From Isurus oxyrinchus (taxonomy: Eukaryota), in the NCBI GenBank assembly GCA_026770705.1, contig JANJGN010000007.1, positions 13,640,001-13,704,000 of the forward strand: a stretch of DNA of 64,000 nt. The letters are read 5' to 3'. Position numbers and translations under genes: made by a program. The notes below the pieces were generated by a model. That model worked only from the letters and a program-made list of their open reading frames with translations. It was not told where the DNA came from and did not search any database. Below are positions 1 through 64,000 of the stretch, in pieces. Each line of letters begins with the position of its first letter. The stretch's first letter is position 1.

Positions 1-729
1 CGATTAGATCTTAAGTGTTTATTTCTATTTGTGCCCCTAGTCCGTCCATTTAATTGCGGATGAATCTGCATTCAGATAAAAAAGCAGTTCATTTTTTTTT
101 AAACTCATTTATTTTTTGAGTCCTGTTCTTTGCAGGTAGATCATGGGGTCAGTGCCACCTGTTCCCACCAGATACCAGCTGCTGGTTTTCCTTTTCACAC
201 TGGGCCTGCTTTTGTAAAACCAGGCATGGCATGATACGGGTAACAAACTCGCTGTAACCCCTTGGAAGAATTTAAATTAACCCTGCGTGTGCCAGCACGC
301 ATCGAGCTCAAGAGGTAGGGCGTAACGCCAAACGCTTGAGAAAAACCCATTCTTCTTATTCAAGGCATTACAGTTATGCTTTCTGCATGTACCCTTCTAA
401 CTAAGTGACAGAAAGGGCTACTGCCCATTCAGCGTTTGGATAGTGTGCGACTGCCAATGCAGGTTTGATGTCAGTTTACCTCTGGGGCAATCACAAAAAC
501 GCATGTGAGCGGAATTAATGTTTCCCACATGCTGTTCTGAGGAAGACGGCACACCAGAGTCAGCCCTGTGGAGAGCGCGGCTGATGACAGCTCACCAATG
601 GTTCCATCCTTCAAGTCACCATGGTCAGGCTTTCTCCCAGTGCGTTATTTTTGGAGGCAAAATCATTTTTCTGACCAGCGCTCATCCCATCCATCTATTG
701 GAGCAGAACAACAGCTTGTATTTATGTCA

Positions 730-2180
730 TGGAATCATAGATTGGTAACAGCACAGAATGAGGCCATTCAGTCCATCATGCCCATGCTGACTCTCTGCAA
801 GAGCTACTCCATCCCATTCCCCTGCCTTCCCTCCTGTAGCCCTGAATTTTTTTTCTTTAGATGATTATCCAATTCCATTTTGAAAGCTCTGGTTGAATCT
901 TGCCCCACCACACTCGCAGCCAATGAGTTCCAGATCCTAACGGTTAACGACAGGTCCCCGGGCGAGGTCCCTCAATTTGTTATGATCCTGTATGAGATAC
1001 CCCAAATTGTTATGCCCCCGGGTGAGGAGGAATGAACTGACTCCCTTTCTTTATTCAACCCCCTTGGTTAATTTAAAAAGGATCCCTTCCCTCATGGATA
1101 CCTTTTCCCAATCCAAATGCATTTATGTTTTACAAGGAGCCAATTTAACCAGGCTTCCTTGAGTCAAAGAAAGAGTGAGTTTATTAGTTAATAAAACATG
1201 AGAAAAAAAATAAAAATGCAATACACATAGACACAAATAAGAAGTGAGAAGTGAGTCCAAAAATAAAAGTTAAAAAAAAAAGCATGAATCAGTCTTTGGC
1301 TTGTCCATGAGGAGTAGATGGTGAAATGTTGTGGCCCTGAAGTTGGGTGATTCCGGTAGCGCTGACTTTGGCAGTTGAGCAGTTGGTTTGGAGACTCTTG
1401 GTTCTGCAGGTTAGTTGAAGGAGTTTTGGCTTTGCTGCCTTTGACCTGCTTCCAGAAATCAGAGAGAGACTTTTTAACCTGCAAGAGCAGGGATGCCTAG
1501 TGGATGTTCTTCAGCTGTGACCTTCACAGCACACACTAGCACCAAAACAAGCACACAGAGACAAGGGTTGCTGTTGGCTTTTAACCCCAGTATTCCTTGA
1601 AAGGAAAGACAAGCATGTCCTTTGCCTAGAAGATGCTTTCCCTCAGTTCAAATCTTGTCCACAGTCTGGGATATAACTCAACAGGAGATGGTTTCTGCAG
1701 GATGGTAATCAGTTTTTTTTTTTGCTTTGCATCTCTTCCTTTGAAGTGGCTCTGTCTGAAGGAGGCCTTGACACCTCTTTAGCTGCGACATTCCATTTTC
1801 TCTGGACTTGTTGGTCACGTGTAATCCACATAGGAATTTTCCAGCAAGTGGTTACTTTACAGACTCAGCCAGCTTTTGCTTGTAGGTCCTTTTTCAAAAA
1901 AACACACGTCTTACTTAAAAGTCAAATACGTCCATAAGTAATTTAGGGCTAGGATCTGTGGTCATGACATAATCGCTCACTGCGCAAAAATGTTTTTCCT
2001 CTTGTCACCTCTGCTTCTTTTGCCATGTACCTTAAATCAGTGTCCTCTGGTTCTGGAACCTTCCTCCAAACAGAACAATTTCTTCCCACCCTCTCGGTGC
2101 AGGTCCCTCATGATTTTGAAAACCTCTATCAAGTCTCCTCTCAACTTTCTTTCCCCTAAAGAGAATAACCCCACTCCACC
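730..2180 (-). mobile_element. CR1 LINE 3' fragment split by an LTR-like insertion
   Basis: ORF 2037-2249 contains GLFSLGERKLRGDLIEVFKIM (CR1 ORF2 C-terminus). The matching 3' UTR is at 730-940. Confidence 0.85.
978..1969 (-). mobile_element. Probable solo LTR
   Basis: Begins TGTTATGA and ends TCATGACA (TG..CA inverted termini), interrupts a CR1 fragment, and has a minus-strand AATAAA near 1180. Confidence 0.6.
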
Positions 2181-2820
2181 TTTAATGTAATAAAACACTC
2201 CAAAGCCCTTCACAAGAACGTTATAAAACAAGATTTGCCACCAGGGCACGTAAAGATGTTGGCACAGTGTCTCAAATCCAGCTATCTGAAAACTGGCAAT
2301 GCCTGAAAACCGGACATGTTTTAAGCTGCCATCCCTGAATTTTAATTATTATTAGATGAGTAAAATAACTTACCGCCGTGTTTTGCTAGGTGCGGTGGCA
2401 CGCCTGTCTTTTTTCTGCACTCCGAGCGACCTTTGATCTGACCCAACCTGGCCCGAGCTGCCCAACCCAACCCAGCCCAAAGCACCCGAGAGCCGAAAAC
2501 CAGTACCATCCGAAATTTGGCACGGACTTAACCCTGAGGTTGCCGGCTTTGAGACACTCTCCCTGTGTTCTGGCAGATGTCCAAATGTTTTACGAAGCAC
2601 CTTGAGGGCGGAGAGGAAGTTATAGAGACAGAGGGATTTGGGGAGGGAATTCCTTTCGGGCCGAGGCAGCCGAAAGCAAGGCCACCAATGGCGGAGTGAT
2701 TAAAATTAGGGATGCTCAAGAGGTGAGAATTAGAGGAGTGCAGGTATCTCGGAGGATTGTGGGGCTGGAGAAGATTACAGAGGTAGGGAGGGGTGAGACC
2801 ATGCAGGGATTTTTATTGGT
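2180..2820 (-). mobile_element. L2-like LINE 3' fragments with an internal insertion
   Basis: Similar to 30250-30800 and to the reverse complement of 48720-49310 (HGLAPPYL..LLQP; IGGLAF.CLGPK). Confidence 0.65.
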
Positions 2821-3129
2821 GAGCCAAGTCATATAAGAAGAACCAATTCCAAAAAGGCGATTTGTACATATTGGATGGTAAGACTGAGTGCGTTCAGGCA
2901 GGCAGAAGGGGTTCGGTTTTCTGGCCAAATGAGTCTCGGACTTGCATATTGAGTATTTGCTTTGGCTGGGTGAGTTATTACCTCTCTCTAACCCTATGTT
3001 TCAGGTATTTCTGGGAGTGGTGTGATGATCAGCTGGAGGCCTCGCCAGAATGATACCGTTGGGATTGCGGCTCAGTGTCTATCAGGCTGAGCTGTACAAG
3101 GAGACAAGGGTCCAGAGCAACTCTGGAGG

Positions 3130-3378
3130 ATGTCGCTGCTAATATTCAACATCAGCTACAACACATCCAACATGGCGGCCTCCTTCTTCAGCTTGACACC
3201 CGAAACGGAGCATGACAACGTAACAGACAAGGTGGCTTTTCAGACAGTAACCATGGTGACAAATGGTACCAACACTACTGCCATTCCACCACCTAACATA
3301 GAAACTGGGAGGTCAAGTATGGGGTTGGTGCTCGTACCAGTTGGAATTATCACTATTATAGCGTTAACTGTGGCTATG
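3130..3378 (+). CDS. C3orf18: C3orf18 homologue, coding exon 1 (Thr/Asn-rich luminal N-terminus plus transmembrane helix)
   Basis: ORF MSLLIFN...GLVLVPVGIITIIALTVAM ends at ATG|gtaagt donor (phase 0). Upstream acceptor ctctctctaaccctatgtttcag ends at 3004. GIITII.L.VA matches the C3orf18 TM segment as I recall it. The start may instead be ATG 3172 (aacATGG). Confidence 0.92.
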
Positions 3379-3889
3379 GTAAGTCAGTTAATTTTTCTTG
3401 CCCTATTTCAACCTGGGAAACATGCTTGAAGAGAAAAAAGTTGCAGAACGATGGGGAAAGAGCAGGGAATGCGACTAATTGGGTAGCTCTTTCAAAGGGC
3501 CAGCACAGGAGCAATGGGCTGAATGGTTTCCTTCTGTGCTACCTCATTCTATGTATTCTTGTTTCTTCTTTTATCTTGGGCTCCCCACTCTTGCTTCCCA
3601 CTTCCATTTGCCAAGTGTTACAGCCCAGTTGAGTCCCTCTGTTGATGTTTCTCATGAGTAAGTCAAAGGCAAGCAGGTAAAACCATGTCCTTTCCATGGA
3701 GCTCGTTCCCCTTTCCAGCCAGGAGGTGTACAGCTTGTTCATGATTGCCCCCAGAGTTCCGCCTAATGTTTGTATCTCACTGTGCGAGCTCAAATCTTAC
3801 CAAGCCATTCCAAGACATATGGCACACTGTATCCAGAGTTACCACAACTGGCCATTCTTAAAAATAATTCCTGAAGCCGTGGGCACCTC

Positions 3890-4785
3890 AAGTAATGATA
3901 TTGGAATACAGAGTAACATTTCAAAATTTGGTGATGATACCAAACTTGGAGATGTGGCAAACAGTGAGGATGCTACTGATTGACTGCAACATGGCAAAGG
4001 TAGGCTAGAAGAATTGACAGATAAGTGGCAGATGGAATTTAATACTGAGAAGTGTGAGGTAATGTATTTTCTCAAAAGCAATAGTAAGAGGCAATATAGA
4101 GTTAAAGGCACTGTTCTAAAGTGTAGGCATTGACAGAGGGACCAGGGGGTTCATGTGCACCGATCTTTGAAGGTGGCAGGGCATAGTGAGAGAATAGTTA
4201 GCAAAACATATGGGATATTGGGATTCATAAGTGCAGGTCTTGAGTACAAAAGCAGGGAAGTTTTGCTGAGCTTTTATAAAGCTCTGGTTAGGTCAGAACT
4301 AGTGTATTGCATCCAGTTCTGATCACTATGTTTTAGGAAGGATTTGAGGATCCTTGAGAGGGTGCAGAGGAGATTTACCAGAATGGTTCCAGGGAGGAGT
4401 TGATTTTAATGATATGGTCAGACTGGAGAAGATGGGGTTGTTCTCCTTGGAGCAAAGGAGATTGAGGGGTGATTTGATAGAGGTGTACAAGATTATGACG
4501 TGTTTAGATAAGATAGGCAAAGAAAAGCTGTTCCCATTAGCTGATGGTACAAGAACTGGGGGACACAGATTTAAGGTTTTGGGCAGGAGATGTAGAGGGG
4601 ATGTGAGGAAGAGCTTTTTTACACAGTGAGTGGTAATCCAGGGGTGGTGATGATGAATGATTTCAAAAGGAAATTGGATGGATACTTGAGAGAAATACAT
4701 TTTCAGGGCAACAGGGATAGAGTGGGGAGTGGGACCGATTAGATTGGTCCAAAAGCGTCTACCTCTGTGCCGTAATGACTCTAAC
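3890..4785 (+). mobile_element. CR1 LINE 3' portion (degenerate reverse transcriptase C-terminus)
   Basis: SKFGDDTKLG (FADD box), WQMEFNTEKC, LGLFSLEQRRLRGDLIEVYKIM; contains stops and frameshifts. Confidence 0.92.
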
Positions 4786-5082
4786 TTAGCTGGTCATTGC
4801 TATGCCTGTTTTATGCCCATAAATTTGACACACAATGTTTAATTGAGAGAGATTAATGGCAGCTCCCCACCAGAACCACGAGCCTGTCAATCTATCTTTA
4901 TAGACAGTAACATACCTGGCGAATTTTCCCGCCATTTTCTGCTCTTATTTCAGATTTCCACTGTTTAGCTCTGGCTTCCGGTACACTCTCTGTTTCTGCA
5001 GTCACTCTTCAGTGTTGAATTTTTTGCCCTTCTTTTGCCGTTGCTATATTGACACTAATGAGTAATCTTTCCTTGGATTCAG

Positions 5083-5108
5083 GTTCTGTACATCAGGAAA
5101 AGGAAAAG
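5083..5108 (+). CDS. C3orf18: C3orf18 homologue, coding exon 2 (26-nt microexon, VLYIRKRK-R)
   Basis: ttcag|GTTCTGTACATCAGGAAAAGGAAAAG|gtgagt. Encodes the end of the TM helix and the basic stop-transfer motif; phases fit both neighbouring exons. Confidence 0.93.
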
Positions 5109-5589
5109 GTGAGTGTGTTTGCTCTTTTTTTTAAAGTTTGGCAAAATCCTCCTGAATATTGTTCCTTTTTTTGTGCAGTGAGCAGTTTTAGAGAGGGGGG
5201 TGGGAGTTTAAGTTCCACAGCTGACCAACAGTCTCAACTCTGCTCATTATCAACTTGGAAGAGAGTAGCATGACGTTAACCCATGGACTGCTGACTGGTC
5301 CAATGAAATTACTTTGGGAGAAATTTTAACTCTCCAGGATGTGTTGAGTGGAGTTTAAAGATGAGAAAAAAATGGAAAAGTCATCCCAGCCCACCCCATT
5401 TCCGATTGGGTGGGTCGTAGGGTGGACTCTCTCAGGTGGCAAGTCAGTCCTCCAAGTATTTCAAGGAGGCTGTATGCCTTCGTTTTAACATCAATTTTAT
5501 TTTTGACACCTGCAGACTGGGTTTCCTGGGCCTTAGGAGACTCTAGCAACTGGAGGGAGGTGTGCAGGGTCGGATCCATCGGTTAGTAT

Positions 5590-5800
5590 TGGGAATTCTC
5601 TACCCCAGGCAGCAGGGGAGGCTGGATCATTGAATGTATTCAAGGCAGAGTTAGACAGATTTTTGATCCACAAGGGAGTCCAAGGTTATGGAGGGCAGGT
5701 AGGAAAGTGGAGTTAAGGCCACAATCAGACCAGCGATGATCTTATTGAATGGTGGAGCAGGCTGATTGGGCCAAATGGGCCTATTTCTTATGTTCTTATT
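5590..5800 (+). mobile_element. CR1 LINE 3' end
   Basis: ggaattctctacccc...gatcttattgaatggtggagcaggc...ttcttatgttctta, shared with other CR1 tails in the window. Confidence 0.8.
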
Positions 5801-5848
5801 TTCCTCCACTCCACTGACATTGGATTAGCCCTCATTTCTCACTCCGTC

Positions 5849-6100
5849 TGTTGTAATATGCCTTTAAGGGTTTGTAGCATGACATCACTAGAAAGGAAGT
5901 GTGTCATGCGATCCAGGTTTAGCTTCACTTTTGCTTTTCAACAAAGCACAGATACACAGCTCTGCAGCACTGAGGTCTTCAGGTTTTATATATCTTTATA
6001 AATTTTCCCATGTGCCTAGCCTTAATAAATAAACCGACAATGTGTTTATCCAATCTCTTATGTGAGATTGGTGCCTTTATATCATTATAAAAACACAACA
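5849..6100 (+). mobile_element. Short solo LTR candidate
   Basis: Termini TGTTGT...ACAACA, internal TATA-like run and AATAAA about 75 nt before the end. No clean target-site duplication. Confidence 0.5.
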
Positions 6101-7282
6101 CTCTCCACTGACGCAAGATCACTTCTCAATCCCCACTCCCTCTGTTCCATTGGTGGCTATTTTCTTTCGGCCAGAAAAGTACCAGTTTGACTGTGGGAGG
6201 GTCGCAGGGATGAAAGATGGAGGAATATCAAGATCAGCCAATCCTGTCTTCAACCAATGCCAGTCCACATCCATTAAACAGCAAGGTTTACCAATAATAA
6301 TCAAGAGCAGGAACCATGGCTTTTGCTTTCTCTGATTCCGCGATGCTGATTCCAGGTGGACTGAGATCCTAGACCTCAACACAAACCAATGCCTACCTTG
6401 CGCACTTGCAATGCTTCAGGAGAGCACAGCAATGGTTTCTAATTTATTTCCTCATTGTGTAGCATTACAGATCTACTGGATTTCTCTCAAACTGTGAACC
6501 ATTGATGTAGTAGTGTGATTTTGGGCGTAAATTAATCCTTAAACTTCATTCCTGATCTTTAAGATATCAGTAAGATTAATGAAGCTTAGAAAACTCGGAT
6601 AAGGTACATATGATAATATGGAACATTCAAGATTCTATGGCCCAATATCAATCATGTTGCATCAAATAGGCTGTTCTGTACCAAGGACCTGCCTCCAGGG
6701 TTCTTGCCATCTAATTGCAGATGGACTGCTGGAGAATTGTAATGTCCCCTGACAACTTTGGTCTTCTTCCTCCAACGTTAACTCAATTGCTCCCTAATGC
6801 CCAAAATTTAGTGAGGCAGAGAGAGCTTTGTTACCCATCCCCAATTGCCCTTGAAACAAGTGGCTTGGTAGCCCATTTCAGAGTCAACCACACTGCTGTG
6901 GATAGACCAGATGAGATATGGATGGCAGGGTTCCTTCCCTAAAAGGGATTAGTAAACCAGATGGGTTTTTATGACAACTGATGGTAGTTGTTGTGGTCAT
7001 CATTACCAAGACTAGCTTTATATTCCAGGTTTATTAATTGAATTTAAATTCTACTAGCTACTGTGGTGGGATTTGAACCCATGTTGCCAGAGCTTTAGCC
7101 TGGGTCTCTAGATTGCTGATTGATGGTGACATTACTACAATGCCATCATCTCCCCATTATAGACATTCTGCTTGATTTATTTCAAAGCCAAGGCATTTGA
7201 AAATGGTCCCACTCGCCCATCACTTGGACCCACTCTGACCTACTTTGGCTCCTCCAATATCTTAAATTTAAAATCCCAATTC

Positions 7283-7790
7283 TGGGCACTGCACTTTGGG
7301 AAGCACGTCCAGGCTTTGAAGAGGGTGTAGAGGAGATTTACTGGAATGGTACCAGAAATGAGAGACTTCAGGTACATGGAGAAACTGGTGAAGATGATTT
7401 GTTATCCTTAGAGTAGAAAGGGCTAAGAGTGGATTTGACAGAGGTGTTCAATATCATGAAGGGTTTTGACAGAGCAGTAAAGGAGAAGCTGTTTCCACTG
7501 GCAGAAAGGTCAGTGATCAGGAGGCACAGATTTAAGCTAATTGACAGAGAGGGGAGATAAGGAGAATTTTTTTTCGGCTGCGAGTTGGTGTGATCTGCAA
7601 TGCGCTGCCTGAAAGGGCAGTGGAAGCAAATTCAGTGGTAACTTTCAAAAGGGATTTGGATAAATACTTGAAAGGAAGAAAATTACTGGGGAAAGTGCAG
7701 GGGAATGGTTGCTTGGGAATGGGAATTTGTCAGCTCTTTGAATAAAGAGCCAGTACATACCTCTTTCTGTGCTGGAAGATTCTATGATTC
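7283..7790 (+). mobile_element. CR1 LINE 3' fragment
   Basis: WA..FGK.V.ALKRV.RRFTGMVP motif and a typical CR1 3' end. Confidence 0.85.
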
Positions 7791-8012
7791 TTCTGTCTTT
7801 AAATCTCTCCATGGCCTCACCCCTCCCTATCTCATTAACTATTTTCAGTGCTGCAACCTTGACCAGCTACCACCCCCAGCCAAACTCTTTGTTCCTCTTC
7901 CTCTGCCCTCTCATGCATCCACCCTCGCTTTTATATACAAATCTTAAGGGACTGGACAGAGTAGATGCTGAGAAAATACTTCCCCGGCTGAAATCTCAAA
8001 TATGGAGTCCTC

Positions 8013-9379
8013 GGCCTGGATTTTCATCCTCGAAGCGGGTAGCGGGTAGTGGGAGTTGGGAAATTTCCTGGCTCAGCGTGCCCCCCCACTCACCCGGCAC
8101 CCACCCCCCCCACCCCAGCCAGGAAAAAAGTGCCCTCACAGGCATGATTTTCATTCTAGGGGGTGGGGTTGGTGGGTGTGGGGGGATTGAGGGGTGATGG
8201 GGAATGTGATGGCTGGTGGTGGTGGGTAATGTCAGGAGTCGGGCCTGTAACTCCTGGAAAGAATTCGGAAGCAGCCACAGGGGCAGCCAGGTACGGAGGA
8301 GGACTGTTTTAAAAGGCCCATCTCGGTGCTGTGGGACTTTGTCCCAGTTAAAATAAAAAGAGGAAGGCCCTCTAACCCTTACCCCTCACACCTCCTGATC
8401 CCCATACACTCTCCATTCCCCATCCATACCCTCCACCCACCCTCTCATACCTTCCGTGCCAAGCTATGCCCCTCCACCCACCCCCACATGGCCCGTTATA
8501 CCCTCCATGCTAAGATGTTACACTTCCATGCCCTTTAACTCAAAATACACTCTGTGTAGAGACAGTTAACCCTATAGTGGCAATAAATGTCTCTAAAAAA
8601 GCTTTAAAAAAACAGCCAGGCATTCATAAAAATTGCTTTCACTACACCCCAATAAAAGCGTCAATCATCCTGAATCTTTAAAGTATCAGTAGCAGAAATT
8701 GCAAGCACTTGAAACCTCTTTATCTTGTGTGAATAAGCATTATGAAATTGACAGAAGAGATCAGAGACCCAGAGCTGTCAATCAAGCAATGTTTTCCCTG
8801 TAACCCAGTTGTTTCAGATTCTAACGGATTTCTGGGCTCTCAGGCAAGCCTCATTATACGTTTTTAAAAGCTTTTTTAACACATCCTATTGTCACTCGAG
8901 GGGTCATTGGTTCAATATGGAATGTATAGTGGGTGAATGGGCATTGACGTGCCAGAGCTCGGCATGGAAAGTATGGGGACCCTGGGTAGTGGGTAGAGGG
9001 GCATAGCTTGGCATAGAGGATATTAAGGTCTAAGGTGGGTGGGTGGGGGGCATAGCTTGGCATGGGTAAGATCTTTTCAACTTACCTTTCAAAAGGTTCC
9101 CTCATCCAGACTATGGTTCACAGCACCTCTGACTTTTTGAAAACTGGGCCCAACTCCATGAAAATTGTGGAGAACTAGGACATGTCTAACCCCACCAATG
9201 GATTCGGCCAGGTTGGGAGTGCAGGGTGCGGGCTTGTGACCTGACCCAGTCTGCACCCTCAAACAGCAATGCTGTAAATCAGAAAGCCCGGGAATGGGGG
9301 TCAAGGATCTCGGAATTGGGTCCCGGCCGTCATTTTCACCCCTCCACAAAACCTCCCTGACTCCATAAAAATCCAGCCC
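8013..9379. mobile_element. Non-autonomous PIF/Harbinger-like element inserted in a CR1 fragment
   Basis: Terminal inverted repeats GGCCTGGATTTT / AAAATCCAGCCC; internal inverted C-rich and G-rich arms. Flanks 7930-8010 and 9380-9660 rejoin as one CR1 3' end. Confidence 0.7.
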
Positions 9380-9945
9380 CGATTCTCAGAGTAAGGGGTC
9401 GGCCATTTTGGACCGAGGTGAACGACTTCTTCAGACATAGGGGTTGTGAACCTTTGGAATTCTCTAAGTCAGAGAGCTGTGGATGCTCAGTCATGGAGGG
9501 AGGTCAATAGATTTTTCTGAGCTAACAAAATAAAGGAATATGGGATAATGCAGGAAGGCAGAGCTGAGGTGGAAGATCAGCCATAGTCTTGTTGAATGGT
9601 GCAACCAGCTCAAAGGTCTGAAATCCAGCTTTGTTTTCCTGAGCTTTTATGTTCTTAAGTCTACCGTAGGCAGTCACTTCTGTCCCACACTCCGAAAATC
9701 CTCCCTAAACACCTGCATCTCTCTATCTCCTTCTCCTCTTTTAAGACCCTTCTTGTAACCTCACTTGTTTGTCCAAACATTTAGTCACCTCTCCTGACAT
9801 CTCCTCCTGCGCATCAGCATCCATATTTTCCCCTCAAGCCTCTGTGAAGCGGGGTGGGGGTGGGAGCTTTCCCTGGGGTGGTGGGGTGGGAAGGATCATG
9901 GATTAACACATAAACTTACAGGGTGCAAATGCCCAGCCAAATATG

Positions 9946-10007
9946 CCACCCCCCCTCACCACCCCCACCCCCCCCCCCCCCCCCCCCCCCCCGCCCCCCC
10001 CCCCCAC
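9946..10007 (+). repeat. Poly-C low-complexity tract
   Basis: Near-homopolymeric C run. Confidence 0.95.
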
Positions 10008-10424
10008 CTCGAGTAAGATGTGGAAAAGCTGCACGTAACCCTGAATCCAGTTCTGACTCTTTTTTTGAGCTGGCACGAATGCAAGTTGTTCTAGCTTTTG
10101 TTCTTGTCTTTGCCACTGTCACCACATGGAAACCTTCTAGATTAGATAAGGTTGATCCGGGAGAATACTTTCAGTGAGGCTTCAAACACCAGGTAGCACA
10201 AACTGAAACCAAAGAGGTTTGCAGTGAGGAAGGAAACAAAGGTGAAACTTTCCTCATCCAGAATATAACGGAGCTTCAGGATTGCCAGGAACACGGCAGG
10301 CATGGGTTCAAGGGACAATTTTTCAGACGAGGAATGGAGATCATGGTGAAAGAATGGGGAGGCTGGTCAATGGAAAGGCAATAAGATTGTTGGGCTGAAT
10401 GCTTGTTTTTCCATTCCTAAAATG

Positions 10425-11330
10425 TATCAGCTGTGGCACACTGGGTAACACTCTTGCCTCCGAGTCAGAAGGGTGTGGGTTTAAACTCTACTCCGGAGGC
10501 TCGAGCGCACACTCCAGGTTGATGCTTCCAGTATATCGGGAGATGCCGCCTTTTGCGTGAGATGTTGAACCAAGGCTCCACCTTCTCAGTGGGTGGAAAA
10601 GATCCCAAGGCTTTATTTCCATAGAACCATGGAACCATAGAAAAGTTACAGCGCAGAAAGAGGCCATTCAGCCTGTCATGTCTGCGCCGGCCAGAAAAAG
10701 ACACTCGCCGCTCATTTTAATCCCACTTGCCAGCACCTGGTCTGTAGCCTAGCAGGTTACAGCGCTTCCGATGCAGATCCAAGTACCTTTTTAATGAGTT
10801 GAGCATTTCAGCCTCAACCACTGATTTAGACAGTGAATTCCAGACGTCCACCACCCTCTGCATGAAAAGGTTTTTCCGCATGTCCCTGCTAATCCTTCTA
10901 CCACTCACCTTAAATCTATGTCCCCTTGTAAGTGACCCCTCAGCTAGGGGGGAAACAGGTTTTTACTGTCTACCCTATCCAGGCCCCTTATAATTTTGTA
11001 CACCTCAATTAGGTCAACCCTCAGCACCCTCTGTTCTAAGGAAAACAACCCTAGCCTATCCAATCTTTCCTCATAGCTGCAATTTTCAAGCCCTGGCAGC
11101 ATTTCAAAGGAGAGCAGGGTAATTCTCCTGATGTCCTGGGCCAATATTTACCTGTCAAACAACACCACTGAAAGCAGGTTATCTGGTCAAGTATTACATT
11201 GCTGTTTGTGGGAGCTTGCTGTGCATAAATTGACTGTCGCGCTTCCTACAGCGGAACAGTGACCACACTTCAAAAGCACTTTGATTGGCTGTCAATCACT
11301 TTGGTATGTCGTTGAGGTGCTATATAACTG
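10425..11330 (+). mobile_element. tRNA-derived SINE with L2-like tail, split by a CR1 insertion
   Basis: Head with B-box-like gggtttaaactc at 10425-10619. Tail gctgtttgtgggagcttgctgtgc...gctatata at 11101-11330. Confidence 0.8.
10620..11100 (-). mobile_element. CR1 LINE 3' end
   Basis: SYEERLDRLGLFSLEQR.LR.DLIEVYKII; terminal 8-mer repeat (ccatagaa)n. Confidence 0.9.
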
Positions 11331-11614
11331 AACAGTATGCTGTTCTTGTTCAGGCCCAAGAAGCAACAGTATTTCCTGTCCAAGACCATCCCCTGGTAGC
11401 CAGGGGAGGGAATATATGAATGGCTGCAGGTTTAACTACAGGGCCTCTGAGGTCAGGTCCCTCTGACTGTTGAAGGAGTTCAGTCACTTGAAGACCTTAA
11501 TTGCTAAGCAAGAATCCTGCAGGGTGAGGTAGAATAGGGCTTACCTTCCCTTCTCCAGCAAGGACACAGGCCAAACTCCATCTTCCCTATGGAAAGCCCA
11601 GGAGAATGAACAGT

Positions 11615-11840
11615 AGGGTTGCCAACCCTCCATGATTGAATATGGGAAAAATCTGTTTGACTGACAGTCAAGAATCGTCCAATCAGGTAAGGAGGAGTCT
11701 GTTCGCTTTCCAATTGGCTATGGGAGGCCGGGGCCTGTAGGATGGACATGTCAGGTGACCACTGGCAGAAGAATGTGGGGGTGGAGCACTGGGAGGCAGG
11801 AGGACATGTGATGGAACCTCCAAGCACAGTTGGCAACTCT
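11615..11840. mobile_element. MITE with AGGGTTGCCAAC termini
   Basis: agggttgccaac...gttggcaactct. Related copies at 27143-27526, 41026-41296 and near 62236. Confidence 0.7.
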
Positions 11841-11864
11841 AATCTACAATGGATGGGGATTTTT

Positions 11865-12630
11865 TAAAAATTCATTCATGGGATGTGAACACTGCTGGCA
11901 AGGCCAGAATTTATTGCCCATCCCTAACTGCCCTTGAGAAGGTGGTGGTAAGCTGCCTTCTTGAACCGCTGCAGTCCATGTGCTGCAGGCACACCCACAA
12001 TGCCATGAGTGAGGGAGTTCCAGGATTTTGACCCAGCGACAGTGAAGGAACGGCGATATAGCTCCAAGTCAGGATGGTGTGTGGCTTGGAGGGGAGCTTG
12101 CAGATGGTCGAGTTCAAATACATCTGCTGCCCCTTGACCTTCTAGGTGAAGAGACAACTGTGGGTTTGGTAGGTGTTGTCAAAGGATCTTTGGCAAGTTG
12201 TTGCAGTTCATCTTGTAGCTGGTACACACTGATGCCACTTTGCTTTGTGAGGGAGTGAATTTTTAAGGTGGTGGATGGGATGCCAATCAAGTGGGCTGCC
12301 GTGTCCTGGATGTGTTAAACGTCTTGAGTGTTGTTGGAGCTGCGCTCATCCAGACCATTAGAAAATATTCCATCCCACTCCTGACTTGTGCCTTGTAGCT
12401 GGTGGACAGGTTTTGGGGAGGCAGGGCCTTGTTGCAGCCTCTGACCAATTGTAACCACAGTATGGGGGGGGGGGTGGAATTCAGCGATGGTAGTGCGGTT
12501 GAACATCAAGAAGAGGTGGTCAGATTCTCTCGCCTTGGAGATGGTCATTGCTTGGCACTTGTGTGGCACAAATGTTGCTTGCCGCTTGTCAGCTTAAGCC
12601 TGGATATTGTCCAGATCTTGTTGCACATTG
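11865..12630 (-). mobile_element. CR1-group LINE 3' fragment (second family)
   Basis: RSFTVAGSKSWNSL..GIVGVP..HGLQRFKKAA.HHLLKG and F.PHKCQAMTIS motifs; other copies at 17350, 35720 and 60935. Confidence 0.85.
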
Positions 12631-13819
12631 GCATGGAAATTGAGAAAAGAAATCTGCACCTCTTTCCCCTGGCACGTTGTGCCCAGGGAATTGGGTAAAC
12701 GACTCTGGAATAACAAAGGAAAATCAACTTCCTCATAACCAAGCAGAGAAGTGAGCCCAACATGGCCAGCTGAGTTCATCTGGCAGCTGAAGCTGGGATT
12801 AAAACTCCAGCCTTTTGATTAGGTTGTCCCAAGGATCTAAAAGTAAAGCTCATACTCTCATCAGTATTGCATTTCCACCCACTATTCTCTCCATCTGTTG
12901 CTGCACAAAATAAATGTCTTTTGTAAGGTAGTTTGATATGAATGGTGGGCCTTTATTAAAACCAGATCTCTTTCTGAGATATTTATTTCCCTTATGCTGT
13001 GGTTAAAGATGGATTTAGCATTGGCCAGGCTCTGGTTTTTAACGTCTCATTCACAAACGGTACTGGCAGGATATCCTAAGGGTCTCGAGGCCGGCTCACC
13101 TCCAACTGAAATAGTGCAGCTGGCTCTTGGTTTCTCTGCGACCCGTGACAAGCAGAGGCTTCAGTGAATGACACATCCTCGTCCCTGGTGTCCTGTGGTT
13201 TGCAGAGTTTGCTTTGCCGAGGTGACATTTGCTTCCACAGGACCATCAACCGCAGAAACCACCGTGACTTGTGGCTGGCCCCCGGTTTCTTCTCCCCTTC
13301 CTCCCTGTGAATCCATTCATTAAACTGCGGACAAGTGCTGGCCAAGATAAGAGAGGGAGAGGGCGTGGCCACCTACACTTCCTCGGGCTGGAGCCTAGTG
13401 CCACCCCCCACTCCCCTCCTCACCCCCCCTCCCCCCCCATCCCACCGCCCACTCCGTCCCCCTCCATTCATGAACATACATCATTCTAGATGAAAGGAGA
13501 AGCTTTAAACCTTTCCGCTGCTAAAATTAGGGCTGGAAGTCAAGACTTCAAAAACAGCAAATGTGGGACCGTTCAAAGATCATTCTCATTTCTTAACACT
13601 TTAAATCCCGATTCTAACTGCTGGCGAGAGTCGTGTGGCTGATGGAGCTGGGGATTGTGGTCGTGGGGGGCGGTGGGTGGGGGGGGGGCGGGCGTGCAAC
13701 AGGAAGGTGGAGATCCAACTGAGTGGTCCTTTACCCAGGCTCCTACTCATGATGCTGAAGAGCCACAGTGAGCCATCGCCGGTCGGCGCCTAGCTAGACC
13801 CGGGGTCTATAGGCAGCGC

Positions 13820-14128
13820 TTGTCATTCCTGCAGATGGCCAAGAACCAGTGTTGGCAAAGGCTGCGCATGAACAGGGAACTTGTCGGTCACATCTGTCAC
13901 TTGCCGCAGGATTTGGCGCCACGAGGACATGGAGGGCATCCACTGCCAGTGGCCATGAAAGTGACCGTGGCGCTCAATTTCCATGCCAGTGGCTCCTTTC
14001 AGGGCTCCACGGGTGACCTCTGTAGGAACTCACAAGCCTCCATCCACAAATGCAACCAGGAGGTCATGGATGCCATCTTCGTGAACTTTGTGCATTTTGC
14101 CCGGGATCAGCTCACATACCCTCCGTGA
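13820..14128 (+). pseudogene. Harbinger transposase N-terminal (HTH) fragment; DDE core not seen
   Basis: RLRMNRELVGHICHL...LPVAMKVTVALNFHASGSFQGSTGDLC.NSQASIHKC..EV.DAI, typical of HARBI1-like proteins. Confidence 0.85.
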
Positions 14129-14759
14129 TAAGGCTCCTGTCATGGACAAGCAGCGATGCCCATAGTCCCTACATTCCAGGAGGATGATGACAACATGCAG
14201 AGGGGACTCTCTATAGACCGTCACATAGTTTATGTGAATGTCTGACTCTGTCTGGCTGGCTGGTACCTTGCTTGCTCTCTGTGAACAGGGTCATATCGTG
14301 GAGATGCAGCGGGGAAACTTTAACTTCTCCTGATCCTATGGCATCCTGCGTGAGCTGAACCCTTCAGGATCACACTGTCACCGGACACAGATGCTGATGA
14401 GATGTGGGCCAGCTGAGAGCGCACAGAGAGAAAGATGGAACTCTGTGCCGCCGGCCCAGGACATTCTGGCAGCAATGATAAGCCCCATCGAGGTACAGGC
14501 ATGACTGATGTGACCAGTGACTGTGAAGGCGCAGCATCAGTGTGCTGGGAAGTTTGTACAAAATGCAGGGAAGAGGCATTGGACTGAGACACCTGCCTTT
14601 ATCTTGTGCAGGGTCCAAGATTTCACATCTGACTGACACGAACCCTGCTCATCTGAACAGGAGCCATAGGCAGGGAGACATTCTTGCGAGTTTATTTATA
14701 ATAGTGAACATTATATACAAGTGATTAACACCCGTGTCCAGGCTGTGCAGCTACATCTT

Positions 14760-16435
14760 CTTAACCTTCCTAACCCTGCCACTACAGCTTGGTGCTCCCC
14801 CAACATCCACAGTGGAGGTGGAGGCTGCCTGCTGACTGCTATCCCCTGTCTGTGATGACCTTGACGGGTGTCTTCTAGATGCCTGAGAGCTGGAGGGCCT
14901 CAGCCTGTTTTCAGGGCCCTGCTGTGTGGCAGTAGTACCTCCTTGGCCTGTAGAGCTGGAGCTGCTGGGGTCAGAGGAAGAGGGGATTTGGATGGGCTGG
15001 ACACTCCCGGAGTCACCTGGGCAGATGGCCCCGGGGTGTGCACATGTTTATCCTCCTCCCTATGGGTAGCTGAGGGGCCCTGGCTCACTTCTTGAAGGGA
15101 AGAGGAAGCTGGAGTGAGATCGAGCTGCCCCGGTCCCCTCTCTTGTTGACAGTGTTGGAGGCCAACAATGGCATAAGTGATGGAGTTCAGCCTGCACAGA
15201 AGTGCAGGACCAAGGTCTCCATGATGGCTACCATCCTGCTAATGTTGACCTTTGTGTGTGGGCATGACAACACTGTCACCTCAGACTGAAGGCGGATGGA
15301 CACCTCCACCATGCCTTGCAATCTGAAGAGTGCAGCTGCCACCCCTTCCTGCTGTTCCCGTTATTGTTGCTGAGGCTCCAACAACTGAGTGAGGACTTAC
15401 TCAGCAGATTCCTTGCCTCCAGTGGTCCTCTGAATGCTGACAACCTCGGGTGTCCCTGCCTCCGCCTGCTGTGGAACAGGTTGTGTGCTGTGCTCACTAG
15501 ACAGTGAACCTGAGCCTGCTGTATATGTAGGTCCCATCGAGGTGTGTAACGCTGTGTTAGTGGAGGGCGTGGGTGAGCACTGTGACAGGTCTTCCAGGGT
15601 GCTCTCTCAGTGTCCTCATCCGAGCAGCTGTCGTCACTCGAGTCGGGGCCAAGGTTGCCTGAGGGCGACTTGGCAGATGCGCCTATGAGAGAAAGCAGAG
15701 ATTATAGTGCATGGCCGCTGCGGTACACAGAACAGTGGACTCACAGTTGAATTGCCAGAGGGATGATCTGGTGCATGATCCTCACTTGGATGCCTGGCGC
15801 CCACCTCACCTTCGCTGCAGGAATGGTCCACTTCGCCTCCGGCCAGCTCTAATACGTGATCTTCGAAGGGAGTTGAGGACCTTTTTGTTCGGCACTCCAC
15901 CCCTGCACTGGGTCCTCCCCCTTTTATTGTGCGCAACCTTGTCCTGCACAAAGATTGATGGAGTGAGTGTGAGTAAGGCGCATTTCCAGCCATATGAGCA
16001 GGTTGCCAGGCGTGCGTGTGTGCTGAGTTGGAGCCATGGGCGGGTTGAGGGGGTGATTCCCAGAGGAGATGAGGCCAGATGGAGATGTGAGGGTGTGTGT
16101 GAGAGAGTGAGTGATGATGCCACTTGAGCTGGCAGTGAGTGATGTGTGATGGGCATGTGAGTTTAGAATGATGAGATGGTTGACTCACCCTGGTGGCACG
16201 GGTGAGATCGTTCATCCTCTTTCTGCACTAGGTGGCCAACTTCTTGTGGGCAGTGTTGGCACTGACCACCGCTGCCACCGCCTCTCAAGCCGGATTGGTG
16301 ATGTTGCTGTCCCTGCTGCAGCCAGAGTGGGGGTAGAAGACATTATGGAGGGCCTCCGTGGCATCCAAATGACCTTCCAGGATGTGTTACTGAATCGGAA
16401 GGCTGCAGCCTTCTTGCCTTTCTGGGCCCATCTTC
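14760..16435 (-). pseudogene. Harbinger Myb/SANT-like accessory gene remnant with introns
   Basis: EAVAAVVSA......A..CRKRMNDLTRATR, then gtgagt donor near 16188, acceptor ctttgtgcag, then DKVAHNKRGRTQCRGGVP; frameshifted. Confidence 0.7.
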
Positions 16436-17349
16436 TGTGCAGCAGTCCAGGGCTGGAAGCACTGAGAGGTGTGCACGCGGCTGCACTTTAAATATGACAC
16501 CCGGCCTGAGGAAGTGGCGAGGTGATGTCGTGGCAGGCAAATCGGAAATGGCGTGCTTCCTGGGAATGCATGAATAATGAGGCGGGATTGGGATGATACG
16601 GCCTGAAAAGCCGCCATTGCAGCCAGCAGGTAGAAAGTCCTTTCTCCCTCCTGCTACTGCACTTAGAGCAAACCTGGGACGAATCCACCCTATCTGTCTT
16701 GCCCACTCTCACACCCACTCCTGCCAGGATTGAATGTTCCGCATGTTAACTCGTTTTCAATAAAAGCCCGATTGGATAGAAGAATAAAAGAGGGAGAAGA
16801 GCAGAAGAGAAGGGAGAGGGAGAAAGAGAAGCAGATGAGGAAGGAAACAGAGAGAGAAGTAGCAGTATGAAAATGACAAGGCAGGTAAGGGAGAGTGCCT
16901 GACCTCTACCATGTGAGATACCACATTATATAGCCATACATTCAGGCTATCAACTATTCCACTCAAGCATTGCAACACCATGAACAACATCATGGGAGAA
17001 TCAACACAGACCAGGGATTGGCCCTGGGACTTTCCTATAATGTATAGTATCAATTGACACTGATTTTGAAGGTTGCAGGTTCAAACCCAAACCCAACACT
17101 CAAGCACAAAATCAAGGGCAACTTGTGCTTAAACAGCTTAGCACTTTTATTAAAATGGCAAACAGAGGGGATTTTGTGATCAACACGTGACTTTTAGTAC
17201 TAAAATTGCCTAAATAGCTCTTTGTTACATTATCCGTTTGTCACCCATTGACAAAGAGGGGTGGGCGATACACGAAATGTAGAGTTGATCTTATTGAATA
17301 TTGGGTCAGTAGGAAGTGCTGGCCATAAGTGAGATTGATATTTCTCTTT

Positions 17350-17670
17350 TTTTTTATTCATTCACGGGATGTGGGCTTTGCATTTATTGTCCATCCCTAG
17401 TTGCCCTTGAGAGGGTGGTGACGAGCGGCCTTCTTGAACGCTGCAGTCCATGTGGTGTAGATACACCCATAGTGCTGTTAGGAAGGGAGTTCCGGGATTT
17501 TGACCCAGCAACAGCGAAGGAATGTTGATATATGAGTGGCTTGGAGGGGAACTTCCAGGTGATGGTGTTCTCATGTGTATGCTGCCCTTGTCCTTCTAGA
17601 TGGTAGTGGTCGTGGGTTTGGAAGGCGCTGTCGAAGGAGTCTTGGTGTATTCCTGCAGCGCATGCTGGAA
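17350..17670 (-). mobile_element. CR1-group LINE 3' end
   Basis: Same family as 11865-12630. Confidence 0.8.
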
Positions 17671-18004
17671 CGTGCTGATGGGATTTATAAAGGTTAGAAG
17701 GTCAGCAGCAGGAAGGGCTCGCTGTTCAGTGCAAAATTCCATTACTCTCATTTTAAAGATGCTTTGGACCAGCTTCAAGAGCTCTAGTTATTTCTGTGGC
17801 TACCTCTCTGACCTAGATCCCTGCCAAAGTCAAGGGTTTAGTCTCAGAGCTTCCTATGAATGCTGTCTGCCAGCACAAAGTTCAGCTCGAACAGTACTTA
17901 ATCAGACCACTGGATGGAGTACTACACAGATGGAAAGAAAGATCTTGCATTTATCTAGCGCCTTGTTAGGTCTATGCAATGTCACTGAGTGCTTCAAGTC
18001 CAAT

Positions 18005-18450
18005 GAAAGAAAAAAGAAAGAATCGCTTTTATATAGCACTTTTCACGATCACCAGATATCTCGAAGCGCTTTATCGCTAATGAAGTACTTTTTAAAGTGT
18101 AGTCAGACTTATGATGTAGGAAACGCAGCAGCCAATTTGCACACAGCAAGCTCCCACAAACAGCAGAGTGATATTGACCAGTTAATCTGTTGTGATGTTG
18201 ATTGAGGGATAAATATTGTCTCGGACACCAGGGAGAAGTCCCCTGCTCTTCTTCAAAATAGTGCCATGGGATCTTTTATATCCAACCAAGCAGGCAAACA
18301 GGGTTTGGGTTTAATGTCTTGTAGCACCACCTACAGTGCAGCACTCCCTCAGTGCAGCACTGATTTTTGCACTCAAGTCCTGGAGTGGGACTTGAACCCA
18401 GGAAACTGGAGACACAAAGGCAAGAGTGTTAGCCATCAAGCCATGCCTGA
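18005..18450 (-). mobile_element. tRNA-derived SINE with L2-like tail
   Basis: ggagtgggacttgaaccc head (reverse complement) and gcacacagcaagctcccacaaacagc core. Confidence 0.85.
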
Positions 18451-19351
18451 CAATGCATGACCATTGGGGCCCTGTTATGTAGGCAAATATACAGGTTAAA
18501 CTGAAAGGGAATGATTGATAAAGAAAAGGAAAGAAAGAAAGGAAACTGAAAAAGAAATATGGAAGAAAAGAGGAAAAAAACCCAAAACCTGCACTGAGTA
18601 AAGTGTCTATAAATGTCCCAAAGTGTCTTATAGCCTATGATGTACTTCTTAAGTGCAGGTAATTCCTAAATGTAGTGATGTCTCCATTTTGAGAGCTGCT
18701 TTCCTCATGGGTCAGCGTGACTAAGCAAGTACAGTAGCTAATGGGGTCTGGACCATCCTAATATCGCAGGGATGTATCTGATGGTTAAACAACTTGCAAA
18801 AAGAAAGCATGAAACGTAGAAGTTAAAAGGTCAGTATTATTCTCCTCCCACTTTCTCTCCCCATAGCGTGTGGGCCCTGCAGTCAGCCTGATTGCACGGC
18901 TGCTAGCTGTCCCCCAGCACCTCGCCTTTATGGACACTCTTCATCTGTAAGCCTAAACAGGGAGTGTCAGTAGGCTGGTCAACACTGAAGGGTATCCTAA
19001 CTGCCCGACTCTGTCTTCACCCCAGGTAAGTATGTGACAGAGGCCTTTAGACAATGGGCAAGAGCTGGAATAGTGCCCGGTTTCCTCTCACCTTCGACTG
19101 GGAGATTGATGCCAATTGTAGTGCCTTTGTGATTTAGTGGTTCGATTGGATAATAGAGCGTAAATCAGCAAACAAACTGGACTGTAGAGTTCACCTCCAG
19201 AGTCTTATGCTAATTAACTAATGAAGGGCCTGAGGTTGACACTTGACACAAAAATCCAAGTACCTTTTGAAAGGGTGACCATTAAAATGCTAGTATGTGC
19301 ATGTGATTCTTCAGATTTCTTTGTGGCACTGGAGGGACTGTCAGCTTTTGA

Positions 19352-19591
<240 letters not shown>

Positions 19592-19714
19592 TGAGGGTAT
19601 CTACTCTTTATTTTCATCATATTACTTCTTCTGAAGGTACCCCTGGCTGTTAGGGCATGATCAGTGGCTGCAGCCTGGCACCATCTCAGTGGTCATTCCC
19701 CATGTGTGTGAGGC

Positions 19715-20030
19715 TTAGCAGGGAGGGTTGTCAATGAGGGTTGTCAGTGAGGATTGGCGTGTGGGTTGGCAGTGAGCATCAGCAGTGAGGATTGGCAGCA
19801 TGGTTTAGCAGCATAGGTTGATATTGAGGGTGGGCAGTGTGGGTTAACATTGAAGGTTGGCAGTGAGGGTTAACAGTGAGGGTTGGCAGTGAGGGTTGGC
19901 AATGAGGGTTAATGGTGAGTGTGACAGTGATGATTGACAATGAGGATTGACAGTGAGGATTAACAGTGAGGGTTAACAGTGAGATTTAATGGTGAAGGTG
20001 ACAGTGAGGGTTAACAGTGAGGGTTAACAG
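19715..20030 (+). repeat. 13-bp minisatellite (CAGTGAGGGTTGG / CAGTGAGGGTTAA)
   Basis: More than 20 degenerate tandem units in the last coding intron of C3orf18. Confidence 0.92.
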
Positions 20031-20799
20031 TCTATTCAGTTAGTGAGATGTGCCATAGTCAACCCCATAATCAGACTAGCTGAAATGCCCATTTTTGATA
20101 AAGCCACAATGCCTTTGCTTGATAGGGTGAAGTGAGTGTTAGAGAATTGGCCACCATTTTAATCCCTCCTGATATTGAGTGAAGTCATTGGAGATAAAAA
20201 TCGAGATGGATGTAAAGTGGGTAGGGCCCATTCACAATCACCCGATTGGGACTATCATCCATGGGAAAGGTGAGGTCATTCATTTGGGACATATATAGAA
20301 CCTAATATCCAAGGAACTAGGAACAGTGCCGGAGCAGTGACATTTAGAGGTTGAAGCACAGGAATGGTTGAGACATGAGGGGCTGAATAACATGCTACTG
20401 TTCCTGCATTCCTAAAGTTAAAATCTACCCCAATGAGTATATATTGCAGGGGTAATTAAGGTCCCATCTCTACATAATGGCTGGCCGTGGAACATTGAAC
20501 ATTCCAGTTGTCAGCTTGCTGAGGTGGGCACTTCACGGTTGGATTTTGTTGTGAATTTGCAGGTAAAAGCTTGAAATGCAAATGCAACAAATAACATTTA
20601 AAATGGCCACTTCACTGCTTCCTCAATATTGGAAATGGTTGAACATGAGGAGGGTGAAACTTCCCATACATTTTAAGAGTTAACAAAAAATGTATGGAGT
20701 CTGCCAGAGTGACTATCAATCAGAAAATCCAGTGGAGGCAGTGGAGGGGCGAATTTGACTCGTTGCTAAGTGACTCATTTCCATGTTCCATTCTCCTAG

Positions 20800-20880
20800 A
20801 TTCTGATGCCAAGTCAAGGATCCTTGCAGAGGCCCAGCAGACTTGTGTTCACTGATGTGGCCAATGCCATTCATGCCTGA
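20800..20880 (+). CDS. C3orf18: C3orf18 homologue, last coding exon
   Basis: ttctcctag|ATT CTG... translates ILMPSQGSLQRPSRLVFTDVANAIHA*. The C-terminus RPSRLVFTDVANAIHA is characteristic of C3orf18 rather than SMIM29. Confidence 0.95.
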   Translation: MLMPSQGSLQRPSRLVFTDVANAIHA

Positions 20881-21844
20881 GCATTACTGAATTCGGCTTC
20901 AAGCTCCAACTGAGAGGGACAATATGTGCATGGTCGTGTGATGTACTTCCAGTCATATATACATTCCTATATATGGCCTGTCCACCCCCCCCCACCAGAT
21001 CTCCAAGTCGTTGGTCACTCTTAGTCACTTTGGGTAACTTCCATATGCACATTGCAAGAGAAAGGTTTGTTCTGGACAGGGAGGGAGAGGGCAGATGGGA
21101 AATCTTCGGGTGGTTTGAGATTTACAATGAGGGTGAATGGAACAGTGAATCATGCTTATTAGTCTGTTACTGAATTAATTTGTTTTTGTGAATTCCATTC
21201 ATTTCCTTTTGAGACACTGGACTGAATTTTGAGGGCCCTCGCTTGGTGGAAAAGAGGTGCTAGCCATTTGGGCCCTTCCTTCCCTGCCATCACCCCCAAA
21301 AATCGCAGGAAAAAGATTCACACTCCCGTTCACTCTTAATGTGGCAATCCTCCCATCCCACATCCTGACCCCACCACTGGTCGGATGGAATGCCTCGCCG
21401 AGGTCCATCTAAAGTGCAAACAGGGCGCCCTACGACGGACAAATAAACCCTGTTGGCCCCCCACTCCCCACCCATAGCAGAGGATTGGACTGGGCTTAAG
21501 CCGCACACAACCATATAAAGATGAAGATTTCACATTCTTTTTTGTGGGGGCTTCTGCAGACACTACAGAAATACTGAGGGCTCCTGCCTTGCCCTCCCCT
21601 CTCCATTCTGCCCCAGGTTGTCCTAAGGGGCAGGGAGGTGGATTTGGGTACAGGGTGTGCTAATGCAGAGGTCTCACTACCGCCAGAAGGTCAATTTCAA
21701 AGTAAAAACCGCACCTTTTTTAAGGTTAAGCTAACACCGCTTGACATTTAGCTGCCGTTTAGTATTTATTGGCCAATTTTATTGCTGCACGTTAAACTTT
21801 AGGGGCAACGCCTGCCAGTCACACATGTATCTGGAAATTGTGGG

Positions 21845-22245
21845 CAAATTGTAGCAGCACTCTCATCCCTGAGTCAAAAGAGCAAGGGTTCAAATCCCAC
21901 TCCAGAACTTGAGCACAAAATCTAGGCCTACTAAGGGATTGCTGCAGTGTTGGAGTTTCTGTCTTTCGGATGAGACATTGAACCAATGCCCTGTCTGCCC
22001 TCGCAGATGGACATAAAAGATCCCATGGCACTATTTTAAAGAAGATCAGGGGAGTTCCCCCTGGAATTTATCCCTCAACTAACATCATGAAAACAGATTA
22101 TTTGGTTATTATCACAGTGCTGTTTGTGGGAGCTTGCTGTGTGCAAATTGGCTGCTGCAGTACAATTCCTACAATATAATGGTGACTACATTTCAAAGCA
22201 CTTTGGGATGTTCTGAGTTCATGTTATGTGCTATGTAAATGGAAG
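21845..22245 (+). mobile_element. tRNA-derived SINE with L2-like tail
   Basis: gggttcaaatcccactccag head and the shared core and tail. Confidence 0.85.
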
Positions 22246-22624
22246 TTCATTCTTTGCTATGTAAGAACCTATCCTTTCCTATTGGTTGAGTTACTGAGCT
22301 AGATTTCAGGGTGTCTCTCCAAAATGATGGAAACTCGTTTGAAATAATTGTGAAGCAATGTGAGGGTGTACTGAGAAGCCACAAAACCAGGACCACATCC
22401 AAATGACTCTGCCACTCCTTCCCATTTAGATCCCTAGCCTCTATTATTAGTGTCTCATTGCAGGTGAAGCTACTTTCATGCACCCTATTTACAAATTAAC
22501 TGTATTTTATTTTTTCACTGTGAATTTTGAAAGATGTTCATGCACCACAGATTATTTGTTGCATGTTTTAATTGCTACTGATCGCCAGCCACTCCAGCCT
22601 TCCTGGCCAATGCTAAGTCCTCCA

Positions 22625-24770
22625 TTCTTTGATTACAAAGCCAATCACATTGGTATGAGGGAAGAACTGGCTAAGGTTGATTGGGTTAATAGACTGAAAG
22701 GTATGGCCAAAGGTAAATAACCAGTGGGGAACATTTAAAGAAACAATGCAAAATATTAAAAAAAAACATTCCACTGAAAAACAAATATTTAGCAAGAAAG
22801 ACCCATCCGTGGCCTACTCAAGAGGCTAAGGCTAGTATTAGGTTAAAATAAGAGGCATATAAGGTTACAAAGAATGGTGGTGAGTCTGAGGACTGGGAGT
22901 GTCTTAGAAACCAGCAAAAGACCACCAGAAAGTTGATATAAAGGGGATTAGTAGAATATGTGAGCAAGCTAGCTGTGAATATAAAAACAGATTCTAAAAA
23001 CTTTAATAAATATATAAAAAGGAAGAGAGTAGCTAAAGTAAACATTAGTCCCTTGGCAGCAGTGACAGCGGAAATTATTATGGGGAATGAGGAAATGGTG
23101 AAGACATTGAATAAATATTTTGTGTCCGTCTTCATTGTACAAAACACCAATATTAGAGGGTAACCAAGGTGAGAAAAAGAGTGATGAAATTAAGGAAATC
23201 AGTATCAGCAGTGAAAAAGTACTGAAGAAAATCAAGGGACTAAAATCTGACAATTCCCCAGGATTTTGTGGCCTCCAGCCTAGGGTACTAAAAAGAGGTA
23301 GCTGCCGAGACAATGGACACTCTGGCTATGATTTTCCAAAATCCCCTAGATTCTGGAATGGACCCAGCAAATTGAAAGTTAGCAAATGTGACACCGCTAT
23401 TCAAGAAAGGAGGGAGAGAGAAAACAGGGAACTACAGGCCAGCTAGCCTGACATCAATCGTCAGGAAAGTGTGGGAATCTATTATTAAGGAAGTCTTAAC
23501 AATGCACTTAGCCAATCATAGTTTGATCAGATAAAGCCAATATGGTTTTATGAAAAGGAAATCTTGTTTGACAAAGTTATTAGTTTTCTGAGGATGTAAC
23601 CAGTAAGGTAGATAAAGGGGAACTGGTAGATGTAGTATACCTGGATTTCCAAAAGGCATTCAAAAAGGTGCCACACAAAAGGTTAATAGGCAAGATAAGG
23701 GCTCATGGAGTTGGGGATAATATATTAGCATGGATAGCGAATTGGTTAACAGGCAGAAAGCAAAGACTAGGAATAAATGGGACATTCTCAACCTGGCAGG
23801 CTATAACTAATGGAGTTTCGCAAGGGACCTCAGCTATTTACAATCTATATTAATGACTTAAACAATAAAACAGAGGTTTGCTGATGATGCAAAGTTAGAT
23901 GGAAATGTAAGTTGTGAGGAGGACAAAGAGAGGCTGAAGAGATACAGATTAAGTGAGTGGGCAACAAAATGGAAGATGGAGCATAATGCGGGGAAGTGCA
24001 AGGTTTTTCACTTTCGTTGTAAGAATAGAAAAGCAGAATTTTTTAAAAGGCATGAAATTTGAAAATGTTGATGTTCAGTGAGACTTGGATGTGCTTGTGC
24101 AAGGAGTGCACAAAGTTAGCATGCAGGTATAGCAAGCAAGACAAACGGCATGGTGCCCTTAATGGCAAGAGGATTGGAGTGCAAGAGTAAGAAAGTCTTG
24201 CTACAACTGTACAGGGCTTTGGTGACACCACATCTGGAATACTGTGAGCAGTTTTGGTCTCCATTTTTAAGGAAGGATTGAAGGCAGTACAGCGAAGGTT
24301 CACCATATTGGTCCCTGGGCTGAGATGATAAGAGGCTGAGTAAATTGGGCCAGTGTTCCCTGGAGTTTAGAAGAATGAGAGATGATCTAATTGAAGCATA
24401 GAAGATTCTGAAGGGGTTTGATAGGACAGATTGTTTCTGCTGGCTGGGGAATCTAGAACGTGGGGGCACAGTTTCAGGGTAAGGGGTTGATCATTTAGAA
24501 CTGAGATGAGGACAAATTTCTTCACTCAAACGGTTGTGAATCTTTGGAATTCTCTACCCCAGGGGATTGTGGATGCTGCATTGTTGACTATATTTAAGGT
24601 TGGGATAGAAATATTTTTGGCCTCTCAGGGATTCGAGGAACATGAGGGGTGGGCGGGAAAGTGAATTTGAAGCCAAAGATCAGCCTTGGTCGTATTGAAT
24701 GGTCGAGCAGGCTTGACAGGCCACCTGATCTGCTGCTGCTCCTATCTCTCAAGATCTTGTGTTCTTATTC
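22625..24770 (+). mobile_element. CR1 LINE, 5'-truncated, degenerate ORF2
   Basis: ANVTPLFKKG, NYRP.SLTS, VDVVYLDFQKAF.KVPHKRLI.KIRAHG, FADDAKL motifs with frameshifts; 3' tail present. Confidence 0.95.
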
Positions 24771-25477
24771 TCGTACATGAAGGCCAGTTATCATCCAATC
24801 CTCAATTGCCATTCACTCATTGGCTGGAAACAAGGCTGGAGGCCCAATGCCGGTGTAGTGTCAAACTTCACCATTCAGGCATGGCTATCCAAAGAAAAAT
24901 GGACGTACCCGAATTTCTGCTGCCTCCCCGCACACAATCCCCTGTATTGAGAGTAGCTCAATGTTAACAATAAGAGGGTTGGCAAGTCAATAGTATCAAT
25001 TACACCAGTTGGATCTTTCAGTTATTATGATTGGAATAACATTTCCATGTGCAAAGACTCCTAATATAATAGAACAGTAGCTGTATTAAAGTACCAAAGA
25101 AAGACTTCAGGAGGCTGACGTTGGTTCTTTTTGGTCAATATTTATTTTCTTCCTCTCATCCCCTTCTCTATTTACCCTCTCATCTCTGAAGAGAAAATGA
25201 GAGTGTTGGTTGGGTGTGTGGTTAGAGGCTTATCGTATTGATCATACTATTTTATTCAGAATGAACTCAAGCGCTTCACAAGGACTGGAATGTGCAGCGA
25301 CACTTCCCTGGTGACCAACGTGTCCCATAAAGAGGATAATGTTCATGAACAAACCCCTCATCATCAACGTGGCGGGGATAAAACTGAAAGATCTAGATTG
25401 AAAGGTGAGGATTGTCAGATATGGTACCCAGCCTCTATGCTTACACCCATGCCATACCCCCAGCTGTGAGAGAGCTA

Positions 25478-25700
25478 AAAACAAAAAACTGCGGATGCTG
25501 GAAATCCAAAACAAAAACAGAATTACCTGGAAAAAACTCAGCAGGTCGGGCAGCATCGGCGGAGAAGAAAAGAGTTGACGTTTCGAGTCCTCATGACCTG
25601 TTCTGTTGAAGGGCCATGAGGACTCGAAACGTCAACTCTTTTCTTCTCCGCCGATGCTGCCAGACCTGCTGAGTTTTTCCAGGTAATTCTGTTTTTGTTT
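25478..25700. mobile_element. Palindromic Penelope-like remnant with 13-bp target-site duplication
   Basis: Near-perfect inverted arms of about 90 bp; TGTGAGAGAGCTA on both sides (25465-25477 and 25701-25713). Confidence 0.8.
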
Positions 25701-26451
25701 TGTGAGAGAGCTATACTGGTTGTTGCTTCATTACAGCCTCTTAGCTTCACACTATTACAACTGAAGGATGTCTTGAGGCCGTGCAAATGCAGCATAGTTT
25801 ACCAACTACTCATCTTAAACATGTGACTTGGTGCTGGGGAGTCATCTGGATTTGGTTTTACAATGTAGGATTTTGCAAAAATGCAGTGTCTGGGGCTTTC
25901 ATGGCTTTTTGGAAAAAAAAATAGAGGCCTTGATATTGTCCTCCATAGCACCTGTGGAGTGTTCAGTTGCAGACTTTAGAGAGGAAAACTGGGTTGATTT
26001 TCTGCTCCCTTTGTGTTTTTCCTTAGGGTTTACAAGACCAAATGTCAGCCTTGAGCTTTTGTCACCAATAGGTGCAGCACAAGGGGAGCCATGGTGATGA
26101 GGCAAGGAGCAGTGTGGGGTGGAGAGGGGAGTTCCCGACTCTGCCAACTCGCTTTCCTCCATTTTTGCTGGAAGTTTACAGCCAGATACCTGGGTGCCTG
26201 AATCAGAGGTGGTGAGGCAGCCAAGCAGCAAGGCATAGGGAGACTTGAGAAGGCTTAGGACTTTTTCAGCCTCTCTCCAGGTCTTCAGGCCTGGAGGTCC
26301 TCTGGTTCCTTTGTTACTAACAGAAACTGAAAGGCCCCAAGGTGCTCAGTCAGTTCTACAACTGCAAGCCTCTCTGGTCCTCAAGTGCATCCACTGTACA
26401 TTTGAGGCCCCTCTTTGTGGGCCCAAGGCCCTGTGGAGCAGGAGGAGGTGG

Positions 26452-26541
26452 TAGCGGTTGTGGTGGGTGGGGGGGGGGGGGGGGGGGGGGGGGGGGCGGT
26501 TGGGGGGTGGGGGGTGGGGGTGGAGGGTGGGGGTGGGGGGT
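26452..26541 (+). repeat. Poly-G / (GGGGGT)n tract
   Basis: Direct inspection. Confidence 0.95.
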
Positions 26542-26787
26542 AGTGCTACTGGCATGGCCATGCAAATTTCCTGGCCTACCAAATTCAGAAATGATGAAAC
26601 CTGGATAGGGAGAGGATACCAGAGCCTGAGAGAAGTGGATTACAGAGGCCCTCCTTTCTGTTCTCTATAGATTTTGGGAAAATACAGTTTCTGAGTCTAT
26701 ACACAATTCAGCTTCATGTATCTCAGCTTTCTCTCTGTTAGTCTATTTTACTTACCCACAGTACAGTTAAGTCACTGTATTTCCGGT

Positions 26788-26860
26788 ATTAAAAACTGAA
26801 ATAAATCCAATGACGAGTCATTGTCTTGTTTCAGTGTGCGTTGGGTGCTATTGTTTCATT
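26788..26860 (+). terminator. Candidate polyadenylation site of the C3orf18 homologue
   Basis: ATTAAA at 26788 and AATAAA at 26800-26805, followed by a GT/T-rich tract (ttgtcttgtttcagtgtgcgttggg) in non-repeat sequence. Confidence 0.45.
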
Positions 26861-27142
26861 TACAGTTCCGTGTGATATCAGGTATGTCCTTGGTCGCAAA
26901 GTTACAGCTTAGTTCAACGGAAGCTAATTTCTGCTATGTTAAAGACAGCTCTCCTGTGCACAAGCCTCCAACAGAATCATTTTATTCAGAATGCATGTGA
27001 TACAATAACACAAGTCTTGTAATCCATTTAGAGAGTCAGAATCATTAGGGCACAGAAGGAGGTCATTCAACTCGTTGAGTTCATGTCCATTTATAATACA
27101 TTTCATCATCGGAGGCCTATCCTGTATTGTTGATCCCAGAAC

Positions 27143-27526
27143 TGGTTTGCCAACTCTCCAGAATTGCCCAGAAGGGTCCAGGAATTGAAGATTAATTTCC
27201 AGGACACAGCAGTGAACAAACCCTGAAACAAAGCTATTGGAGCATTAAAAATGACTTCTTTCATTTTCTGTGAACACTTCTGCCAATTAGTAACACATAT
27301 TTTGGGGACGGGGGGAGGGGGTGCAAATACAGACTGTTTGACTGAGCTTCAAGAGACATCTAATTGACTAATGAAGAGTGTCGTCTGCACCAGTTGCCAA
27401 GCAAGCAATGCGCCATGAGGATGGACATGTTGGTGACCAATGGCAGGAGTGTGGGTCAGGGCAGTTAGACATAGGAGGTCATTTGATGAAATCGCTGGAA
27501 AATTGCCCAGCTAGATTGGTAACTCT
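27143..27526. mobile_element. MITE, GGTTGCCAAC family
   Basis: Termini and interior similar to 11615-11840. Confidence 0.65.
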
Positions 27527-27684
27527 GCCAGAGGCAGGTACTGTAAACTCATCAGGCCTACTATGTGATTTATGAATCCTCAGCTCACTCGTCTGGACCT
27601 GTAATGTGATTGTCATGGCTTATCTGTGTCCAGAATGACACAAACTGAATTTCAGGTGATAACCGTAACATCAAGCTCAATGTT

Positions 27685-28060
27685 AGCTTGTCTCAGTCAG
27701 TAGCAATCTTGCCTCTGATCCTGAAGTTCATATAGATAATCCTCACTCCCAGACCTCAGCACGTAATCCACAATGATATCTCTGTGCAGCGGTTAGGGAG
27801 TGCTACACTGTTGGAGGTGTGATCTCTTGGGTGAGACGTTAAACTGAAGCCCTGTCTGTGCTCAGTGAATGATCCCATGGGACTGTCCGTGAAAGAACAG
27901 GGCATTGTACAGCTGCCTTGGCCAACATTCTTCCTTCAAGCAATTCGTCCAGAAACAGTTTAGTTGGTTATATGCTGAGTGCGTTAATGATGCCTGCATT
28001 TATTCACTTGGCACTCACTGCATTTCAAAGTAATTCACTGGCTCCTTGTTCCCCTGGGAG
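27685..28060 (+). mobile_element. Old degenerate tRNA-derived SINE
   Basis: Diverged match to the 21845 and 55960 copies. Confidence 0.6.
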
Positions 28061-28079
28061 ATGATTTTCTTTGTCTAAA

Positions 28080-28640
28080 GCATGCTGGCTTGGAAATTCC
28101 ATACAGGAGCACATAGTCTCTTGGCATAACTCGCGGAGAAATGGCGTAGACGGCGGAGTGCTTTGGTCTTCTTAGGGTGTATGGAGAGGACATTGTTGCT
28201 CATCCAAGACTGGGTATCAAAAAAAAGAGTCTGACAGTACAGAGGAAATGGAGGGTTGTGATGTTTGTTCGAGATGCAGAGTTGGGAGTTATCAATGTAT
28301 ATATGGAAGCTAACCATATGCTTGCAAATGGTGTCATGAAGGGGCAAGAAACTGAAAAGGAATATGATTAGGGGCAATGATAGAGGAGGTCCTTTGGGGA
28401 CTCTGAAGATGGCACCACAGAGCGGGCGGGTTAGCAGGAAGAGATACTCTGGCTGCGATTGGATAGGTGAGAGGAACTAAGCGAAGGCAGTCCTACCTGA
28501 ACTAGACAACAAAGTAGAGGTGTTGGAAGAGGATAGTGTAGGTAACCATGGGAAAGGCTGGGCAGCGCTGTCGAGGAGGATGAGGAGGGATAGTGCATCA
28601 GCATCATAATCACAGAGATTGTATGTAACTTTCAGCGGCC
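28080..28640 (-). mobile_element. L2-like LINE reverse transcriptase fragment
   Basis: LPLHDTICKH.VSFHIYIDNSQL (decayed YADD) and WMSNN.L.I.PKKT. Confidence 0.75.
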
Positions 28641-28664
28641 GGAACCTGTGTACAACAACTTAGA

Positions 28665-29255
28665 TTCGGAGAAAGATGCAGCACAGAAGGAGGCCACTTG
28701 GCTCATTGTGCCTGTGCAAGCACTTTGATAGAGCCACCCAGTTAGTCCCACTTCGCTGCTCTTTCCCCATGCTCTGCAAATTTTTCTTCTTCAAGTGTCC
28801 AGTTCCTTTTCGAAAGTTATATACTGAAGGATATAAATATCCTGAAGCTGCTTCACCACCCTTTCAGACACTGCATTCCAGTTGTAATGAATGACTGACT
28901 CGCTGTGTAAAGACATTTTTCCTCATGTTGTCTCTGGTTCTTTTTCCAATTACCCTAAATTTGTTTCCTCTGGTTACCGACTTTCTTGCCGATGGAAATG
29001 GTTTTACCTTGGCATGCCATCAAAGTCCTTCATGGTTTCCAACACCTCTATCAACTCTCCCCTTAACCTCCTCAGCTCTGAGGAGGACAACCCTAGAGTT
29101 TCTCTAGTCTCGACACATAAATGAAGTCTGTCAGCCCTGCCACCATTCTGGTGAACCTTCTGTGCACTGCCTCTGAGGCCTTGACACCCTTCCTAAAGCG
29201 TGCGGCAAGAACTGGCCACAATTCTCCAGTTGGAGCTGAACCACTGTTTTACAAA
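28665..29255 (-). mobile_element. CR1 LINE 3' fragment
   Basis: Degenerate match to the other CR1 3' ends. Confidence 0.75.
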
Positions 29256-29349
29256 GAGTGTCTTAAGACGCAGCAGCGTAGTTGCTCAACTGCAGCTGAT
29301 TGCTTCTCAGGTCGCTTTTTAACTAACACAGAGAAATGTGTGAAATGAA

Positions 29350-29544
29350 ACAGGTTCAGGCAATTGCTTAAGTTACACGTTTAATGGAAAAAAAAAATCA
29401 AACATTAATCTCACATTGACACATCTACTTCTTCCTTTGTTAAGAGGTAAAAATCTCCAACATTTTTAAAAGGTGAAGACCCTATAAGTTGAAGAAAAAA
29501 AACAACAGAGGATGCTCTACAATACAAAGAAATATAGTTTTATT
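29350..29544 (-). terminator. Candidate polyadenylation region of the minus-strand gene
   Basis: Minus-strand AATAAA (29539-29544) and ATTAAA (29380-29385), preceded by U-rich runs and followed by a T/GT-rich tract. Confidence 0.45.
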
Positions 29545-29729
29545 AGACTATGTATAGATAAAATCAGAAAAAAAGACTTAAAAAAACTTAACTTCTAAAT
29601 CATACACTGCAGAGGAACAGACATACAAAATTATCTCCCAATATATATATCTCAATTCTAATGTTGTTCCATCTAATTCAGTGCATTTCGTAATTATTCC
29701 ATTGTTTACTTCTGAGACATTGTGGTTGC

Positions 29730-29780
29730 TGAGGTAATTCGAGGACTGGTAATAAAAAAAAAGCGTCACCTCAGAGGTAG
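29730..29780 (-). promoter_or_regulatory. Pair of let-7 7mer target sites
   Basis: Plus strand TGAGGTA at 29730-29736 and GAGGTAG at 29774-29780, within an AT-rich UTR-like block. Confidence 0.4.
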
Positions 29781-30249
29781 TAAACAGATACTGCACATGA
29801 CGCAAGAGTGGGTTATGAAGGAGGCCCATTTTCACACAGAATGGAAGGTAATGCTCAACCAGGTTTCAGGAGTTTCAAGTTTAAGCCTGTTCTGAGCAGG
29901 TTGACTCTTGAGTTGTTTTAACGAAAATGGAAATAGTTACATTTTGAAGAGGTGCATTCCGTTTATTGGTTCCTCTCGTCAGGTTTTCCTAACCGGGAAA
30001 GCCATTATCATGAGAACGTGGTTTGGTATCGGGGAAAATTGATATCCTGTGTTCAGCTCAATGGTGTGCTCAGTAAAGTCTATGTTTCCCCATCGCGCAC
30101 GCGTATACACCTTCCATTCCTTTCTCTTGCTAATCTTTCCTCTCCATAGTCAGCAGGTTAGGGTCTAAGCTGGTTGACTCTGCCTTGTTTGACAAGTGTT
30201 GGAACTTCCTTTCCTGCACTTTGCATTGCGGTTACACAACGACATCTTG

Positions 30250-30800
30250 CCTTTATATAGCACTGATAACACAGTGAAACGTCCCAAGGCACCTCACAGG
30301 AGTGTTATCAGATAAAATTTGACACCAAGCTACGTAAAGTGATAGTCCAAAGAGGTAGGTTTTAGGGAGTGTCTTTAATGAGGAGAGAGAGGTGGAGAGA
30401 TTAAGGGAGGTGATCTCACGGTTTAGTGCCCATGCAGCTGAAAGCATTGCTACCAATGCTGATGAGACTAAAATTGGAAATGCGCAAGAGACCAGAACTG
30501 GAGCATTGCAGAAATCTTGAAGGGTTTTGGGGTTGGAGGAGATTACAGAGGTAGGGAGGGGCAAGGCCATGGAGAGATTTGGAAACATGGGTGAGGATTT
30601 TAAAATCAAGGCATTGTTTAGCTGGGAGCTTAGGACATGAGCAGCAGAATTTCGGATGCCCTCGATTTACAGTGGTTAGAACATGTGAGGTCAGACAGGA
30701 GTGCATTGGGATAGTCAATCTGGAAGGCATGGATAGGAGTTTCAGCAGTAGATGGCCTGAGGCAGACATGGAGTTGGAGGTGGAAAGTGGGACTAAGCGG
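30250..30800 (-). mobile_element. L2-like LINE 3' end
   Basis: DFKIL..VSKSLHGLAPPYLCNLLQP; tail ends gtgctatataaa. Confidence 0.85.
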
Positions 30801-31234
30801 TTTTAGTGATCGACCAGTTGACTCAAATCCCCCACACCTCAGCGAGCTGCCTTATTTATCCTGTCCTGCAAAGCATGGAAGATTTATGGTCATTGATACC
30901 TCCTCCACCATGCATGGAACCACAGCGTGCCTTGGTCTAGCAGCCTTGATGTTCTGCACTAGTTATTGCCTGTGTTCCCTATTCCTGTAATGTGAAGAAT
31001 TGAGCTGCCTGGTAAGCTTGACCTCACATCTACCTCTGATAATGACAGCTGTTGGGCAATGGCACAGCAAACTCTCTCCTCTGAATCCCTCACTGCCACT
31101 CAGCGCTTCCAGTGATGGGTTTTGGCAAAAAAAAAGGGGGACTAATGCAAGGGCATTAACCAGTGTCTGCCATGATGCAACGTGCAGCTACACTATGATA
31201 AACCAGTGTTACCTTACGTTAATTGAATTATGTA

Positions 31235-31450
31235 CAATCATATAGCACAGAAGGAGGCCATTTGGCCCATCATGTCTGTGCTGGCTCTTTGAAAGTGCTA
31301 TCTTGCCCCCCTCCAACTCTTTTTCCGCAGCCCTGCAAATAATTTTCATTTTCAAACATTTATCCAATTCCCTTTTGCTATTGAATCTGCCTCCACCGCC
31401 CTTTCAGGCAGTGCATTCCTACAGGTCAGAACAGATTACTGTGTAAACAA
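31235..31450 (-). mobile_element. CR1 LINE 3' tail
   Basis: gcacagaaggaggccatttggccc...ccctttcaggcagtgcattcc. Confidence 0.75.
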
Positions 31451-32455
31451 AAAAGTAAATGATTGCCAAGAGGTTCAGGTAGCTTTGATTAATTGCATAA
31501 AGATGGCAATTTTGTTTTCACATATATTTGGCAACCCATCATCCTGTTTAAGACTCCCTCACTGAGCAGTCTGGGCCAACCTGCGGGGTGCTTAGGCACA
31601 CTCTTGTAAAGATTTCGCATGAGTCCTTGGTGACACTCTACCCCCACACAGTGTGTGTGGAGCGGAAAGTTGGGCCTGTACTCAGGCTGCACGTGTACAA
31701 TAACACATTTCAGAGGCAGCCCTCAGTGGTTTTGAATCCCCCCCCACAATCCACAAGGCCTATGGGGTGGTGGGGGCACCAAAATAAAGCTACTGAGAAA
31801 CCCATGAGGAGCTCTTTCCGGATGAGGTCCACTCTGCTGGCAATTCTAAGCTATTTCCCTGTTAGGAAACTGATGGAATCGCTATGTGCAACATGCTTTT
31901 TACACCTGAGATTTTACTCTCCATTCAAGTTAATGAAGAGCAAACCTGTACAGGCTATAAAACCATGGTTCCACACGATCCCTGGATCTCTCACTTTCAG
32001 GTAAACTCAGGTAAAATTGCCCCCTCTGTCCCCCATTCACCTCTGTCAAGATAGCAGGTAGGCTAACCAGTAAAACTTGGAAATGAAGAGTACCAGTAAA
32101 TCTTGTTCGATCTGGTCTAGTACACCTTCAAATGTAACTCCAGTATTACTGGTTCCGGTATTACTGATTTTTACTGGAATTTGATTGTTTTGAATTGGTT
32201 TTTCCTTCTGGCAGCCAAACAAAATCTATTGTATAAGATCGGAATCAGCTCGCTCCTCAACCTTTCTTTCTGCAGTTTTCTAAATGTTACCACTTTTCTT
32301 TACAGACATTAGGTTTTTACTTTTTAATCGCCAGTGACACAGGCACTGGACATGATTCCCTCACACTCAGAGTTAGTGGTAACAGACCTGGCATGAACTT
32401 TAAGGGTTTGTAAGCCTGAGGCCTATCAGAGACTATCACAAGAGAGGAATCACAC

Positions 32456-32469
32456 TGGGGGGGTCGGGG

Positions 32470-32500
<31 letters not shown>
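32456..32500 (+). repeat. Poly-G tract
   Basis: Direct inspection. Confidence 0.95.
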
Positions 32501-32503
<3 letters not shown>

Positions 32504-34339
32504 AGCCTAAGCCATTAGGGGGACTGTGAAAAAGAAGTGAGGAGACAACCCCACATTCTCGCTAAGCAAGAGGTGTAGCCAGTCGAGAAGGGAGAAAAGG
32601 GTGAGGGCCAAAGCCATCCATTGGTCAACGCGTGCAATGGCTTTATAATCAATTCCCGGCTGAAAACCTGACTGAGAGGAAAATGCATGCAAAATAGCAC
32701 ATTTCTTAAAGCTTCAAACGCACCCTTGCTATTCAGTAAGAGGAAACAATGCATATATAATATCCCTGTATGTTGGCTGAGCATCGCCCTTTTAAGTAAA
32801 ATCACAGAGCTAGCACACAATTTGCTGTTATATTAATAGAAGTTAGGGAACCCAGCAGTGGCGGGACTTCCATCCTCTGCACTGCCCATGAGCTGACATC
32901 AGTTAGCGTTTCTCGTTAGCTAACTGTCTGCGGTTGGCCCTGAATGCTGCACCTGCACTGCACTCAAACATAGCTCCAGGAAGTGAAGGTTGAAGAACTG
33001 ATGAGCTGCTGCTTCCACATTCTCACACGGTCAGATGAGAAAGAAACAGTGGAGAAGACTGGAAAGTGAGCCAAATCTCAGCTCCCACGTTGGCCTGCAC
33101 AGTGGGAAAAGCCCTCCCCGCAACAGGAAATTGCCCCTCAATTTCTTTGGTGCAGGAAGGCTGATTCTCCCCATTTCTTCTCTTTCAACCCAAAGGAAAG
33201 GCAGCCTCAACCCTAACCATCGCAATGGGATTGGCAGTCAGTTCTTATCAGCCTGATGCCTTTTTGACTGTGCAGATCTAAGCAGTGCGCTGGTTCTCAA
33301 CGGTTTGCTGGAGGCCCAACAAGGGCTCCATGTATCCTGGAAAGATAGGGAAATAACCAAGAAGTGCCCAGATAGTTCTCATATGGGAAAAGCCTTTGAT
33401 GTGTAGAAGACCCTGCTGGGTTCATGCCAACTTTGAACCCATTTCCCACCCAGTAAAATGTGGCCATCGTGTGCTAGCTTGCCATTTTGAACAAAAATGA
33501 GAATAATACTCCTGTGCTCTATCTCAGCTAGGCCATGAGCACTTCAGTAAAATTAGAGAGCGGAGTGAGGTGATTTGAAACCATTTCTTCACCATCAATT
33601 TCTCACATTGTGGCAGGTCATTGTACACATCCATGTGCTTGTTTGTCAAGCCCTGCTTTTCAAAGCAAGGAATCGATAATACAATCGGTGTCTGGATCCA
33701 TTTCCAATCATTTGCGATCTGAGGGATGCTCAGACCAATTACCTTTCATTTTAATCCAGCCCAAATGGGGTCAACTTGGCAAATTTAGTTTTTGTTCAAT
33801 AAAACCGAGCAAATCTCAACGGCAAACTGGTTGGGCATGTGGAGTAGAGCAGGGGTGCCAAATTAAAGGTTACGCCACATCCAGGAGGCGATGACAATTT
33901 GCGGGTTCGAGCTTTCCCAACTTGGTTTAACCAAGTAAGCTCACTTGGCACGACTGAAACAGGGCCAGAGAGGACAAGGTCAATTTATACAAGCCAAGAT
34001 TAAACAATGCCAATTTATGGTTCATTCTTTTGCTGATGGGACTTATTCAGGTTAGGAATCCCAATACCTTTAGCATCCAGTCTCAGTCCAAAGTGCTCCA
34101 AGGTCAACTAAAGCACAAGCAGAAGGGTTTGTCTACAATGCACTTCAACCACAATCTTAGAAGAACACTCCACATTACACCAGTCTGGTGTTTCCAATTC
34201 TCCCACTTGGAATCCCCATAGCCTCATTAAACTTGGCGGCAAATCCCAGGTGGCTTTCTGCACCACGGGAACTCTTTTGAGACTGCACCAAACTCTCCCC
34301 TCGATTGGCGGGAGAGACCATTTCAACGTAAGAGACAGA

Positions 34340-34471
34340 GGCCGGGATTTTCCAGCCCGGCTGTGGTGGGGGATCCACCGCAGGAAATCCGACGGCCCAG
34401 CCAGAAGTCCATTGACTTGCGGCGAGAACCGAACGATCCTGGGCGGCGGGCGGGGCTGGAAAATCCCTCCC
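34340..34471. mobile_element. Short CpG-rich Harbinger-type MITE
   Basis: GGCCGGGATTTTCCAGCCC...GGGCTGGAAAATCCCTCCC termini. Confidence 0.8.
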
Positions 34472-35315
34472 AGGGGAAGACGGTCATTCCATCAGCCTGG
34501 ACCGGCATAAGACCCAGATTTTTGCAGATGAAAGGATTGTTTCTCGTCCAATCCGCCACCAGTAATCTCAGTCGAAGTGGAGGAGAGGTGAGCCAATTTT
34601 TCAACAGAGAGTCAGCATGGCCTAGCAAAGATAAATGGCAGAGATAGTAAGTGAAACACTCCTCACTGGGCAACAGCGACAAAATGTAACCCAGCTTGGT
34701 GGTGTTGCTCTGTTTTTTTTTTATCGTGTCAGTAACACAAATACAGAAATCTGATGAGGTGGAGGCAGTAGTACAGACGTATTTTCCAGTAAGTAGCCAT
34801 GCCTTCAATGTGCTTCCTTAGACGTTGCCACTTTGGTTTCTGATCAAAAGAAAAACACAACAGTAGCTGCAAAAAAACATAAATGCAGTGTTATGTCAAA
34901 GACAAGCAAGTATCCATCCCATCAAGCTTTGGTTTGACTCAAGTTTTTGTTGTATAAAAACAGCTCCAGGCAAATAAAGAGTTTCCAACAAAACAGAACA
35001 CAATTTAACTGTTAGACAGGAGGAGTCACGAACCACAGCTGGATTCTTTAAGCTGATGCTTTGCCTCCCAGTTGATGATGAGTTATATCTGTTCACAAGG
35101 GGTGTTGTGCTCTCCTTCCCCAACATGGAACACTCTTGCTGAGTTGGCCCAGTGCATGAGACTGACTGATAACAGTGAGCCCAGTAAATCGTCCTGTGTA
35201 CAAGGACAGAACTCAACAACATTCTTCAAGCTGGGAGGGGGGTGGTGCAGGAGGGAGATAATATTTCTTTTCTTCAAAATTTAGCATATGGTATTCCCAC
35301 TTTTTACCATTCAGT

Positions 35316-35428
35316 GGCCGGGCTTTTCCGGCCCTGGTCCCGCGGGGGCCCAGCCAAAAGCCCAATGACCTTCGGCAGGACTGGACAATCCTGGCGGCCG
35401 TCGGGGCCGGGACCGGAAAATCCCGCCC
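35316..35428. mobile_element. Short CpG-rich Harbinger-type MITE
   Basis: GGCCGGGCTTTTCCGG...CCGGAAAATCCCGCCC, flanked by 3-bp AGT on both sides; related to the 34340 copy. Confidence 0.8.
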
Positions 35429-35719
35429 AGTGTAGTGCCACAAAATACACTTCGTCTGTGAAAGAAATGAGGAAAGGGTTGGCTAGTGGGGGGTCTTGGG
35501 GAGCTGGTGGGGCTGATTGGATAGCTCTTTCAAAGAGGTAGCACAAGCGTGACAGGCCAAATGGTCTCTTTACGCGTTGCGTGATTCTGTGACAAACTCT
35601 ATGATGAGGCGTGGCTGCCCTTTGTGGAGATTCATCAGGGCGTTTGATGGATTACTGATGGGAGGGTTCTGTTATACGTAAAAAAGATAGAGATTGCCTG
35701 GGTGGTTACCCTGATGCAC

Positions 35720-35870
35720 AACCTGTGACCCAGCGATAGTGAAGGAACGGCAAAATATTTCCAAGTCAGGGTAGTGAGTGGTTTGGAGGGGAACGTCCAG
35801 GTGGTGGTGTTCCCATCTGTCTGCTGCCCTTGTCCTGCTGTCCACAGTTGTGGCTTGAAATTGTGGGGCC
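35720..35870 (-). mobile_element. CR1-group LINE fragment
   Basis: gacccagcgatagtgaaggaacggc, shared with the 11865 family. Confidence 0.7.
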
Positions 35871-36279
35871 CACATCATTTGTATCTCAGAAGGTGGGAGA
35901 AGTTTATCTTCTTCCTCTCCCTTTTCTAAATCTGTTTTGCTTGAGTGACATGTCTTTCTATTTTCTGCCTGTACAATAGAGGACGACTATTCTCAGCTCC
36001 CCTGTGTGGGAGGGGAAAGGAACCTGGTGTCCCTGATGTACTCCTTGTTCTGTGACCCTGGATTCCTATTGATGTTAAAAAGTCTGTGCTGCCTACTCAA
36101 GTCAAGCCTTTTTTTCCTGAAGCTGGTGACTCCATAGGGGTAGCAGTTCCATGGGCACTTACAGAGCCAGGGTAGATGGATAGAGTTAAGGTACAGACCA
36201 GCCTTGATCTCATTAACAGGCTGGAGGGGCTACTCCTGTTCCTATGTTCTCCAGCATCCACAATTAAAGTCTCACTCAC

Positions 36280-36590
36280 TTTTCCAGAGCCACTTTATCT
36301 GATTCAGGGTCGCAGGGAGTTGAAGCCTATCCTGACAGGCAATGGGCACCAGGCGGGTACACCAAGGATTGGACACCAGTCCATCACAGGGCACACACAC
36401 AGGGCAACAATTTACTGTTGCCAATCCACCCAACCAGCACATCTTTAGACGGTGGAAGGAAACCAGAGAGACAGCAGAAACCCACGCAGACACAGGGAGG
36501 ACATGTAAACTCCACACAGACAGACACCCAAGGTCAGGATTGAACCCAGGTCCCCTGGAGCTGTGGGGCAGCAGCCACCATGCCGCCTCA
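36280..36590 (-). mobile_element. V-SINE-like element
   Basis: Minus strand: tRNA head (gggttcaatcc), V-domain gtgtggagtttacatgtcctccctgtgtctgcgtgggtttc, short (TG)n, tail gccctgtgatggactgg...gcgaccctgaatcagataaagtgg. Confidence 0.8.
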
Positions 36591-39500
36591 TAATGTCTGA
36601 GTCTCCGTGTCAAAATGAGTCTGTGACATCCGCCATTAAGACTCGGCCAAGAGCTTTAATTGAACATCTTTCTTACTCATAATCACCCGTTGGTTTTGTT
36701 TAGCTATCTGAAAACCATTATACCCTTACCTTGGCAGAAAATACTGGGCAGTGACCAGTCATGGGAGCCCTGCCCATTTTCCTCATCTTATCCCAGGGAT
36801 GCTAAAGCTAACTCCTTCACTTCACGACCCCACAACCCAGGCTGACGTCAATTCGCAGCAGGGACGAGGGTTGAAATCTGGCAACGTTCCTCGTCTGGAG
36901 GGAGCAGTCACTCACTGGCTAAATTCACGGAGTCACCGGGGGAAGGCAGCAAAATAATTTGTAATTGGTGACTGACAATCTATTATAATGGATCCTTCCT
37001 CTTGTTCCCCACGCAAACCAAATGTCCCGTTGGAATTGGACCACAGCAGCTTTCTCAATGTTGGAAATTTTTCCAATGAGTCTGGGATAACTTCACCACA
37101 CTGAAAAGCTTCAGTAGTCATTAATCTTGTTTACACTCATCATAAAAAAATGTCCGGCTCTAGTTACAACTCGCTTCTCGAGTTAGGGGAAAAGCAGAAG
37201 TTCCTTCCTTACGTGTGCGAGTAGCTCACCAGAGCAATTTCACACTCTCATATTCACATCATTCACCAGTGTGGGTGATTGTTGTGAGTTCCAGTTGCTT
37301 CTCTTCCAGTTTTCTCCCTTTCTCTGGCACCTTCATGTCTCTGATGCCTCACAACAATGTCAGTGACTGACTCAACAATGGTCGAGGCACTAAAACCGAG
37401 CATGATTCCCAAAGGGACCTCTGGATGATAATCAGGAGTTGGAATCCTGGCAGAAAAATCCTTTCCTTCACCTGGCACGCCGAGATCAATCGCAGCACCT
37501 TCACCGTCAGATCAACTGGGATCCGCCGACCAGGGGTATTACCTGGGACCTCTTTGGCCTGAAAGACTGGGTGCCACATGGGGCGTCTGCCCTATCAGGC
37601 CATCAGTGGGGTGACAGTAAACAAAGAGGAGTGGAATATGGGTTTGGCAGCCAGATGGGAGAGAGAAGTGTCAGAATAGGCTTAGTATGTGGACCAGAAA
37701 AATGGTGGTGGTGGTTGGGGGGGGGGGGGGGTGGGGGGTGCAGGGGGAGTGGGGGGTGGGCCTAATCCTTTCTCATTCCTATGGGCGAAGTTGGCACCTT
37801 GCAAGTTTTTGGGGAATTGTTTTGTGCTGAGGACTTTGCAAACACCCAGCTGGAGCCAAACTGCCAGAAATATTTTGACACCGACAACACTTGGGGCAGG
37901 TCCTTTGAAGTTCATCAAATTCTAAATGCATCTTCCCTCACATTCGTCACCCGCCCTCAGTTTCCTCAAGAAGAAGTGAAAAGCCGCTTCTGTGGCATCC
38001 AGTTCCTGAGAAACACAGCCACACTCTAATCGCATGAACAAATATAACTACTTAGGAGATATCGCCTTTCGAGGGAGAAGCATCCACCAGCTTAAAGTCA
38101 AGGTGTGGTTTCACAATTATCCCCTCTTTCAAGCATAAAATGGACAAAACCACTTGCAACAATTTTCTGATATGTTTGCAGTGTTCTGCCATACATGAAC
38201 CATACAGAATAATTGACTGCAATAGTCTTCAATTCTTTAAAGCACAGTCACAATTGTCCAGTATATGTGACAAAATATTCAAAGAGAAAAAAAAATAACA
38301 GGATTACAAGCCATAAACAAAGGTATAAAGACCCTCAAGCACATCTTCCCCACACCCCCTCCCTCCACCTCCCCCGCCAACCCCCACCCCCACCAACCCC
38401 CCCCCTCTATAGCTGAAGGCTCCTAACCTTATGACGAAGTTTCCATTTAAAATGGTGGCAACACAATTCCTTAATTCGGGCTGCCCTACACAGAGTTACA
38501 TACAAGCTCGGCCCAGTCCTGGATTTCAGCCAGCTTGATATGAGGAGGGGCTTTAACATGAGGTCCCTCACTGTTGTGCTGATGAGGGGGAAATGGAGTT
38601 TTGTTTTCAAAAAGGAACCCGTCTTAAAGGAGCCACCAGACTGTACGTGGAATGTGTGTCATGTATCTCATTGTCTTCCTTCATCTTCATCTCAGTATGG
38701 GGGCCTTCTCCTAAAGACCTTGCTGGGGTATGCCCCTATCAGGAGTTGGGTTTTATGAGCACGGTGAATGAGCCTGTGACAAAGATATTTAACTAAAGTG
38801 AGCCGCATTTATTTACAGAAGGAGACACATCCAACTGGCTGATGTGTCAAGCCGTCTTCATTTTGGATAAGCTAGGGATTTTGGGCCTCACCCTTTGCCC
38901 CCAAGTGACAGGAGACTTGGTATTGAACGACAATGGGATTCGTTCCTCTTTTTTAAAGGAGGGAAAAGCAATTGGCCAATGAGTAAAATCAATTGGTTAA
39001 AATGGAAAAAAAATCCAGGTCAAGGGGAAGTCACAGGTTGATTCAAGGTGTAAAACTCATTCTCACCTCCATCACCCCCATGAAACTAATTTTCCCTCTA
39101 TCCAAGAATGTTTATAGAATCACAAGCGGTTTCCCTCAGAGTGGTGTGGTCTGGAGATAGTCAGTTTGGGAATCAGTAAGGTTATCAATTCTATTTGGGA
39201 TTATCTAACAGGATGTTACCAAGGTCTTCAGTGGCCAAGGGTCAATGGAATAGTGCTCTATGTACCTTTACACAGGAACTGGAGGAGGCCACTCAGTCTC
39301 TTTGGATATGGTGCTGGTGAAGCAGATGGGAGAATTAATAGGCTGCGATGCACAGTGAAAAGCAGCGGGTATTTTCTCACCATTTCTCACCTGTCAGGTC
39401 CCGCATTCAGCTTGGGCTGTCATTGGAGACCAATGCAGAGGGTAATTGCTCCAGTGAAAGGGTTGGACAAGGAAGTCAGGGAGCAGGTCAGCCTGTGCCT

Positions 39501-40220
39501 CAGCTGAACGAAGGGTGCCATTGTCGGAAATGCTGGTTATCCAGAGACAATGGCTCCACCAGACAAGCACATAGCTGACTGGCGAGGGGTGCACACTGAG
39601 TTTAAAGATCACTGCTAGACATCTTGAACATTTATACGGCCAAAAGGTCCGAAAATAAATTAGTCTGAGCACGTAAACAGCGTAAACGGCTCCTCTCAAC
39701 AGGGTTGTCGTGGGTGAACCCGGAGGCGCAGCAATGAAGTCTTTTTGAGATAAGAGGCGTCAAAACCCAGAACAAAAGTTCCAGTTGTTTCTGACCAGGG
39801 ATTGGTCAGGGCAAAAACAAAATCTCAAATATTTTCTCAAATTCTGCATCTCTCATTTGGTTATTAGTTTTCAAGCAGATTACAGTTTGAATCAGCTGAC
39901 GGACCAGTCTGCGTAATGTGGCCCAAGTAGGGTATTTATTTTAGGAGGGGGAGGGGGAAGGGGGGAATGGGGTGACACTTCTCTATGGCATGAATTAACA
40001 ATTACAGAATAAAAGCGATACAATCGGGCAGGCCAGCTTACCAAACAAGGTAAATAGAAGACAGCAACTGAGGACACAATATGTCAGAATGAGAGCAATG
40101 AATTTTCACAGTGGGATGGCACTTTCCACTTTCCACAGTACAGTCTAGGGAACTCTTAAGGCAATACGGGGTTAGAGGTGGAACCCAGTTGTGAATCGAC
40201 ACCCTCGGACTTGGCATTCT

Positions 40221-40228
40221 TGAGGTAG
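40221..40228 (-). promoter_or_regulatory. let-7 8mer target site
   Basis: Plus strand TGAGGTAG in unique sequence. Confidence 0.4.
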
Positions 40229-41025
40229 GTACAAGCGAGTGAGGGTCAATAATAACCGTGCCATGTACTTATTTACTAATTTTATTTTTTTTCGCGATAA
40301 CAGATGAGGTTAATGGTTTATTTTATTTCTTGCCGGTTTACCCAGAGTGGGCTTCAGGTATGTTTTTGTTTACTCCCTGTCGTGAAGCAACCCAGGGGTA
40401 CTGACTAAAAGCTTTCACACTCTACTGATGTAGGCCCAGAGTTGCTAGGCTTGTGTGGTAAAGGGGGAAAGATCATGCAATTGCGTCATGGGAGAAGGAG
40501 TGACCCGATTTTATTTGGCATTTATTGGGGATGGCGAGGAGGGGGTGGTGGGGGGCAAGTGTCAGGCTCCAGCCCTGAATTGCATTGAATTCACTGACCT
40601 AGGCCTGCGCATGTCACATTTGAACTCAGTGCCCTTGGGTTCACTGAACTGCAGTGAGGCTTCCTGCTCCTGACCATTGTCCAAATGATGTCTGCTGGAA
40701 AGGGTCATGTGTCAAGCATGAGGATAGGATTGGGATTAGGTGTGTGCTGGTCACCGCAGTCAAATAGTCTGGCAATACCCACCTTCGAGGTTTCTGCATG
40801 ACCCTGTGGTGAGATATTGGATGCTTCTAACCGACTGCAGGAAGAACTCCAAAGATTCTGTATTTAGTGAGACTAGGGGCAGGATACGGAGGAGGGACAG
40901 AGAATGGAGCATTTTCCATAATTTCTACTGAGTCCTGTCATCAGGTACTCCCATAGGAATGTCTATCATAGTTAAGATGCAAAATATAACTCCTCCTACA
41001 CTACCATAAGAATTTACCTCAACCA

Positions 41026-41296
41026 TCAGTTGCCAATTCCAGTTGGATGTATTTCTGGAGGTATCTTTATGTAACCTCCTGCCTCCAGCCTCCCCACCAA
41101 ACAAGCAGCCATTTTTTGTCAATTCCAATACTGTTAAAAGCTAATAAACAAAAGATTTCAAAGAAAATGGAAAAAAGAAACAATATTTTCTAAATGACCC
41201 CTATGATTTTTCTCCTGGATTGATGCCAGAAGTGTTTTGGAGATTAATCTTTAATTCTTGGAAACTCCAGGGCAATCCTGGATGGTTGGCAACCCT
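41026..41296. mobile_element. MITE, GGTTGCCAAC family
   Basis: gttgccaattcc...gttggcaaccct; reverse-complement similarity to the 27143 copy. Confidence 0.6.
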
Positions 41297-43342
41297 ACCT
41301 CAAACCCAGTCCCATTCAATAAAGCTACTTGCCCTCCCTTCACCAGGTAGGCAAAATGGACAATGGAAACATCCCCTCTCCTTGCCCCATTTTGAGTCAT
41401 ACTGACCAGGAGTTTCAAGACTGCACCTTAAAACATCTGGTTTCAAGTGGGAGGCTGGTGAGGCAACAATGGGAGGTCTTTCTCTCTCTCTCTCTTCTCA
41501 ATGCCTGCCTACTATCCCCTCCATACATCTAACAGCCTGTCGAATGATTCAAAACTCAGATCAAGTTCTTGACCTTTCTTTTCTCTCTGGTCTGAGCTTT
41601 TCCTATGTACGTTGAAGCCCTCACCTCCTGGATGACCTTCACAACAATGACCCAAGGTACATGGGATCTAACCAAGGACATTAGAGAGGAAATAGCTTTC
41701 CCACAATGACATGAAATGACATAAATTCCAAGGTGTAGAATAATTGGTGTGGCCCAAGTTGGACCAGTACTCATCCATTTTGGACAATACATGGGATTAG
41801 CCTAGAACAAGGGCCCAGAGTGGCCACTAGTGGACTAGGCAGTTTTTCCAGGAGGTCAATAACCCAAGGGCCCTAATGCCTGCTTTGTTACAGCTCATGT
41901 TGTTCAGGGCATTGAATTATCTCGTGGCATCCTTTGCCGCCCACAGGATGAAAGATGGTCATTCGCTTCATGTCCTACTAGTTAGTTTAGTTGGTTTTGT
42001 ATGTGCAATAAGTATGTTTTTTTCTGAGGCAAGGGTGGTTGGGTTGGGGGGCTGTTGGGCCGATGGTGGGTAAGCTGGAGAGTATAAAGACAGAGGGGTG
42101 GCATCTTGATTGGTACTAGGCAAGCCTGGGTTTTTTTTTGCAGCTATGGGGACCAGCATCTCTTTGTACTGGAGTGATTACAGCTCCCTATAACGAGTTT
42201 CTATCAAATGACAAGGTGAGGGGAGCTGGCAATTGTTATCTTAAAGAGATAACTAAATGGCTTCAAAATTTAGTAGTCCGTTCCTCATGTCTTGGTTGTT
42301 AAAGGCTATGTGAGCAGAGCAAGCCACTGCCACCATTTGCCACCCCAACTCTGGAACACGTGGTGAATAAAGGATTGAGACTGGCGGTAGCTGACTTTAT
42401 GTCAGTCTCAAGGACATCCCGAGCAGACCGAGGTTACATTTTACTGGCTTCATGTCCCCTTCACTTCCTGTCACAGCACTTGCCCCTCCTCCCTACCACC
42501 ACCACACCCCCCCCCACCCCATCCCCCACCCCCCACCCCCCTTCCCCCCAACTTGCCCTTCTCTTCACCTGAACCCAGCTTTGTTTATGAGTTTTCTCTT
42601 CCTCTGGTTAAAGTTCAAGTAACGGTTTATAGTGAGCTAGGTTTGGCTTGTGTGGGCTGAGTTACTTTATCTAGTTCAGTCAGCAACAAAGGAGGCTAAC
42701 GGATTCCTGGGAGGGGAGCACAAGGCAGTAACTCAGATGGCACCAAAAACTGAAACAACCGAGCTAGCACAGTTGGGAATCATCATCTGAACCCTGAGAT
42801 TTGATCACTGTCTTGAAAAGCCACGCCTAATATTATCTTAAAGATGTATGCATTGGGGAGAGGTGAGCTTACGGGGACTGTTTGACAGTGCAAACCTGTC
42901 AGTCACAGGTTTTTGTTAGGCAAGGGTTTTAAGGGGATACGATACCATGGTGGGTAAATAGGGTTGAGATATTAGATCAACCGTGACCTGACTGAATGGC
43001 GGAACAGGTCTGAGGGAGCCTGAATGGCCTCAGCCTGTTCCTAAACTCCAGGCAATGGTTGATGTTAAAACAATGAGATTCCTCGTATTTGTATCAACCA
43101 CTGGTGGAGGTGCCAAACTGTTGATGCACTTCACATCATTGATCACCACATTGGAGATTGCTGCAGATTATCAAGATATGACTCACAGTTCCTTCCCTTG
43201 GAGGCGGAGGTTTGACAGCTGAGTATCAAGCATTGACTAAGAGACTGCAGTCTGACAGGTCCTGAACCATTGTTTCGTGAGAGAAACAAAATGAACATAA
43301 AGCGACTATATGGACTGAAAGGGACCCTGAAGTCCATGACAA

Positions 43343-43344
<2 letters not shown>

Positions 43345-43372
<28 letters not shown>
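43345..43372. repeat. (TA)n microsatellite
   Basis: Direct inspection. Confidence 0.95.
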
Positions 43373-43376
<4 letters not shown>

Positions 43377-43453
43377 GTTGATATACAGTACAGTTTGTGT
43401 GTCTTGCTTTGTTGTTTCTTTTAACTCAGATGCTGCACTTTTGAAATACACAC

Positions 43454-43461
43454 TGAGGTAG
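43454..43461 (-). promoter_or_regulatory. let-7 8mer target site with possible 3' supplementary pairing
   Basis: Plus strand tgaggtagttgtggattgtgg in AT-rich unique sequence. Confidence 0.5.
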
Positions 43462-46400
43462 TTGTGGATTGTGGCCAAAATCAGTTCAACTATATAAAAA
43501 AAACAAAAAGTGCACAAGTGAATTATGTAAAACCTGACCATGAAAAATAAAACACAGTTTTCAAGAGTTTGATGTTCCTGAATTGTTTGAGTTACCTGAA
43601 AAAAATTGCTCTCTGACAAAACAATTAAGATGAAAATATCTTTTTACCGTCTCTAAATACTGCTTGCAGTCCAATTCAAGGCCTACTGGGGGCTGGGTTA
43701 CCCACTCGGCTGCTGCTGGCGAGAGGCAGGTAGAGAACCAAATGGGGGATTCAAGAACCCCGCGTTGCTCCACCGCCGCTACCAGAGAGGGACAGATAGC
43801 CAGCAACACCCGCCTAGGGAGTCAGCCCCCATTCTTTCCACTTCCCTGCCCCTGACGCACCTTAAATGTATAAAAGTGTCGGGTCCCCTCTACCACATCT
43901 TACTTTCAGCTTGCTGCAGTCTGTCAACTGAGTGATGGATAGAAAGGCACAGGGTGCGTGGAGGTGAGTAAAGACAGCCTCCTTATTTCCCCACCAGGGC
44001 TCCCATTTTGAAAATCTCACGGAGAATTTCACCTTTTTTTGGTTGCTGTTATTGTTGCATGTTTACTGTTTCAAAGGCGAATCCAGATGACATCATCAAG
44101 AGGGGCAGGCATAAAGCATTTAGCCATTCTGGTCTAAGCACAATACTCATGATCTCTCCTATTCTGCCCGGTATTGTCATACATCCTGGGACTTTAGCCC
44201 TTCATTCACATCACTCAATGAAATTAAAAATATTAACGACAGGTCACCTCAGCTCTGTTTTAATTCGGTTTCTTTATGATTTTAAGCTTCAGTGAGGCCA
44301 AGACAACCAACCCCCTGTGATGCCATCAGCATTCAGCCCTCATACAAGGAGAGTGAATAAAAGGAATGCCAAAGTTGATGCCAATTCTTTCAATTGTTCG
44401 TCTTTTCTCCCCTCTACAAACAGCCCTCGGCTTGATGGTGATCGTTCTCTCTCTCTAAGCAATGAACTGAAATTGTTTTTTTTTTTGGTTACCCCGTTTC
44501 CCCCTCCATACAATAATAAAAGCAAGTCAGTGGTTTGCTTCCCATTTATACACTGAGGTTCCGCTGTACCTCTTCAACCACTTGAGCATTGCGCAATGTA
44601 ACAGTGGGTCTTCAATTGTTTAATACCCTCTTTCCTCTGCTGAATGTTAGTCCTTTATATACGAAGGCCTCAGTGGTAAACTGCAGTAAGCTGTGGTATC
44701 AAAATCTTTGAAAGACCATGCTAAGTTGGCCATTTATATAACATAATGATACATCTACCGACTACTCCTCATTTCAACCCCCATCTTTGGTTTCCCATAA
44801 GTTTCTAGTACTTATCTAGGATTGCTGAACCTGTGATAGTATACAGTAGCTAATTTGTGTGGCTATAATATAGAAAGAGAATGAGGCCTAGTCACTAGCT
44901 ACTTTTTAGCAAGGTACCCTACACTCAAGCACAGACACGCTCACACATAAAATGACAAACCTTATTTTAAAACACGTAAAGCTTAACAGTCTGCTGTATG
45001 ATAGGAATTAGAAGTGGGCACTAGGGCACTGGAGCCTCCAGTGAGTGAAATATTCCCAGTACAGACCTAGATTTTGGATCCCCAGGTTTTGCCTATTGCC
45101 TCAATTGAGTGGTTGATGGCAACCTGCTGGTTGCCCCGAGAGGCAAAATATGGCAAATTTGGCAATGCCATCTCACACTAGTGACGGGTGATGGTTTCAT
45201 GACATTCACATGCCAGTACAACTGGCATTATGATGGCAACTAGCATTTGTCATCATGGCAATACAAAATGGCCTCCTCCCCAAACACAGAGCAAAACTTT
45301 CCTCTTTCTCTTCACTGCCAAGTTGTGGGGGAGGGGGCAATTTTTTTCTCTCTTCAAGGAGGGGGTGCCGTACATTTAAGCCGCAAGTAAATCACCCGTA
45401 ACTAGTTGAGAAGGCTCATGGGTTTTTTTTTGTCCTAAACTAAGGCACAACGCTAACAGAACTTATGGCCAAGAGACAGATTAACTGTAGTTTGGATTGA
45501 ACACACATTTCAAAACTGCATCATCGTGAAGCACACCATCATGCGCAACTGATTAAATTGGAACAAAAATATATACCCCGTCCTTCCCAAGTCAAAACAT
45601 GAGGGGAAGGGGTAAATTAGTCTCTTCAAAAGTGTTGAAATGCATGAACAATGCACTTAACAAGTTACAGTCCAACATCTCTCAGCTAGTTTGACAGGTG
45701 TCATTTCGATGTAAGATATCACAGCCTTGTTACTTAAATATATGTTATGTAAAAGTTTCAAAGAGGTGACCTCTTTGGATTAATATCACAATTTAACCGG
45801 TACATCTTTTTTTTGCTCAACAGATATTCTCCCACCTGTACTTTTCTCTACTTCACACAAGTATGCGACACCGTTTTTTTTTAAAGCATGTTCCACTCTC
45901 CCACCCTGTTACATAATGAGTTAACATGGCACTGATAGTCAGGAAAGGCACGGGTTGGGTGAAAATGAGGCAACTTTTTGCCGGATGCTAGGCATACTGC
46001 CATCGTGCTGTTACCTGATCTTCTTTTGGGCATATTCAGGATTCATTGACAGGATGTATGTCGGATGATCAACTGTGGGTGAGCCACGGTGATCGGGATC
46101 TGATCTGTTTAGCTGATATCAGCCAGGGTGGTGTGACGCTAGTGGGGGAGTGGGGGTGGGGGGAGAAATATCACAGATACCCTCCCCAAGCTGCTGGCTT
46201 TGAACACTGCTTTTGTCTACTGGCAGTCAGGTTCCTGTAACTGCTCATCCTTAGGGTCAGACTGAATCCAACTCCCTTGGTGAACACCACTGGTCAGGAC
46301 TGTGACTTACTTCTTTTTGCGTGTTTGGAAAGGAAGTTGATAAAGCTGATGCAAGACTGAAAAAAATTGATATGAGTCTGAATTTCGGTGAAGTAGTTAA

Positions 46401-47835
46401 GGCACATAGGGCATTGATTTTAAGTTAGGGAAAGCCTCATTTGCTCGGTGCTATTAGGAAGACAAGACTGTTTGATGGCTTAAGGATTTGTTAAATAATT
46501 GCCCAATTTAGACTTTTAGTTGAGGCCCTGATTGAGGGAGACAGGGAGGGTATGGGAGGGCCCAGTCATCGTGGAGAAGAAACCGGCAAGGCTTTGCTCG
46601 TCTTAACACAAGGGCATCATCATTCACTGGAGACAGCCACCTGACAGCTGGCTAGATCCACAACCTGGACCATAAGGAGCTATCTCACCCCTCCAGCTTC
46701 TGCTGCCAGGCAACAGATTACATGTATAAAGGGAGACTCACTGTAGAGTATAGGCTGCTCTCAGTTTAAAGCCGCTATGCTTATAGGAGCCATGTTCAGG
46801 GCCAGAATCTCTGCTGTGGACATTATGGCTGCTGAGAATGGGGTCAGGATGCTGGCTCCCGATATTCCGAATTCCTCCATACCAACCCTTTATACCTTCC
46901 CTTGCCTGTCTGTGGGGAGGGGGATGGGAGAAGTCAAAGTTGAGACCTTGGCCAAATGGCTGCTAATACATTGAATGGATGAGGTACTCAAAGACAGTTT
47001 TTAGCAGTGGGAAGTCGGAGGGAGAGATCGTGGCTAAATCTAAACATTAAGAACCAAGCAGATTTCTTCTTTCAAACCCGATGAGATCGAAGTTAGTGGT
47101 GACTGGAGGAACTGCAAGGGAGAGTCCTCCAGAAGATGCTGTCCTGAGGGTCCAACATTAAACCTGGCTTCACTCACGCCCTGAAACATTTTGTGGTATG
47201 AGCGTGCTGTGCCAGTGGGGAGACAGTCGGCACTGACGACTAATCACTCACATTGGGGAATCAGTTGCCCCAGTGACTCCCCTGCTCAGCTGGGCTTGGC
47301 ATCTAGTGGGGTGGGTCATGAGGCATGGGGCAGGAGAACAATAAAACCACCTTCACAACTGGTGAGAGCGGCCTTCACTCTGCTGGGGTCTTGGTGAAAA
47401 CGCAAACGTTTTTCTTTTGCCGTCGTTGGCCACAGACTTAATGGTAGAAGAACTGAGGCAAACCAACTTTAATCCATTGGAAGTCCTTAAAGCCAGTGGT
47501 TAGAGAACATGTTCACCTCTGACCCAGATGAAGGTGATGGGGATGTTGAAAAGTTCAGCCCTAGTCAAAAGCTCTTTCTGAAGATGCAAATAGACGCTGT
47601 TTGCCGGGTTTGCTCTCTGCTTGATTCGACGCCTGTCAGATTTATCCCAGATTATTCAAGTGGGGTTTTGGACCTAAAAATAGCCTCATTCTACCTTCTC
47701 CCTAACTCCTCCGACATCAGAATTGTTTAGTCAACTAATAAGAAGCGAGAGCAGGAATCTGCCTCAGCTAAGCACATCCGAATTGTATCTTAAAAACAGA
47801 GGCAGAATTGTCACTTGGGAGTGCAGGATTCGAAC

Positions 47836-48054
47836 GTTGCTGAAAAGAGAGGCACATTACCGAAGCTTTTGTTTTGCATTCATCAGGACAAATACAAGAA
47901 TGCCAAATTTCAAATGCTCTCAACAATTTATGCTACAAGAGAAAAGGGTGCTGATTGGTTGGCAAGTCGACTCTGATTGGCTGAGGCGTTGCCATGGAGA
48001 AAGGGTTAAAAAAAGGCACAAGGCTTGAACGTATTCATCTGTTTTCAGAAAATG

Positions 48055-48091
<37 letters not shown>

Positions 48092-48204
48092 ACTTCTAGC
48101 AAGTGTAAATGGGCTATGTGATCATTTGAAATATGGCATTCTTGCGTTTGCCCAGATGAGTGGAAGATGAAGAGCTTCAGCAGCATGTCTCCTTTTTCAG
48201 CAAC
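47836..48204. mobile_element. Penelope-like remnant with inverted arms and an internal (GT)n
   Basis: Arms 47836-47916 and 48123-48204 are inverted copies. Interior translates IAHLHLLEVT...FL...EYVQAL.LF on the minus strand, like the C-terminus of the GIY-YIG fragment at 51525-51832. Confidence 0.8.
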
Positions 48205-48623
48205 ATAACTAGAATTCTTGTTAAGGCACACTAATCCCAAAAACCAACAAAAACACAAACATCCCAATGACACCTGTCAACACAGCTAACTAAGATTGTA
48301 CAGTAACCATTTTAAATATATATTTTCTTAAAGGAAAAGTAAACCCAGTGCCCACATTACAGAAGATGTAAACTGATGCGAATTGATTTTCTTAAGTATA
48401 TGAAACCCACTTAGTTCCTTTTCCACAGTGCCCATGTTGACACTTGGTAAAGGCTTTACGCTGGCTTTTGAGGTTGCTGTCCAACATGGCAGTGGCACAG
48501 TTGTGGCAGAAGGAAATTTATAATTAAAAAAAAATAAAAAATAAAAACAAAAAAAATTAAAAAAAAACATTTTTTTTGTTGTTGCAATCTTCATGGCTTG
48601 CTAGACAGCGGCTGCCCAGCCAA

Positions 48624-48631
48624 TGAGGTAG
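48624..48631 (-). promoter_or_regulatory. let-7 8mer target site (CTACCTCA)
   Basis: Plus strand TGAGGTAG, 18 nt downstream of the putative stop codon. Confidence 0.6.
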
Positions 48632-48649
48632 AATTTTACTGTGAGGTGC

Positions 48650-48703
48650 TCAGTTGCCTCCTGAAGTCGATGGCCCCTCTTGTCCTTCCGCAGTCCCCTC
48701 CTG
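48650..48703 (-). CDS. Putative terminal coding exon of a minus-strand gene, (Q)EGTAEGQEGPSTSGGN*, possibly HMGA family
   Basis: On the minus strand: polypyrimidine tract tgtttctttttgtttctctaac, tandem CAGCAG acceptor, phase-0 frame ending TGA at 48652-48650, then a let-7 8mer and U-rich UTR-like sequence. Upstream exons not found, so the frame is assumed. Confidence 0.55.
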   Translation of the reverse strand, partial: QEGTAEGQEGPSTSGGN

Positions 48704-48719
48704 CTGGTTAGAGAAACAA

Positions 48720-49310
48720 AAAGAAACAGGTTACCATCACCCAACCTCAGCTGATCTGCTGCTGAAACCCTCACCCTTGCCTACGTCACCTCTAGGGATG
48801 ACTATTCCAATGGTCTCCTAGCCAGCCTCCCATTTTGTACCTTCTGTAAACGTGAGGCATTCAAAACTCTGCCACCTGTAGCCTTGCTCGCACTAAATCC
48901 CGTTCATCCAACACCCCTGTGCTCGCTGACCTATATTGCCTCCCAGTTCAGCAATTATAAAATTCTCATCCGGGTGTTCAAATTCCTTCACTGCCTTACC
49001 CCTCCCTATCTGTAACCTCCTCCACAACCTCAGAAACTTCTGTGCTCCTCTAATTCTGGCCTCTTGAACAGCTCCGATTTTCATTGCTCCACGATTGGTG
49101 GCATTGTCTCCAGCTGCATGGGCCCTAAGTTCCAGAACTGCCTCCTTAAGCCTCTTCTCCTCTCTCTCTTTCGCTCCTTAACCTCTTTGAACAAGCTTCC
49201 TGCCCAAAGCCACTCCATGTTGGCTTGGTCACAAATTTTGTCTGAGTACACTCCTGTGGAGTGCTTTAGGCCATTTTGCTACGCTAAGAAGGTGCTACAT
49301 AAACGCAAGA
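48720..49310 (+). mobile_element. L2-like LINE 3' portion
   Basis: AAETL..A.VTSR.DYSNGLLA, TPVLADL..LP and IGG...SCMGPK motifs. Confidence 0.85.
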
Positions 49311-51524
49311 TGATATTGGTTGACTTGCTCCATGCTCTAAGCAGATTAGTTAGACTTTGTGAATAGGGCTCAGGCTGTAGACAGATGTATGGAGACATAC
49401 AGGACCTGTATTGATATAGTGCTTATCACATTGCTCAGAAACATTTCAAGGTACTACATAAGACATGGTTGCTTTGAAGCAAGCAAATGTACCAGCCATT
49501 TTGCACAACCAGTGATGAAAAGATTGTCCATTTTCTTTTTCTGTAGTATTATCTGAAAGGCATCTTGGGCCAGGTCACTATCAAAATTTGCTGCTCCTCA
49601 AACACAATTGATTCTTTTTCATCCACTTAAGCCAACAGAGCCTTTGTTGAATGAGCACCTCTAGCAATGCAGCACTGCACGGGATTGATAACGCATCAGG
49701 ACTTCAAACTTATGACCTTCTGGTAGAGGGTGAAATTACAAACTGAGGTCAACTGGGGGTCAATCAATCAACATCAAAGCCGCAAAGGAGTAGAGATACT
49801 TTCAACCTGAATATGCCCAAAAGTGACATCTATTGGAGGTCTGGTAAGGGGCTTCCTGAGTGATATTGGCCAACCCATCAGCAAGTTTCTTGAGGAACAC
49901 ACCCTTTGGCTAAGTTTCTGGTGTAACAATCAAATTTCTCGACTGACGAAACATCCATTGCGGTGAGAGGAAACCTCCTTTTGGAGAAGCTGATGAGATA
50001 CTCAGTTCTTTTTTGGTCATTCAAGCAGGGGGGTATGTTTCTAAACTTCCCCTTCTGTCCTCTTTCGTTGCAGACCATGTTCTTGCTCAATGGTGCAGGA
50101 CCGGTCCTTCTGGTCAGAGTGAGGAGGCGTTGGGGGGAGGGGGTGGTGTGGGGTTCCCCCCTGTGTGCTTCCTCATTTTATAATGAGCGTAGGTATCAGT
50201 CCCCCAAGACCCAAGGGGCTGCCACACCTGCAGCAGGGCTGGTGATATATAACACAGAACATACCACAAAGCACAGGGGAGAGAATAACTAGTTCATCAT
50301 GTCTGTTGCATCTAGACTAGGTGTGTCCTTTAGACACCATCAGCTCATCTCCGTGATGCCTCCCCATTACCTCGTGCCCTGTCACACACTCTCTTGGAAA
50401 AGATTCAGATTTTTAGTCACTATTGTAACTCCCAGAAAGAGCAACATGATAATGACCAGATAATCTGTCCAAGGTTTTTTTTATGATGTTGCTTGTATGG
50501 GGGTTGCGAGAGGAGGGGTGAGGGGGGTGGCGCGGGTGGCGAGGGGTAGTGTGGTGGTAAATATTGTCATGCATAAAACCTTAGGGAAATTTAGGGACAA
50601 ACTCCAGAGAATTCCTCTCCAATCTCTGAAGGGAGTCCGCCATGAGTTAAGAGACTGATAGCAAGAGTGACATCTGGCCCCACATCTATAGCTTGAGATG
50701 TCTCCTGATTGTAGTGACCCTATTTTGGAGGTGCGCTCACCCATAAGTTCTGGAAATCTGTTCAAGAGGTCAACACTCTTTGCAAAAAGAAATTCTGCCT
50801 GGCATCTGACCTAACTCTACGTTTTTGTGTTTTGTACTGATGTTCCCTGGTCCTTGTGTGCCTAATTAGCACAAATAACACAGCCCCACCAAACAGAATC
50901 CTTTTAAAGAATCATAGCCTCTTGAAGCTGTTAATTCCCTAATGAAAAACATATCCTGTGCCATGTGCCTATCCTAGTAATTAATCGCTGTGCAACCAAA
51001 CATCATTCTCGGGGTACTCCTCTGGACCTTTGCAATATCCCTGACCGTGCGAGGGATTGATGCAGTCAGGACAAGGTCTTATATAAAGCAAACATTGTGT
51101 GGTAGCTGCCTCTAGTTTTATCAGCACAACCTGGCTTTAACTTGAGACAGGCAAGTGCTAAAAGATCACAGAGGTTTAAAGTTAAGTTGCAGCCAGTGTG
51201 AATTGAGTTCCTGTGATCGTTAAGGCTGATTTGAAAGGGTTACCAGGCCATGCTCCCAAATAGTTGCATTTCTGACAATTGTGCCTGTTTGCCTCCGGTC
51301 AAGAAAACTCTTCAAGCTCAACTTGATTTTTTTTGGCTTGCGCATTTTAGAAGCATTTAAATATGAAAAAAATGATCAAATTTTTGATAGCTGACAAGTA
51401 CACGGCAATTAAACTAAACAAATGGTTCGGTAGAGTTTTGTTTTCAGTCATTTTCAGTAGTTAGGCTCAGATGTTGACTCCCGAGGTGGGTAGCGTGTGT
51501 TGGAAAATTTCCTGGCTCCCGGCG

Positions 51525-51832
51525 ACATGTTCTTTTTGTTTGCAAAGGACAAGGCCCTGGGTGTGAATACATGTAACTTCTAGCATGTGTAAACGAGCTA
51601 CACTGCGAGGCCGACTGATGATCTTAAAGTAGCTGTTAGTGCAATTCTTAGCACAATCAGGATTGTTTAGCAAGTGTTGTCCAATTGTGGAATCACATCT
51701 AAGGTTGGGCACTATGTTTTGAGTTCTGCAAACAGGGACTGGTTGGGTATGGTCAGTACTTTGCCTGCTGTGAACAGCCAAGGGGATGTGCCGTTTGGTA
51801 CGATCCACCAGTTGTTGGGGCATATGGACTAC
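51525..51832 (-). mobile_element. Penelope-like element GIY-YIG endonuclease fragment
   Basis: QQL.DR.KRHIP...CDS.IGQHLLNNPDCAKN....FKIISR.RS...LHMLE...I......LCKQKE. Confidence 0.85.
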
Positions 51833-51839
51833 TTACCTG

Positions 51840-53275
51840 GCATCACATCGACTATGATCCTGGTCAGTCACATCTGTAATATGTTTCTGCTTCGTGAGAA
51901 ACTTCAACTCAAGAGTTTTTGAGATAGGATCGGAGGTGCTGACATTGTGGGGCTTCAGGGACAGGGAGAGTTACCTGGATCCTTTGATCCAGGTGGCAGT
52001 CTCACCCCTTAGTTAGGAGGTGGTGCAAGTTTGGTTAGTGGACTGGAGGGTGTGACTGTGAGTCAGGCAGTTAAGTGGAACACAAGGACAGTGCTGAAGG
52101 AGCCTCAGCCTTTCAGGAGTGGGTAAATTGAGAAGTAAGAGGTGTAATGTTAAGGCTGTAGAGCAGGGTAGCAATTTGGGTCAAATCAAGCAAAGGGGAT
52201 GAAGAAGGGACAAGGGACAGAGAGGTTAATTTAGGTAATAGGACATCAGTGACCATGATAACATCAGGGAAAGATAGAGGAAAGTTAAAGCACTATACTT
52301 GAATGAACAAAGCATTCACAACAATAGAGATGAATTAATAGCAGAGATATAAATTAATGTGCTTTATCTAATAGTCATCCTGGAAATGTGCTTGCAGATT
52401 GACCATGGTTGGGAACTAAATACTCCAGGATATTTGATATTTAAAAGAGATAGACAAAGTGGAAAAAGAGAGAAGGGTGTAGCCTGGATAGTAAAGGATG
52501 GGATAAAGGCAGAAGAAAGGATCTTTGCTTGGAAAATCAAGATGTAGAATCAATTTGGGTTGAGCTAAGAAACAACAAGGGGAAGAGGACAATGGAGGGA
52601 GTAGCTTACTCAACAGTAGTTGTAGTGTTGGGCCAAGTATGAATCACAAAAATATAATCATAGAATGGTTCCAGCACAGAAGGAGGCCATTATGCCTGCC
52701 ATGTCTGTGCCACCTCTCTGCAAGAGTAATTCACCGAGTGCCTCCCCTTTGCCTTTTCCCCAGAGCCCTTTCCCTCTTCAGATAATGATCCAAGTTAGAG
52801 AGGCATGTAACAAAGGCAACACAGCAATCATCATATAGACTGGACAAGCTAACCTTGCAGTAATAGTGTGGAGGTTGAGATTCTGGAATGTACACAAGGC
52901 AGTTTTCTAGATCAACATCTTAAAGAACTAAATAGGGGATAGGTTATTTTAGGTCTAGTATTGTGCAATGAGAACAGGTTAAGTGATAACCTCATAGTAA
53001 AGGAATCACGAGGGGACAGTGATCATAATATGGTAGAATTTTATGTTAAGTTTCATAGCAATTTAGTTAAGTCAGAAATTAGGTTCTTAAATCTGAACAA
53101 AGCAAACTATGCAGATATGAGGGCTGAGTTAGCTCAGGTAGATCTGAAAACTACATTAAAAAGATATGGCAGATTAGCAATGCCAAAAATTTAAAGAATT
53201 AATTCATAATCTGCAACAAATACACATTCCCTTATTTAATAAAAGCTCTTTGGGAAAAGTGGTTAACAAGAGAAG
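51840..53275 (+). mobile_element. CR1 LINE 5' region (ORF1 remnant and AP-endonuclease), degenerate
   Basis: HIC...LQLRV.E....L......ESYLD (ORF1), ALYLN..SI.N..DEL, WELN.PGY.IF.RDR, GDSDHNMVEF. A small minus-strand CR1 tail is nested at about 52655-52790. Confidence 0.8.
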
Positions 53276-53559
53276 TTGGACCAGAGTCACATACAAGCCA
53301 CACTGGGTAATGCCGGCAGGTTTCCTTCTTTAAATGACATGAGTGAACCAACTGGAGTTTTACAAAAGCTTCAACATTCACCTTTAGTTAAATTACTTAG
53401 AGTGGGAACTTATGTGCTACCAGTTGGTGAGTCCTGTAAGATAACCACTATACTACCATGCCCTTTTAATATGCTGTCACAAACAATCATTCCTAATTTC
53501 AGTGAGTTATGTCCCTCAGGCTGAAAGTTACAATTTACAGGCTCCTTCCACACTCCCCA

Positions 53560-53965
53560 CAAAACAAAATCTTAGTTGAGGATTCCTAGTTCTGGGGCAT
53601 GGGAACAATTTTAGAACGGCAGACTCAATCTAGGCAGTACCGACGGGGTTCTGCATTGTCAGAGGCGCCATCCTTTGGGATGAGATGATAAGGTGAGGCC
53701 TGGTCTGCCTTCCTGGGTGTCACAAGATCCCTTGGCTGTAAACGGAGAAGGGCCAGGATTTCTCCCAGAGTCCAGGATGACACCCGTCCCTCAACCAACA
53801 CCACTGGTAAGTCTCTGGTAACTCATACAGTAATTTGCTGAATCTTTCCTGGCAATGGCTGCGCACAGCAATGATCGTCACACTTCAAAGTGACTAATTG
53901 TATATGAAGCATTTTCCCATGTTTCTGAGAGATGCGATGTCAGTACATATCTGGAAGTCTTTCTT
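53560..53965 (+). mobile_element. Old degenerate tRNA-derived SINE
   Basis: Diverged match to the SINE core and tail. Confidence 0.55.
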
Positions 53966-54974
53966 GCAGGTTTGAAAGTCAACTCCCCTCTTATCTCTTT
54001 GGGGGAGGCTGAGATTATTTTTTCAAATGCTGATATCTTTCCACTGCCAATTCTCTCTTAAGAATAGATATGTCTTATCAAAGAAGCCAGTAGTATCACA
54101 TTTGTGATAAAGTACTGTCATATAGAGAGTAACAGATGGTTGAATGGGGGAGCTAAACCATTCAACACCCTCCTACACACTCTTTATGAAAATGTATGGG
54201 CTTTAACAGTTTGTACTTTAACAGCAGTGTCTCTTCAAACATTCTTGTCAGATACTTCCCCTGACTGTGCTGCAATGGGGCAAGATTAGGCAACAGACTT
54301 TGTGCCAGAAGTCAACTACATACCAAGGCATTGCACTGGGGTAAAAGGGTAAATCAGAACGTTCACTGGTGTAGTGAAACTGGGCCCAATGGAACGCAGC
54401 ACCGAGCAGAAGTTGGGCAGTGGGTGGTGGTGGGGTGGGCAGCGGGTGATGGTGGAAGCAGTTGGGTAAGATGCTTAACAGGATCAAGCTGAGCCCAGCA
54501 CAGGGATCACGGTCAGAGTTCACTCTGCTATGTCCATTGATGCAAACTCACCGAGTCACTGTCGTTGTGGCAACTGAACCTTGTAGCGATAGGAGTAGGC
54601 AAGAAGGAGAAGGCAACAGAAGAGCCAGCCAGAGGTGATTGGCACAACCCCATAAGCAAGAGGCCACAATTCACATCACGCAGCAGGTAATGGGCTACGG
54701 TTTAAGATACAACAGTCTAGGCTGACCCTAGAGGAGAGTGCGTTATACTGAAAGAGCAAGCACTCCTTCGATGACGATTGATCAAAGACACAATCCACCA
54801 TGGAACCATTACAGACCAGGAGAGGCCCGGTTTTGATCACCAGTTCATGCTGGGATGCTGGTAAGAGGGTTACAATAGGCCTCAGTGCCTCTAAGCTATG
54901 GGAGGGGTTAAAAAAAAACCCAATATGGATCTTGCAACTGGTCATTAATCTAAAATCACTAAGGAGGAAGTGTG

Positions 54975-55246
54975 TTAAAATTAGGGGCTGCACTTTTAGG
55001 ACAGAGGTGAGGGGAAATTTTTTTCTCTCCGAGCGTTGTGTAACTTTGGAACTCTCTGCCTCAGAAGGTGGTGGAGGCGGGGTCCCTGAATATTTTTAAG
55101 GCAGAGGTAGATTGATTCTTGTTAGGTAAGGAAATCAAAGGTTATCGGGGGTAGATGGGAATGTGGAATTTGAAACACAAATAGATCAGCCATGATCTTA
55201 TTGAATGGCGGAGCAGGCTCAAGGAGCCAAATAGTTCCTAGTTCAT
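54975..55246 (+). mobile_element. CR1 LINE 3' end
   Basis: KIRG..FRTEVRGNFF, WNSLP and gatcagccatgatcttattgaatggcggagcaggctc. Confidence 0.85.
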
Positions 55247-55247
55247 A

Positions 55248-55494
55248 AAAACAAAAAAAACTGCGGATGCTGGAAATCCAAAACAAAAACAGAATTACCT
55301 GGAAAAACTCAGCGGGTCTGGCAGCATCGGCGGAGAAGAAAAGAATTGACGTTTTTGTGCTCAAGCCCTGGAGTGGGACTTGAACCCAGAACGTTCTGAT
55401 TCAAAAGTAAGGACTCGAAACGTCAACTCTTTTCTTCTCCGCCGATGCTGCCAGACCTGCTGAGTTTTTCCAGGTAATTCTGGTTTTTGTTTTG
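55248..55494. mobile_element. Second palindromic Penelope-like remnant, with a SINE-derived spacer
   Basis: Arms nearly identical to 25478-25700. Imperfect 14-bp duplication GTTCCTAGTTCATA / GCTCCTATTTCATA. Confidence 0.8.
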
Positions 55495-55959
55495 GCTCCT
55501 ATTTCATATGTTTGTAAAAGCTGCAAGCATCGCTATCAAGCGAGGACAGGGTGGATTAGACTGTGATGAACACTGCAGTCAAATAGTATGCAAAAACTCA
55601 CTTTTCAGGCTTCAAAGTCGGCAATTTGAGGAGAGGAGGGGAAGGTGCGGGGAAATAACATGAGTTGAAATTGTACCGTGCTATATTAGTAGTAAATGCA
55701 TAAAACTATCTGTCACCATCTTATTAACAGAAGTTTTAACAGCAGACTGGAAACTCCATGCAATCCATGTTGCACTGTTGATATCTCTTGTGTTGATATT
55801 TTAGGCCATAAGTTGTGGCCCTCTCTTAGAATCGAGGCTACCATGTCGTGGCACCCATCCTTGCCACCTTTGAACAATTATGGATGTCACAGTGCGGCCA
55901 GCCCGATATGGTAGTTAAGGAATGTCCCTCAAGATGGTACAAGATGGGTCTTATAAATG

Positions 55960-56403
55960 CAACATAGTATGCTTGCTTTTGAATCACAAGGTTCTGGGTT
56001 CAAGTCCCACTCCAGGGCTTGAGCACAAAAACAGAAATCAAGGTTGACACTCCAGTACAGTACTGAGGGAGGTCTACATTGTTGGGATGTGCCATCTTTC
56101 AGACGAGACATCTGCCTGTGTGGGTGGACGTGAGATATCCCATGGCACTATTTTGAAGAGGAGTAGTGGAGTTATCCCTAGTGTCCCAGCCAATATTTAT
56201 TCCTCAAATCAACATCACTTCAAACAGATTATCTGGTCGTTGCTGCATTGCTGTTTGTGGGAGCTTGCTGTGCGGAAATTGGCTGCCATATTTCTTGCAT
56301 TACAACAGTGACTACAATTCAAAAAAAGTGCTTAATTAGCTGTAAAGCACTTTGAGACATCCAGTGGTCTTGTAAAGCACAGTATAAATGCAAGTCTTTC
56401 TTT
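55960..56403 (+). mobile_element. tRNA-derived SINE with L2-like tail (best-preserved copy)
   Basis: gggttcaagtcccactcc head, conserved core, tail tataaatgcaagtctttcttt. Confidence 0.88.
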
Positions 56404-56719
56404 GAGTCAGTGCCGATCCTAAAGAGAAGGAAGCATAGCTCTTCCTTTGCTGTAGACCTCTTGCTTCATGGCCTTACTGATGTAAACAATACATCCCCTT
56501 CCCACAGCTGGACCAGAGAGATCTGATTTATTGCGCAGTTGCTGTCGCCAGTTTGCACGATTGCATCACAGGCCTACATGACGACGTACAGCTTGTGCCC
56601 TGTGTTCTATTTACAAACCAAGGTTTGGTGAACAGGAACAAATCTTCCCTTTGGTTGCTCTGGGTCACAGGTTTCTAAGTCTTTGGTGCATTTTCTGAAA
56701 TGATGGGAGATTCGGATGC

Positions 56720-57080
56720 CATTTCGTACTGTTCCCCATGGGGGTGGGGGGGACGTTGAAGCAAGGATGGGAATTTTAAAGTTAAGATGTTGAGCGGGAG
56801 CCAATGTAAGTCAGTGGGCACAGGGGGAATAGGGTGAATGGGATTTGGTGGGAAATAGAATACGGGGAACAGAATTTTGGATTACCTCAAGTTTACAGAG
56901 GGTTGAATGTGGGAGGCCAGCCCATAGTGTGTTGGAATGGTCAAGTCTAGAGGTCACAAAGGCATGAATGAGTGTTTCAGCAGCACATTAGCCGAGACGG
57001 GGTGAGGTTGGGCGATGTTACGGAAGTGGAGATAGGAGGGCTTAGCGATGGCACGAATATGTGGCTGGAAGGTCATCTCG
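56720..57080 (-). mobile_element. L2-like LINE fragment
   Basis: Reverse complement resembles 48720-48980. Confidence 0.75.
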
Positions 57081-58284
57081 GGGCCCTTTTTGATAGTCTC
57101 TCCATGGCTCATGGAGCGCCACCCCACCCCACGCTGTGCCTACAGTGCCACAGCTTGAAGATGAAACTGCTCCCCAGCCCCTGCACCCCTACCACCAATC
57201 GTCGGGGTCTGCCTGCAATGCAGGTGGCAATTTAGTTGCCTGGTCCCTTCCCCTGCCATATTGCCTCCCAGCCCAGTGGTGGAGGGCTTGAAAATTCAGC
57301 CCAGTGTGTTCGCTTAAGATGCCATCTTAGCCACCTTGGAGGTTCTTTAGCACCAAAAGCATTCAGAAAGAAATCACCCCATAAGTGCCTGGCAGTTTGC
57401 AACAAAGAATGGACAGCGTAGAAAATGGCAAATCAGCTCAAATGGTCAATGTTAGGTTCATACTCTGCTTGCCCTCCTCTGACTCTTAACTACCTCCTCC
57501 CGTCACGTTTCTTTCTTTAGATCATCTGTTCTAATATTTCCTTATGTGTCTCACTGTCAAATTTTACAACACCCCTGTGAATCACCTTGGGATGCTAGCG
57601 TGTAAAAAGTGCTACATAAACGCAAGTTATTGTCTAACGTTCAATGCAAGATTATAGCATATTTCTAACCTTCTGTGGCATTCTGTATCAACTGATATTG
57701 GCCGTACTCCCTTCCTATCTTCCACAGCCAGTACTGCAAGAGGCCAGTGCTTACTTCTTTGGCTATAAGTAGCGTTACCCTGTCTATATATAAAGGTCTT
57801 ATAATTAATGCATTCATCACACTTCAAACACCACAACTTCAACGCTAGCAAATCCCAATTGGATTTTTGTTTAAATGCACAAAGATGAAGAAAGCCAGCC
57901 ATGTCCTGTCAGCTTATCTGACATTCAGATAACCTGACTCTCCCTCAAAGTGGCTGGCAATCTAGAGAAACTTTCCAGCAGCAAGAAGCCTCCGACATGA
58001 CCTCAGGATGTGCCTGTGGGTTCGTTGAGCAGTAGTTCCAAAAAGGGAGAGCCAGGTTAAAAAACGCAACTGCTCCTCAGTAGCCATGTCAAAGATTTCT
58101 GCTCCAGACCCCAGGCTGCCCATGAGCCACACCTAGGGACATCAGTCGGTGTCTATCAATAATTAGCGTGGAGTAATTACGAACAAAATAATCACTGTTC
58201 TCAAACTGGTCTAATCTCAGGCCTGGTCCCAAAACAGCTGAAATAAAAAGAATGTCTTAACACATTACATAGAAGCACTTTCAC

Positions 58285-59390
58285 GGAATGATATAGCACA
58301 GAAGGAGGCCCATTCAGCCCATCATTCCTGTGTTTGTTCTTAGATAGGACTTAGGAGCAGGAGTAGGCCATTCAGCTATTCGAGCCTGCTCCGCCATTCA
58401 ATAAGATCATGGCTGACCTGGTTGTGGTCTCAAATGCACTTACCTGTCTGCCCCCCCAAAGCCCTTGACACCTTTGTCTATCAAAAATCTGTCTAACTCA
58501 GCCTACATACGAACATACGAATTAGGAGCCATTACTAGGTCATTCAGCCCCTTGGGCCTGCTCCACCATTCAATAAGATCATGGCTGATCTGATTGTGGC
58601 CTCAAATCCACATTCCTGCCTACCCCTGATAACCTTTCACCCCCTTGTTAGTCAAGAATCAACATAACCCATATTTAATGACCCAGCTTCCACCGCTCTC
58701 TGGAAGAGAGAGTTACAAAGACTCACAGTGCTCAGAGAAAAAAATTCTTCCCATCTCTGTCTTAAATGGGAGATGCAAATTTTTAAGCTGCGTTTCTTAG
58801 TTCTAGTCTCTCCACCCTGTCAAGACCCCCAGGATCTTATGTTTCAATACGATCACCTCTCAACCTTCTAAACTCCAATGGATACAGACACAGCCTGTCC
58901 AGCCTTCCCTCACAAGATAACCCCTTTCATCCCAGGTATCAGTTGAGTGAACCTTCTCTGAATTGTTTTTAATGCTATTATAACTTTTTTTAAATAAGGA
59001 GATCAAAACTGTATACAGTACTCCAGATGGTCTCACCAACGTCCTGTAGAGCTGTGGTAAAACATCCTTACTTTTATATTCCATACCCCTTGCAATAAAG
59101 GACAACATTACATTTGCCTTCCTAATCACTTGCTATACTTGCATTCTAACTTCTTGTGATTCATGTACCATGACACCCAGATCCCTCTGCACCTCAAGAG
59201 TTCGGCAATCTCTTTCCATTTAAATAATAATGCTGCTTTTCTATTCCTCCTGCCAAAGTGGACAAGTTCACATTTTCCCATAATGTACTCCATTTGGTAG
59301 AGCTATCCATTCGATTTCAATTCCTGGATTTTTTCCCATGGCCCTGTAATTTATTTTTCTCCAGGTATCATCCAATTCCCTTTTGAAACT
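58285..59390 (-). mobile_element. Nested CR1 3' fragments
   Basis: IRKANVMLSFIARGMEYKSKDVL.QLYRTLVRP. Two stacked 3' tails (58345-58503 and 58504-58700) lie inside an older CR1 tail. Confidence 0.85.
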
Positions 59391-59393
59391 TAG

Positions 59394-60640
59394 GCCTGGC
59401 TTTTTGCAATGATGGAGAGCCTCTCCATCCATCATTGCGAAAATGGCGAAGTCCTGCCCCCCAACTACCATTTTCACAGGCATGGGTCACGTTTCGCACA
59501 TGCATGTTTCACGGAGGCAGCTGCTTCCACTCATGTATAATTTTGTGATCCAGGCGTGTGAAGCACAGGTTAGGCCTGGCAGGAGCAGGTTTGAACTTTG
59601 TGCAGGCCTTTGGAGAGACGGGATACCCTTTCTGGAAGATTAGGGTACCCCTTTGGAGTGGTCCTTGGACACCTTTGGGTGAAGCCAGGTGCCCTTTGGG
59701 GTCGGTCAGCTGCCTCTTGGGGGAGATCAGATGCCCTCTGGGATTGTTAAAAGTAGCCATGAATGTGTGCCAAAAGTGCATAGACGCATTAACTGTCAAG
59801 CTCATTGGGAATGTCAAGAGTGTCCAAATAAACTTTCAAAGGCAACTATCAAAGTAAGGCATGTAAAACTCCTGCCCTTTAAATCTTTGAAAACTATGCC
59901 TGCAATATTTTTTAAAAAATCACTGCTTGCTATTTCATTCTGTGTAAACTTTGGGGTTTTCATTACTGGATTAGTGCTGCTTGGCTGATGTTACAATCTT
60001 TCATTATCACAGTGGGGTGCCTACCATTTTACAGTGTGATCGACAGCTTCAAGTGGTTATGGTCTCTTTGAAATGGGATCATGAATTCTAATGCTTTTTT
60101 TAAATAAGGGATTATGAACTTGAATGAAATGCTTGTTTTTGTGCGGGATTATGTCTTTGAAGGAATGTAAAAGAGGTAAATGCATTTTTATGAATTTGAG
60201 TGTTTTTTGCAAGTAAAGTCTGCAATGAACACTTAGAGCTTTATTTCACCTCAGAATGGCTTCTGAGGTCTGTCCATTGTGGATTTTGGGTGAGTGGCAT
60301 GGTAGATGTAAGGGCAAAGGGTGGCACGTGGGGAGAATGGGTTGGCATGAGTTGGCACTAAGTTGGCAAAGGGGCTATAAAGGGCCATTGGTGTGGGCAG
60401 CCAGGCACGGGTTAGTGTTAAGGGTATGAGGGGCCATGGGGTGGGTAGAAGGGCATAGGTTGGCATGGCGAGTATAAGAAACCACAGGGAGTGGGTGGGA
60501 GGCATGAAGTGACTTAGAGGGTATAAGGTGCCATGGGAGTGGGTGGGGTGCATGGGTTGGCATGGATGGGGCAGGGGCAATATATGGGGGTGAGAAGTGT
60601 GAGTGTTGTTTTTATGTTTTATTTTTTTTTTAAAGCTCAG
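59394..60640. mobile_element. Non-autonomous Harbinger-like element (right end unclear)
   Basis: Starts GGCCTGGCTTTT. The G-rich 60290-60600 block resembles the arms of 8013-9379. Confidence 0.45.
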
Positions 60641-60934
60641 CACAAATTGTGGGTTAAAGCCCTATCTGAGGAACAGAATCTTGCACAATGTTTCACTCCC
60701 TAAAAACTGCACCGGGTGTTGGATTAGATTATGTGCTGGAGCCAAAACCTGCAAACTCAGCAACAAAAATGATAGAAACAGAGATCATACACTTAACAGA
60801 GGTCATACATAAAATTGGCCATACTTCTCTTCTAAACCTCGTGATTAATAAGCAAAGTCTGTAATACTTTCATTAACAATCAACCTACAGGCTTTCTCAA
60901 GATCTTTTCAATTGTCTGAAGTCAAGGCAGGCGC

Positions 60935-61265
60935 CTGCTATCTACCTAGCTCATCAAGGCTCCTTCGACAGCACCTTTCAAACCTACGACCTCCACAACC
61001 TAGAAGGCTAAGGGCAGCAGACGCATGGGAATTCCAAGATCCCCTCCAAGTCACACACCATCCTGACTTGGAAATGTATCGCCATTCCTTCACTGTCACT
61101 GGATCAAAACCCTGGAACTCCCTCCCTGACAGCACTGTAGGCGTGTCTACACCTCATGGACTGCAGCGGTTCAAGGGGGCAGCTCACCACCACCTTCTCA
61201 AGGGCAGTTAGGAACGGGCAATAAATACCAGCATTGCCAGTGATGCCCATAGTCCAAGAATGAAT
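60935..61265 (+). mobile_element. CR1-group LINE 3' end
   Basis: HSFTVTGSKPWNSLPDSTVGVSTPHGLQRFKGAAHHHLLKG. Confidence 0.85.
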
Positions 61266-63171
61266 AATATAAAGAAAATTAGCAGCTTTGTTTGAAAATC
61301 TAAAGAATCCTTTGGGTAAATACAGATAGAGATGGACTTGATAAACAGGCACATTAAACAATCGGGAACAAACATCAGCTGCAGCCATTGCAACCTTCAG
61401 AGGCCTATAAAAGTCTCAGGGCTTAGTAGCACGCAGCCTCAAGGGGGTTAAGATAACATCGCCACTTATCACTCAGTGAAGTACCGATTATGTCCTTGCC
61501 TTGTGTTCTCATCCTTTCACAAACCTGGGCTGTGTTAGGAGTGAATGAATGGAAGAGGAATGGAGCAGGAGCCAAGTCATTTACAACCCATTTAACAAAG
61601 AACACTGCCTTCCCACCAATGCTGCGTCCCTGGCAGCAGCCCCAAGCTCCCTCTGTATCAACACTTGTGACAAGGCAGCGCAAGTGCGGGAGCCGAGCAT
61701 TTCTGTAATATTTCAGCCGGAATTCCCACGCTGGCTGCCAGGTCAACATGGGAGAACTCCCAGCCAGTGGCAAGGGCCAGCTGCATGCTCACAGCATTAC
61801 AGACAGAGGATCTGTGTGATCCAGATCCCCTATATATATATATTTTAAAAATCCACTCTCGCTCAGGCGATGAAAAGCCCCAGTGTTGTTTCGGGGCAAC
61901 AGGTTAATTTGAACAACAGGTTAAGCAAGCCATTTCACGGCTGCTGCTATGCGTTGGCTATGCGAGTGGTATTTTCCATTCAGCTGCCATCAGTTCAAAA
62001 AGGTGCTCTGCCCTACCACAGGATTAAGCAACGTCGTGTATGAATTTCAGCACTATTGTGATGCCAGGTACCTGGACTGTGTGTCCCAATGATTGGCTGA
62101 TTGAATCAAACAATATATTCCTTTGTTTGTTTGTAATAAGCACAGTACAGGCCATACTCAACTAGCCCTGGCTTGCAAAACCCAATACATAATATCTACT
62201 GTTAGATGTGATTCTGTGTTTGGGCGGGTGGCAGCTGGAGTTGCCAACTCTGGTTGAATGTGTTCCTGCAAGTTTAGTCATGTGACCACCTGGCGCCAAC
62301 TATCCCACCCCCACCATTGGTTCTCTGACATGGTCAGCCCTGTAGAGTACCACCTCACCACACCAATGGGAGAGCAAATGGATGCTTTGGAGAGGAGGGG
62401 AGATACTTTAACTTGGGAGGGAGGTAGGTAATTAGCCATAGTCCACGAGGGAGGACCACGAAGGCCTCTCCCTCTATTAGTGAGAGACAATTGGCTATAT
62501 AGCTTGAGGGGCACCGCTCCACCTCAAGCAAGGGGCAGATTCCCAAGTCTACCTCAGCAGGAATGGGAACTGAACCTGCCCTGTTGGTATTATTCTGAAC
62601 CACATACTAGCCATCCAGCTAACTGATCTAACTGGCCACTTTGGGAGGGGTTGGGTAGTTAAAAGCTTCAAAAATCTGAAAGCTATCCACCGCACCCCTC
62701 ACCCAACTCACATCGAGCATGCCCACTTCCATTTTCAACGAGAGGGAGAGTGACTAAACTATTCACGAGAGGTAGGTCGGCCATTTAAATATGTTAAAGA
62801 GATTGTGTGCCTCAAACTTTAAGGGCTCAGGGAAAACACAACGGCTGAAGGGAGGTGGGAAGGGGGCGAATCCAGCAGGTAAGCATCTTTCCACCACTGC
62901 TTATGGGCTGGGAGGAGGAGGAGGGGCTGCTTCAGCCCGACACTGTGAGCTCCCCTTCCCCACAGTTGACCATCCCTTGGGTCCTCCTTCCCCTGCCTCT
63001 CAGCTCTCGAGCTGTAGCTATCGTCACAGGCTTCCCTGCCCAATAGCCTCTCAACCTTTCCTATGGCAACAGTTGCGTTGAATTTTGGCAATGCCCAGAT
63101 TTTACCCCCCCACCGAATGCACCCTGCAGAACAAATTGCAGCAGCACAAAAGTATAACACCGGCGGAACAA

Positions 63172-63470
63172 AAGAAAAGGCAATGCTTTTATATGGTGCC
63201 TTTCAAAGCATTTTCTGTCCAACGAGGTACTTCTGGAAGTGCAGTCACTGTTGTAACGTAGGAAGGACATCAGCCAAATTGTACACATCCCACAAAGAGC
63301 AACATGAAAATGGCCAGATGATCTGTTTTTAAAAGAATGCTGATTGAGGGATAAATATGGGGCATGAACACCAGGGAGAACCTCCCTGCCTTTCTTTGAA
63401 ATTGTGCCAAAGGATCTGATATGCTCACCTGAGAGAGGATACGGGGCCTCGGTTTAACATCTTGAGAGAG
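63172..63470 (-). mobile_element. tRNA-derived SINE 3' half
   Basis: Matches 18005-18320. Confidence 0.75.
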
Positions 63471-63494
63471 AGGCAAGCAACAGGTAATGGGACT

Positions 63495-63990
63495 GTGGAG
63501 GGGGGCGGGGTTGACTCTCTGTAATGGGCAAGGGGCTGATTCTCTAATGGGGTGGGGCTGATTCTCAAATGTGGGAGGGGCTGATTCTCTAATGTGGGAG
63601 GGGCTGATCCTCGAATGTGGGAGGGGCTGATCCTCAAATGTGGGAAGGGCTGATCCTCAAATGTGGGAGGGGGCCGATCCTCGAATGTGGGAGGGGGCTG
63701 ATCCTCTATTGGGGAGGGGCTAATTCTCTATTGCGGGAGAGGCTGATCTTCAAATGTGGGAGGGGCTAATCCTCAAATGTGGGAGGGGCTGATCTTCTAT
63801 TGGGGAGGGGCTGATTCTCTATTGGGGAGGGGCTGATTCTCTGTTCGGGAGAGGGGCTGATTATTGGGGGGGGGGGCTGATTTTCTAATGGGGAGGGGCT
63901 GATTTTCTATTAGAGAGAGGGGTTGATTCTGTATTCAGGGAAGGAGCTGATTCTATAACGGGGGAAGGGATGATTCCCTATCAGAAATTT
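63495..63990 (+). repeat. G-rich 21-23 bp minisatellite (TGTGGGAGGGGCTGATCCTCAAA)
   Basis: About 20 tandem units; period 23 at 63603/63626/63649. Confidence 0.93.
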
Positions 63991-64000
63991 GGGGGAGGGG

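What the first reader, a model, noticed from the sequence alone, without database searches (positions are those of the whole stretch)
48600..48730. Last exon of a possible HMGA-family paralogue convergent with C3orf18
Seen: a minus-strand acceptor, a 16-17 aa acidic/Gly C-terminus (QEGTAEGQEGPSTSGGN*) in phase 0, and CTACCTCA 18 nt after the stop. Known (from memory): HMGA1 and HMGA2 end in a short phase-0 acidic exon; HMGA2 has a let-7 8mer about 20 nt after its stop and more sites further down; human HMGA1 lies tail-to-tail with SMIM29, the paralogue of C3orf18; human C3orf18 has no HMGA neighbour. Inference: this may be an additional HMGA ohnologue from vertebrate genome duplication, retained here and lost in mammals. 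No AT-hook exon was found in 48.7-64 kb, so a large intron must be assumed.
Basis: partly seen in the sequence, partly recalled or inferred. Interest (0 to 1): 0.82.

Follow-up and report, generated by a model that had tools for sequence, protein, structure and literature searches.

The report
Possible HMGA-like tail exon in shark
A short, weakly transcribed stretch next to the shark C3orf18 gene looks like the last exon of a gene with a polar, mildly acidic tail and a let-7 microRNA site; it may be an extra HMGA-type chromatin gene, but its DNA-binding exons were not found.

Summary
On the minus strand a strong tandem (CAGCAG) acceptor opens at 48703/48700. Then come 17 codons (QEGTAEGQEGPSTSGGN), TGA at 48652-48650, and CTACCTCA at 48631-48624, 18 nt after the stop.

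It is unlikely to be chance. It is the only place in all six frames where 17 residues run without a hydrophobic or basic residue and with at least 3 acidic ones. The acceptor is one of 75 strict acceptor-like sites.

Two RNA-like runs of one sample hold error-free contigs over 48462-48693 and 48479-48671, while about 4 kb of unique flank had depth 0. No splice junction was seen.

The neighbour is a true C3orf18 orthologue on the + strand, so the two are convergent. C3orf18 and SMIM29 are paralogues. A paper places SMIM29 downstream of human HMGA1.

HMGA identity is not shown. There is no AT-hook on the minus strand at 48.7-64 kb. The tail is only weakly acidic.

Best reading: a real terminal exon, about 0.4 that it is HMGA-type. 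The scan's only related note, s1-897121, is on this same window, not on other DNA.

The parts
48704..48730 (-). 3' splice site: possible branch point near 48733, pyrimidine tract, AG at 48705-48704, and a second AG at 48702-48701 (CAGCAG tandem acceptor)
   Evidence: Sequence. It is one of 75 strict acceptor-like sites in the window. No spliced read was seen.
48653..48703 (-). Putative last coding segment: 17 codons in phase 0 (QEGTAEGQEGPSTSGGN), or 16 if the second AG is used
   Evidence: It is the only 17-residue stretch in six frames with no hydrophobic or basic residue and at least 3 acidic ones. No Pfam match.
48650..48652 (-). Stop codon TGA
48624..48631 (-). let-7 8mer seed match CTACCTCA, 18 nt after the stop
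   Evidence: 7 matches on both strands against 2.25 expected, 4 of them on the minus strand. Context.
48462..48693 (.). Stretch held without any difference in contigs of RNA-like runs X1 (232 nt) and X2 (193 nt, 48479-48671), at depth 2-3. It covers 14 of 17 codons, the stop, the let-7 site and 187 nt of 3'UTR.
   Evidence: table 8 records 6 and 29. Colinearity through the masked T-rich run is inferred from the bin depths 0.77 and 0.71 (table 2). The strand is unknown.
48741..49102 (.). Copy of a highly abundant dispersed repeat just upstream of the acceptor, consistent with intron or intergenic DNA
   Evidence: depths in the hundreds to thousands at 90-95% likeness in all four runs, with many loose ends.
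3130..20880 (+). C3orf18 orthologue. Coding exons lie at about 3130-3381, 5083-5109, 19400-19528 and 20800-20877, with the stop at 20878-20880. It is convergent with the putative exon, 27.8 kb away.
   Evidence: 87% to Scyliorhinus canicula C3orf18; tblastn exon by exon; 93% to whale-shark C3orf18; 37% to whale-shark SMIM29-like.

Best explanation
This is the genuine 3'-terminal exon of a minus-strand gene whose other exons lie beyond base 64000, across an intron of more than 15 kb.

The exon adds a 16-17-residue polar, Gly-rich, mildly acidic (net charge -3) disordered tail. It then runs into a 3'UTR that carries a let-7 8mer 18 nt after the stop. On this reading the mRNA is repressed when let-7 rises during differentiation.

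The gene is most likely an HMGA-type architectural chromatin factor: a third paralogue linked tail-to-tail to C3orf18, just as HMGA1 is linked to the C3orf18 paralogue SMIM29.

Shown here: the sequence features, their rarity, low-level transcription of the exon, the identity and orientation of C3orf18, and the C3orf18/SMIM29 paralogy.

Inferred: use of the splice site, the reading frame, let-7 repression and HMGA identity.
For: - Features and coordinates.
- Rarity: the only non-hydrophobic, non-basic 17-mer with at least 3 acidic residues among 127,894 windows. It abuts one of 75 strict acceptors, and 7% of 419 permuted 8-mers find such a context.
- Transcription: exact contigs in X1 and X2 (one sample) over 48462-48693. 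About 4 kb of unique flank in the same 6-kb stretch had depth 0 in all four runs.
- No competing gene: 0 credible Pfam domains in 123 minus-strand ORFs at 48.7-64 kb, 112 minus-strand ORFs at 20.9-48.7 kb and 126 plus-strand ORFs at 34-64 kb. No Rfam family in the window.
- Synteny: C3orf18 orthologue convergent. SMIM29 is its paralogue and is present in a shark. SMIM29 lies downstream of HMGA1 in human (PMC8009153 passages).
- HMGA2 exon layout and let-7 sites: PMC2702300 passages.
- HMGA relatives without an acidic tail exist: zebrafish Hmga1b (bioRxiv 10.1101/241927 passages) and Xenopus XHMG-AT-hook (PMC3723657 passages).
Against: - No R-G-R-P AT-hook and no basic, non-hydrophobic phase 0-0 mini-exon on the minus strand at 48.7-64 kb.
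- No joint or loose end at 48700/48703. The X1 contig stops at 48693 without running into another exon.
- Contigs carry no strand, and 'RNA' is the tool's guess for these runs.
- Two RNA-like runs of organism B (X10, X11) show nothing exact here.
- The tail has 3 Glu and 5 Gly of 17 and no S/T-x-x-D/E site, unlike the 'constitutively phosphorylated acidic tail' described for HMGA (PMC3723657 passage).
- All three frames are open after the acceptor.
- A 2020 review states that gnathostomes have two Hmga genes (PMC7013770 section 15).
- The peptide could not be compared with any HMGA protein by a tool.
Confidence: 0.4

Rival explanations
1. It is a real terminal exon, but of a gene or long non-coding RNA unrelated to HMGA. 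The polar tail and the let-7 site belong to some other let-7-regulated or unannotated transcript lying between C3orf18 and the next gene.
For: The evidence for a real exon is the same. Nothing HMGA-specific was found: no AT-hook, a weakly acidic tail, and no Pfam or Rfam match. Short polar C-terminal tails are common in nuclear proteins (general knowledge).
Against: The convergent pairing with a SMIM29-family gene mirrors the human HMGA1-SMIM29 neighbourhood. A short phase-0 tail-only exon followed at once by a let-7 8mer fits HMGA2 (layout; site position recalled). No other coding exon was detected in 43 kb.
Confidence: 0.3
2. It is a chance constellation in intergenic DNA. An AG after a T-rich tract, a purine-rich stretch that happens to be open, and one of several CTACCTCA copies coincide, and the two low-depth contigs are transcriptional noise or stray DNA.
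For: CTACCTC is over-represented across the window on both strands (21 against 6.2 expected), partly inside SINE-like repeats. All three frames are open. Contig depth is only 2-3, in one sample, with no strand and no junction. The features were picked after reading the sequence.
Against: The joint rarity stands: a unique composition, one of 75 acceptors and a 7% control rate. The only exact transcribed patch in about 5 kb of unique sequence falls on the predicted exon and ends 10 nt short of the acceptor.
Confidence: 0.2
3. It is a relic. The exon is the decaying tail exon of an HMGA ohnologue that is dying or dead in this lineage. It is still weakly transcribed, and former Glu codons have drifted to Gly (GAR to GGR).
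For: Gly codons GGG, GGA, GGG, GGA and GGC alternate with GAG and GAA. The tail has lost the acidity and the CK2-type sites expected of HMGA. Expression is very low or absent in most runs.
Against: The acceptor, the frame, the stop and the 8mer are all intact. A 17-codon frame says little either way. There is no comparison copy.
Confidence: 0.1

Closest known systems
HMGA2 terminal exon (exon 5) with its let-7-regulated 3'UTR
   Same: A short last exon encodes only the C-terminal tail, and let-7 sites lie in the 3'UTR (PMC2702300 passages). The AT-hook exons are separated from the tail exons. That this is by large introns, and that the first site lies about 20 nt after the stop, is recalled.
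   Different: The tail here is Gly-rich and only weakly acidic (3 of 17). The neighbour is C3orf18, which is not the HMGA2 neighbourhood. Only one let-7 site is secure, and the AT-hook exons are unseen.
HMGA1-SMIM29 (C6orf1) gene pair on human 6p21
   Same: A SMIM29-family membrane-protein gene lies next to the 3' end of the candidate. The paralogy of C3orf18 and SMIM29 was shown here, and the human adjacency comes from PMC8009153 passages.
   Different: The partner here is the C3orf18 orthologue, and the stops are 27.8 kb apart. The tail-to-tail orientation in human is recalled only.
Zebrafish Hmga1b and Xenopus XHMG-AT-hook proteins
   Same: These are HMGA-related proteins that lack the acidic tail (bioRxiv 10.1101/241927 passages; PMC3723657 passages). 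A non-acidic tail therefore does not exclude HMGA descent.
   Different: hmga1b sits beside nudt3b/pacsin1b, so it is a teleost duplicate of HMGA1, not a C3orf18-linked gene. The genomic neighbours of the Xenopus gene were not available to me; its Fig. S1 is a supplement and was not seen.

Membership tests
HMGA (high mobility group AT-hook) proteins | Three AT-hook DNA-binding motifs (R-G-R-P core) in the upstream exons | tested here: inconclusive
   No RGRP, GRP[RK] or related basic motif in any minus-strand frame at 48.7-64 kb. No basic phase 0-0 mini-exon there either. The exons could lie beyond the window, which the tools cannot reach.
HMGA (high mobility group AT-hook) proteins | Acidic, constitutively phosphorylated C-terminal tail (PMC3723657 passage) | tested here: inconclusive
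   The tail has no basic or hydrophobic residue and net charge -3, but only 3 Glu against 5 Gly of 17 and no S/T-x-x-D/E site (sequence). Some HMGA relatives lack the tail.
HMGA (high mobility group AT-hook) proteins | Short final exon that encodes only the tail and is entered in phase 0 | tested here: met
   A strict acceptor followed by 17 codons in phase 0. This rests on sequence only, with no spliced read. The HMGA2 layout is; the phases of HMGA introns are recalled.
HMGA (high mobility group AT-hook) proteins | let-7 seed matches in the 3'UTR | tested here: met
   An 8mer lies 18 nt after the stop and inside the transcribed patch. Further minus-strand sites at 46986, 43461 and 40228 lie in DNA not shown to be UTR.
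HMGA (high mobility group AT-hook) proteins | Neighbourhood: 3' end facing a SMIM29-family gene | tested here: met
   The C3orf18 orthologue is convergent. Paralogy with SMIM29 is shown.
HMGA (high mobility group AT-hook) proteins | Sequence or phylogenetic grouping with HMGA1/HMGA2 proteins | not testable with these tools
   The exon ORF is 26 aa, below the 40-aa minimum of the search for homologous proteins and the 30-aa minimum of the other searches.

The most novel reading that the evidence does not exclude
Sharks retain a third HMGA ohnologue from the vertebrate genome duplications. It is linked tail-to-tail to C3orf18 as HMGA1 is to SMIM29, has a de-acidified Gly-rich tail, and keeps a let-7 8mer just after the stop. 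That would mean both the HMGA/SMIM29-family linkage and let-7 control of HMGA predate the duplications, and that this copy was lost in the bony-vertebrate lineages described so far.
Probability: 0.35. Interest if true: 0.7.

Novelty: new member of a known kind. Interest (0 to 1): 0.45.

Why it matters
The one review read here (PMC7013770 section 15) describes jawed vertebrates as having two Hmga genes. My searches found no paper holding HMGA1, HMGA2 and 'ohnolog' together. The top 15 listed of 156 papers with 'hmga' and 'shark' showed nothing relevant in their titles or abstracts.

A C3orf18-linked third copy would add a member to a small family of developmental and oncogenic chromatin factors. 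It would date the let-7/HMGA regulatory link and the HMGA/SMIM29-family gene pair to before the genome duplications. It would also offer a natural variant with a non-acidic tail.

If it is not HMGA, it is still an unannotated let-7-site-bearing transcript in a 43-kb stretch otherwise empty of recognisable genes.

Tried and rejected
- **AT-hook scans** of all frames found only chance matches and nothing on the minus strand upstream. A scan for basic, non-hydrophobic phase 0-0 mini-exons gave 0 candidates.
- **Pfam** on 123 + 112 + 126 stop-to-stop ORFs around the site gave two chance-level hits (E 0.0025 and 0.0052) and otherwise nothing. Pfam on the three reading frames of the exon gave nothing. 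Rfam on the whole window gave nothing, and there are no tRNAs.
- **'CpG islands'** at 34.3 and 35.3 kb are two look-alike CpG-rich stretches that I take for copies of a dispersed repeat, not a promoter. This rests on reading; the repeat finder at its settings paired nothing.
- **The ~19-kb let-7 3'UTR of note s1-897121** has no support. Exact RNA contigs reach only to 48462. Of the downstream CTACCTC sites, 30554 and 30358 lie in what I read as SINE-like sequence. The first canonical minus-strand poly(A) signal is ATTAAA at 47473.
- **Zebrafish hmga1b as the same gene** is rejected, because it lies beside nudt3b/pacsin1b.
- **The local Pfam copy** lacks PF27898.
- **Scan-note word searches** for HMGA, C3orf18, AT-hook and CACNA2D2 returned 'met in no finding'. 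'mobility' and 'ohnologue' returned unrelated notes.
- **Supplements** were closed and never requested. Fig. S1 of PMC3723657 (Xenopus locus) and Table S1 of bioRxiv 10.1101/241927 might bear on the synteny.
- **Spliced models:** the C3orf18 model was compared exon by exon only.

Full report
**What is there.** On the minus strand the sequence reads ...ggtaacctgtttctttttgtttctctaaccag|CAG|GAG GGG ACT GCG GAA GGA CAA GAG GGG CCA TCG ACT TCA GGA GGC AAC TGA. The AG at 48705-48704 follows a long pyrimidine tract. The phase-0 frame gives QEGTAEGQEGPSTSGGN, with the stop at 48652-48650. CTACCTCA lies at 48631-48624, 18 nt after the stop. An in-frame TAA at 48733-48731 closes the frame upstream, so the stop-to-stop ORF is only 26 aa.

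**Is it more than chance?**
- I required at least 80% pyrimidines at positions -22 to -5, C or T at -3, and no AG in -14 to -3. Under that rule the window has 75 acceptor-like sites on both strands, 42 on the minus strand, and this is one of them.
- Of 419 composition-matched permutations of the 8-mer, 7% occur anywhere in the window within 40 nt after the stop of a 10-40-codon frame that follows such an acceptor. The let-7 8mer does so once, here.
- Of 127,894 17-residue windows in six frames, only 4 have no hydrophobic or basic residue and at least 3 acidic ones. All 4 overlap at this locus.
- These tests were framed after the fact, and all three frames are open for 17, 21 and 33 codons. Even so, the coincidence of a unique composition, a rare acceptor and one of four minus-strand 8mers is hard to put down to chance.

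**Transcription.** The look-up of sequencing runs on 47000-50500 listed two small RNA-like runs of one sample (X1, X2; organism A) holding 7% and 5% of the words. DNA-sized runs of organism B held 56-59%.

I laid X1, X2 and two RNA-like runs of organism B (X10, X11) on 45800-51799. One 232-nt contig of X1 matches 48586-48693 with no difference. One 193-nt contig of X2 matches 48586-48671 in the same way. The bin depths of 0.77 and 0.71 for 48400-48599 are exactly what these contigs give if they run on colinearly to 48462 and 48479 through the masked T-rich tract.

Together the contigs cover 14 of the 17 codons, the stop, the 8mer and 187 nt beyond. Everything else that was laid is repeat: depths of hundreds to thousands at 90-95% likeness at 47875-48003, 48741-49102, 50427-50466 and 51634-51731. 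About 4 kb of unique sequence in the same stretch had depth 0 in all four runs, which serves as an internal silent control.

Limits of this evidence:
- Depth is 2-3, from one sample.
- Contigs carry no strand.
- 'RNA' is the tool's guess for these runs.
- The X1 contig simply ends at 48693, 10 nt short of the acceptor, with no joint or loose end there.
- X10 and X11 show nothing exact at the exon.

**Surroundings.**
- The + strand holds a C3orf18 gene. Its first coding exon (3130-~3381) is 87% identical to Scyliorhinus canicula C3orf18.
- Exon 19400-19528 is 93% identical to whale-shark C3orf18 and 37% to whale-shark SMIM29-like. The window gene is therefore the C3orf18 orthologue, and it is convergent with the candidate exon, 27.8 kb away.
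- Between and beyond the two I found no other gene. There were no credible Pfam domains in 123 minus-strand ORFs at 48.7-64 kb, 112 minus-strand ORFs at 20.9-48.7 kb, or 126 plus-strand ORFs at 34-64 kb. There was no Rfam family and no tRNA.
- A LINE reverse-transcriptase fragment (identified by eye), apparent SINE-like copies and two look-alike CpG-rich stretches fill the space.
- Directly upstream of the acceptor lies a copy of a very abundant repeat (48741-49102), as expected for an intron.

**The HMGA reading: what I could check.**
- A phmmer search of shark C3orf18 against 1.84 billion representatives found about 100-aa proteins at 40-48% identity. Their sources name them 'small integral membrane protein 29', and one is from whale shark. 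C3orf18 and SMIM29 are therefore paralogues, and both exist in sharks.
- Passages of PMC8009153 state that SMIM29 (C6orf1) lies downstream of HMGA1 on 6p21. The orientation is not given there.
- Passages of PMC2702300 confirm that HMGA2 AT-hooks are encoded by exons 1-3 and the acidic C-terminus by exons 4-5, and that the 3'UTR holds eight let-7 sites.
- Section 15 of the review PMC7013770 says gnathostomes have Hmga1 and Hmga2.
- Passages of bioRxiv 10.1101/241927 show that zebrafish hmga1a and hmga1b are both flanked by nudt3/pacsin1 copies. They are teleost duplicates of HMGA1, not a C3orf18-linked gene. Hmga1b lacks the acidic tail.
- Xenopus XHMG-AT-hook proteins also lack the acidic tail (PMC3723657 passages).

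**The HMGA reading: what I could not check or what speaks against it.**
- No R-G-R-P motif or relaxed variant in a basic context lies on the minus strand at 48.7-64 kb. No basic, non-hydrophobic phase 0-0 mini-exon was found there.
- The tail has 3 Glu and 5 Gly of 17 and no S/T-x-x-D/E site. That is a poor fit to a 'constitutively phosphorylated acidic tail'.
- The Gly codons are GGR/GGC next to GAR codons, so a formerly Glu-rich tail is conceivable. That is inference only.
- The peptide cannot be searched. It is below the 40-aa minimum of the search for homologous proteins and the 30-aa minima elsewhere, and I did not try to get round that.
- The position of the first let-7 site of HMGA2 and the tail-to-tail orientation of HMGA1 and SMIM29 remain recalled.

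**Mechanism proposed.** A minus-strand pre-mRNA is spliced across an intron of more than 15 kb into 48703/48700. The exon supplies a short disordered tail and the start of a 3'UTR whose first element is a let-7 8mer just outside the ribosome's footprint at the stop. let-7 would repress the message as cells differentiate, as it does for HMGA2 (established for HMGA2; inferred here). The length of the 3'UTR is open. RNA support ends at 48462, and the first canonical poly(A) signal is ATTAAA at 47473. I see no support for the ~19-kb UTR of note s1-897121.

**Verdict.** The HMGA-ohnologue reading is coherent and gains from the verified paralogy and neighbourhood. It lacks its defining evidence, namely AT-hook exons, a splice junction and a phylogeny.

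| Reading | Confidence |
|---|---|
| Functional HMGA-type terminal exon | 0.40 |
| Terminal exon of another gene or lncRNA | 0.30 |
| Chance plus transcriptional noise | 0.20 |
| Relic of a lost HMGA copy | 0.10 |

Novelty if true: a new member of a known kind. Interest: 0.45.

Noticed in passing
window 63531-63980: A minisatellite of about 20 copies of a 23-nt unit (AGGGGCTGATTCTCTAATGTGGG), with a 91-nt higher-order period, at the window's end.
   Followed up: no
window 23584-23850 (+): An open frame that looks like a LINE reverse-transcriptase fragment (…YLDFQKAFKKVPHKRL…) in the space between C3orf18 and the candidate exon. It was identified by eye, not by a family search.
   Followed up: no
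window 34330-34470 and 35310-35430: Two similar CpG-rich stretches that pass simple CpG-island criteria but look like copies of a dispersed repeat, not a promoter. The repeat finder at its settings paired nothing.
   Followed up: partly
window 48058-48090 and 48514-48585: A (TG)16 microsatellite and a long T-rich (A-rich on +) low-complexity run lie inside the putative 3'UTR. The reads tool masks both, which cuts contig alignments there.
   Followed up: partly
window 1-64000: CTACCTC (let-7 7mer-m8) occurs 21 times on both strands against 6.2 expected from shuffles. At least two copies (30554, 30358) lie in what I read as SINE-like repeat sequence, so let-7 seed counts in this genome need repeat masking.
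   Followed up: partly
window 26321-26667: A G-rich/C-rich low-complexity tract that reads as poly-Gly on one strand and poly-Pro on the other.
   Followed up: no
proteins P0012, P0013 (Scyliorhinus canicula): The catshark C3orf18 locus (LOC119973827) is annotated with longer isoforms of 205 and 226 aa besides the 160-aa form. Their extra sequence was not examined.
   Followed up: no
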